Below, in pieces: positions 1-64,000 of a stretch of DNA of 64,000 bases. The notes below the pieces were generated by a model. It was given only the letters and a program-made list of their open reading frames with translations. It did no database searches and was not told the DNA's origin. The DNA is from Chrysomallon squamiferum (lineage: Eukaryota > Animalia > Mollusca). The first letter of the stretch is position 1. Each line of letters begins with the position of its first letter. Made by a program: the position numbers and the translations under genes. Location: positions 10,540,001 through 10,604,000 of the forward strand of contig CM022671.1 of the NCBI GenBank assembly GCA_012295275.1. Direction: 5' to 3'.

Positions 1-127
1 ACTATATGTGAAAATACATTTAAATAATAATAATAATAATAATTACAGAAATGTAACGCATGTCAACATGAAATTCCCTGCTGGAATCTGATTCATGTGA
101 TAATAACTCTTACTTTTGCAATTAACT

Positions 128-740
128 TTATTTGATTTTAAAAGAAAAAATTTGTTTTCTGTTAAGATAATGCAGTATTTCTTTAACAGTTTCATGTCTG
201 TATAAAAATAAATTTGGATATTTAGGAATACACTTATTAGTTAAAATACCTTTTGCTACAGCACAAACACATACTCTTCAGCTACTGGTATCAGATTGTG
301 TGGGAAAACCTGGCATTTCAGAGTAATTAACAAAAAAACACAGAGTGGTATTTAATGGTTTTCCATAATACATCTTATGTTCCAACATTAAATACCTGAA
401 CATATGAAAAATGATTTCATTATTTTTGCTCCCAAATGAATTGCAGTAGCTCAGTACTTTTTTAGATATGTCTACTACTATTATGTCCAATGAGTGTTTC
501 TTTCATTCAAAGGTACAACAACATATTTATAATCAAACCATCTTTTACTTTTACTTTCTGCAACGTGAAATGTCCATCTAGGTTGATCTCTATCACCATT
601 AACTAAAATCTTCTGACTGAACCAACCACATTCTACCATGTGATTATTTTGATTTTTCAGTTGTTTTTATAGTACAGACATGAATACATTAATGTGGCTA
701 CTATTAAGGCAGCAATCATGTTGAAGAATATTGTTTAAGA
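128..740 (-). pseudogene. Ulp1/SENP-like (peptidase C48) domain of the transposon ORF
   Basis: CLNSSHINVFM ... KYVVVPLNERNTHW [frameshift] IIVVDISKKVLSYCNSFG ... FPTQSDTSS*RVCVCAVAK ... YRHETVKEI; matches the His / Gln-x-Asp-x-x-x-Cys-Gly layout; catalytic Cys position is now TGA (278-280). Confidence 0.8.
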
Positions 741-879
741 AATCTGCATTTACTGTTCTACCATCAATTTCAGTGCTAACAACATATTCCAGTGTTTGCT
801 TCTTTATTGGATTATAATCAGTGAGGAGCTCTGTTTGTTTCTTAATCAATTTTTTCTTACTAAAATGTAAGGTCTCTGA

Positions 880-1625
880 TGATACTCTGTTTATTATATT
901 TTTGTTGTAAAATAATAACAGTGATCTGCATGTTTGTAAATCTGTTACATTTATGTCATTTACAGGTTTCATTTCACCATTTTTTACTTCCATTTTTAGT
1001 AAACTGTCACCATCACAACAAACAAGAATCCATTCTCCATTCTTTTCTGCCACAAGTGAATTTATCTTATATGATGTTCCATCAACAATTGTGGCAGTCT
1101 TGACATCATGTAATGCTATTTGGTTAATCGCCTTGTGTCTAACACTTGTACAATCTGATATATTAACAATTAAAGTCTTTGGTAAACTTGTTACAAACAC
1201 AAGAAAACTGTTTTCATATCGTGCACAATTACCTTCATCATGTTTATTTGCTCTCATATGTTTAGTGACTTCCTGATTAGAAATGTTTCAACTTGAACGG
1301 TGAAAACAGTGTCAGAACATACATACTTTTCATTACATTTATAATAGTTCAAACCAAGTGTTTCAAAATTCTCTGCAATAGTCAGTTTATATGGTTTAAA
1401 TACAAGTATAAAAATTCACATGGGTTTATAACACTGAAATGTTTTTCCTATTTTTCTATTTTGTGCCAAATATTTATTTTGATGTCCTTTTCTATTTTCT
1501 TGGTGTATTTATCAGATACAAACACTGAATTATCCTGGAACTAGAACAAATATTGCTATTTTTTAAAGCCTTGAAACCATTGCTTATGCACAATGCATTA
1601 ATAACAGATTCAGTATATAATGGCA
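880..1625 (-). pseudogene. Second, degenerate USP-fold-like domain
   Basis: Motifs in USP order: LYTESVINALC (Cys-box-like, no catalytic Cys), NPCEFLYLYLNHI (QQDAxEFL-like), YYKC, FVTSLPKTLIVNI, SYKINSLV, SLLLFY. Confidence 0.5.
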
Positions 1626-1629
1626 AATG

Positions 1630-2400
1630 TTTGTCTACTCTCTCACAGAATAACATGTAGCATGTATGATTAAAGTTGTCAGTTGAAAAAGACAGAGAAT
1701 TATCATCACATGAAACAAACTGATGTTCAATAAGTGTGGTATAGCGACCTCCGTGACAGGAATCTCCATGATGACAGACAATACTCTTCAGCTGATATTG
1801 AATTTCTGCTTTTTCTGCATTTTTACTCTGATCGTTACATTTTATGAACAAATTGTGAGGAATATGAATATAATTTGAATTTTTTCTCACTGTCTCTGAT
1901 TTAATAGAATTGTCAAATAACTGTTGCACAGAACTGTGGCCCATTGCATCAAGGTGACATGTTATGAAATGCTCATAATTATTCTCACTGAATGTTGTTG
2001 AGCTACACTGTAAACAAATATGTTTGTGTTGCAAAATAATACTACCTTGAACCCTTTCAGTTAGAGTGCCAATACTTTTAGTAAACAACTCATTAGCATC
2101 TTGCTGACTATTAATATTTGTTCTCATTGCATAAGCAACATTTACTATTGCATTGTGAAAATAACATCTGGTACCTCTTTGCAATGTTTATTTTCATCTT
2201 TCAAATTTTTCAGTATTTCCATCACACTTTCTTCTGCTCTCTGAAGTGGTAATTTTACATTATTATCAGAATATACAGTTACAGGCTGACATTTATTTTC
2301 ATAAAGAATTAAACATGCTAAATCACTTGCTGCTAGGGCTTGCATCACTGCATTAAACCAGCAGGTGTTGCCAAAATTCTTCATAGGTCTGCAGATGAAT
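1630..2400 (-). pseudogene. USP/UBP (peptidase C19) deubiquitinase domain of the transposon ORF
   Basis: Cys box PMKNFGNTCWFNAVMQAL, QQDANELF, ICLQC, His box YQLKSIVCHHGDSCHGG(R)YTT, CDD, CYMLFCER; one frameshift near 2150-2185; catalytic His position reads CGC (Arg). Confidence 0.88.
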
Positions 2401-3519
2401 CCTAAATCAGTGAGATCTTGGTCAACAGTTTTTACATTTTTCTCATGACTATAATGCACACTTTTGAAGCAGTGATCATACACTAGACTGGATTTGTTCC
2501 ATATTTTAGTGGTATTGTATGTTGTTTCAATTTTATTTTTGGGAGCTTGCTGAAAAGTACCTTTCTTCTTAAAATTATCAGGTTACTGTTTTGATATGGC
2601 CCACATTTCTGATTTTGTTTTTTGCCAATTGATTTCTTTATCTTCCTTAAATATTTGTTCACTTTCATACAATCTACAGCTGCCAATTTTTGCACTGAAA
2701 CAGTTAGATTATGCAATTTTTCTGAAAAATCACCCAGTCTGTATTGGGTTCTGCCTTGCAGTCCAATCTGCTTCAGAAAGTTGTTTTCATCTGCTCATGA
2801 ATAAAGTTTTTACTACTGGGAATTTCTGTTGCAGATTTTTCAGTATGTGCTACGTTTGTCAAAAATATATTGGACCATAATGGCAAACTTGGCAACAATT
2901 TCTTTTATAAGTATTGAAGAAATACTTCTGAAAAATACGGATTGACATTACTATTTTCATGATATTTATATGCCAGGTAAGTTTTCTTAATATTTTAAAA
3001 GGAGAAGTTTCAGCTAAATTAAGAAATTCTTCCTCTGTATAGTAACCAGGTTGCAACATTTTCATGTCTTCTTGTTCAAAATCGGTGCTGCCCAACCTTT
3101 TCCGAACATGGGCCGGATTTAAGAAAAAACGATGCCAATGGGCTGGACTCACATTTCTAGCCTTTCATTTTTTAATACAGCTACTTGAAATGGTTTGAAA
3201 AAGTAGTCAGAACTGAAAACATTGATTCTATTATTCTATTTATAGAAATTATCCATTATACAATTATAATTCATAACTCAATTTAAACGTAGGGGTCCTA
3301 CATATGATACTATTTCTATTACTTCTTCACTGCTATCAAAATATTATAGTCTCCAAATATTCTGTGAATACGAAATGATCATTAAAATTTTGATTTAGAA
3401 CCTTACATTCTATAAAACAAATTTAACAATTGATCAAGATTAAAAAAACATTTGTATTTCAATAATAAAACAATTTTATTTAGATGTATACCGGTAATGA
3501 ATGAAAACATCAGTGAGAA

Positions 3520-5316
3520 ACTTGAAATTGTTTCGAGTCATCAAGAAGCTTTTCAATGTCTGCCGGAATATTTGTTAAGGCCAGTCGGAGTTCATCTTCG
3601 AGGTGAGCATCACTCAAAGAATTTCATTTGTTCGATTTTACCAGTAGCATGCGACTGAAGAGGTATTCACATATCCATGTCGAACCGAACAAAGCAAGTA
3701 AGCGTTTTGAGTAGCAAGTAAGATTTGGATATTGAGTGTGAGGCAGACCGAATTTGTAGAAGTCCATCAGATTCCTATTTAAAAACTGACTCTTGACAGT
3801 CACTTTGTAATTCATTCAGTTCCATTTGAAGCTCAACGGGGGCATCAGCAGGATCCACCTGATCTCGGTAAAGTAAGGAATGCCAGAAAATTCAGCATTT
3901 ATCTCATCGAGAAAATTTCAAAACTGTCGATGATTTAATGCACGACTCCGAATGAAGTTGACTGCTTTCATTATCCATGACGTGATCAAACTTAATGATT
4001 TTGGAGCAAAGTGATTCCTGAGGTATAATGCAATGATACCACAATATTTGGTCTTTACTCACATTCAGGGATTCCAGTTTTCTTTGGATGAAACCACGCA
4101 AGCCTTGTTCACAAAAATCGCCAGTTGTGGTGTATCAGTCATGTCAGCAGATTCGTCGATGGTAATGCTGTAAGTTTCCAAGTTTTTACAAAGTTCGTTC
4201 AACTGCATTTTCGTATTTTCAGCCAGTTCTTCAGTCCTTTGGATTATTGTATTACGAGACAAGCTAACACATTTTACAGCTTTCTCTTTCTCTGGGCACA
4301 GAATTTCAATCACAGAGGTGATACATTCTTTGACAAAGTCTCATTCCGAAAAAGGTTTCATGTTGCGTGCAATCTTTTCAGCAATGACGAAACTTACTTT
4401 GGTGTATTTTTTCGATCCATCATCTATTTTCCAAAAAATATTCTGTTGCGAGACTAAATTCCTTTGAAGTAAAAGTACTTTCTCCTTGTGTTGATCTCCT
4501 TCATAATGATTTTGGGTCGAAGTGTGCTTTAATGTGTAATGCCGTTTCACATTTTCAACGTTTGGAACTGTGACTGTTTCACCACAGATTAGACAGAGAC
4601 ATTTGATTCCATGAAGAAATACAAATTTGTCCACGCCTCATTAAACCTGCAATTCTCGTTAAACCTGCGATTCTGCTCCTTAAACCTGCGATTCTGCTCG
4701 TTAAACCTGCGATTCTCCTCGTTAAACCTGCGATTCTTCTTGTTAAACCTGCGATTCTGCTGCTTAAACCTGCAATTCTCCTGGTTAAACCTGCGATTCT
4801 CCTTGTTAAACCTGCAATTCTGCTCCTTAAACCTGCAATTCTGCTCGTTAAACCTGCGATTCTGCCCTTAAACCTGCGATTCTCCTCGTTAAACCTGCGA
4901 TTCTGCTTGTTAAACCTGCGATTCTCCTCATTAAACCTGTGATTCTCCTTGTTAAACCTGCAATTCTGCTCCTTAAACCTGCAATTCTGCTCGTTAAACC
5001 TGTGATTCTGCTCCTTAAACCTGCGATTGTGCTCGTTAAACCTGCGATTGTGCTCGTTAAACCTGCGATTCTCCTCGTTAAACCTGCGATTCTCCTTGTT
5101 AAACCTGTGATTCTGCTCCTTAAACCTGCGATTCTGCTCCTTAAACCTGCAATTCTCGTTAAACCTGCGATTCTGCTCCTTAAACCTGTGATTCTGCTTG
5201 TTAAACCTGCAATTCTCCACGTTAAACCTGCGATTCTCCTTGTTAAACCTGTGATTCTCGTCGTTAAACCTGCGATTCTCCTCGTCTACTTTTCTCATTT
5301 TTCTAGCTGACACCAT
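3520..5316 (-). pseudogene. hAT transposase remnant
   Basis: RKVDEENRRF, CLCLICGE..KRHYTLKH zinc finger, KPFSE, SLSRNTI, YSITIDESADMTDTPQLAIFV, WYHCII, LALFGSTWICEYLFS dimerization motif; frameshifts and internal deletions. Confidence 0.93.
4641..5285. repeat. 21-bp tandem repeat, about 30 copies, inside the hAT transposase 5' coding region
   Basis: Unit ttaaacctgcgattctcctcg and variants; reads (E/K)(E/Q)NRRF(N/K) on the minus strand. Confidence 0.97.
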
Positions 5317-7739
5317 GGATGAACAAAATTTGAAATTTATTGTGAAAAAGAAACTACTGTAATTTGCTCATTGGTATAAGAAGGCTTCCGTATCAAAAGT
5401 TGAGCCTGAGTAAATTTGAAATTAAATCACCTCAAATGCCAGTTTTATTGATGCAGGAAATGTCACGTGATATTATTCCAAAATCACGATAGATTATTGT
5501 GGCATGCGCGCCCCAGTGGAAAATACTATAGACATTTCAATAAAAAACGTTCAGCTTTTTCTGTTGAAATATCTGTGGTAATTTGCCAGCAGTCCGTCTT
5601 CAACCAGCTGAGGTGAGTGCTCTGAGGCTTTTGAATGGACGACTGAATCAATCAATCGTACACTCTGTGATTCTTCACTTTTTATCAATTTTTGATGTCA
5701 GCAATCACACTATTTTTAGACCTAACGCTACTCCATTCTTCAAACTGAAAACTACTGATTAGTAGCCAATCATCATCGAAGAAAAATAACAGCATCTGTG
5801 TTAATGTTAAGGAATAAATTGAAGACCGACTAGCGGGCTGGATCCTAAGGCTTCATGGGCTGGACATTGGGCAGCACTGCTCAAAATTATATTCATCAAA
5901 ATCAGAAAATTCTTCTGAAAATGATGTTTCAAAAGAGTTGATTTTATGAATTAGTCTGTCTATAAAGTGTGCATTATAAAAATTTACACTTTATTCATGA
6001 AATGACTAGAGCATATGTGAACAGTAGTATTTTTGGCATTTGAAAAAACACTGCTGACTGATGATTTTCCATGTTTGATGTAAAAATTGATTCCATTATT
6101 AAAATGTAAAAGTGCTGCTAAGATAAAATCCATTGATTCATCACTAATTATAAGTTTAGGGCAGGAAACATTGTTATATCCAAATAGTTTCTTTTCAGCA
6201 TGTCTGAAATTACAAATCCAGTCTAACACTGTTGTTGGCAATGCTTGATTTTCACTAATCATAGCTGCAACAGGGATGCCCATCTTACCTTTTCTATGAT
6301 TTTTTTACAGCAAGTTCATAGTACAAGAACTGCTTACCATCTTCATTTTTACAAACAATGCTGCCTGTAGCATCCCAATACAAAGCAACTTTTTCTACTA
6401 AATTGTGTTACAATCTTAATCCCTCTTCTGACCAATACAGAACATAATTAGGCTTTAAACTAATTTGTTGAATGAAACCTATACCTGTATCAGATCTTTC
6501 CTTCATTTCTTTCATTAACAGCAAAAGACTTCTTATACAGTCATCTCTTCTTCCTAGATTCACAAGCAATTTGATGAAACACACTTGTGTCTTTTCCATA
6601 ACCACTGACATTTCCAGCTACAAGTGTGTTTGATTTAGCATTCTTAACACATTCTAAATACTGCTGCAAGGGTTTCTTACCACTAGCAAATATGTTTTTC
6701 CAATCTTCTCTGAGTTTTTTCCTCTGATAGGCCTATGATTCTCCTCTGTAATATCATGCTTAACATTACCTGAATAACTAACATGTACAATGTTCTGTTT
6801 ATACATTTTCAATCTGACATGTACAGAACAGTCTGCAAAAGTACAGCAAACAATCTATTTTTTTTTTTTTTTTTGCTAGCAGAAGTTACATGATGATGTT
6901 TAGACATGAAAACACAGTACAGATTGCTTTCTTTTAATCCTTCAACAAAAGCATCTTGCCATTTGCCATGCTCAAATTGTCTGCCTTTTCGTAATTTAAG
7001 TAAATTTTCCACTTTCCAGCTTCCAATTCAAATGTTGTCTGCATTGGAAGTTGGTATGTAAAATACTTCTCAGATATAGGGCAACCAAGTACTTCTTCCA
7101 TGGTAAGCCTTATCTAAAGATGAGGTGGATATAATTTCATCAGTGACTTTATTCTTAACATTATCCTCTGAGCTAAATTTTTCTCTATTTTCTGATATAC
7201 TATCTTCATCACCTTCTCCAGTGTTGCTATCACAATTAAGCTCTACTGTTTTACTACAATATTTCTTACAATCTTTCTGTTTAACATCAGCATGTAAAAA
7301 CTATCTCAGGTGCTACAATTACCCTTTTATCTTCATCACAGCAAACATTTACCTTCTTTTCATTACCTGTATCTTGACAAAATACCTTTTCCACTGGTCT
7401 TCTCTCTTCACAATATTTCTCTTTACAGTATTTTCCTTAACTGAGAATACAATATCTGCCATATATTTATTTTTGCTAGTACAAGAAAATGGATTGGACA
7501 AAAGTGACTTACCTTTAATGTTATATATCATTTTATCACACTCATTTATTCCACAAATGAATGTGATCTCCTCATCTCTTGTTCCTTTAGGGAAGCATGG
7601 AATTTTTAAACAACTGAAATGCTACCAAACTAAACACTTTTCACACTGAATCATTTTATTTTTACTCATACCATGACTTCTTGCAGATGCAATGTTCTTC
7701 ACTGCTTCTGTCCTTCATTTTGACATCAGATGTACAGGT

Positions 7740-8110
7740 ATCTTTCAACATGTTCCTAAAAACAAACTGTTTGACATTTCCTCTATTACGTGACCATACA
7801 ATATGTAACCTTTTTCTATTTTTTTGATTATTCTGCCAACCAAGATTTTCTGCAACCACACCATAAGGACCACTTGGTTGAAGATTCCTTTCATTTTCTG
7901 TTGTGCATTTACCTTTGAAATACTTACCTATAAGTTTGTAGTCATGACCAGAAATATTTTCATATTTACTTACTTCATGGTAGCTACAAATGCCACGAAC
8001 ATTACCCCAATTTTCCATCCACATTACATGCAGTTTCTTTCTATTCTTCAGATTATTTGCCATCTTCAATCTTTTTGTGGCTGTTCCTAGTGGACCATTG
8101 TCTTTGTACA
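7740..8110 (-). other. Duplicated N-terminal module of the MULE ORF, putative DNA-binding
   Basis: GPLGTATKRLKMANNLKNRKKLHVMWMENWGNVR and GPYGVVAENLGWQNNQKNRKRLHIVWSRNRGNVK align within ORF 7662-8162. Confidence 0.55.
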
Positions 8111-8484
8111 CGGACCGATTTTTTTTCTCCTGCACAAACTGACCTGTCTTTCTGTAGTCCAATTTATATCACGCTTTTTCTCATTTGAAATTTTCTTCCC
8201 TCCACGTTCATTAATGACATTCTGCAACACAACAGAAGTAGATTTGTATGGGGGAAAAAGAAAAGAAAAAGAAAGTGATATCCTTGACCATGATTTACAT
8301 TTAATACAGTCAGTTTTAATAAAATTCAACCTTTTCCTTTCCTGCAATCAAAGCTGCTCAGAACATAACTAATGTTATAATGGATAACAAATTTTTGTTT
8401 CAGTATTTGTCATGTCCTATAATGGATAATTTGAAGAAAATATTTCATCTGTATTTATTATATGTGGATCAAAATAATACTTAC

Positions 8485-8550
8485 CTTACTTCCATAAAAT
8501 ATAATCTTAGCCTGTGAACTGTATTTACTCCCAGATCAAGTTCCATCAGA
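8485..8550 (-). other. Candidate small exon upstream of the transposase ORF
   Basis: tgtttttcag acceptor and gtaag donor(s); one open frame LMELDLGVNTVHRLRLYFME; donor choice uncertain. Confidence 0.45.
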
Positions 8551-8844
8551 CTGAAAAACAAATTTATAATTTAACATGTTTGTTTCTAGGAAATGAGAAA
8601 CTTTAAGAAAAACAGAAACAATTGTTATACTGCTACACCCAGTAAAATGCACTAAAAAAGATATAAATAAATGAATGGCACTGAAGAATGTAAATGTTTT
8701 TCATAATTTTCTGTGTCAGTCTAAACATATGTATACAGTGATAGAATGAGAAATAAATGAATGGATGATAAAAGAATAAAATGAGATAGACAAATAGAAG
8801 CACACACACACACATACACAAAAGAACAAAAAAGCATTTTCCAC

Positions 8845-8887
<43 letters not shown>

Positions 8888-9978
8888 TGTATATTGTGAG
8901 AATGAACTAGTAAAGTGTGATGCTATATTGATAAGAAGCATTTTCTTTTAAGATACTAGAAACATAATAGATCTTTTAACAATACTCCATGGTATTAGTA
9001 AATCAAGTTTTGTTAATTGAAAAAAAAAATGATAGAACTTGTAAATTTTGGTTAGATTGAACTAAAACAATGGTTAAATAAATAATCCTTTCAAGCATTA
9101 ATTTGTAAATCACAAAACAACAACAACAACAATATATATATAAAAAAACCACTACAGTTTAAACCTGTACTTATCATAAAGTGTACATGAAATTGAATCA
9201 TATTTAATCAACATTAGAAAAAAACAATCATTAGAATAATTAAAAAAAAAAAAAATTACACAGACGTATCAAGACTAATATATTTCTGAAGTATAAACTT
9301 TAATATATATACTTTATTATTAATTTTGATTTGCAGGGGAAAAAAAAAAAATAATAATGAAAACATAAAGAAAAAAATAAAGGAAAAATAAATAATTTAA
9401 AAAACAGAAAAAACATAACTTGTAAGAATGTAAAATGTACATGATAGTTGTGTTCATATCAGCAAAGGACACTTTAACTATGAACGAATTCTTTAACTGA
9501 ACATTATCAGTTTTGTCTTGTAACCATGAACTAAATGATTTCGCATGATTTTGTAAATCACATGAAATTACTTATTTATTTCTGTGGTCATATTTATATA
9601 AAATGCTACACTATAGCAAAAGAACAGTCCCATCATAATTCTGAAGTAACCGATATGTGAAACATTTATCACTATGTTTTGGTTATTATGGTTAATTATA
9701 AAAAAAACATTAGCAAACTGAAATGAAGGTAAACAGTTGAAATTTTATAACAGTAAATGATTCAGTGTAACAAGTCTTTTGTTAATGATTTTATTACCCA
9801 TTTTGAACCATCACATCTTTCATTACTGGCTTCTGTCGATAGACTGTTTATCTGAGTAAAAGAACTGACTAAAGTATATACTGCTTACAAATGTAAAACA
9901 AAAGTTGTAAGTAGGTTTTAACTGAGTTTAATTGTGTATGGTGTGTGTGAATAGGAACAAGCATCAATATAATCTTAC

Positions 9979-10128
9979 CTGAGATTTTCTCTTCTTCACT
10001 TTTTCCCATAATGGGAAATCATTATCATAATCATCAGAGGTATCATCTTCTGGTGTAACTATCTCATAAACATTGTCATCAAAAACTTGCTCCTCTTCAC
10101 AAGTCTGATCTTCATCTGACATATCAGT
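9979..10128 (-). CDS. 150-nt acidic exon (TDMSDEDQ...WEKVKKRKSQ), product unknown
   Basis: atttcag acceptor, CAG|gtaag donor, open frame of 50 codons, ends in an NLS-like basic patch; identical copy at 62283-62432. Confidence 0.65.
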
Positions 10129-10611
10129 CTGAAATGTTATTAAAAATAAAACAAGATTGACAAAAAATATCCTTTATCACAGCAAAGTACATGAACACTG
10201 TTCTTCAATAAAAATCCATCTGTGGGTAAGGAATTTCAATAAATGACTGACATTTTCCACTTTTCATACACTGCAAAAATAAAGTGAAGAAATATCTGAA
10301 TTGCTACAACTTATTATAATATTACGAAAAAACCTGAGAAGCAAATGTGAAAGTTAAGAATGTGCCTATGATCTGCTCATGAAAAAGATAACAAATAGTA
10401 AAAATAATAGTTTATTCTAAAGTGGCAGTTCTGATATATCAGTTAGTGAGAACACATACACACCAATAAAGTTTATTAGAATTACTGATACATGTAAGAA
10501 CATAAACAGAAAGAACATTACCTGCACAAAATAATGCATCAAAAATGTTCAAGACTCTAATCTAAATTAAATTAAAAAAGGAAATAAACAGCGACTCTTG
10601 TAAAAACTTGC

Positions 10612-10666
10612 CTTATCATCTACAACAGGTTCCATGTGCAGTTGAGGCCAATCACTTTCAACATAG
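10612..10666 (-). CDS. Candidate 55-nt exon (YVESDWPQLHMEPVVDDK)
   Basis: ctcttttcag acceptor; donor is gcaag here but gtaag in the right copy. Confidence 0.5.
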
Positions 10667-10694
10667 CTGAAAAGAGCATAGATTAAAATATTGC

Positions 10695-11110
10695 AAAAGT
10701 CTATGCAGTTCCCAATACTACATACTAATATGGTTTATACCACATATAGAGATTTATGTCACAGCTTTTAGTTCTGTCTGCAAAAGGAAGATCAATGTTG
10801 CCAATGACGACTTACAGCAACACCCCAACTGAAACCCCTGTTGCTCTTAAACCAAATTTCATGGCACAAATGTCTGTGCAGTTCCTAATACTAGGTACTA
10901 ATATGGTTTAAGCCACATGTAGAGATTTATGTTTAGTTTTGTCTGCAAAAAGAAGGTCAGTAATGCCAATGACAACTTACAGGTACACACTCTGGAAAAC
11001 ACCCCAATGCCCTTAAACCCAGTTTGTTGATGCACATGTCCATTCATTTTCTAAATGTGCTCTTATTATGGATTAGACAATATATAGTTATTTATGTTAT
11101 AGCATTTAAT
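10695..11110. repeat. Diverged ~170-bp tandem repeat, 2-3 copies
   Basis: gtct(a/g)tgcagttcc.aatacta..tactaatatggttta..ccacat.tagagatttatg recurs near 10699 and 10872; weaker third copy; mirrored near 61300-61712. Confidence 0.7.
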
Positions 11111-11291
11111 TATCTGTTGGCCACAATCGAAGTGGTTTATGCAGTCCATTTATAGAAGCATCCCTAATAGTTAAGACCTGTGTTGTTAAATATATTTTCA
11201 ATAGCCAGACATAAGGTTATGATCCACTATTTGAAATAGGATTAACTTTAAACTTACGTGAATAGCTTTGATTTTTTAAATAGATTCTTAC

Positions 11292-11354
11292 TGTTAACAG
11301 ACTTCTGCTGCCATCTCTTTCTAACAACCAGTCTCGAAAAGGAACGACTGGAAT
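11292..11354 (-). CDS. Candidate 63-nt exon (IPVVPFRDWLLERDGSRSLLT)
   Basis: tcttattttcag acceptor, gtaag donor, GC-richer than flanks; phase does not fit the next exon cleanly. Confidence 0.5.
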
Positions 11355-12668
11355 CTGAAAATAAGACAAATTTGCTCATTAACAAAAATTATCACTGGAT
11401 ATAAAAAGATTAGAAATGGTGATTGAGCAAACAGATATTATAAATTTGATTTTCCTCAAACACAGCTACTGAGCTAGCAAACAATATGTCTGATGCAAAA
11501 TGAATCATAACAAACACCATATTTCTAAAATAAATTGCATTACATACTTGAAATTTTAATTTTGCTACAGTTTTCAAACAGGTGTGCTTTTTTTTAAAGT
11601 ATAAAAGTGAGCATGTTTTATACCTTAGAAATTTAAACTTTTATTGAAACTGCGAACTATTTCTTTGAAAGAACTGACATGTGATAAATTATTCACTGGA
11701 GTTATCGTTCGTGGGTTTCACAGTGGCTGGAATTGTTTGCTGCCTTTATTTCAGTACATAACATAATTTAAGCTAGTACAAATTTGAAACCATTTTAACT
11801 GATAGTTGTCTTTAAACAGTTATTGCTTAAATTATTAATTTCATTGTTCAAATAAGATTAAATATTACTTCAAACTAATATAATGTTGGTATTAATCTAT
11901 GCATCAAGGCATTTCTGGAAATATTTGATTAAGTGTGTATTATTATAATTAAAATTTATCAAATTGTTACTAACACATTGTATCATAATCTCAAAACAAC
12001 ACAACTACTTTTCACTCCCAGAAAGAAGCAATGAGAACGAGGGATATTATAAAATAAAAAATATGAAGTAATAGTATCAATGATATTGCATTGCCTGTGA
12101 TATTATTGATATAGTGGAGATCATCTAAAATTTGGCTGCTCAATCTCTAACAGACTTGTCCATTAACTAAATCTGTTATAAATTCATTGATTTCTTATAG
12201 TTAATTTCTTCTTTTTCCTGCTTTGTCAAATTTCCTTTTTCTTGGAGTGGATATGTATTTTAAAAAAGTAATCAGATAAAATAATAAATAAGAATGAAAT
12301 GAAACTGCATTTGAAACAACTTCATTTTTGTGAATCATTCACTGTTTCTGGCAATAACTATCATTGTTTTCAACAGTTCTTATCTTAAACATTTATTCAG
12401 ATATTTCCATTTATATCATTTAGACATTTCTGAAATATGATAATGTGAACTAAATAAAGAAAAGAAAACTGTATCATTAATTTTAGTATAATAGCCTCAT
12501 ATTTAAGTTTATCTTTCAGGAATTTAGAGCTTTAGATAATATATTAACCTGAATGAGCTGTAGCATATTATTGTATTTGTTGTAATAATTTTTATTTTTA
12601 TTAAACAAAATGCGTGTATAGAAATAGAAAATTAAAAGTTATAAAAATATGTAATATATATATATATA

Positions 12669-15210
12669 CCGTATATACTTGTGTATAAGTCGAATTTTTC
12701 GGAGACTATATTAAGGTAATATTTTGGGGGTCGACTTATACATAGGTAATGCTTTTGTAGCTGTTGCTGAAGAGTTGCCATTTTGACTGTTTTTTGCTAC
12801 AGGATGCATCTAAAATAATCGCGGTCTTTCAGCTTTTCAAAAATATAATTTTATCGTATAAAAAATTTTGAAAAATTATATAACAAAACCAAATATGAAT
12901 GTAAAACATGATATTCTTCCGTTTAATGACATAAAAATACATTTTAAAGCGAGAAAACCGTCAGTACGGCGTTATGCCTTACGGCGTCTTGCAATGATCT
13001 AGGAATGCAGACTTCTCTGCCAAATTGCACTAAATATCGGTCCTAATTTCATAAACAAAACTCACTTGTGTAATTGTAAAGAATTTGGTGAAATAATATT
13101 GCAATCGTCATTAATATCCACTACCGACAAATCGAAAACAAACTAAATTTCTATAAACGTTCTGCAACAAAAATCAGTTCAACTTCTCGCCATATTTGTT
13201 ATTCTAGTCAGTTGCCAAGTGCGCGAAGTCTCAGCCAATTAGAGCGCTAGGAATAGGATCGGGGGCGTGTCTTGTAGCAGAGTTTTGATAGAAAAAAATA
13301 TTTCGGAGGTTCCGAAATTATCTTACTTTGAATTGCACGTTCATGTAAAAACCGGTAATAAATAATAAAGCAACACATCTTTTGGAATTTATCTACAAAA
13401 TTTAATTAAATACTGAATTACGTCTAATGCCTGGAAATCCACACGTACCTTTAAATAGACCTTGATCTATATATCCCGGTAATTATGAAACATTGCAACA
13501 ATACAAACATTTTAATTCCAAAACATCCAACATTTACTGGGTAATACTATAATCTAGAGTAACAAAAAGTTTATTCAAAGCCTTCAAAGTCATTTTTCGC
13601 CATCACTATCGCTTGCCCCAAAAAGTTCATTCCACTCTTCAATACCACCAGTGTTAATTGCATCATCATAAAGATCATCGTCACTGTCAAGTGGGTCATC
13701 ATTCCCAGAATCCTCTCCTGTGGGACTATTTTCTTGAACGGAATCAGCAAGGGCATTGGGTTCACGCCATAAATAGTCCTCCTCTGTCCCATCTAGTGCA
13801 TTTGAAATTCCACACTTCAGAAAGGCCTTAACAATTATAGCCGGGTCCAACTGCTGCCAGGCGTCACGTACCCACTCACACACTGTAACTAGTGATGGTG
13901 CTCTCATATTGCCCCCTTTTCTGAATGTCTTGTCCCCATTTAGCATCCACTGATTCCAAAAATGCCGAACAGTGTCTTTAAACGGCTTATTTATTGAGAC
14001 ATCCAAAGGTTGTAAAATGCTTGTCAGGCCCCCAGGGATGACTGCCAAATCTGTATTTTCTCGTCTTACAGCTTCTTTTACAGAATCTACCAGGTGTGCT
14101 TTGAACATGTCCCATACTAACAGAGACTTTTCTTTTCGTAATCCACCTGAACGATTGCTCCACACTTGGTTAACCCAGAGCTTGCATCCGGCCTCATCAA
14201 ACCACCCTTTTGTATGTACGTGTATTAATACGCCCTATGGAAATTTTTCTTTTGGCATAGTTTTGCGCTTGAAAACTACCATAGGTTTTAACTTTGTTCC
14301 GCCTAAAATAACGGTGAATTTTGACTTTTCATGGCCTGTCGTTTTCACTAGCACGGTTTTTTCTCCTATCTTGTTAACAGTTGTATTCGATGGCATGTCA
14401 AACGTCATTGGCATTTCATCCATGTTGCCAATACATGCCAAAGCATACTTGTTTTTCTCTCTATGACGGATAACAAATCTGTGAAAACTTGTTATTTTAT
14501 CATCAAGCTCTCTGGGTAAGCGCTGGGCGAATTTGGTTTTTTGTCTTAAGACTAAATGATGCCTTTTCATGAACAGCATGCACCAACCAGGACTGGCTTT
14601 AAAATCCATAATTCCTGCCTTCTTAGCTAACTTCAGTGCTTGTAAACGGATAGGATACCTTGTAACTATAGAGCCGTCTTGTCTACTTGCTTGAACCGAC
14701 TCAAAAATTGTCTTTTCTATTTCCGGATGTTTTGACTTTTTGCCTCTGTCAGCACACTTCACTTTTGGCATTTCAAGTAATTTAGTACTCATTTTTCTCC
14801 AGTCCCTAACAAGTTTTTCACTGACTCCATACTCCTGTCCAGCAGCAGAATTGTTAGAATTTTCAGCAAATCTAATTACTGCAAGCTTAAATATAATGGT
14901 AGGTTAGGTCTCCATGTTAGACCTATTACGTTAAAGAGATACTATTTATGATACATTTAGGCTATAGCTCGTGTAATACATGCATTTACGTTATTATGGT
15001 ATGTTCGTGCAAGTTACAGCTCGTGCAAGTTAAGTTACAGTAGGTGTACAATGTAGGCCTTCATGGCATTGTCACACTGGTCTAAAAACAGTGACGGTGC
15101 CTGGAATCTACAGTCGACTTATACACAAGGAATACCTAAAATGACGCAATTTTTGGTCTTAAAATACACATCGACTTATACATAAGGTCGCCTCGTACAC
15201 AAGTATATAC

Positions 15211-15212
<2 letters not shown>
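12669..15212 (-). mobile_element. pogo/Tigger-family (Tc1/mariner superfamily) DNA transposon, copy 1
   Basis: TIR ccgtatatacttgtgta at both ends, flanked by TA within (TA)n; internal gtcgacttatac subterminal motifs. Confidence 0.95.
13590..14890 (-). pseudogene. pogo transposase (CENP-B-type HTH + DDE_1), 5'-deleted and disrupted
   Basis: FKASPGW, IGNMDEMP, KLKPMVVFK, LLVWDMFKAH, VIPGGLTSILQPLDVSINKPFK, acidic tail; start region deleted relative to copy 2. Confidence 0.93.
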
Positions 15213-15247
<35 letters not shown>

Positions 15248-15804
15248 CTGACTGAAATATTAAAATCTAAAATGTTACAATCATAAATAATAATAATAAT
15301 AACAACAAGATCATAACAGAGATAATTCAGTATAGTACAAATTTCAGACTATTTTAACTGGTATTTCTCTTTAATCTAAAAGTTTGCTGAAATTGTTACA
15401 CTAATTTGATTGTTCAAGTGAGATTAAACATTACTTCAGACCAGTGCAGTGCTGATATTAATCTATGAATCATGCATTGGTTGTTAAGCTTAGCCTTCAA
15501 AACTGACTAAAAGCGAAAAAAATAAATATGAATATGGCTATTGGTAAAGTAAATAAATTATAAAAATCTAAAAAATTCAGCCACTGTCATTAAGATTTAA
15601 AATGCACCCAGTATGAAGGAAACATTTATTCAAAGCAGGCCGAGTCAATTTTGCAACATAAATAAAAAATCAATTAGCCTTGCTTTGAAACTATAGCTAT
15701 ATTTATATATAGTTCAAGAAACTACTGAAAATAACACATTAAATTTGTATTATTATGATTACTATTTATTAAACTTATACTAAGACATTGTATTATTATT
15801 TTCT

Positions 15805-17230
15805 TCATTTACTAATTAAAAATATTTCAGAATTCATCTTTAGAATGTTGTCAAATGATATGAATGTCATCTAAATATCTGAGATATAAAAATGGCTTCT
15901 TGGTTGCTTTGTTTAATACCATTTCTTCCCATTCTGTGATATAGATAGAGGCAAAATGTGGGCTAAATGTCTACCCATTGTGCAGACACAAATGTGCTAT
16001 TAAATTTCTCCATTAACTTCAAAGATGTTAACTCTTAAGCTTAATTCAGTTAATTCAATAATGGTTTTGGTTGGTCTGTATTTGGGTATTTTTCAAAAGC
16101 TGTCTCAACAGATTCTATACCCACATCGATGTTCGTTTTTTTTATCTGCCTAAACAGTATTTGTTTTAGGCATAATTTCTAACTTGCCAAAAGTTTATCT
16201 GAAATGTTTATTCCTCTAAAAAAATATTTAACTTTTTGAGAATTTTTTATGGATAGAGCTTATCATATTTCTTAACTGGTTCGTGCTAGTTGAGGAATGT
16301 TGTTGGTTATTGCAGTTTATAACTATATTTAGAATTATTTTCTTGCTATTATTACTTTTATGATTAATGGCCATTGTCTTAAAGTGATTGGTACCAGCAT
16401 TCTGGATAGCATTCTACTTGGATCTGTTTATGTACGTCTTCATTAGTCCGTGTTGAATTCGAGGAGCCAAAAATTAAGGTATTCTAACAATTTCAGGCAT
16501 TGTGGTTTATCAGATAGTGCATGTTGGTGTTTATAAAATTTAGAAGGCCTAAATGTGGGAGATTTTAAAACAGCAAATGATTTAGGTGGTTGATTAACTT
16601 TAGGAGTGATGCATGGAGCATGAGTTTTAGAAACTGGCAGGTTAGCCTTTAAATTTGGATATTTACACAGAGTAATAATTGATGGTGATGAAAGACCCCA
16701 TTTTGGTCTACCTGCATGGATAGTACCAGTTTTGGGGCTGGGATTATTCACCCTGTTTTGGGATTCCTTTGGGCTAACCCAGAAACAAAATTTAAAAATT
16801 CTAATATTGCACATTTAAATAATTTAGTTTTATAATTTGTTCTACTCCAACTGACTGCATTGTATTTAGTCATATCTAAATCTATAAGCATATATAAAAG
16901 CACAGATTGTTTTATGGAATTTACATAATAGTTAATCCGTAAGTTTAGCATCTGACATGTTCACTTTTGGTTGTTAAGGTTTAAATCAAATGTTACAGCT
17001 GGTTTTATAAAATAATTTATTTTACTTTCTTTTGGAGGGCTTTAAGGAGAGTGGAATTGGCCAGATTCTCTTCAAGGAATTTAATGTGATGTATGCACTG
17101 CAGAATGTCATTTTTGAGTTTGACTGAACTTGGTAGTGGATTAGTTTTATTTGTAAAGTTTTTGATTTTTGTTTTTTAGCAGTATTTTGTTTTGCCATGT
17201 AGATGGGCATGTCATAATTTTAGAGAATAA
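15805..17230 (-). mobile_element. Penelope-like retroelement RT fragment, degenerate (boundaries approximate)
   Basis: NIDVGIESV, NIFEVNGE...CTMGRHLA..FASIYITEWEE...KPFLYLRYLDDIHII (RYLDD at 15866-15880). Confidence 0.75.
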
Positions 17231-17277
17231 TCCCTCAAAAACAAACTAGGCAAACTTTTAAATTTAGAAGAGTGGCT

Positions 17278-17470
17278 ATGATTTATTACAATAATTGATG
17301 AAATAACTACCTAAACACTGATTCAAGTTTAAAAGAGACAACAAATATTATGTAACATGATTTATTACAATAATTGATGAAATAACTACCTGAACACTGA
17401 TATACAAGTTTAAAAAAGACAACAAATATTATGTAACAAATTATTACAATAATTGATGAAATAACTTTGA
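17278..17470. repeat. ~80-bp tandem repeat, about 2.5 copies
   Basis: atgatttattacaataattgatgaaataactacct.aacactgat... repeated; shorter in the right arm (about 54866-55029). Confidence 0.8.
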
Positions 17471-17670
17471 TACAAGTTTTTGACACTTAGATTTTAAAGA
17501 CATTTTTAAAAAATTATCACCCTAAACCTTTCTTTGAAAATAGCTTTTGTCACTGATCAGGTGTTACCTATCCAGCATCTTCAGAAACTGCTGGCATTTG
17601 CATCTGTCTCCTTGAACTGAGACATTTTTCAGCATATCAGAGATAATTATGAATGTTGTCTTTTATTTCC

Positions 17671-17723
<53 letters not shown>

Positions 17724-17773
17724 TTATTATTATTATACCATATTGATACTAAGTTGAAGGTAAATAATAATAA

Positions 17774-17804
<31 letters not shown>

Positions 17805-18434
17805 AATAAAGAAAATGAAATACATTTTATTTATTTAGAAAAAAACATTTAAAATTAATAAATTATTCTTATTGACATCAACTGTTGCATTAATTTGAAA
17901 ATTCTGTATGATAAGAAAGTGAGAAACGAATATTATATATTTATTTCTTGTGAATATTTATAAGGAAATTGCAATTTATAAGATGATATTAAAGAAGAAA
18001 AAGCCAGGTATTTTATTTCAATTTTTTTTCTCATTTAACTTCATCTGACATGACAAGCTGACCTGTTTGACCAGTCAGCTTGTTTCTGTTCACACCACAG
18101 AGCTGTCATACTGACTGGACAGCTTCAGTCTGCACTCTAAAATGTTATTGTTAAGTGTCATGCTTCAGTAACCACTGGCTGGCAAAGTGAGTTGTTCTGT
18201 CACCAGGTGACAATGTTACAATTTAATACCACTGTGTGAGTTCTAAACACCATTATTTGGTTTTGGCACTGTTGAAGTAAGTGAAAGAAAATTCAACAGA
18301 AAACAACAATTGACTTTCTTTTGGATCTTTTGTTGCTGTTCATAATCTTAAGTTTGAAAAGTAAGTTAGTAGATGATACATACTTGAATAGAATCGATTT
18401 ACCTTCCAAATAAATTTATTTTTCTGATGTTGAC

Positions 18435-18765
18435 CAAGGTATTAGGCAAGCAGTTTAATTGTCCAATTCAATAGCCCAGTCATGACATCACAAGGCCATA
18501 TACCAGTGTTTTTGTGGCATCACTGATCAGATACTGCCTGATGATTCTATAGATCTTCTATAGCTGAGAGTGACATTTTGCATTCACTTTGTGGTGCATA
18601 GTCAAAGCAGAATCAAACAATAACAAGATTTCTCACACATGGTACAAAAGATTTGGACAAATCATCCACAGTAAATAATATGGAATCATCATCCTTTGAG
18701 TTATGTTTAGAAGTGAAATCACCACTCTGGTCTTGTCAGCTTTCTTAGAATACTGTATAGCTTTA
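18435..18765 (-). mobile_element. L2/CR1-type LINE ORF2 3' fragment, degenerate
   Basis: ADKTRVV ... CVRNL..LFDSALTMHHKVN ... IRQYLISDATKTLVYGLVMS*LGY resembles the post-RT VRNLGV.FD...KTLV.ALV.SRLDY motif. Confidence 0.65.
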
Positions 18766-19644
18766 GGACTTGTAAAAAGCTTTACTTTGATGCACATATG
18801 TGATGACCATGTTGTCACGGGGCTCACACCTTTATAAACACACTGTATGTTTTATTAAGGCTCAGTCTAGGGTAACAAGGTGCTTTAATGGTCACCTAAC
18901 AAGGAATATAAATGCTAAATTGACAGCAATCTATATAAATCAATAAGTCTATCCATCCACTAGAGAAATACACACAACACCTCAGTTAAGGTTCATGTTA
19001 ATTATTTAATTATGATATTTTCTGCTCCTTGAGAAAGGTCATATGAGTAAGGTCATACGGGGAAACAAGACAAAATAAGAATCTCTATGGAAGACAGATT
19101 AAAACCTTAAAATTTTAGGTATAACAAATGTTTTTGACACAGTTTAATTGCACATTACACCCAATCAAAATAAGAACAGAAAATTGCTTACCATACTCGT
19201 CCATAAAGACAATGTCATTCAAAAACATTTGGTTTCCCCGCCTACCTGAATTCTCATGTTCACCTATGAGTTGAGTGACAATATATTGATAGAGCAGTAA
19301 TGTTAGAGCAAATGATAATTATGAAACAAGAGGTATTTGGAACCTTTTGTCATATTAATAACCAGATTTTAAATAACAACAATAAATACATTATGTAATA
19401 AAACCAGGTGTATTTTAATTTTTATTTTTGAAAAAATATATTAATATTTTCAGTAATCTGCAGCTAGAAAACTGAACTGTGAAAATGACACAAGATTTGA
19501 AGGAAGGTAAAACTGCCTCAGAAGGAAATCACAAAAGTTGACAATGAACTCAGGTTAGTGCCATTAGTATCAGATACTTTATTTTATTTTATTAGTTGTC
19601 TTTATGCTACTGTAACCATATCGAAACCAAATGTGTGTAGATAA

Positions 19645-20075
19645 TGTCTGAATTAAGATGTTTTGCTAGATTGTTATCAAGTCATCAGAAAATCTAAAAA
19701 TACCACCTGAATTAGATATTGTTATCAAGGGTTCATGTGTAAATAATTCCCCACAAAACTATATGAATCCTATCTGCTGAAACAATCAATCTAAATCAGA
19801 CATTGCCACAAAGTTGTAAAATTTATACAAAACCTAGCAAATTGTTACAATCTAACAAAATAATGAGCTGTAGTTTATAGGTGATTTAACAAAATATGTA
19901 ACAAATACTGAAAATCCAGTCTATAACTGAAATAAGAATCTGAACTGTTATAAGATATGTAGATAGAATGAAAAAACAAACCTCCAAAACATAACAATGA
20001 ACAGCCTGAATCAGATACATTATAATCCAACATGTAGACAACAAAAACTATAATCAGATACAAAAAGGAAGCAAA
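19645..20075 (+). repeat. Cluster of degenerate ctgaatcagatac...atcc...gtagacaa motifs
   Basis: Several diverged copies, clearest near 20004-20068; same family as the motifs and minisatellite in the TRAF units. Confidence 0.65.
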
Positions 20076-20099
20076 CAACAATAATAATAAGAAGAAAAA

Positions 20100-21833
20100 A
20101 GTTAGCATTGCTTGAAAATTAGTCAGATTTTTATATAATTTAAGAAATTACTGAAAATAATAGATTAATAAGTTGTATTAGAAATACAATTTATTAAACT
20201 GATACTAAGACATTCTATCATAATCTGAAAATTAAGTTTATTTTTTTAACTACTGTATCATTATTATTATTATTGTTGTTGTTATAGCAGTTTAGTTTTT
20301 TCTCAAAAGGGCTGAAGAAATTATTGACTGATTTCATTGTTGAAGTAAGATTAAACATTTCTTGAAACTAATTCACTGTTGATATTAACCTGTACATCAA
20401 GTGTTTGTTGTTAAGCTTAGTCTTCTAAACTGAACAAAAGAGAAAATAATAAATAATAAAACATATTATTAAAAATGAATAAATTATAAAAGTTTAGGTG
20501 CAGTAGGTAAGATTTAAATAAAAAAAAAAAAAAAAAGAGTATGAAGGAAACAATCCATACATTCAAATCAAACAGTTAAATTTTCAACAAAAATATAAAA
20601 GTCAATTTGGAATTAATTTGAAACTATAGGTATATTTATAAATAATTGAAGAAACTACTGAAAACAATAGTTTAAGTTGTATTACCATAATTACAATTTA
20701 TCAAACTCATATTAAGACATTCTATTGTAATCTAAATAGGATAGTGTGAACTAAGTAATAAAAAAAATAATTCTGTAACATTAATTTTTGTTCAAAACCC
20801 TCATAATTAAGTTTATTTTTCAGAAGTATAGTCCTTTGAGAAATTATAATAAACTGAACTACTATATTTTCATTATTATTATAATATTGTTGTTATTGTT
20901 GTAGCCATTTTGGTTTTATTCAAATGAAACAGTAGTACCTTAAAGTTTTGAAAACGGTGTACAGAAATTGATAATTAAAAATTATAGAAGTATGAAAGAT
21001 CTATATTTCTGACTAAAATATTAAAATCTAAAATGTAACAAAAGTTAATATCACCAACATAACAGAGCTTATTTAGGATATAAGAAATTACAAATCATTT
21101 TAACTCATAGTTCTTTTTAATCAAAATAGCTGCTAAAATTATGGCACTGATTTCATTGTCAAACTAAGATTAAATATTTCTTCAGACTATTTCAATGTTG
21201 ATATTAATCTGTGTATCAAGGGTTTGTTGTTAAGCGTAGTCTTCTAAACTGATTAAAATAGAAAATAATAAATAATAAATCATATTGTTAAAAATGAATA
21301 AATAATAAAAGTTTAACTGCAGTAGGTAAGATTTAAAAAAAATATATATATATATTATGATGGAAACAATCGACAAATGCAAATCAGATTGAGTAAAAAA
21401 TTTTCAAATAAAATATAAAAATCACTTAGCATTAATTTGATTGAGAGGGAATATTCATAGATAATTCAAGAAACTACTGAAAACAATGGTTAAAGCATGT
21501 ATTATCATAAATACAATTTATCTAACTGGTACTAAGTCATTCTATTGTAATCTCAATATCACAAAATGAACTAAGTAATAAAAAAAGGATTAAATATTTC
21601 TTCATTCTAATCAAGTGTCGATATTAATATATGCATCAAGGATTTGTTTAGCTTTAGTTTTTTTTTTCTAAACTGACTAAAAGAGAAAAAAAAAGAAAAT
21701 AATAAATAATAAAATATATATTATTAAAAATAAATAAATTATAAAAATTTAGTCAGTCATTAAGATTTAAAATAAAATAAATACAGCATGAAGGAAACAA
21801 TGCAAAAATTCAAATCAGACTGAGTTACATTTT

Positions 21834-21883
<50 letters not shown>

Positions 21884-24800
21884 AGCATTGCTTTGAAACT
21901 ACTGTTCTATTTACATATAATTCAAGAAACTATTGAAAATAATAGATCAAGTAAGTTTTATTATGATAACAGTTTATCAGATCCTATGACATTCTATCAT
22001 AATCTCAAAAACAACACCTAATTTTCACTACCAGAAAGGAGAAATGACAAGCAGGGATATTATAAATTTAAAAATATAAAATAATGACATCAGTAATATT
22101 GCACTGCCCGTGATATTATTGATATATTGGTAATGATCTCAAATTTCACAGACGTGTTAGAGATCAGCTGCTCAGTCTCTAACAGACTTGTCCATTAACT
22201 AAATCTGTTATAAATTCATTGATTTCATTTAGTTAATTTCTTCTTTTACCTGCTTTGTCAAATTTCCTTTTTCTTGGAGTGAATATAACTTTTAAAAACA
22301 ATGAATTAAAATAACAAATAAGAATCAAATTAAATTGCATTTAAAATGACTTTGCTTTTTGTGAATCATTCACTGTTTCTGCCAATAGCCGAGCATTGTT
22401 TCCAATTGCTGTAATGTTACACATTTATTCAGACATTTCTGATTAAATCATTCACATTCTTAAAGTTTTGTTTAACTCATAGTTAACTTATCTTTTCAGA
22501 TTTTTTGGAAATATAATGTAAACTAAGTAATAAAGAAAAAACCATTCTGTAACATTAATTTTTGTTTAAAAGCCTCAATTAATCTTGTTTTTCAGGAGTA
22601 TAGAGGTTAAGAAAATATAATCAAGTGAACTACTATATTTTTATTATTATTATTATTTAGCAATTCTTTTCTATAGTACATTAAATTTTGAAAATAGTGT
22701 AGAGAAATTGAAAATAGAAAATTACCGAACTATGTAAGATTAAAATCTAAAATGTAACAACAAATTAATAGACCTTATTTCGGATATTAGAAATTAGGAA
22801 CCATTTTAACTCATAGTTCTCTTTCATCAAAAGAACTGCTGAAATTATTGCATTGATTTCATTGTTGAAGTAAGATTAAATATTTCATCAGACTATTTCA
22901 ATGTTGATATTAATCTGTGTATCAAGGGTTTGTTGTTAAGCGTAGTCTTCTAAACTGATTAAAATAGAATATAATAAATAATAAATCATATTTAAAATGA
23001 ATAAATAAAAGTTTAACAGCAGTAGGTAAGATTTAGAAAAAAATATATAATGATGGAAACAATCCACAAATGCAAATCAGATTGAGTAAAATTTTCAACT
23101 TAAATATAAAAATCACTTAGCATTAATTTGAAACTAAGGGTATATTCATAGATAATTCAAGAAACTATTGAATACAATGGTTTAAGCATGTATTACCATA
23201 AGTACAATTTATCTAACTGGTACTAAGTCATTCTATTGTAATCTCAATATCACTATATGAATTAAGTGATTAAAAAAGGATTAAATATTTCTTCAGTCTA
23301 ATCAAGTGTCGATATTAATATATGCATCAAGGATTTGTTAAGCTTAGTTTTCTAAACTGACTAAAAGAGAAAATGAAAGTTAAACAAAAAAGGTAGCATT
23401 AATTTAAAAAAAAAAAAATAGTATGAAGGACATAATCCATACATTCAAATCAGATTGAGTTAAATTTTCAACAAAAATATAAAAATCAGCAATAATTTGA
23501 AACTATTGGTATGTTTATAAATAATTCAAGAAACTACTGAAAACAATGGTTTAAGTATGTATTACCATAATTACAATTTATCTCAATATCACAATGTGAA
23601 GTAAGTAATAAAAAACAAAATCTGTAACATTATTTTTTTTTTTAAACATTCTTAATTAAGTTTATTTCTCAGGAGTGTAGAGCTTTAATAAGCTTTAGAA
23701 ATAATAAGCAGCTCAACTACTGTATTTTTATTATTATTAATATTGCTGTTATTGTTAGCCATTTTGGTTTTATTCAAATCAAACTGTAGTACTTTAAAGT
23801 TTGAAAACTGTACACAAATTGTCAACTAAAAATTCTACAAGTAAGTAAGGTAAATATTTCTGATAAGATATTAAAAGCTAAAATGTAACAACAAATTAAT
23901 AGACCTTATTTCGGATATTAGAAATTAGAAATTAGAAACCATTTTAACTCATAGTTCTCTTTCATCAAAAGAACTGCTGAAATTATTGCATTGATTTCAT
24001 TGTTGAAGTAAGATTAAATATTTCATCAGACTATTTCAATGTTGATATTAATCTGTGTATCAAGGGTTTGTTGTTAAGCGTAGTCTTCTAAACTGATTAA
24101 AATAGAATATAATAAATAATAAATCATATTTAAAATGAATAAATAAAAGTTTAACAGCAGTAGGTAAGATTTAGAAAAAAATATATAATGATGGAAACAA
24201 TCCACAAATGCAAATCAGATTGAGTAAAAAATTAAAAAAAAAAAAAAAAAAAAAATAAAAATCACTTAGCATAAAATTTGAAACTAAGGGTATATTCATA
24301 GATAATTCAAGAAACTATTGAATACAATGGTTTAAGCATGTATTACCATAAGTACAATTTATCTAACTGGTACTAAGTCATTCTATATCAATAATCAATA
24401 TATGAATATGAATTAAATGATTAAAAAAGGATTAAATATTTCTTCAGTCTAATCAAGTGTCGATATTAATATATGCATCAAGAGGATTTGTTAAGCTTAG
24501 TTTTCTAAACTGACTAAAAAAAAGAAAATGAAAGGTTAACTGCCAGTAGGTAAATTAAAAGAAAAAAAGAAAAAAAAAAAAATAGTATGAAGGACATAAT
24601 CCATACATTCAAATCAGATTGAGTAAAATGTTCAACGAAAATATAAAAATCACTTAGCATTAATCTGAAACTATTGGTATGTTTATAAATAATTCAAGAA
24701 ACTACTGAAAACAATGGTTTAAGTATGTATTACCATAATTACAATTTATCTCAATATCACAATGTGAAGTAAGTAATAAAAAACAAAATCTGTAACATTA

Positions 24801-25805
24801 TTTTTTTTTTTAAACATTCTTAATTAAGTTTATTTCTCAGGAGTGTAGAGCTTTAGAAATAATAAGCAGCTCAACTACTGTATTTTTATTATTATTAATA
24901 TTGCTGTTATTGTTAGCCATTTTGGTTTTATTCAAATCAAACTGTAGTACTTTAAAGTTTGAAAACTGTACACAAATTGTCAACTAAAAATTCTACTAGT
25001 AAGTAAGGTAAATATTTCTGATAAGATATTAAAAGCTAAAATGTAAGAACAAATTAATAGACCTTATTTCGGATATTGGAAATTAGAAACCATTTTAACT
25101 CATAGTTCTCTTTCATCAAAAGAACTGGTGGAATGATTGCACTGATTTCATTGTTGAATTAAGATTAAATTTTTTTTCAGACTATTTCAATGTTGATATT
25201 AAGCTGTGTATCAAGGGTTTGTTGTTAAGCATACTCTTCTAAACTGATTAAAATAGAAAATAATAAATAATAAATCATATTGTTAAAAATGAATAAATAA
25301 TAAAAGTTTAACTGCAGTAGGTAAGATTTAAAAAACTATATATATATTATGATGGAAACAATCGACAAATGCAAATCAGATTGAGTAAAATTTTCAACTA
25401 AAATATAAAAGTCACTTAGCATTAATTTGAATGAGAGGGTATATTCATAGATAATTCAAGAAACTACTGAAAACAATGGTTAAAGCATGTATTATCATAA
25501 ATACAATTTATCTAACTGGTACTAAGTCATTCTATTGTAATCTCAATATCACAAAATGAACTAAGTAATAAAAAAAGGATTAAATATTTCTTCATTCTAA
25601 TCAAGTGTCGATATTAATATATGATTAAGGATTTGTTAAGCTTAGTTTTCTAAACTGACTAATAGAGAAAATAATAAATAATAAAATATATATTATTAAA
25701 AATAAATAAATTATAAAAATTTAGTCCGTCATTAAGATTTAAAATAAAATAAATACAGCATGAAGGAAACAATGCAAAAATTCAAATCAGACTGAGTTAC
25801 ATTTT

Positions 25806-25846
<41 letters not shown>

Positions 25847-28800
25847 AGCATTGCTTTGAAACTACTGTTCTATTTACATATAATTCAAGAAACTATTGAA
25901 AATAATAGATCAAGTAAGTTTTATTATGATAACAGTTTATCAGATCCTATGACATTCTATCATAATCTCAAAAACAACACCTAATTTTCACTACCAGAAA
26001 GGAGAAATGACAAGCAGGGATATTATAAATTTAAAAATATAAAATAATGACATCAGTAATATTGCACTGCCCGTGATATTATTGATATATTGGTAATGAT
26101 CTCAAATTTGACAGACGTGTTAGAGATCAGCTGCTCAATCTCTAACAGACTTGTCCATTAACTAAATCTGTTATAAATTCATTGATTTTCATTTAGTTAA
26201 TTTCTTCTTTTACCTGCTTTGTCAAATTTCCTTTTTCTTGGAGTGAATATAACTTTTAAAAACAATGAATTAAAATAATAAATAAGAATCAAATTAAATT
26301 GCATTTAAAATGACTTTGCTTTTTGTGAATCATTCACTGTTTCTGCCAATAGCCGAGCATTGTTTCCAATTGCTGTAATGTTACACATTTATTCAGACAT
26401 TTCTGATTAAATCATTCACATTCTTAAAGTTTTGTTTAACTCATAGTTAACTTATCTTTTCAGATTTTTTGGAAATATAATGTAAACTAAGTAATAAAGA
26501 AAAAACCATTCTGTAACATTAATTTTTGTTTAAAAGCCTCAATTAATCTTGTTTTTCAGGAGTATAGAGGTTAAGAAAATATAATCAAGTGAACTACTAT
26601 ATTTTTATTATTATTATTATTTAGCAATTCTTTTCTATAGTACATTAAATTTTGAAAATAGTGTAGAGAAATTGAAAATAGAAAATTACCGAACTATGTA
26701 AGATTAAAATCTAAAATGTAACAACAAATTAATAGACCTTATTTCGGATATTAGAAATTAGGAACCATTTTAACTCATAGTTCTCTTTCATCAAAAGAAC
26801 TGGTGAAATTATTGCATTGATTTCATTGTTGAAGTAAGATTAAATATTTCATCAGACTATTTCAATGTTGATATTAATCTGTGTATCAAGGTTTGTTGTT
26901 AAGCTGATTAAAATAGAATATAATAAATAATAAATCATATTTAAAATGAATAAATAAAAGTTTAACAGCAGTAGGTAAGATTTAGAAAAAAATATATAAT
27001 GATGGAAACAATCCACAAATGCAAATCGGATTGAGTAAAATTTTCAACTTAAATATAAAAATCACTTAGCATTAATTTGAAACTAAGGGTATATTCATAG
27101 ATAATTCAAGAAACTATTGAATACAATGGTTTAAGCATGTATTACCATAAGTACAATTTATCTAACTGGTACTAAGTCATTCTATTGTAATCTCAATATC
27201 ACTATATGAATTAAGTGATTAAAAAAGGATTAAATATTTCTTCAGTCTAATCAAGTGTCGATATTAATATATGCATCAAGGATTTGTTAAGCTTAGTTTT
27301 CTAAACTGACTAAAAGAGAAAATGAAAGGTTAACTGCCGTAGGTAAGATTTAAAAGAAAAAATAGTATGAAGGACATAATCCATACATTCAAATCAGATT
27401 GAGTAAAATGTTCAACGAAAATATAAAAATCACTTAGCATTAATCTGAAACTATTGGTATGTTTATAAATAATTCAAGAAACTACTGAAAACAATGGTTT
27501 AAGTATGTATTACCATAATTACAATTTATCTCAATATCACAATGTGAAGTAAGTAATAAAAAACAAAATCTGTAACATTAATTTTTTTTTTAAACATTCT
27601 TAATTAAGTTTATTTCTCAGGAGTGTAGAGCTTTAGAAATAATAAGCAGCTCAACTACTGTATTTTTATTATTATTAATATTGCTGTTATTGTTAGCCAT
27701 TTTGGTTTTATTCAAATCAAACTGTAGTACTTTAAAGTTTGAAAACTGTACACAAATTGTCAACTAAAAATTCTACTAGTAAGTAAGGTAAATATTTCTG
27801 ATAAGATATTAAAAGCTAAAATGTAACAACAAATTAATAGACCTTATTTCGGATATTGGAAATTAGAAACCATTTTAACTCATAGTTCTCTTTCATCAAA
27901 AGAACTGGTGGAATGATTGCACTGATTTCATTGTTGAATTAAGATTAAATATTTTTTCAGACTATTTCAATGTTGATATTAATCTGTGTATCAAGGGTTT
28001 GTTGTTAAGCGTAGTCTTCTAAACTGATTAAAATAGAATATAATAAATAATAAATATAAAAAATATTTAAAATAAAATAAAAAAAAGTTTAACAGCAGTA
28101 GGTAAAGAAAAAAAATATATATAATGATGGAAACAATCCACAAATGCAAATCAGATTGAGTAAATTTTCAAATAAAAAATAAAAAAAATCACTTAGCATT
28201 AATTTGAAACTAGAGGGTATATTCATAGATAATTCAAGAAACTATTGAAAACAATGGTTTAAGCATGTATTACCATAAATACAATTTATCTAACTGGTAC
28301 TAAGTCATTCTATTGTAATCTCAATATCACTATATGAATTAAGTAATAAAAAAAGGATTAAATATTTCTTCATTCTAATCAAGTGTCGATATTAATATAA
28401 AATTTGTTATTTAGTTTTATAAAATCAAGGATTTGTTAAGCTTAGTTTTCTAAACTGACTAAAAAAAGAAAATGAAAGGTTAAAAATTTGCCGTAGGTAA
28501 GATTTAAAAAAAAAAAAAATAGTATGAAGGACATAATCCATACATTCAAATCAGATTGAGTTAAATTTTAAAAAAAAAAAAAAAAAAATATAAAAATCAG
28601 CAATAATTTGAAACTATTGGTATGTTTATAAATAATTCAAGAAACTACTGAAAACAATGGTTTAAGTATGTATTACCATAATTACAATTTATCTCAATAT
28701 CACAATGTGAAGTAAGTAATAAAAAACAAAATCTGTAACATTTTTTTTTTTTAAACATTCTTAATTAAGTTTATTTCTCAGGAGTGTAGAGCTTTAGAAA

Positions 28801-30889
28801 TAATAAGCAGCTCAACTACTGTATTTTTATTATTATTAATATTGCTGTTATTGTTAGCCATTTTGGTTTTATTCAAATCAAACTGTAGTACTTTAAAGTT
28901 TGAAAACTGTACACAAATTGTCAACTAAAAATTCTACAAGTAAGTAAGGTAAATATTTCTGATAAGATATTAAAAGCTAAAATGTAAGAACAAATTAATA
29001 GACCTTATTTCGGATATTGGAAATTAGAAACCATTTTAACTCATAGTTCTCTTTCATCAAAAGAACTGGTGAAATGATTGCACTGATTTCATTGTTGAAT
29101 TAAGATTAAATATTTCTTCAGACTATTTCAATGTTGATATTAATCTGTGTATCAAGGGTTTGTTGTTAAGCGTAGTCTTCTAAACTGATTAAAATAGAAT
29201 ATAATAAATAATAAATCATATTTAAAATGAATAAATAAAAGTTTAACAGCAGTAGGTAAGATTTAGAAAAAAATATATAATGATGGAAACAATCCACAAA
29301 TGCAAATCAGATTGAGTAAAATTTTCAACTTAAATATAAAAATCACTTAGCATTAATTTGAAACTAAGGGTATATTCATAGATAATTCAAGAAACTATTG
29401 AATACAATGGTTTAAGCATGTATTACCATAAGTACAATTTATCTAACTGGTACTAAGTCATTCTATTGTAATCTCAATATCACTATATGAATTAAGTGAT
29501 TAAAAAAGGATTAAATATTTCTTCAGTCTAATCAAGTGTCGATATTAATATATGCATCAAGGATTTGTTAAGCTTAGTTTTCTAAACTGACTAAAAGAGA
29601 AAATGAAAGGTTAACTGCCGTAGGTAAGATTTAAAAGAAAAAATAGTATGAAGGACATAATCCATACATTCAAATCAGATTGAGTTAAATTTTCAACAAA
29701 AATATAAAAATCAGCAATAATTTGAAACTATTGGTATGTTTATAAATAATTCAAGAAACTACTGAAAACAATGGTTTAAGTATGTATTACCATAATTACA
29801 ATTTATCTCAATATCACAATGTGAAGTAAGTAATAAAAAACAAAATCTGTAACATTTTTTTTTTTTTTTTTAAACATTCTTAATTAAGTTTATTTCTCAG
29901 GAGTGTAGAGCTTTAGAAATAATAAGCAGCTCAACTACTGTATTTTTATTATTATTAATATTGCTGTTATTGTTAGCCATTTTGGTTTTATTCAAATCAA
30001 ACTGTAGTACTTTAAAGTTTGAAAACTGTACACAAATTGTCAACTAAAAATTCTACTAGTAAGTAAGGTAAATATTTCTGATAAGATATTAAAAGCTAAA
30101 ATGTAAGAACAAATTAATAGACCTTATTTCGGATATTGGAAATTAGAAACCATTTTAACTCATAGTTCTCTTTCATCAAAAGAACTGGTGGAATGATTGC
30201 ACTGATTTCATTGTTGAATTAAGATTAAATATTTTTTCAGACTATTTCAATGTTGATATTAAGCTGTGTATCAAGGGTTTGTTGTTAAGCATACTCTTCT
30301 AAACTGATTAAAATAGAAAATAATAAATAATAAATCATATTGTTAAAAATGAATAAATAATAAAAGTTTAACTGCAGTAGGTAAGATTTAAAAAAATATA
30401 TATATATTATGATGGAAACAATCGACAAATGCAAATCAGATTGAGTAAAATTTTCAACTATAAAATATAAAAGTCACTTAGCATTAATTTGAATGAGAGG
30501 GTATATTCATAGATAATTCAAGAAACTACTGAAAACAATGGTTAAAGCATGTATTATCATAAATACAATTTATCTAACTGGTACTAAGTCATTCTATTGT
30601 AATCTCAATATCACAAAATGAACTAAGTAATAAAAAAAGGATTAAATATTTCTTCATTCTAATCAAGTGTCGATATTAATATATGCATCAAGGATTTGTT
30701 AAGCTTAGTTTTCTAAACTGACTAAAAGAGAAAATGAAAGGTTAACTGCCGTAGGTAAGATTTAAAAGAAAAAATAGTATGAAGGACATAATCCATACAT
30801 TCAAATCAGATTGAGTTAAATTTTCAACAAAAATATAAAAATCAGCAATAATTTGAAACTATTGGTATGTTTATAAATAATTCAAGAAA
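20100..30889. repeat. AT-rich higher-order tandem array, units about 1.1-1.15 kb and about 1.7 kb, running into a gap
   Basis: Marker aaatgtaa(c/g)aacaaattaatagacc near 22751, 23881, 25039, 26713, 27819, 28980, 30099 (diverged copy near 21031); internal sub-repeats gaaactactgaaaacaatgg; no ORFs. Confidence 0.93.
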
Positions 30890-31089
30890 NNNNNNNNNNN
30901 NNNNNNNNNNNNNNNNNNNNNNNNNNNNNNNNNNNNNNNNNNNNNNNNNNNNNNNNNNNNNNNNNNNNNNNNNNNNNNNNNNNNNNNNNNNNNNNNNNNN
31001 NNNNNNNNNNNNNNNNNNNNNNNNNNNNNNNNNNNNNNNNNNNNNNNNNNNNNNNNNNNNNNNNNNNNNNNNNNNNNNNNNNNNNNNNN
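30890..31089. other. Assembly gap (200 N)
   Basis: Run of N. Confidence 1.
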
Positions 31090-32771
31090 TTAGAAACAGA
31101 TATGTTAAAGTTTGCAAAACATCACTTTTGAAACTCACTGGAATGTTAACTGACTATCTTCTTTTGAAAGAAACTGCAGTCTCAACTGACCATCTTTCTA
31201 AAATCACTGTTATGTTAAATGATCATCTTTCTAAAGTCAGTGCAATGTTGATACATCTTCTTTCTGATGCAATGGTATTTTTAAATATCAGTCTTACTCT
31301 GTTATCTTTCTCATTTTTCTATTTCATTTCTGTGTTCTGGCAATTCAGTGGTGGTGCCCTGTTGTTTTCCTAGAACACAGTTTAAAGTAAATAATTTAAG
31401 CCTGTTTATTCCTTAATGCTCTGACTGAGCCATTTCAAAATCCAGTCAGTGTTCTGTGAGTTGTTTTTCAACTTTTCTCTTTCTTATTACATTCTGATAC
31501 GTCAGTAAAGTTTTGTTCATTCATTCTATAAATTGTAATATTTTATTAAACTTTTAGTTTATTTAAGATAATTTAGTCCTTCATAATAAAAACTGTGATC
31601 TTACCCATTCAACTTTCTCATTTTGTGTTCCCCAACTGTATGATCATTTTATTTACTTCTTTTCACTAAAATGTGTTACAGAAATTCTGTAAAGATGATT
31701 GCTTCTGGAAAGACAGTAATTCTTGTGTACCTTTAGTGACCCCTATAATAGTTAGAAGTCTAGAGTTATCTTGTTCCTAACTACTTTAGGTGGTTCAGTA
31801 CACTGAGCCGCAATTTAAGCCCCTTTCTGGCATAGCAAGGTTTCATTGGCCAAATGCAATGAGTGGATATAATTTCCTTTCTGCTGTTAGGTACTTGCTA
31901 TTTTTCTGAAATGGCAACAATGTCTAATTCTGAGTTTAAGCAGTCATTTCCATCACACTGAGTATGTTCTGATAAGATTTAATTTCACTTTTTAAAAATC
32001 AGATTTCAAAAATAGTTTATGATATATACCACACCAGTGAATTATGGAATTCTACTCAAAAAGAAAAAGCCATATTCATGACAGGATGTTAACTAACCGA
32101 AGTAGAGTGCAGAGGTCATGTTTTAAAGCTGTTCTCTAGGTTCTTGCTCATTTGCTGGGATCATTCAAAAATCATTTTACTATCCTTCTTTAGCTCGTTC
32201 TTTCTTTAATATTGTTCTACAGTAACTTGCTGTTCTGGGAATTCAGGATTACTGCCCCATTCTCTTTGCCCAGAACTGAAAGTTACTAGGGAATACTCTA
32301 CTTTCACTACAAAGTCTTTTAATTACTTCTTGGTTTAATTCACTGTTAACGTTTTTCAGAAACACAATTCTTTAAGTTTAAATGATTTTCCTTCCACCTT
32401 TCTGTTAGTAAATCAATGGGTCCCAGCAAAGTTCTGTCAGTTTTGAATTCCTTTAGGAATATTCTTCATCTGTTACAAGAAAATGAACAGCTTCTGCAAA
32501 AATTCTCTCTGCTTTTCTTACTGAAAGTCAAGTTACAATATCCTTTTCTGTATAAATAATTCTCAGAAGGAACAATAAGGAAAACTGTCCAAATTACTGG
32601 ACATTTTTAGTTCCAAACAGCATACAAAAAAACTTAGTTGTCATCAATGTTTATGTATAGACACGAAAAACTAGGAAAACAGAAAGAAGAGAAGAGAAAA
32701 ATGTGGAATAGCATTAAAAATTCAAACTCAGAGAAATAATGTTCTAAAAATCTTAGTATCATTAAATTACT

Positions 32772-32774
<3 letters not shown>

Positions 32775-32828
<54 letters not shown>
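32775..32828. repeat. (AC)n microsatellite
   Basis: Direct reading. Confidence 0.95.
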
Positions 32829-32833
<5 letters not shown>

Positions 32834-35288
32834 TCCACAAACACGTACACATGAACAAAATACTTAATCAGTTAATGCATTCTCTTTCTGGACACAGTTA
32901 ACTACTCTTAACAAATGTTAAGAATTTTCTTGTTATTATCATATCATTGTCTTTATTATAATTATTATTATTATCATTATTATCATTATTATTATTTTCT
33001 TTTGTTAGAAAAGTAAAAGTTCCCTTTTCTCTCTTTTTGTTGTTTACTGCATCATTTTCTATGTCTTCTCCATTACTGGAAATTGAGCTTGGATTTATTA
33101 AAATCAATGTCACTTAAACCAAATTTAATAAAACAATTTTTGAAAACGTTGATCAATTCATAAGTGTGATTTCTATTTCTTCATTATCAGTTACACTTTG
33201 TTCTATGCTAGAACACCTCGTGAATATTCATTCTAAATTTTATTTATTTATTTATTTATTTAATTAAAAACAAAAGCAATCTTAGTAAATTTGAATGGTT
33301 TATTGTAACATTTTTTTTTATCAGTATTTTGCTTTTTTCTTTTTTTCCTGTACATAGAAAAATCATCAGATGTATTACTTCTTTCAGCATTTTTATTTTT
33401 AATATGAAAATAAAGCTATGCACTGCTGAATGTAAATGGTTTATACAAAACCATAGAGCAACTATTGAGAATGTATGATTTATTGTTAATTATCTTTATA
33501 TTTTGTGTCATTTACTCATTTTTAATGTTTTTATAACCAGTAACCATTGCGAATGTATAATTTTATTGACAACTTACATTTTGTGACAGATTCCTAATTT
33601 TTTATGTTTTTTAATCGGTAAACATGTTTACTGTTTTTACATGTATATTGTGTTATCTTAACCAACTTTTTACAAAATGCACTCTTTATTTTATTGCCCA
33701 TAATGCATTTTACATTGTTTGCTAAACAATTTTAATTTTTTAATAATTTATATTTTAAATTTGTACCTTTTTAAAACAATATTTGATTGTGCCAAATAAG
33801 TTTTCTATTGTTTGAAACCTGTATTATGCACAGTACATTTATATTCTGATAATAGTACTAGTACTATTACACTGTTATACTGAAAATATTTCAATAAATG
33901 GCTTAATTGAATTTCTTGTTTGTTGTTATTAGTATAGTTATGTGTGCACAAATTAATTTTCAGCTTACAGAGTGTAATTTTATAATAACAAATACAAATG
34001 GTTTTTGATGTGTTTATGATTTGACACATCAATTGAAATAGTTTCATTGTTTCGTGAAAGAATATATGCTGGCATTAAAGTCAGTTAAGTAAAGGAACAC
34101 CTAAAACACTGATGTCTATAGATAAAATATTTTAAGAGGACTGACAATCTTGACAACAGTCATACCCTTGGATCAGTCTGTTGTTAAAACAATTTCTGGG
34201 ATTCATAAATGATATTGCATGAAATGTAATGAATGAAACATGAATCAATGTTCAACAAACTTGAGTATTCTATTGATGACTGGTACTGGGATGATCCTCA
34301 AGTCATACTGACAGATATCTTAGAAGAAATGAATAACATTTGTTTGAATATACATTTAGGAAGGAATTTACAATCAAAGAATAATCAATCATGCTATTAA
34401 AAGAAGAAACAAAGTATTTTACAAAAGTTGAAATGTTATTTTCAAATAGCCCAAGTCTGTTATGCATAACAAGAACAGATCAAATATTTAAATTATTTCT
34501 TATCCTATTATTTTACAGATTAAGTCATGAAAAGAAAAGGAAAGAAAAAGAAACATAGGCTATCAAAATATTATCTTAATTTTAAAAGTAATGAGAACAC
34601 AACATCTAACAGTTAAGATTTCATTTATCAGTATTATTACTTAGCATTTGTTTGATTATTATTGTTGTTGTTTGTTTTTATTTTATTCTGATTATTTTTA
34701 TCATTATTTCTTTATTAATTTGTGCATTATATAGATACTTCTCCCATTAGTGATGTCTGAATGTAAGAGTTATTTCTCTTAGACCATTTCATTTAGAAAG
34801 AGAATCATGAATGTATTGCTAGACATTTTCTTGTCCATTAACAAGAAAGGAAAAAAGAGGGATAAATTTTCTGTTAAAGAGGGACTATAAATCTGGAGTG
34901 TTTGCTTTTTTCTTATTTTTTTTCGGTTATCAGGGCTGTTTCATCTAAATACATGATGAATATTTATTTAAAGTTACCATATTTCATCCATTAAAAAATA
35001 TATTGCTGTTAATTAATTATAAATTATTGTCTTCTTTTAAGGACTCTTCATACAATATGGATCTTTAATAAATATACATAAGAAGCAGCCTCAATCAGAT
35101 ACTTTAATCCCATGTGTAGACAATAAATATTAATCAGATACCAAAAATTAATTACCCCTAAAACAATAAAAAGAAATTAAATAAAGCCAAAAAGCCTGAA
35201 TCAGATGCTGTTTTCCAGTATAGACAATAAAAAACAACAATCATATAATAAAAGGAACAATAAAAAACAATAATTAAATAAAAAATAG

Positions 35289-35320
<32 letters not shown>

Positions 35321-36046
35321 ATAAAAATATCAGTTTTAATCAGATAATGTAAAACAGTGTAATGTTAAAAATAATTTTAAAAATAAAATAATAATAATAA
35401 TAATTAATAAAGTAAAAATTTTAAATAAATTAATAAAAAAATAAAAATACAAACATAACAGCTGAATCAGATACTGTAATCCAGTGTGTTGACAACAAAT
35501 AACAATCAGATACTAAAAGCAAATTAACCCCCCACAAAAATAATAATAAAAAGCAAGAAGCCTGAATCAGATACTGTAATTCATTGTATAGACATTAAAG
35601 AAACAAAAACAAAAAAAAGGGAACGAAAAAAATAACACCACCCCTAAAAAGACATAACCCAACTGATAACTGATAATAATAATAATAAAATAATAATGAT
35701 AATAAAATAAATAAAAACCAAAATATTCTTTTTCAGTTTTCTACGTGTTAATTTTTTAAACAATAATTGAAAAGTTATTATGACTTAAACTGCTATGTTT
35801 TTACACCTGTGTAAAAGACGACATTCATTTTTCTTTATATAAGAAAGTAAAGGCTTTACGGAAACCAATATGAGTACAGATGTGGACATATTGGTGTATT
35901 AAGAATTACCTCCCCTCCAATGATTGCATTAACAGTTTTGCACAGGTTTCAGTTATACACAAATCAAAATAGTTTATGCAAATTGAGTTCAATGATGCCA
36001 TGATTCCCTGTCCCTAGCACCTCCCAGAAATATTGGATTTTCATGC

Positions 36047-36105
<59 letters not shown>

Positions 36106-36113
36106 GTGTAAAA

Positions 36114-36144
<31 letters not shown>

Positions 36145-36976
36145 CACTGGAAAGAAGAATATAATCAAAATGAAATCAAATTTAAACTTTGCAATAATTT
36201 TGATATGTCATGTTTTCGTCTATCGTCCAATGTTTCCTAGTAAAAATGTGATTGTTGTTGCAAAGTTGTGATAATAGAACAATACCAAGATAGTCACAAA
36301 ACACAATTATTTGTCATTCACATTTTCTTTCTTTTTATATTTGGGCCAGTTTTATTAGAAAAGTTTGGATTAATAACACATTTATTCACAATTGTATGAA
36401 AAGAATGACATAAGAAAAAGAATGACTAGAATATCATTAACAAACCATCTCAAAATACATTATTTACAATCCCATCCATGTGAAAGAGCAAGAATTGTTT
36501 TTCAGTGTTAAGATTACTGTGGGAGATTATATTAAAATGATAATTATACATTTCAAAAAAGCATTTGGTATCAAAACAATTCTTAAACACATTATGCTGA
36601 AAACTTTGTATTTGTAAATGTGAATATGAAAAATTTATTTCAGAAATTTCAGGTCGTTCTTTTTCTTTTTTCCCCATAATCCAGCTGAAAGAAGTGCATT
36701 ACTGGAAAAATAAAATGATTGTCAAAAATACAAATTTTATCCTTTTAAATAATCATATCTCTACTTTATTATTTGTTTCTATTATTATTATTATTATTAT
36801 TATTATTTATTATTAATTTAACTTTTCAGCACTTAAACATGGTTTTGCAGGATATCAGTATACAGTGATAAAAATGAGTGAACAAAAAAAAAGAAAGAAA
36901 TTATAAATTTTGGAAAAATAGTTGAGTCTCATATTATTGTATTAAATAATGATGGAATTAGTACACTGCTATAACA

Positions 36977-37609
36977 CTACATTCTGTTCATGAGTAGCAC
37001 TAACAATTTATGACACATTAAAATTACCAAACATGACTGACTAACTGCCAACATGAAGAATACGGTCTTCAGAATATCATGTGACACAAACTTTGGATAA
37101 CCAAATCCCAGGGATTCAATGTCTTTACATAGTTTCTGAAAATGCTTCCATGTAGGATCTGGAACGAATCTTTCTGTGATATTAGCTCTGAAGTCCGGGC
37201 CATTGAACTGGTCATACAGTGTGAATGAAACTGGCAGCATGAAAGGCCAGTCTAGGATATTGTCATATTCACCAGGTAACAGTTTGATATAGGCTGACAG
37301 AAACTTCCCTTCTCCTTGACCATTTCCATTAAGAAACACAGACAATGCAGCTTTGTAGCCGAATTGCGACGTGTAAAATGGCTGACTGACAAGCTCTTTC
37401 TTACTGTTCTTATAACAAGCTTCTATGTATTTGGCCTTGTAGTTGGAAATCTTCCAGATGAAGGTTCCGTCTGTGACATGCGTGACAGCATGCACAGCAG
37501 CACACAGTTGGGAAATCTGGTTCTGTTGTTTTTTCACAAGGTTGCACATGAACTGAAGGTGTGTCTTTGTAGATTCTTCCACATGTTTGTCCATGGTGAA
37601 ACGTGGGCT
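36977..37609 (-). CDS. TRAF4: TRAF4-like terminal exon (coiled-coil + MATH/TRAF-C), copy 1, open
   Basis: GTFIWKI, PFYTSQFGYK, FLNGNGQGEG, LLPGEYDNILDWPF, FVPDPTWKHFQK, LGFGYPKFVSH; cctttgcag acceptor; partial gene only. Confidence 0.85.
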   Translation of the reverse strand, partial: SPRFTMDKHVEESTKTHLQFMCNLVKKQQNQISQLCAAVHAVTHVTDGTFIWKISNYKAKYIEACYKNSKKELVSQPFYTSQFGYKAALSVFLNGNGQGEGKFLSAYIKLLPGEYDNILDWPFMLPVSFTLYDQFNGPDFRANITERFVPDPTWKHFQKLCKDIESLGFGYPKFVSHDILKTVFFMLAVSQSCLVILMCHKLLVLLMNRM

Positions 37610-37892
37610 CTGCAAAGGATTAAACTGAAATAAGTTTTAAGATTAGACAAGGATAATGAAACACGTGAAATGAATAAGCTGTGTAATGTTAAATTATTTT
37701 CTTTTTAAATCTGTGGTAACAAATTATTATTAATAAATCATCAATGATAAGAAAAAATATATATTTAAACAATCCCAAATCATTTAAAATATAAAAAAAT
37801 ATTAAAAACTAAATACAACAGACAGAATGTAAACCAAATAGATGTTTCTTACTGTTATGAAATATACAGTTTATCGATATAATTTAATTTAC

Positions 37893-38054
37893 TTGCAGTG
37901 TTTCTTGTAGAAACTCTCTGCTGCAGTAATCACAGTTGACAGTTCTCTTGTGACATTCATTTTTCATGTGGTTGGACAAAAACCTTCTTTCCAGTTTTGC
38001 CCCACACTTGTTCTCACACCAAACAACCTCATTTGGACAGTTTCGAGAATGTGT
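37893..38054 (-). CDS. TRAF4: TRAF4-like zf-TRAF exon (162 nt), copy 1
   Basis: THSRNCPNEVVWCENKCGAKLERRFLSNHMKNECHKRTVNCDYCSREFLQETLQ; gtcttag acceptor, gtaaat donor, phase 0-0. Confidence 0.88.
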
Positions 38055-38449
38055 CTAAGACAGGAAAAACAGATTCACTGAATTAAGTATTACCTCTTTT
38101 AAAACACATATAATTCCACATCAACCTCATTATTATCCTACTGAGTACCTTAAGTGACTGCTAAAGCAATTATCAGTGTGACTTCCTCCATCATTTGTTG
38201 AATCATTTGACTCTACTTTCCTTGTAGAGTCATTATCTAGCAGAGTTATATATGCTATTACATCCAACAATGGAATAAACCCAAGTATCTGCATTGTTTG
38301 CAAAACATTATTATGTCAATTACAATAACTATTTTCAGTATTTCAAGTAACATTTTCATATTCTTTAACAAAATATATTGTTGTTAATTAATTATAATTT
38401 GTTGCGTTCTTTTAAAGACTCTTCGTACATTTGATGGATTTGATTTTTC

Positions 38450-38485
<36 letters not shown>

Positions 38486-39134
38486 GTCCAAATAAACAAA
38501 TCTCGAAAAATATAACAGACTGAATGAGATAACTGTAATCCAGTGTGTAGACATCAAAAAACAAACAAAAAGAAATTAAGGAAACAAACAAAAAACAAAA
38601 CCAAAAACCATAGCCTTTTAATATTTTGTTTTTATGATTATTATTTTTATTTTTTTATTGTTTGGCTTTATTAAATAGTAGGTAGTAGTGGTGCCAGACA
38701 CTTTATCAAGCAAATCAAATCAAGCAGTTGATACTTTCACAATGTGTATTGATGTGCACCTTGTACCTGGAACCAATCTTGAACCAGCCTCAAACCTGTG
38801 AAGATATGTAGCTTAACCTTTCATTATTGTTGGGACAGTCTATATAGTGTGCACACACAAATACTAACTGAAGGTAAAAATTCAAGTGAAAATAAGAGAA
38901 AGACTGACTGACAGCATACTGATAGATAATTTCAATAAAAAACAAGCTAAATCAGATTGTTACATTACCTACTCAAGGAATAACTAACTAATTTAGTTAC
39001 TGCTATGCAATATGCAGACAACCGAAAATAAAAAACCCACCACTAACAAACAAGACAATGTCAATCATAAACTGTTATTAAGCGTGTGGATTAACAAAAT
39101 CCTAAATTTCACATTGCTATAAAATGGTCATCCT

Positions 39135-39955
39135 AAATCAGATACTGTTATGTAATGTGCGGATATTACAACAAAACAACTAAGTCAGATCATGTTATAT
39201 AGTGCATGGATATTACAACAAACAAGTAAGTCAGACCATGCTATCCAGTGCATGGATATTACAACAAAACAACTAAGTCAGATCATGTTATCCAGTGCAT
39301 GGATATTACAACAAAACAACTAAGTCAGATCATGCTATCCTGTGCATGGATATTACAACAAAACAACTAAGTCAGATCATGCTATCCAGTGCATGGATAT
39401 TACAACAAAACAACTAAGTCAGATCATGCTATCCTGTGCATGGATATTACAACAAAACAACTAAGTCAGATCATGCTATCCAGTGCATGGATATTACAAC
39501 AAACAACTAAGTCAGATCATGCTATCCAGTGCATGGATATTACAACAAACAACTAAGTCAGATCATGCTATCCAGTGCATGGATATTACAACAAAACAAC
39601 TAAGTCAGATCATGTTATCCAGTGCATGGATATTACAACAAAACAACTAAGTCAGATCATGCTATCCAGTGCATGGATATTACAACAAAACAACTAAGTC
39701 AGATCATGTTATTCAGTGCATGGATATTACAACAAAACAACTAAGTCAGATCATGCTATCCTGTACATGGATATTACAACAAAACAACTAAGTCAGATCA
39801 TGCTATCCAGTGCATGGATATTACAAGAAAACAACTAAGTCAGATCATGCTATCCAGTGCATGGATATTACAACAAACAACAATCATGCTATCCAGTGCA
39901 TGGATGGATAATAAATAAACAACAGATACATGATCATGTTATCCTGTGCATGGAA
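39135..39955. repeat. 47-bp minisatellite, about 17 copies
   Basis: tcagatcatgctatccagtgcatggatattacaacaaaacaactaag; internal tatcca/tggata inverted 6-mer. Confidence 0.95.
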
Positions 39956-40428
39956 AAAGGGAACGAAAAAATAACACCACCCCTAAAAAGACATAACCCA
40001 ACTGATAACTGATAATAATAATAATAAAATAATAATGATAATAAAATAAATAAAAACCAAAATATTCTTTTTCAGTTTTCTACGTGTTAATTTTTTAAAC
40101 AATAATTGAAAAGTTATTATGACTTAAACTGCTATGTTTTTTACACCTGTGTAAAAGACGACATTCATTTTTCTTTATATAAGAAAGTAAAGGCTTTACG
40201 GAAACCAATATGAGTACAGATGTGGACATATTGGTGTATTAAGAATTACCTCCCCTCCAATGATTGCATTAACAGTTTTGCACAGGTTTCAATTATGCAC
40301 TAATCAAAATAGTTTACGCAAATTGAGTTCAATGATGCCATGATTCCCTGTCCCTAGCACCTCCCAGAAATATTGGATTTTCATGCTTTTAATACATACA
40401 TATATATATATATATATATAAAAACTGT

Positions 40429-40466
<38 letters not shown>

Positions 40467-41102
40467 TGGAAAGAAGAATATAATCAAAATGAAATCAAAT
40501 TTAAACTTTGCAATAATTTTGATATGTCATGTTTTCGTCTATCGTCCAATGTTTCCTAGTAAAAATGTGATTGTTGTTGCAAAGTTGTGATAATAGAACA
40601 ATACCAAGATAGTCACAAAACACAATTATTTGTCATTCACATTTTCTTTCTTTTTTATATTTGGGCCAGTTTTATTAGAAAAGTTTGGATTAATAACACA
40701 TTTATTCACAATTGTATGAAAAGAATGACATAAGAAAAAGAATGACTAGAATATCATTAACAAACCATCTCAAAATACATTATTTACAATCCCATCCATG
40801 TGAAAGAGCAAGAATTGTTTTTCAGTGTTAAGATTACTGTGGGAGATTATATTAAAATGATAATTATACATTTCAAAAAAAGCATTTGGTATCAAAACAA
40901 TTCTTAAACACATTATGCTGAAAACATTGTATTTGTAAATGTGAATATGAAAAATTTATTTCAGAAATTTCAGGTCGTTCTTTTTCTTTTTTTTCCCCAT
41001 AATCCAGCTGAAAGAAGTGCATTACTGGAAAAATAAAATGATTGTCAAAAATACAAATTTTATCCTTTTAAATAATCATATCTCTACTTTATTATTTGTT
41101 TC

Positions 41103-41136
<34 letters not shown>

Positions 41137-41343
41137 TTTAACTTTTCAGCACTTAAACATGGTTTTGCAGGATATCAGTATACAGTGATAAAAATGAGTG
41201 AACAAAAAGAAAGAAAGAAATTATAAATTTTGGAAAAATAGTTGAGTCTCATATTATTGTATTAAATAATGATGGACTTAGTACACTGCTATAACACTAC
41301 ATTCTGTTCATGAGTAGCACTAACAATTTATGACACATTAAAA

Positions 41344-41925
41344 TTACCAAACATGACTAACTGCCAACATGAAGAATACGGTCTTCAGAATATCATATGA
41401 CACAAACTTTGGATAACCAAATCCCAGGGATTCAATGTCTTTACATAGTTTCTGAAAATGCTTCCATGTAGGATCTGGAACGAATCTTTCTGTGATATTA
41501 GCTCTGAAGTCCGGGCCATTGAACTGGTCATACAGTGTGAATGAAACTGGCAGCATGAAAGGCCAGTCTAGGATAATGTCATATTCACCAGGTAACAGTT
41601 TGATATAGACTGACAGAAACTTTCCTTCTCCTTGACCATTTCCATTAAGAAACACAGACAATGCAGCTTTGTAGCCGAATTGCGACGTGTAAAATGGCTG
41701 ACTGACAAGCTCTTTCTTACTGTTCTTATAACAAGCTTCTATGTATTTGGCCTTGTAGTTGAAAATCTTCCAGATGAAGGTTCCGTCTGTGACGTGCGTG
41801 ACAGCATGCACAGCAGCACACAGTTGGGTAATCTGGTTCTGTTGTTTTTTCACAAGGTTGCACATGAACTGAAGGTGTGTCTTTGTAGATTCTTCCACAT
41901 GTTTGTCCATGGTGAAACGTGGGCT
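41344..41925 (-). CDS. TRAF4: TRAF4-like terminal exon, copy 2, open, with a 4-bp deletion altering the tail
   Basis: ORF 41344-41931; same motifs as copy 1. Confidence 0.83.
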   Translation of the reverse strand, partial: SPRFTMDKHVEESTKTHLQFMCNLVKKQQNQITQLCAAVHAVTHVTDGTFIWKIFNYKAKYIEACYKNSKKELVSQPFYTSQFGYKAALSVFLNGNGQGEGKFLSVYIKLLPGEYDIILDWPFMLPVSFTLYDQFNGPDFRANITERFVPDPTWKHFQKLCKDIESLGFGYPKFVSYDILKTVFFMLAVSHVW

Positions 41926-42205
41926 CTGCAAAGGATTAAACTGAAATAAGTTTTTGGATTAGACAAGGATAATGAAACACGTGAAATGAATAAGCTGTGT
42001 AATGTCTAAATAATTTTCTTTTTAAATCTGTGGTAACAAATTATTATTAATAAATCATCAATGATAAGAAAAAATATATATTTAAACAATCCCAAATCAT
42101 TTAAAATATAGAAAAATATTAAAAACTAAATACAACAGAATGTAAACCAAATAGATGTTTCTTACTGTTATGAAATATACAGTTTATCGATATAATTTAA
42201 TTTAC

Positions 42206-42367
42206 CTGCAGTGTTTCTTGTAGAAACTCTCTGCTGCAGTAATCACAGTTGACAGTTCTCTTGTGACATTCATTTTTCATGTGGTTGGACAAAAACCTTC
42301 TTTCCAGTTTTGCCCCACACTTGTTCTCACACCAAACAACCTCATTTGGACAGTTTCCAGAATGTGT
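42206..42367 (-). CDS. TRAF4: TRAF4-like zf-TRAF exon, copy 2
   Basis: THSGNCPNEVVWCENKCG...ETLQ with intact splice sites. Confidence 0.86.
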
Positions 42368-42762
42368 CTAAGACAGGAAAAACAGATTCACTGAATTAAG
42401 TATTACCTCTTTTAAAACACATATAATTCCACATCAACCTCATTATTATCCTACTGAGTACCTTAAGTGACTGCTAAAGCAATTATCAGTGTGACTTCCT
42501 CCATCATTTGTTGAATCATTTGACTCTACTTTCCTTGTAGAGTCATTATCTAGCAGAGTTATATATGCTACTACATCCAACAATGGAATAAACCCAAGTA
42601 TCTGCATTGTTTGCAAAATATTATTATGTCAATTACAATAACTATTTTCAGTATTTCAAGAAACATTTTCATATTCTTTAACAAAATATATTGTTGTTAA
42701 TTAATTATAATTTGTTGCGTTCTTTTAAAGACTCTTCGTACATTTGATGGATTTGATTTTTC

Positions 42763-42806
<44 letters not shown>

Positions 42807-43459
42807 ACTTTATGGTCCAAATAAACAAATCTCGAAAAATATAACAGACTGAATGAGATAACTGTAATCCAGTGTGTAGACATCAAAAAACAAACAAAAA
42901 GAAATTAAGGAAACAAACAAAAAACAAAACCAAAAACCATAGCCTTTTAATATTTTGTTTTTATGATTATTATTTTTATTTTTTTATTGTTTGGCTTTAT
43001 TAAATAGTAGGTAGTAGCGGTGCCAGACAATTTATCAAGCAAATCAAATCAAGCAGTTGATACTTTCACAATGTGTACTGATGTGCACCTTGTACCTGGA
43101 ACCAATCTTGAACCAGCCTCAAACCTGTGATATGTAGCTTAACCTTTCATTATTGTTGGGACAGTCTATATAGTGTGCACACACAAATATTAACTGAAGG
43201 TAAAAATACAAGTGAAAATAAGAGAAAGACTGACTGACAGCATACTGATAGATAATTTCAATACAAAACAAGCTAAATCAGATTGTTACATTACCTACTC
43301 AAGGAATAACTAACTAATTTAGTTACTGCTATTCAATATGCAGTCAACCGAAAATAAAAAACACACCACTAACAAACAAGACAATGTCAATCATAAACTG
43401 TTATTAAGCGTGTCGATTAACAACATCCTAAATTTCACATTGCTATAAAATGGTCATCC

Positions 43460-43790
43460 TAAATCAGATACTGTTATGTAATGTGCAGATATTACAACAA
43501 AACAACTAAGTCAGATCATGTTATATAGTGCATGGATATTACAACAAAAAAGTAAGTCAGATCATACTATCCAGTGCATGGATATTACAACAAAACAACT
43601 AAGACAGATCATGTTATCCAGTGCATGGATATTACAACAAAACAACTAAGTCAGATCATGTTATCCTGTGCATGGATATTACAACAAAACAACTAAGTCA
43701 GATCATGTTATCCAGTGCATGGATATTACAACAAACAACTAAGTCAGATCATGTTATCCTGTGCATGGATATTACAACAAAACAACAAAA
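43460..43790. repeat. 47-bp minisatellite, about 7 copies
   Basis: Same unit as 39135-39955. Confidence 0.93.
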
Positions 43791-44566
43791 CCTGAAAACA
43801 AATAAATAAAAGAACAAAACAAAATAATATACACAAAAAGCAGACTAAATCAGATAGTGTAATCTCATGTGTAGACAATAAATCGCAGTCAGATAACAAA
43901 AACAAATTAGCCCAAACCAATAAAAACGATTAAAAAAAAAAAAAATGAATAAAAGATAAATACAAATAAACTCCCCACCCCAAAAAAAAAATTAATAACA
44001 ATAAAAAAAAGATACTTCTCCCATTAGTGATGTCTGAATGTAAGAGTTATTTCTCTTAGACCATTTCATTTAGAAAGAGAATCATGAATGTATTGCTAGA
44101 CATTTTCTTGTCCATTAACAAGAAAGGAAAAAAGAGGGATACATTTTCTGTTAAAGAGGGACTATAAATCTGGAGTGTTTGCTTTTTTCTTATTTTTTTT
44201 CGGTTATCAGGGCTGTTTCATCTAAATACACATGATGAATATTTATTTAAAGTTACCATATTTCATCCATTAAAAAATATTTTGCTGTTAATTAATTATA
44301 AATTATTGTCTTCTTTTAAGGACTCTTCATACAATATGGATCTTTAATAAATATACATAAGAAGCAGCCTCAATCAGATACTTTAATCCCATGTGTAGAC
44401 AATAAATATTAATCAGATACCAAAAATTAATTACCCCTAAAACAATAAAAAGAAATTAAATAAAGCCAAAAAGCCTGAATCAGATGCTGTTTTCCAGTAT
44501 AGACAATAAAAAACAACAATCATATAATAAAAGGAACAATAAAAAACAATAATTAAATAAAAATAG

Positions 44567-44600
<34 letters not shown>

Positions 44601-45377
44601 ATAAAAATATCAGTTTTAATCAGATAATGTAAAACAGTGTAATGTTAAAAATAATTTTAAAAAAAAAAATAATAATAATAATAATAATTAGTAAAGTAAA
44701 AATTTTAAATAAATTAATAAAAAATAAAAATACAAACATAACAGCTGAATCAGACACTGTAATCCAGTGTGTTGACAACAAATAACAATCAGATACTAAA
44801 AGCAAATTAACCCCCCACAAAAATAATAATAAAAAGCAAGAAGCCTGAATCAGATACTGTAATTCATTGTATAGACATTAAAGAAACAAAAACAAAAAAA
44901 AAGGGAACGAAAAAAATAACACCACCCCTAAAAAGACATAACCCAACTGATAACTGATAATAATAATAATAAAATAATAATGATAATAAAATAAATAAAA
45001 ACCAAAATATTCTTTTTCAGTTTTCTACGTGTTAATTTTTTAAACAATAATTGAAAAGTTATTATGACTTAAACTGCTATGTTTTTTTGACACCTGTGTA
45101 AAAGACGACATTCATTTTTCTTTATATAAGAAAGTAAAGGCTTTACGGAAACCAATATGAGTACAGATGTGGACATATTGGTGTATTAAGAATTACCTCC
45201 CCTCCAATGATTGCATTAACAGTTTTGCACAGGTTTCAATTATGCACAAATCAAAATAGTTTATGCAAATTGAGTTCAATGATGCCATGATTCCCTGTCC
45301 CTAGCACCTCCCAGAAATATTGGATTTTCATGCTTTTAATACATACATATATATATATATATATATGTAAAAACTGT

Positions 45378-45413
<36 letters not shown>

Positions 45414-46043
45414 GAAAGAAGAATATAATCAAAATGAAATCAAATTTAAACTTTGCAATAATTTTGATATGTCATGTTTTCGTCTATCGTCCAATGTTTC
45501 CTAGTAAAAATGTGATTGTTGTTGCAAAGTTGTGATAATAGAACAATACCAAGATAGTCACAAAACACAATTATTTGTCATTCACATTTTCTTTCTTTTT
45601 ATATTTGGGCCAGTTTTATTAGAAAAGTTTGGATTAATAACACATTTATTCACAATTGTATGAAAAGAATGACATAAGAAAAAGAATGACTAGAATATCA
45701 TTAACAAACCATCTCAAAATACATTATTTACAATCCCATCCATGTGAAAGAGCAAGAATTGTTTTTCAGTGTTAAGATTACTGTGGGAGATTATATTAAA
45801 ATGATAATTATACATTTCAAAAAAGCATTTGGTATCAAAACAATTCTTAAACACATTATGCTGAAAACTTTGTATTTGTAAATGTGAATATGAAAAATTT
45901 ATTTCAGAAATTTCAGGTCGTTCTTTTTCTTTTTTCCCCATAATCCAGCTGAAAGAAGTGCATTACTGGAAAAATAAAATGATTGTCAAAAATACAAATT
46001 TTATCCTTTTAAATAATCATATCTCTACTTTATTATTTGTTTC

Positions 46044-46077
<34 letters not shown>

Positions 46078-46236
46078 TTAACTTTTCAGCACTTAAACAT
46101 GGTTTTGCAGGATATCAGTATACAGTGATAAAAATGAGTGAACAAAAAGAAAGAAAGAAATTATAAATTTTGGAAAAATAGTTGAGTCTCATATTATTGT
46201 ATTAAATAATGATGGACTTAGTACACTGCTATAACA

Positions 46237-47310
46237 CTACATTCTGTTCATGAGTAGCACTAACAATTTATGACACATTAAAATTACCAAACATGACTGA
46301 CTAACTGCCAACATGAAGAATACGGTCTTCAGAATATCATATGACACAAACTTTGGATAACCAAATCCCAGGGATTCAATGTCTTTACATAGTTTCTGAA
46401 AATGCTTTCATGTAGGATCTGGAACGAATCTTTCTGTGATATTAGCTCTGAAGTCCGGGCCATTGAACTGGTCATACAGTGTGAATGAAACTGGCAGCAT
46501 GAAAGGCCAGTCTAGGATAATGTCATATTCACCAGGTAACAGTTTGATATAGACTGACAGAAACTTTCCTTCTCCTTGACCATTTCCATTAAGAAACACA
46601 GACAATGCAGCTTTGTAGCCGAATTGCGACGTGTAAAATGGCTGACTGACAAGCTCTTTCTTACTGTTCTTATAACAAGCTTCTATGTATTTGGCCTTGT
46701 AGTTGAAAATCTTCCAGATGAAGGTTCCGTCTGTGACGTGCGTGACAGCATGCACAGCAGCACACAGTTGGGTAATCTGGTTCTGTTGTTTTTTCACAAG
46801 GTTGCACATGAACTGAAGGTGTGTCTTTGTAGATTCTTCCACATGTTTGTCCATGGTGAAACGTGGGCTCTGCAAAGGATTAAACTGAAATAAGTTTTGG
46901 ATTAGACAAGGATAATGAAACACGTGAAATGAATAAGCTGTGTAATGTCTAAATAATTTTCTTTTTAAATCTGTGGTAACAAATTATTATTAATAAATCA
47001 TCAATGATAAGAAAAAATATATATTTAAACAATCCCAAATCATTTAAAATATAGAAAAATATTAAAAACTAAATACAACAGAATGTAAACCAAATAGATG
47101 TTTCTTACTGTTATGAAATATACAGTTTATCGATATAATTTAATTTACCTGCAGTGTTTCTTGTAGAAACTCTCTGCTGCAGTAATCACAGTTGACAGTT
47201 CTCTTGTGACATTCATTTTTCATGTGGTTGGACAAAAACCTTCTTTCCAGTTTTGCCCCACACTTGTTCTCACACCAAACAACCTCATTTGGACAGTTTC
47301 CAGAATGTGT
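46237..47310 (-). pseudogene. TRAF4: TRAF4-like fragment, copy 3 (exons 47149-47310 and 46237-46869) with a premature stop
   Basis: Trp TGG changed to TGA at 46408-46410 in PDPT(W). Confidence 0.88.
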
Positions 47311-47705
47311 CTAAGACAGGAAAAACAGATTCACTGAATTAAGTATTACCTCTTTTAAAACACATATAATTCCACATCAACCTCATTATTATCCTACTGA
47401 GTACCTTAAGTGACTGCTAAAGCAATTATCAGTGTGACTTCCTCCATCATTTGTTGAATCATTTGACTCTACTTTCCTTGTAGAGTCATTATCTAGCAGA
47501 GTTATATATGCTATTACATCCAACAATGGAATAAACCCAAGTATCTGCATTGTTTGCAAAATATTATTATGTCAATTACAATAACTATTTTCAGTATTTC
47601 AAGAAACATTTTCATATTCTTTAACAAAATATATTGTTGTTAATTAATTATAATTTGTTGCGTTCTTTTAAAGACTCTTCGTACATTTGATGGATTTGAT
47701 TTTTC

Positions 47706-47744
<39 letters not shown>

Positions 47745-48399
47745 ACTTTATGGTCCAAATAAACAAATCTCGAAAAATATAACAGACTGAATGAGATAAC
47801 TGTAATCCAGTGTGTAGACATCAAAAAACAAACAAAAAGAAATTAAGGAAACAAACAAAAAACAAAACCAAAAACCATAGCCTTTTAATATTTTGTTTTT
47901 ATGATTATTATTTTTATTTTTTTATTGTTTGGCTTTATTAAATAGTAGGTAGTAGCGGTGCCAGACAATTTATCAAGCAAATCAAATCAAGCAGTTGATA
48001 CTTTCACAATGTGTACTGATGTGCACCTTGTACCTGGAACCAATCTTGAACCAGCCTCAAACCTGTGATATGTAGCTTAACCTTTCATTATTGTTGGGAC
48101 AGTCTATATAGTGTGCACACACAAATACTAACTGAAGGTAAAAATACAAGTGAAAATAAGAGAAAGACTGACTGACAGCATACTGATAGATAATTTCAAA
48201 AAAAAAACAAGCTAAATCAGATTGTTACATTACCTACTCAAGGAATAACTAACTAATTTAGTTACTGCTATGCAATATGCAGTCAACCGAAAATAAAAAA
48301 CCCACCACTAACAAACAAGACAATGTCAATCATAAACTGTTATTAAGCGTGTCGATTAACAACATCCTAAATTTCACATTGCTATAAAATGGTCATCCT

Positions 48400-48725
48400 A
48401 AATCAGATACTGTTATGTAATGTGCAGATATTACAACAAAACAACTAAGTCAGATCATGTTATATAGTGCATGGATATTACAACAAACAAGTAAGTCAGA
48501 TCATACTATCCAGTGCATGGATATTACAACAAAACAACTAAGACAGATCATGTTATCCAGTGCATGGATATTACAACAAAACAACTAAGTCAGATCATGT
48601 TATCCTGTGCATGGATATTACAACAAAACAACTAAGTCAGATCATGTTATCCAGTGCATGGATATTACAACAAACAACTAAGTCAGATCATGTTATCCTG
48701 TGCATGGATATTACAACAAAACAAC
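48400..48725. repeat. 47-bp minisatellite, about 7 copies
   Basis: Same unit as 39135-39955. Confidence 0.93.
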
Positions 48726-49357
48726 AAAACCTGAAAACAAATAAATAAAAGAACAAAACAAAATAATATACACAAAAAGCAGACTAAATCAGATAGTGTA
48801 ATCTCATGTGTAGACAATAAATCGCAGTCAGATAACAAAAACAAATTAGCCCAAACCAATAAAAACGATTAAAAAAAAAAAAAAAAATATTGCTAGACAT
48901 TTTCTTGTCCATTAACAAGAAAGGAAAAAAAGAGGGATACATTTTCTGTTAAAGAGGGACTATAAATCTGGAGTGTTTGCTTTTTTATTTTTTTTTCGGT
49001 TATCAGGGCTGTTTCATCTAAATACATGATGAATATTTATTTAAAGTTACCATATTTCATCCATTAAAAATATTTTGCTGTTAATTAATTATAAATTATT
49101 GTCTTCTTTTAAGGACTCTTCATACAATATGGATCTTTAATAAATATACATAAGAAGCAGCCTCAATCAGATACTTTAATCCCATGTGTAGACAATAAAT
49201 ATTAATCAGATACCAAAAATTAATTACCCCTAAAACAATAAAAAGAAATTAAATAAAGCCAAAAAGCCTGAATCAGATGCTGTTTTCCAGTATAGACAAT
49301 AAAAAACAACAATCATATAATAAAAGGAACAATAAAAAACAATAATTAAATAAAAAT

Positions 49358-49395
<38 letters not shown>

Positions 49396-50168
49396 ATAAA
49401 AATATCAGTTTTAATCAGATAATGTAAAACAGTGTAATGTTAAAAATAATTTTAAAAATAAAATAATAATAATAATAATAATTAGTAAAGTAAAAATTTT
49501 AAATAAATTAATAAAAAAATAAAAATACAAACATAACAGCTGAATCAGACACTGTAATCCAGTGTGTTGACAACAAATAACAATCAGATACTAAAAGCAA
49601 ATTAACCCCCCACAAAAATAATAATAAAAAGCAAGAAGCCTGAATCAGATACTGTAATTCATTGTATAGACATTAAAGAAACAAAAACAAAAAAAAGGGA
49701 ACGAAAAAAATAACACCACCCCTAAAAAGACATAACCCAACTGATAACTGATAATAATAATAATAAAATAATAATGATAATAAAATAAATAAAAACCAAA
49801 ATATTCTTTTTCAGTTTTCTACGTGTTAATTTTTTAAACAATAATTGAAAAGTTATTATGACTTAAACTGCTATGTTTTTACACCTGTGTAAAAGACGAC
49901 ATTCATTTTTCTTTATATAAGAAAGTAAAGGCTTTACGGAAACCAATATGAGTACAGATGTGGACATATTGGTGTATTAAGAATTACCTCCCCTCCAATG
50001 ATTGCATTAACAGTTTTGCACAGGTTTCAATTATGCACAAATCAAAATAGTTTACGCAAATTGAGTTCAATGATGCCATGATTCCCTGTCCCTAGCACCT
50101 CCCAGAAATATTGGATTTTCATGCTTTTAATACATACATATATATATATATATATATGTAAAAACTGT

Positions 50169-50204
<36 letters not shown>

Positions 50205-50834
50205 GAAAGAAGAATATAATCAAAATGAAATCAAATTTAAACTTTGCAATAATTTTGATATGTCATGTTTTCGTCTATCGTCCAATGTTTCCTAGTAAAA
50301 ATGTGATTGTTGTTGCAAAGTTGTGATAATAAAACAATACCAAGATAGTCACAAAACACAATTATTTGTCATTCACATTTTCTTTCTTTTTATATTTGGG
50401 CCAGTTTTATTAGAAAAGTTTGGATTAATAACACATTTATTCACAATTGTATGAAAAGAATGACATAAGAAAAAGAATGACTAGAATATCATTAACAAAC
50501 CATCTCAAAATACATTATTTACAATCCCATCCATGTGAAAGAGCAAGAATTGTTTTTCAGTGTTAAGATTACTGTGGGAGATTATATTAAAATGATAATT
50601 ATACATTTCAAAAAAGCATTTGGTATCAAAACAATTCTTAAACACATTATGCTGAAAACTTTGTATTTGTAAATGTGAATATGAAAAATTTATTTCAGAA
50701 ATTTCAGGTCGTTCTTTTTCTTTTTTCCCCATAATCCAGCTGAAAGAAGTGCATTACTGGAAAAATAAAATGATTGTCAAAAATACAAATTTTATCCTTT
50801 TAAATAATCATATCTCTACTTTATTATTTGTTTC

Positions 50835-50865
<31 letters not shown>

Positions 50866-51072
50866 TTAACTTTTCAGCACTTAAACATGGTTTTGCAGGA
50901 TATCAGTATACAGTGATAAAAATGAGTGAACAAAAAGAAAGAAAGAAATTATAAATTTTGGAAAAATAGTTGAGTCTCATATTATTGTATTAAATAATGA
51001 TGGACTTAGTACACTGCTATAACACTACATTCTGTTCATGAGTAGCACTAACAATTTATGACACATTAAAAT

Positions 51073-51985
51073 TACCAAACATGACTAACTGCCAACATGA
51101 AGAATACGGTCTTCAGAATATCATATGACACAAACTTTGGATAACCAAATCCCAGGGATTCAATGTCTTTACATAGTTTCTGAAAATGCTTTCATGTAGG
51201 ATCTGGAACGAATCTTTCTGTGATATTAGCTCTGAAGTCCGGGCCATTGAACTGGTCATACAGTGTGAATGAAACTGGCAGCATGAAAGGCCAGTCTAGG
51301 ATAATGTCATATTCACCAGGTAACAGTTTGATATAGACTGACAGAAACTTTCCTTCTCCTTGACCATTTCCATTAAGAAACACAGACAATGCAGCTTTGT
51401 AGCCGAATTGCGACGTGTAAAAATGGCTGACTGACAAGCTCTTTCTTACTGTTCTTATAACAAGCTTCTATGTATTTGGCCTTGTAGTTGAAAAAATCTT
51501 CCAGATGAAGGTTCCGTCTGTGACGTGCGTGACAGCATGCACAGCAGCACACAGTTGGGTAATCTGGTTCTGTTGTTTTTTCACAAGGTTGCACATGAAC
51601 TGAAGGTGTGTCTTTGTAGATTCTTCCACATGTTTGTCCATGGTGAAACGTGGGCTCTGCAAAGGATTAAACTGAAATAAGTTTTGGATTAGACAAGGAT
51701 AATGAAACACGTGGAAATGAATGCTGTGTAATGTCTAAATAATTTTTTTTTAAATCTGTGGTAACAAATTATTATTAATAAATCATCAATGATAAGAAAA
51801 ATATATATTTAAACAATCCCAAATCATTTAAAATATAGAAAAATATTAAAAACTAAATACAACAGAAATGTAAACCAAATAGATGTTTCTTACTGTTGTA
51901 AATATACAGTTTATCAGATATAATTTAATTTACCTGCAGTGTTTCTTTTTCATGTAGAAACTCTCTGCTGCAGTAATCACAGTAG
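51073..51985 (-). pseudogene. TRAF4: TRAF4-like fragment, copy 4 (stop, homopolymer frameshifts, garbled zinc-finger exon)
   Basis: Same TGA at 51192-51194; extra A bases in runs near 51420 and 51492; sequence quality decays toward the gap. Confidence 0.8.
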
Positions 51986-52482
51986 GAAAACAGATTTGGA
52001 CCATTGAATTCTTTTTGGCATTACCTCTTTAAAACACATATAATTCCACATCAACCTATTTTCATTATTATCCCAATATACTCCGCTTATGCTAAAGCAA
52101 TTATCGATAACGGATTCCTCCATCATTTGAGTTGAATCATTTGATCTTTACCTTTCCTTGAGAGTCATCGACTAGCAGAGTTATATGCTACCAGCATCCA
52201 ACAATGGAATAAACCGCGGTAATTTGTTTGCAAATTATATTGCGTCAATTGGTTAAATGAACGGTTTCAGCATCAAAGAAACATTCGCCTTTACCAAATT
52301 ATGCTGTTACCAATTGCGAATTTGTTTTCGCCCTGGAAGACTCTCGTACATTTATTGATTTGATTTTTCTGCTTTTCTTTTTCTTTTTTTTTTTTTTGAC
52401 TTTTCCTTTATGGTCCAAATAAACAAATCTCGAAAAATATAACAGACTGGAATGAGATAACTGTAATCCAGTGTGTAGACAT

Positions 52483-52682
52483 NNNNNNNNNNNNNNNNNN
52501 NNNNNNNNNNNNNNNNNNNNNNNNNNNNNNNNNNNNNNNNNNNNNNNNNNNNNNNNNNNNNNNNNNNNNNNNNNNNNNNNNNNNNNNNNNNNNNNNNNNN
52601 NNNNNNNNNNNNNNNNNNNNNNNNNNNNNNNNNNNNNNNNNNNNNNNNNNNNNNNNNNNNNNNNNNNNNNNNNNNNNNNNNN
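52483..52682. other. Assembly gap (200 N)
   Basis: Run of N. Confidence 1.
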
Positions 52683-53599
52683 ATTTTCTGATGACTTGAT
52701 AACAATCTAGCAAAACATCTTAATTCAGACATTATCTACACACATTTGGTTTCGATATGGTTACAGTAGCATAAAGACAACTAATAAAATAAAATAAAGT
52801 ATCTGATACTAATGGCACTAACCTGAGTTCATTGTCAACTTTTGTGATTTCCTTCTGAGGCAGTTTTACCTTCCTTCAAATCTTGTGTCATTTTCACAGT
52901 TCAGTTTTCTAGCTGCAGATTACTGAAAATATTAATATATTTTTTCAAAAATAAAAATTAAAATACACCTGGTTTTATTACATAATGTATTTATTGTTGT
53001 TATTTAAAATCTGGTTATTAATATGACAAAAGGTTCCAAATACCTCTTGTTTCATAATTATCATTTGCTCTAACATTACTGCTCTATCAATATATTGTCA
53101 CTCAACTCATAGGTGAACATGAGAATTCAGGTAGGCGGGGAAACCAAATGTTTCTGAATGACATTGTCTTTATGGACGAGTATGGTAAGCAATTTTCTGT
53201 TCTTATTTTGATTGGGTGTAATGTGCAATTAAACTGTGTCAAAAACATTTGTTATACCTAAAATTTTAAGGTTTTAATCTGTCTTCCATAGAGATTCTTA
53301 TTTTGTCTTGTTTCCCCGTATGACCTTTCTCAAGGAGCAGAAAATATCATAATTAAATAATTAACTTGAACCTTAACTGAGGTGTTGTGTATATTTCTCC
53401 AGTGGATGGATAGACTTATTGATTTATATAGATTGCTGTCAATTTAGCATTTATATTCCTTGTTAGGTGACCATTAAAGCACCTTGTTACCCTAGACTGA
53501 GCCTTAATAAAACATACAGTGTGTTTATAAAGGTGTGAGCCCCGTGACAACATGGTCATCACATATGTGCATCAAAGTAAAGCTTTTTACAAGTCCTAA

Positions 53600-53930
53600 A
53601 GCTATACAGTATTCTAAGAAAGCTGACAAGACCAGAGTGGTGATTTCACTTCTAAACATAACTCAAAGGATGATGATTCCATATTATTTACTGTGGATGA
53701 TTTGTCCAAATCTTTTGTACCATGTGTGAGAAATCTTGTTATTGTTTGATTCTGCTTTGACTATGCACCACAAAGTGAATGCAAAATGTCACTCTCAGCT
53801 ATAGAAGATCTATAGAATCATCAGGCAGTATCTGATCAGTGATGCCACAAAAACACTGGTATATGGCCTTGTGATGTCATGACTGGGCTATTGAATTGGA
53901 CAATTAAACTGCTTGCCTAATACCTTGGTC
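53600..53930 (+). mobile_element. L2/CR1-type LINE fragment (mirror of 18435-18765)
   Basis: Same degenerate motifs. Confidence 0.65.
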
Positions 53931-54551
53931 AACATCAGAAAAATAAATTTATTTGGAAGGTAAATCGATTCTATTCAAGTATGTATCATCTACTAACTTA
54001 CTTTTCAAACTTAAGATTATGAACAGCAACAAAAGATCCAAAAGAAAGTCAATTGTTGTTTTCTGTTGAATTTTCTTTCACTTACTTCAACAGTGCCAAA
54101 ACCAAATAATGGTGTTTAGAACTCACACAGTGGTATTAAATTGTAACATTGTCACCTGGTGACAGAACAACTCACTTTGCCAGCCAGTGGTTACTGAAGC
54201 ATGACACTTAACAATAACATTTTAGAGTGCAGACTGAAGCTGTCCAGTCAGTATGACAGCTCTGTGGTGTGAACAGAAACAAGCTGACTGGTCAAACAGG
54301 TCAACTTGTCACGTCAGATGAAGTTAAACGAGAAAAAAAATTGAAATAAAATACCTGGCTTTTTCTTCTTTAATATCATCTTATAAATTGCAATTTCCTT
54401 ATAAATATTCACAAGAAATAAATATATAATATTCGTTTCTCACTTTCTTATCATACAGAATTTTCAAATTAATGCAACAGTTGATGTCAATAAGAATAAT
54501 TTATTAATTTTAAATGTTTTTTTCTAAATAAGAAAAATGTATTTCATTTTC

Positions 54552-54596
<45 letters not shown>

Positions 54597-54636
54597 TTAC
54601 CTTCAACTTAGTATCAATATGGTATGATAATAATAA

Positions 54637-54674
<38 letters not shown>

Positions 54675-54702
54675 TAATAAGGAAATAAAAGACAACATTC
54701 AG

Positions 54703-54783
54703 AATTATCTCTGATATGCTGAAAAATGTCTCAGTTCAAGGAGACAGATGCAAATGCCAGCAGTTTCTGAAGATGCTGGATAG
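54703..54783 (+). other. Candidate 81-nt exon (IISDMLKNVSVQGDRCKCQQFLKMLD)
   Basis: ttcag acceptor and gtaac donor; the acceptor reads AT instead of AG in the left copy (near 17650). Confidence 0.35.
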
Positions 54784-55079
54784 GTAACACCTGATCAGTG
54801 ACAAAAGCTATTTTCAAAGAAAGGTTTAGGGTGATAATTTTTAAAAATGTCTCCAAAAGTCAAAGTGATTTGTTACATAATATTTGTTGTCTTTTTTAAA
54901 CTTGTATCAGTGTTCAGGTAGTTATTTCATCAATTATTGTAATAAATCATGTTACATAATATTTGTTGTCTCTTTTAAACTTGAATCAGTGTTTAGGTAG
55001 TTATTTCATCAATTATTGTAATAAATCATAGCCACTCTTCTAAATTTAAAAGTTTCCCTAGTTTGTTTTTGAGGGATTA

Positions 55080-56510
55080 TTCTATAAAATTATGACATGC
55101 CCATCTACATGGCAAAACAAAATACTGCTAAAAAACAAAAATCAAAAACTTTACAAATAAAACTAATCCACTACCAAGTTCAGTCAAACTCAAATATGAC
55201 ATTCTGCAGTGCATACATCACATTAAATTCCTTGAAGAGAATCTGGCCAATTCCACTCTCCTTAAAGCCCTCCAAAAGAAAGTAAAATAAATTATTTTAT
55301 AAAAGCAGCTTTAACATTTGATTTAAACCGTAACAACCAAAAGTGAACATGTCAGATGCTAAACTTACGGATTAACTATTATGTAAATTCCATAAAACAA
55401 TCTGTGCTTTTATATATGCTTATAGATTTAGATATGACTAAATACAATGCAGTCAATTGGAGTAGAACAAATTATAAAACTAAACTATTTAAATGTGCAA
55501 TATTAGAATTTTTAAATTTTGTTTCTGGGTTAGCCCAAAGGAATCCCAAAACAGGGTGAATAATCCCAGCCCCAAAACTGGTACTATCCATGCAGGTAGA
55601 CCAAAATGGGGTCTTTCATCACCATCAATTATTACTCTGTGTAAATATCCAAATTTAAAGGCTAACCTGCCAGTTTCTAAAACTCATGCTCCATGCATCA
55701 CTCCTAAAGTTAATCAACCACCTAAATCATTTGCTGTTTTAAAATCTCCCACATTTAGGCCTTCTAAATTTTATAAACACCAACATGCACTATCTGATAA
55801 ACCACAATGCCTGAAATTGTTAGAATACCTTAATTTTTGGCTCCTCGAATTCAACACGGACTAATGAAGACGTACATAAACAGGTCTAAGTAGAATGCTA
55901 TCCAGAATGCTGGTACCAATCACTTTAAGACAATGGCCATTAATCATAAAAGTAATAATAGCAAGAAAACATTTCTAAATATAGATATAAACTGCAATGA
56001 CCAACAACATTCCTCAACTAGCACAAACCAGTTAAGAAATATGATAAGCTCTATCCATAAAAAATTCTCAAAAGTTAAATATTTTTTTAGAGGAATAAAC
56101 ATTTCAGATAAACTTTTGGCAAGTTAGAAATTATGCCTAAAACAAATACTGTTTAGGCAGATAAAAAAAACGAACATCGATGTGGGTATAGAATCTGTTG
56201 AGACAGCTTTTGAAAAAAATACCCAAATACAGACCAACCAAAACCATTATTGAATTAATTGAATTAAGCTTAAGAGTTAACATCTTTGAAGTTAATGGAG
56301 AAATTTAATAGCACATTTGTGTCTGCACAATGGGTAGACATTTAGCCCACATTTTGCCTCTATCTATATCACAGAATGGGAAGAAATGGTATTAAACAAA
56401 GCAACCAAGAAGCCATTTTTATATCTCAGATATTTAGATGACATTCATATCATTTGACAACATTCTAAAGATGAATTCTGAAATATTTTTAATTAGTAAA
56501 TCAAGAAAAT
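55080..56510 (+). mobile_element. Penelope-like RT fragment (mirror of 15805-17230)
   Basis: RYLDD at 56428-56442 with upstream NIFEVNG..MG motif. Confidence 0.75.
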
Positions 56511-57065
56511 AATAATACAATGTCTTAGTATAAGTTTAATAAATAGTAATCATAATAATACAAACTTAATGTGTTATTTTCAGTAGTTTCTTGAACTATA
56601 TAAAAATATAGCTATAGTTTCAAAGCAATGCTAATTGATTTTTTTTATTTATGTTGCAAAATTGACTCGGCCTGCTTTGAATAAATGTTTCCTTCATACT
56701 GGGTGCATTTTAAATCTTAATGACAGTGGCTGAATTTTTTAAATTTTTATAATTTATTTACTTTACCAATAGCCATATTCATATTTATTTTTTTCGCTTT
56801 TAGTCAGTTTTGAAGGCTAAGCTTAACAACCAATGCATGATTCATAGATTAATATCAGCACTGCACTGGTCTGAAGTAATGTTTAATCTCACTTGAACAA
56901 TCAAATTAGTGTAACAATTTCAGCAAACCTTTTAGATTAAAGAGAAATACCAGTTAAAATAGTCTGAAATTTGTACTATACTCAATTATCTCTGTTATGA
57001 TCTTGTTGTTATTATTATTATTATTTATGATTGTAACATTTTAGATTTTAATATTTCAGTCAGAA

Positions 57066-57098
<33 letters not shown>

Positions 57099-59746
57099 CC
57101 GTATATACTTGTGTACAAGGCGACCTTATGTATAAGTTGATGTGTATTTTAAGTCCAAAAATTGCGTCATTTTCAGTATTACTTGTGTATAAGTCGACTG
57201 TAGATTCCAGGCACCGTCACTGTTTTTAGACCAGTGTGACAGTGCCATGAAGGTCTACATTGTACGCCTACTGTAACATAACTTGCACGAGCTGTAACTT
57301 GCACGAACATACCATAATAACGTAAATGCATGTATTACACGAGCTATAGCCTAAATGTATCATAAATAGTATCTCTTTAATGTCATAGGTCTAACACGGA
57401 GACCTAACTTACCGTTATATTTAGCCGTTCTATGAGTTACAAAATTTTATGGCCATAGCCCTAAAATATTGTATATGATGCCAGGCAAACGAAATAAATA
57501 TACTGCACAATTTAAGCTTGCAGTAATTAGATTTGCTGAAAATTCTAACAATTCTGCTGCTGGACGGGAGTATGGAGTCAGTGAAAAACTTGTTAGGGAC
57601 TGGGTAAAAATGAGTACTAAATTACTTGAAATGCCAAAAGTGAAGTGTGCTGACAGAGGCAAAAAGTCAAAACATCCAGAAATAGAAAAGACACGTTTTG
57701 AGTCGGTTCAAGCAAGTAGACAAGACGGCTGTATAGTTACAAGGGGTGCTATCCATTTACAAGCACTTAAATTTGCTAAGAAGGCAGGAATTACGGATTT
57801 TAAAGCCAGTCCTGGTTGGTGCACGCTGTTCATAAAAAGGCATCATTTAGTCTTAAGACAAAAAACCAAAATCGCCCAGCGCTTACCCAGAGAGCTTGAT
57901 GATAAAATAACAAGTTTTCACAGATTTGTTATCCATCATAGAGAGAAAAACAAGTATGCTTTGGGATGTATTGGCAACATGGACAAAACGCCAATGACGT
58001 TTGACATGACATCGAATAGAACTGTTAACAAGATCGGAGAAAAAACCGTGCTAGTGAAAACAACAGGCCATGAAAAGTCAAAATTCACCGTATATTTTAG
58101 GCTGTATGGCAGACAGAACAAAGTTAAAACCTATGGTAGTTTTCAAGCGCACAACTATGCCAAAAGATAAATTTCCAAAGGGCGTATTAATACACGTACA
58201 TCCAAAAGGGTGGTTGGATGCGGCCGGATGCAAACTCTGGGTTAACCAAGTGTGGAGCACTCGTTCAGGTGGATTACGAAAAGAAAGTCTTTGTTAGCAT
58301 GGGACATGTTCAAAGCACACCTGGTAGATTCTGTAAAAGAAGCTGTAAGACAAGAAAATACAGATTTGGCAGTCATCCCTGGGGGCCTGACAAGCATTTG
58401 ACAACCTTTGGATGTCTCAATAAATAAGCTGTTTAAAGATACTGTTTGGCATTTTTGGAATCAGTGTATGCTAAATGGGGACAAGACATTCATAAAAGGG
58501 GGCAATATGAGAGCAGCATCACTAGTTACAGTGTGTGAGTGGGTACGTGACGCCTGGCAGCAGTTGGACCCGGCTATAATTGTTAAGGCCTTTCTGAAGT
58601 GTGGAATTTCAAATGCACTAGATGGGACGGAGGATGACTATTTATGGCGCGAACCCAATGCCCTTGCTGATTCCGTTCAAGAAAATAGTCCCACAGGAGA
58701 GGATTCTGGGAATGATGACCCACTTGACAGTGACGATGATCTTTATGATGATGCAATTAACACTGGTGGTATTGAAGAGTGGAATGAACTTTTTGGGGCA
58801 AGCGATAGTGATGGCGAAAAATGACTTTGAAGGCTTTGAATAAACTTTTTGTTACACTAGATTATAGTATTACCCGGTAAATGTTGGATGTTTTGGAATT
58901 AAAATGTTTGTATTGTTGCAATGTTTCATAATTACCGGGATATATAGATCAAGGTCTATTTAAAGGTATGTGTGGATTTCCAGGCATTAGACGTAATTCA
59001 GTATTTAATTAAATTTTGTAGATAAATTCCAAAAGATGTGTTGCTTTATTATTTATTACCGGTATTTTACATGAACGTGCAATTCAAAGTAAGATAATTT
59101 CGGAACCTCAGCAATATTTTTTTCTCTCGAAACTCTGCTACAAGACACGCCCCCGATCCTATTCCTAGCGCTCTAATTGGCCGAGGCTTCGTGCACTTGG
59201 CAACTGACTAGAATAACAAATATGGCGAGAAGTTGAACTGATTTTTGTTGCAGAACGTTTATAGAAATTTAGTTTGTTTTCGATTCGTCGGTAGTGGATA
59301 TTAATGACGATTGCAATATTATTTCACCAAATTCTTTACAATTACACAAGTGAGTTTTGTTTATGAAATTAGGACCGATATTTAGTGCAATTTGGCAGAG
59401 AAGTCTGCATTCCTAGATCATTGCAAGACGCCGTAAGGCATAACGCCGTACTGACGGTTTTCTCGCTTTAAAATGTATTTTTATGTCATTAAACGGAAGA
59501 ATATCATGTTTTACATTCATATTTGGTTTTGTTATTTAATTTTTCAAAATTTTTTATACGATAAAATTATATTTTTGAAAAGCTGAAAGACCGCGATTAT
59601 TTTAGATGCATCCTGTAGGAAAAAATAGTCAAGATGGCGACTCTTCAGCAACAGCTACAAAAGCATTACCTATGTATAAGTCAACCCCCAAAATATTACC
59701 TTAATATAGTCTCCCAAAAATTCGACTTACACACAAGTATATACGG
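57099..59746 (+). mobile_element. pogo/Tigger-family transposon, copy 2, at the same insertion site in the duplicated arm
   Basis: TIR ccgtatatacttgtgt ... acacaagtatatacgg flanked by TA. Confidence 0.95.
57475..58824 (+). pseudogene. pogo transposase (Brinker-like HTH, CENP-B HTH, DDE_1), full span but frameshifted
   Basis: MPGKRNKYTAQFKLAVIRFAE...; frameshifts near 58090 and 58285; stop near 58400 before QPLDV. Confidence 0.93.
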
Positions 59747-61052
59747 TATATATATATATATTACATATTTTTATAACTTTTAATTTTCTAGTTCTATACA
59801 CACATTTTGTTTAATAAAAATTAAAATCATTACAACAAATACAATAATATGCTACAGCTCATTCAGGTTAATATATTCTCTAAAGCTCTAAACTCCTGAA
59901 AGATAAACTTAATTATGAGGCTATTATACTAAAATTAATGATACAGTTTTCTTTTGTTTATTTAGTTCACATTATCATATTTCAGAAATGTCTAAATGAT
60001 ATAAATGGAAATATCTGAATAAATGTTTAAGATAACAACTGTTGAAAACAATGATAGTTATTGCCAGAAACAGTGAATGATTCACAAAAATGAAGTTGTT
60101 TCAAATGCAATTTGATTTGATTCTTATTTATTATTTTAACTCATTATTTTTTAAATAAATATCCACTCCAAGAAAAAGGAAATTTGACAAAGCAGGTAAA
60201 AGAAGAAATTAACTATAAGAAATCAATGAATTTATAACAGATTTAGTTAATGGACAAGTCTGTTAGAGATTGAGCAGCCAAATTTTAGATGATCTCCAAT
60301 ATATCAATAATATCACAGGCAATGCAATATCATTGATACTATTACTTCATATTTTTAATTTTATAATATCCCTTGTTCTCATTGCTTCTTTCTGGGAGTG
60401 AAAAGTAGTTGTGTTGTTTCAGAGATTATGATACAATGTGTTAGTAAGAATTTGATAAATTTTAATTATAATAATACATACTTAATCAAATATTTCCAGA
60501 AATGCCTTGATGCATAGATTAATACCAACATTATATTAGTTTGAAGTAATATTTAATCTTATTTGAACAATGAAATTAATAATTTAAGCAACTGTTTAAA
60601 GACAACTATCAGTTAAAATGGTTTCAAATTTGAACTAGCTTAAATTATGTTATGTACTGAAATAAAGGCAGCAAACAATTCCAGCCACTGTGAAACCCAC
60701 GAACGATAACTCCAGTGAATAATTTATCACATGTCAGTTCTTTCAAAGAAATAGTTTGCAGTTTCAATAAAAGTTTAAATTTCTAAGGTATAAAACATGC
60801 TCACTTTTATTATTAAAAAAAGGACACGTTTGAAAACTGTAGCAAAATTAAAATTTCAAGTATGTAATGCAATTTATTTTAGAAATATGGTGTTTGTTAT
60901 GCATCATTTTGCATCAGACATATTGTTTGCTAGCTCAGTAGCTGCATTTGAGGAAAATCAAATTTATAATATCTGTTTGCTCAATCACCATTTCTAATCT
61001 TTTTATATCCAGTGATAATTTTTGATAATGAGCAAATTTGTCTTATTTTCAG

Positions 61053-61115
61053 ATTCCAGTCGTTCCTTTTCAAGACTGGTTGTTAGAAGGAGATGGCAGC
61101 AGAAGTTTGTTAACA
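61053..61115 (+). CDS. Candidate 63-nt exon (IPVVPFQDWLLEGDGSRSLLT)
   Basis: AG/GT flanks; mirror of 11292-11354. Confidence 0.5.
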
Positions 61116-61740
61116 GTAAGAATCTATTTAAAAAATCAAAGCCATTCACATAAGTTTAAAGTTAATCCTATTTCAAATAGTGTATCATAACCTTATGTCT
61201 GGCTATTGAAAATATATTTAACAACACAGGTCTTAACTATTAGGGATGCTTCTATAAATGGACTGCATAAACCACTTCGATTGTGGCCAACAGATAATTA
61301 AATGCTATAACATAAATAACTATATATCATCTAATCCATAATAAGAGCACATTTAGAAAATGAATGGACATGTGCATCAAGAAACTGGGTTTAAGGGCAT
61401 TGGGGTGTTTTCCAGAGTGTGTACCTGTAAGTTGTCATTGGCATTAGTGACCTTGTTTTTGCAGACAAAACTAAACATAAATCTCTACATGTGGCTTAAA
61501 CCATATTAGTACCTAGTATTAGGAACTGCACAGACATTTGTGCCATGAAATTCGGTTTAAGAGCAACAGGGGTTTCAGTTGGGGTGTTGCTGTAAGTCTT
61601 CATTGGCAACATTGATCTTCCTTTTGCAGACAGAACTAAAAGCTGTGACATAAATCTCTATATGTGGTATAAACCATATTAGTATGTAGTATTGGGAACT
61701 GCATAGACTTTTCCAATATTTTAATCTATGCTCTTTTCAG

Positions 61741-61795
61741 CTATGTTGAAAGTGATTGGCCTCAACTGCACATGGAACCTCTGGTAGATGATAAG
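61741..61795 (+). CDS. Candidate 55-nt exon (YVESDWPQLHMEPLVDDK)
   Basis: ttttcag acceptor, AAG|gtaagt donor, ends in phase with the next exon. Confidence 0.55.
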
Positions 61796-62282
61796 GTAAG
61801 TTTTTACAAGAGTCGCTGTTTATTTCCTTTTTGTAATTTAATTTTGATTAGAGTCTTGAACATTTTTGATGCATTATTTTGTGCAGGTAATGTTCTTTCT
61901 GTTTATGTTCTTACATGTATCAGTAATTCTAATAAACTTTATTGGTGTGTATGTGTTCTCACTAACTGATATATCAGAACTGCCACTTTAGAATAAACTA
62001 TTATTTTTCCTATTTGTTATCTTTTTCATGAGCAGATCATAGGCACATTCTTAACTTTCACATTTGCTTCTCAGGTTTTTTCTTAATATTATAATAAGTT
62101 CAGATATTTCTTCACTTTATTTTTGCAGTGTATGAAAAGTGGAAAATGTCAGTCATTTATTGAAATTCCTTACCCACAGATGGATTTTTATTGAAGAACA
62201 GTGTTCATGTACTTTGCTGTGATGAAGGATATTTTTTGTCAATCTTGTTTTCTTTTAATAAGACGATAACAAAACATTTCAG

Positions 62283-62432
62283 ACTGATATGTCAGATGAA
62301 GATCAGACTTGTGAAGAGGAGCAAGTTTTTGATGACAATGTTTATGAGATAGTTACACCAGAAGATGATACCTCTGATGATTATGATAATGATTTCCCAT
62401 TATGGGAAAAAGTGAAGAAGAGAAAATCTCAG
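62283..62432 (+). CDS. 150-nt acidic exon, product unknown
   Basis: Strong splice sites, open frame, identical to 9979-10128. Confidence 0.65.
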
Positions 62433-63397
62433 GTAAGATTATATTGATGCTTGTTCCTATTCACACACACCATACACAATTAAACTCAGTTAAAACCTAC
62501 TTACAACTTTTGTTTTACATTTGTAAGCAGTATATACTTTAGTCAGTTCTTTTACTCAGATAAACAGTCTATTGACAGAAGCCAGTAATGAAAGATGTGA
62601 TGGTTCAAAGTGGGTAATTAAATAATTAACAAAAGACTTGTTACATTGAATCATTTACTGTTATAAAATTTCAACTGTTTACCTTCATTTCAGTTTGCTA
62701 ATGTTTTTTTATAATTCTCCATAATAACCAAAACATAGTGATAAATGTTTCACATATCAGTTAGTTCAGAATTATGATGGGACTGTTCTTTTGCTATAGT
62801 GTAGCATTTTATATAAATATGACCACAGAAATAAATAAATAAGTAATTTCATGTGATTTACAAAATCATGCAAAATCATTTAGTTCATAGTTACAAGACA
62901 AAACTGATAATGTTCAGTTAAAGCATTTATTCCTAGTTAAAGTGTCCTTTGCTGATATGAACACAACTATCATGTACATTTTACATTTTAACAAGTTATG
63001 TTTTATTTTGGGTTTTTTAAACTATTTATTTTTCCTTTATTTTTTCCTTTATATTTTCATTATTTTTTTTTTTTTCCCTGCAAATCATAATTAATAATAA
63101 AGTATATATATTAAAGTTTACACTTCAGAAATATATTAGTCTTGATACAACTGTGTAATTTTTTGTTTTTTGTTTTAATTATTCTGAAGATTGTTTTCAT
63201 CTAATGTGGATTATTTATGGTAAGTACAGGTTTAAACTGCACTTTTTTTTATATGTTGTTGTTGTTGTTTTGTAATTTACAAATTAAGGCTTGAAATGAT
63301 TATTTATTTAATCATTGTTTTAGTTCATACTAACCAAAATTTACAAGTTCTATCATTTTTTTTTTCATATAACAAAACTTGATTTACTAATACCATG

Positions 63398-64000
63398 TAC
63401 AAACATAGTCTGCTGATGAATAGTAATAACATAGAAGAAATAAGAGAATTGCTACATGATATTTTTGTGTTTTTGACCTCCAGTCATGTAAATATCTATA
63501 ATGCATACTTCATAGACAAATTAATTCGTAAAATCAACTCTTTTGAAACATCGGTTTCAGAAGAATGTTCTGATTTTGATGAATATAATTTTAAACAAGT
63601 AGACATGAAAATGTTGCAACCTGGTTACCATACAGAGGAGGAAGAATTTCTAATTTAGCTGAAAACTCTCCTTTTAAGGCATTTTCTGAAGTTATCTTAG
63701 AAAATGTTAAGAAGATTTGCTTGGCATGTAAATTTGATGAAAATAGTAATGTCAATACATATTTTGCCGTTATGGTCCAATATACTTTCGACAAATATAG
63801 CACAGACAGAAAAATCTGCATCAGAAATTCCCAGTAGTAAAAACTTTATTCACGAGCAGATGAAAACAACTAGTACAATTGAAAATAGGTTTACAATTCT
63901 GAAGTATATTGGACTGCAAGGCAGAACCCAATATAGACAGGATGATTTTTCAGAAAAATTGCATAATCTAACTGTTTCAGTGCAAAAATTGGCAGCTGTA
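63398..64000 (+). pseudogene. MULE/NOF-like transposase fragment, second copy, 5'-truncated and without the hAT
   Basis: SLLMNSNNIEEIRELLHDIFVFLTS ... LPLWSNI ... MKTTSTIENRFTILKYIGLQGRTQYRQDDF (putative catalytic Glu at 63881-63883). Confidence 0.8.

Follow-up and report, generated by a model that had tools for sequence, protein, structure and literature searches.

A dead copy of a predicted Rehavkus-type Mutator transposon in Chrysomallon squamiferum, with relatives whose two proteases may strip SUMO and ubiquitin from their transposase

The window analysed here, 64,000 nucleotides of Chrysomallon squamiferum contig CM022671.1, contains a dead copy of what appears to be a Rehavkus-type Mutator element (copy 1, Table 1). 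Intact relatives carry a USP and a C48 protease on the same chain as the transposase, and we consider it likely, with a probability of roughly 0.5, that these two enzymes strip ubiquitin and SUMO from the DNA-bound transposase.

Table 1 Features of the transposase-protease relic, its nested insertion and the second copy (window coordinates)
Feature	Position	Strand	Basis or remark
Rehavkus-type MULE relic, whole	128-8168	-	split by hAT insertion
N-terminal family motif, two tandem copies	7995-8168 and 7770-7943	-	tblastn with P0012, P0011, P0173, best E 8e-18
PHD finger relic, one frameshift and one stop	7490..7697	-	tblastn to PHD of P0051, P0016, P0003
Transposase, N-terminal part (DNA-binding region, first Asp, second Asp, CxxH)	5888..7010	-	alignment, profile map, motifs, P0049 fold
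hAT-type element nested in copy 1	3083..5879	-	inverted ends, 8-bp duplication, Spin-doc zinc finger
Transposase, C-terminal part	2630..3082	-	alignment, profile map, motifs
USP (peptidase C19) domain: Cys box, QQD, zinc-ribbon fingers, His box	1636..2387	-	Pfam UCH, profile map
Second USP-like domain without His box (pseudo-USP)	898..1600	-	profile match 898-1290; remainder deleted or degraded
C48 (Ulp1/SENP-type) protease	128..777	-	Pfam, alignment, profile map, motifs
Second transposase copy (copy 2), 5'-deleted, extends past window end	63359..64000	+	alignment, profile map, motifs

The fragments of copy 1 are all colinear with intact relatives in tblastn searches. The motifs quoted in a first-pass annotation of this DNA were all recovered on the minus strand in the claimed order: YWDATG (6380-6363), IISDES (6151-6134) and HICSSH (6019-6002) in the transposase, the Cys box (2378-2352), QQD (2106-2089) and His box (1776-1741) in the USP, and RNTHW (501-487) and QSDTSS (298-281, followed by TGA) in the C48 domain. 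The copy is dead, as had been stated then: profile mapping breaks its reading into about ten frame segments, the USP His codon is CGC (Arg), the C48 Cys codon is a TGA stop, and the catalytic Glu motif of the transposase was lost through a 25-nt deletion near 2780. The C48 domain keeps its His, Asn and Gln and carries a single frameshift at 484, while the N-terminal part of the transposase has several frameshifts and a deletion downstream of CxxH. By motif inspection, the PHD finger has His, Met and Trp at three cage positions, and a BAG domain is absent from copy 1. With the insertion subtracted, the motif spacings are 397 and 629 codons, compared with 494 and 672 in the intact protein P0004; they thus reflect deletions and not introns, in line with the earlier view that no intron-like DNA separates the domains. 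Among 20 frame fragments scanned with Pfam, UCH matched at E 1.9e-10 (1495-2187) and 7.7e-4 (2148-2582) and Peptidase_C48 at E 0.007, under the cut-off; the profile map gave E values of 3.5e-26 and 2.1e-26 for C48 and 8.8e-12 for the second USP-like domain. The feature had been drawn as far as 8341, but homology stops at 8168. The PHD finger, the doubled N-terminal motif and copy 2 are additions to that annotation.

The hAT element that interrupts copy 1 is separate from the transposase-protease fusion. It is flanked by an 8-bp target duplication (3075-3082 and 5880-5887, 7 of 8 bases matching), contains a Spin-doc zinc finger (PF18658, E 1.6e-7 with Pfam) and holds a 21-bp tandem array (4637-5285). 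Its empty site occurs in copy 2 and in contigs from three of the four sequencing runs. Copy 2 matches copy 1 at 430 of 470 aligned bases and retains both the TIENRF Glu motif and a stretch deleted from copy 1.

Stop-free single frames of 1820, 1741 and 1900 codons, each with Pfam UCH and C48, were found in metagenome contigs L001, L002 and L003. The first-pass annotation had postulated that USP, a further USP-like domain and C48 were once encoded together with the transposase, and had named as evidence against it separation of the proteases from the transposase in other copies or a lack of profile support; in these three contigs they share one frame, and profiles support the domains in the relatives. 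Judged from sequence, the intact relatives almost certainly carry PHD, DDE transposase, USP, pseudo-USP and C48, in that order, in one protein. Pfam found PHD within the relatives' transposase ORF, UCH above the cut-off, and BAG (Hsp70 co-chaperone) domains in some clade members. A search with the transposase core returned UCH plus C48 in 11 of 18 matches. Of the 84 rows in the transposase tree, 36 form a clade (SH-like 99) that includes named mollusc and crustacean members and has USP in 30 rows; sequence stops at most 106 aa past the core in the other six, and all 19 rows with tails longer than 800 aa carry both USP and C48. USP occurs in none of the rows of a related 25-row clade (SH-like 99), so the proteases are dispensable for the persistence of the group. 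The copy-1 USP fragment used alone as query gave 0 of 216 candidates, and relatives sought in viral contigs gave 0 of 91. Of 34 candidates from prokaryote genomes, one was a relative, a broken copy in a Sedimenticola MAG; like P0116, it was taken as host contamination.

Residues were tallied over 22 aligned proteins picked for carrying both USP and C48. The two transposase Asp residues are kept in 19 of 19 and 20 of 20 rows covering the sites, and its C, H and E in all 22, as are N, C, H and D of the USP and H, Q and C of the C48 domain; the third C48 triad residue is Asp in 16, Asn in five and Ser in one. The second USP-like domain has GH[YF] in none of the 22, which makes it a pseudo-enzyme and refines the earlier reading of a second USP-like domain. 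Purifying selection acts on the transposase, USP, pseudo-USP and C48, with dN/dS values of 0.17, 0.25, 0.29 and 0.23 for the single pair L002 and L003 (0.49 for the N-terminus of the same pair). The domains were inherited jointly: their trees have subclades in common, with Mantel r of 0.71, 0.54 and 0.71 (0 of 2000 shuffles each, 18 proteins), values inflated by kinship among the 18 proteins.

It is extremely unlikely that, instead of a mobile element, this is a domesticated gene of the host or an artefact of gene prediction. Both window copies lie within a large inverted duplication and could be explained without transposition, and neither TIR nor TSD was found in the window, L001-L003 or L007. 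Rehavkus elements have TIRs of 26-412 bp and a 9-bp TSD; TIR searches in these sequences and in L014 gave chance-level matches only, within contigs and a window that terminate before the element's 3' end. Against this reading, the stop-free frames are present in raw DNA, the DDE residues are all kept, many divergent copies occur in every run of the window organism, decayed copies are common, and cluster members are spread over several contigs (eight members on at least four; the P0012 cluster has 441 members).

The transposase core is predicted to adopt an RNase H-like DDE fold with a helical insertion, of the Mutator superfamily, in agreement with the first-pass assignment, which can be narrowed to Rehavkus. 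A model of P0049 (pLDDT 89, 108-sequence alignment) best matched ISCth4, an IS256/Mutator transposase (PDB 6xgx, 6xg8; Foldseek E 7e-4, Z 13.0, rmsd 4.9 over 259 aligned residues), with Hermes at Z 10.8, as rescored among Foldseek's own matches; identity to ISCth4 is about 11%, and ISCth4 lacks accessory domains. Atlas MULE clusters lay at 0.90-0.91. Of the Pfam families anticipated earlier, UCH and C48 were obtained in relatives; MULE (PF10551) had no match in the 20 window fragments or 87 related proteins, and a sequence comparison of the core alignment with solved structures found no transposase. The transposase may also be linked to NOF-FB of Drosophila.

By eye, the DDE motifs agree with the six Rehavkus rows in the supplement of PMC13359780 (D-A/S-T-G-S, S/T-D, C/D-x-x-H, P-L-W and E-x-x-F), most closely with Rehavkus-1_HR, -1_TC and -3_TC, and these motifs occur in 24-35 of the 36 clade members. 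On this by-eye match we class the element as a Rehavkus-type Mutator; Rehavkus is a Repbase group placed within or beside MULE/MuDR. Further likenesses are the single ORF and the PHD finger. Two relatives also have, downstream of the gene, candidates for the minisatellite that Rehavkus elements hold ahead of their 3' end: a 179-bp array in L001 running to the contig end and two 177-bp copies in L003. No 3' tandem repeat was seen in L002, and the window stops 127 bp past the stop codon. Dupeyron et al. (PMC6446971), in the text available, describe Rehavkus from arthropods and annelids with only a PHD finger and minisatellite and no protease. The present clade differs from such published descriptions, as distinct from Repbase entries, in adding USP, pseudo-USP, C48 and sometimes BAG.

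We predict that the C48 domain is a deSUMOylase, its closest solved relative being SENP1 (E 4.8e-38), and that the USP is a deubiquitinase. USP12/46, USP36, USP30, USP18, USP21 and USP2 scored within a narrow range in the donor scan, so that no host donor can be named. We also considered whether one protease processes the 1,600-2,100 aa protein itself, or whether C48 targets ubiquitin or NEDD8 instead of SUMO. The great length of the single frame, the Asn for Asp in five of 22 C48 domains and the existence of C48-fold enzymes with non-SUMO substrates would fit such roles. They are nevertheless very unlikely: the best solved matches are SENP1, SENP2, SENP5, SENP3 and Ulp1, SENP8 is neither among the 43 C48 structure matches nor among the best 60 of 147, and the Trp adjoining the catalytic His is present in 19 of 22.

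At slightly under even odds, we propose that the proteases guard the DNA-bound transposase complex against host degradation or dismantling until transposition is complete. Fused to an end-binding transposase, they would act in cis. SUMO-targeted ubiquitylation is a two-step pathway, SUMO then ubiquitin, and USP and C48 together could reverse both steps. The pseudo-USP may serve as a ubiquitin-binding module or as a support for the active USP, and the PHD finger likely reads H3K4me3, steering the complex to active promoters. The BAG domains of some members are a further pointer to protein quality control. Counting against this proposal, DDE transposase complexes are non-covalent and hence less obvious targets of SUMO-targeted ubiquitylation. 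The deubiquitinases of Helitrons show activity in vitro and, in the available text of PMC9741609, are proposed to stop degradation of transposition proteins.

The same domain anatomy fits anti-silencing equally, a somewhat unlikely account in which the transposase brings the proteases to its own ends, clearing silencing factors of SUMO and histones of ubiquitin so that transcription is kept. The PHD finger links the protein to chromatin, although its predicted cage presumably suits an active mark and not H3K9me3. SUMO and Su(var)2-10 are required in piRNA-guided silencing via SetDB1 (10.1101/533091, from the part available), and tandem repeats at Rehavkus ends, described in the accessible portion of 10.1101/2024.12.02.626372, could hold many transposase molecules; in L001 and L003 the frame is followed by tandem repeats of 177-179 bp. 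A silenced element, however, would yield no protein, and such a loop could maintain expression but not start it. RNA runs X5 and X7 contain the stretch but were rejected as expression evidence; their unstranded contigs also cover non-coding and hAT DNA. Tuning of host DNA repair at excision and insertion sites, which Bao et al. (PMC2836005, in the sections available) put forward to explain Ulp1 and OTU cargo, is quite unlikely in place of transposase protection; ubiquitin and SUMO do run repair pathways, but protease-less related clades exist.

Ulp1, OTU, PHD and, rarely, C19 cargo are already known in transposons, and the question why proteases for ubiquitin and SUMO should be found in transposons has stood since the first Ulp1 and OTU cargo was described. 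According to the available sections of PMC2836005, Ulp1-carrying Mutator and Ginger1 elements (hydra, lancelet, Arabidopsis Kaonashi/Vandal, melon, rice) likewise have a C-terminal C48 on a DDE transposase, sometimes with PHD, but a single protease and no USP, Ginger1 having 'Either OTU or Ulp1 ... but not both'. Trichomonas vaginalis XP_001314237.1 joins a DDE transposase (transposase_11) to a C19 USP; it belongs to another transposase family, and the same sections mention no C48, PHD or pseudo-USP. Helitron/Helentron cargo (OTU, VTD, UCH, C48; PMC11417382 for UCH and C48) includes two deubiquitinase kinds, with VTDs shown active in the part of PMC9741609 available, but these elements are rolling-circle and are described as carrying UCH and C48 unpaired, in ORFs apart from RepHel. 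Our literature search, with Repbase entries outside the comparison, found no transposase with both USP and C48.

We tentatively suggest a widespread, undescribed Mutator clade of aquatic invertebrates whose proteins would unite an H3K4me3 reader with an active USP, its bracing pseudo-USP and a SENP1-like deSUMOylase, some members having an Hsp70 co-chaperone domain as well, and would in this way erase the SUMO-then-ubiquitin signal at the DNA of the element itself. The USP-C48 pairing may recur in distant branches and in both orders, which, if true, would indicate repeated selection for a two-protease set. The clade adds a tandem USP/pseudo-USP arrangement and places both protease types and the transposase in one chain, with naturally intact single-exon versions and full active sites; a single construct with point mutants could weigh protection of the transposase against anti-silencing and tuned repair. 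Some proteins listed in databases as 'ubiquitinyl hydrolase 1' (P0001, P0129) are transposases.

The first-pass annotation had proposed an ancestral polyprotein joining a transposase to a USP, a USP-like domain and a Ulp1 protease, and all the motifs it quoted lie on the minus strand, in the order it gave, among fragments of a fusion frame within AT-rich eukaryotic sequence. When 20 window fragments were compared with Pfam, UCH was matched in two (E 1.9e-10 and 7.7e-4) and C48 weakly (E 0.007), while no transposase family was matched in any of the 20. Once the nested insertion is subtracted, the motifs stand closer together than they do in an intact relative (397 vs 494 and 629 vs 672 codons), so that, as claimed, nothing intron-like separates the domains.

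A search with a 106-aa transposase fragment recovered four proteins among 140 candidates, two of them with UCH and C48. The transposase core of one such protein recovered 18 matches among 6547 candidates: 11 with UCH and C48, four with UCH only and three with BAG only. In three metagenome contigs (L001, L002 and L003) the whole fusion is one frame uninterrupted by stops, 1820, 1741 and 1900 codons long respectively, and Pfam matches both UCH and C48 in it; a gene-prediction artefact is therefore ruled out, and the transposase-protease fusion is real. Profile searching yielded 3457 proteins at E ≤ 0.001, and the top 150 of these were examined. A FastTree phylogeny covered 84 transposase cores; 17 near-duplicates or odd assemblies were excluded, as was every row with fewer than 440 profile positions. 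USP is present in 30 rows of a 36-row clade (SH-like support 99), the sequence ending within 106 aa of the core in the other six, and all 19 rows with tails above 800 aa carry Pfam-confirmed USP and C48. A separate 25-row clade is without USP. The stop-free frames and long-tailed rows support a single ancestral frame with both proteases, relatives holding the domains together rather than apart from the transposase. Carriers include Pinctada imbricata (P0001) and Palaemon carinicauda (P0106), and one from Clytia hemisphaerica (P0129) falls in a distant branch. Two members of this animal transposon group within Sedimenticola metagenome-assembled genomes (L014, P0116) are most likely host contamination.

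The core structure, predicted from a 108-sequence alignment (pLDDT 89), best matched ISCth4 of the IS256/Mutator superfamily (Foldseek E 7e-4; Z 13.0, rmsd 4.9, 259 aligned), followed by Hermes and the P element, and an Atlas comparison returned MULE clusters at 0.90–0.91. The earlier Mutator-type assignment thus holds at the level of fold, though not as a Pfam family. In 22 aligned relatives, selected for carrying both proteases, the DDE triad and CxxH are invariant at every covered site. Compared by eye, the core motifs match the six Rehavkus rows in the PMC13359780 supplement and are unlike those of the canonical MULE rows compared there. Rehavkus, as described by Dupeyron et al. (PMC6446971), has a PHD finger and a minisatellite without a protease, whereas the present clade carries USP and C48; tandem repeats lie 3' of the gene in L001 and L003. 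Bao et al. (PMC2836005) record Ulp1 in Mutator and Ginger1 transposases, with OTU or Ulp1 but never both in Ginger1, and note a C19 domain in one Trichomonas transposase. Helitron cargo includes UCH, C48, OTU and VTD domains (PMC11417382, PMC9741609). Full-text searches outside Repbase, where Rehavkus is mainly described, turned up no transposase that combines USP with C48, so an earlier description may exist.

Across the 22 relatives, no covered site of USP Asn/Cys/His/Asp or C48 His/Gln/Cys varies; at the third C48 residue 16 have Asp, five Asn and one Ser. SENP1 was the nearest solved relative of C48 (E 4.8e-38), then SENP2, SENP5 and SENP3, among the matches listed; comparison of the USP with host enzymes gave no clear single best. 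The region between USP and C48 aligned with the first USP in HHalign (probability 95%, E 4e-8, 153 columns; C48 control 0.1%). Against the first USP's profile, 10 of 21 sequences scored E < 0.01 and none of the 21 reversed sequences did, and its top Atlas match was a UCH cluster (0.95). By sequence comparison, this region is a second USP-fold domain. It has two CxxC-type pairs in 19/22 relatives and the GH[YF] box in none of the 22, and is therefore a predicted pseudo-enzyme, probably derived by internal duplication.

For the single pair L002 and L003, dN/dS was 0.17 for the transposase, 0.25 for USP, 0.29 for pseudo-USP, 0.23 for C48 and 0.49 for the N-terminus. Trees of the four domains in 18 proteins have subclades in common, with Mantel r values, inflated by kinship, of 0.71, 0.54 and 0.71 (0/2000 shuffles), a pattern that fits inheritance as one unit. 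On distant branches the order is USP then C48 (P0111, P0129), degenerate USP then C48 (P0118) or C48-like motifs then USP (P0183), and C48 occurs alone in P0066 and P0074. Another distant relative, P0140, has a C-terminal Macro domain (E 8e-9) in place of proteases, possibly ADP-ribose reader or eraser cargo.

A PHD pattern gave 15 matches in a set of 28 proteins. At the three positions that we take to form an H3K4me3 cage, 15 matches have Trp, 14 have Met and 15 have Tyr/Phe/His; solved neighbours were SET3, PHF8, ING2 and ASH1L, all weak (E 0.006 and above). BAG domains occurred in 21 retrieved proteins, many near-duplicates, and none was found in the window copy. One or two lie between PHD finger and transposase in P0001, P0003, P0008 and P0012, an arrangement of part of the clade only.

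SUMO-targeted ubiquitylation is a two-step pathway employing SUMO and ubiquitin, and the predicted deSUMOylase and deubiquitinase would together reverse both steps. As covalent parts of the protein binding the element ends, they would act in cis, and the DNA-bound transposase would thereby protect itself. We rank this self-protection first (probability about 0.45), and the BAG domains of some members point the same way. Anti-silencing by the proteases, which the SUMO requirement of piRNA-guided silencing reported in 10.1101/533091 would favour, ranks second and is rather unlikely; no present result separates it from self-protection. Lower probabilities go to repair tuning, self-processing and domestication. 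The function of the fusion is directly testable.

The window copy is dead, as first proposed: it is broken into about 10 frame segments, with USP His replaced by Arg, a stop codon at the C48 Cys and the transposase Glu motif deleted. Some of the damage is specific to the window copy: at 1745, contigs of all four runs show a different base (203.1/203.1 depth in run X2). The nested hAT is flanked by an 8-bp duplication (7/8 identical), and the hAT-empty site also occurs in contigs of three of the four runs.

Mobility is likely: each run of the organism holds many divergent copies, and members of single protein clusters are spread over several contigs. Searches for a TIR or TSD found none in the window, which ends 127 bp past the stop, or in the contigs, which end in or near repeats, and the RNA runs gave no expression evidence. 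The two window copies stand head to head, the 5' side of each adjoining a different arm of an inverted repeat of 10.7 kb (95–97% identical). This repeat could belong to a giant element or represent a segmental duplication. Run depth over 8988–10500, in one arm, is as high as the element's. One arm stops at an assembly gap.

Features of the window
Feature	Coordinates	Strand	Remarks
Transposase fusion, frame fragments	8168–128	minus	
Nested hAT-type element	3083–5879		inverted ends, Spin-doc zinc finger
21-bp array, 31 copies	4637–5285		inside 5' part of hAT transposase gene; long open repeat frames
Junction of deleted copy	5987–8986		found in 3/4 runs
Inverted-repeat arms	8988–19693; 52683–63397		
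Broken transposase, presumably pogo/Tigger-like	13593–14903; 57436–58821		in both arms
Array of ~1.1-kb AT-rich units	20349–30889		partial copies at 11821 and 15387 within inverted arm
Four tandem units of ~4.3–4.9 kb	34733–51983		each with minus-strand exon (presumably TRAF/MATH-like) and 47-bp minisatellite
Second copy	63359–64000	plus	without hAT insertion, two flanks joined directly
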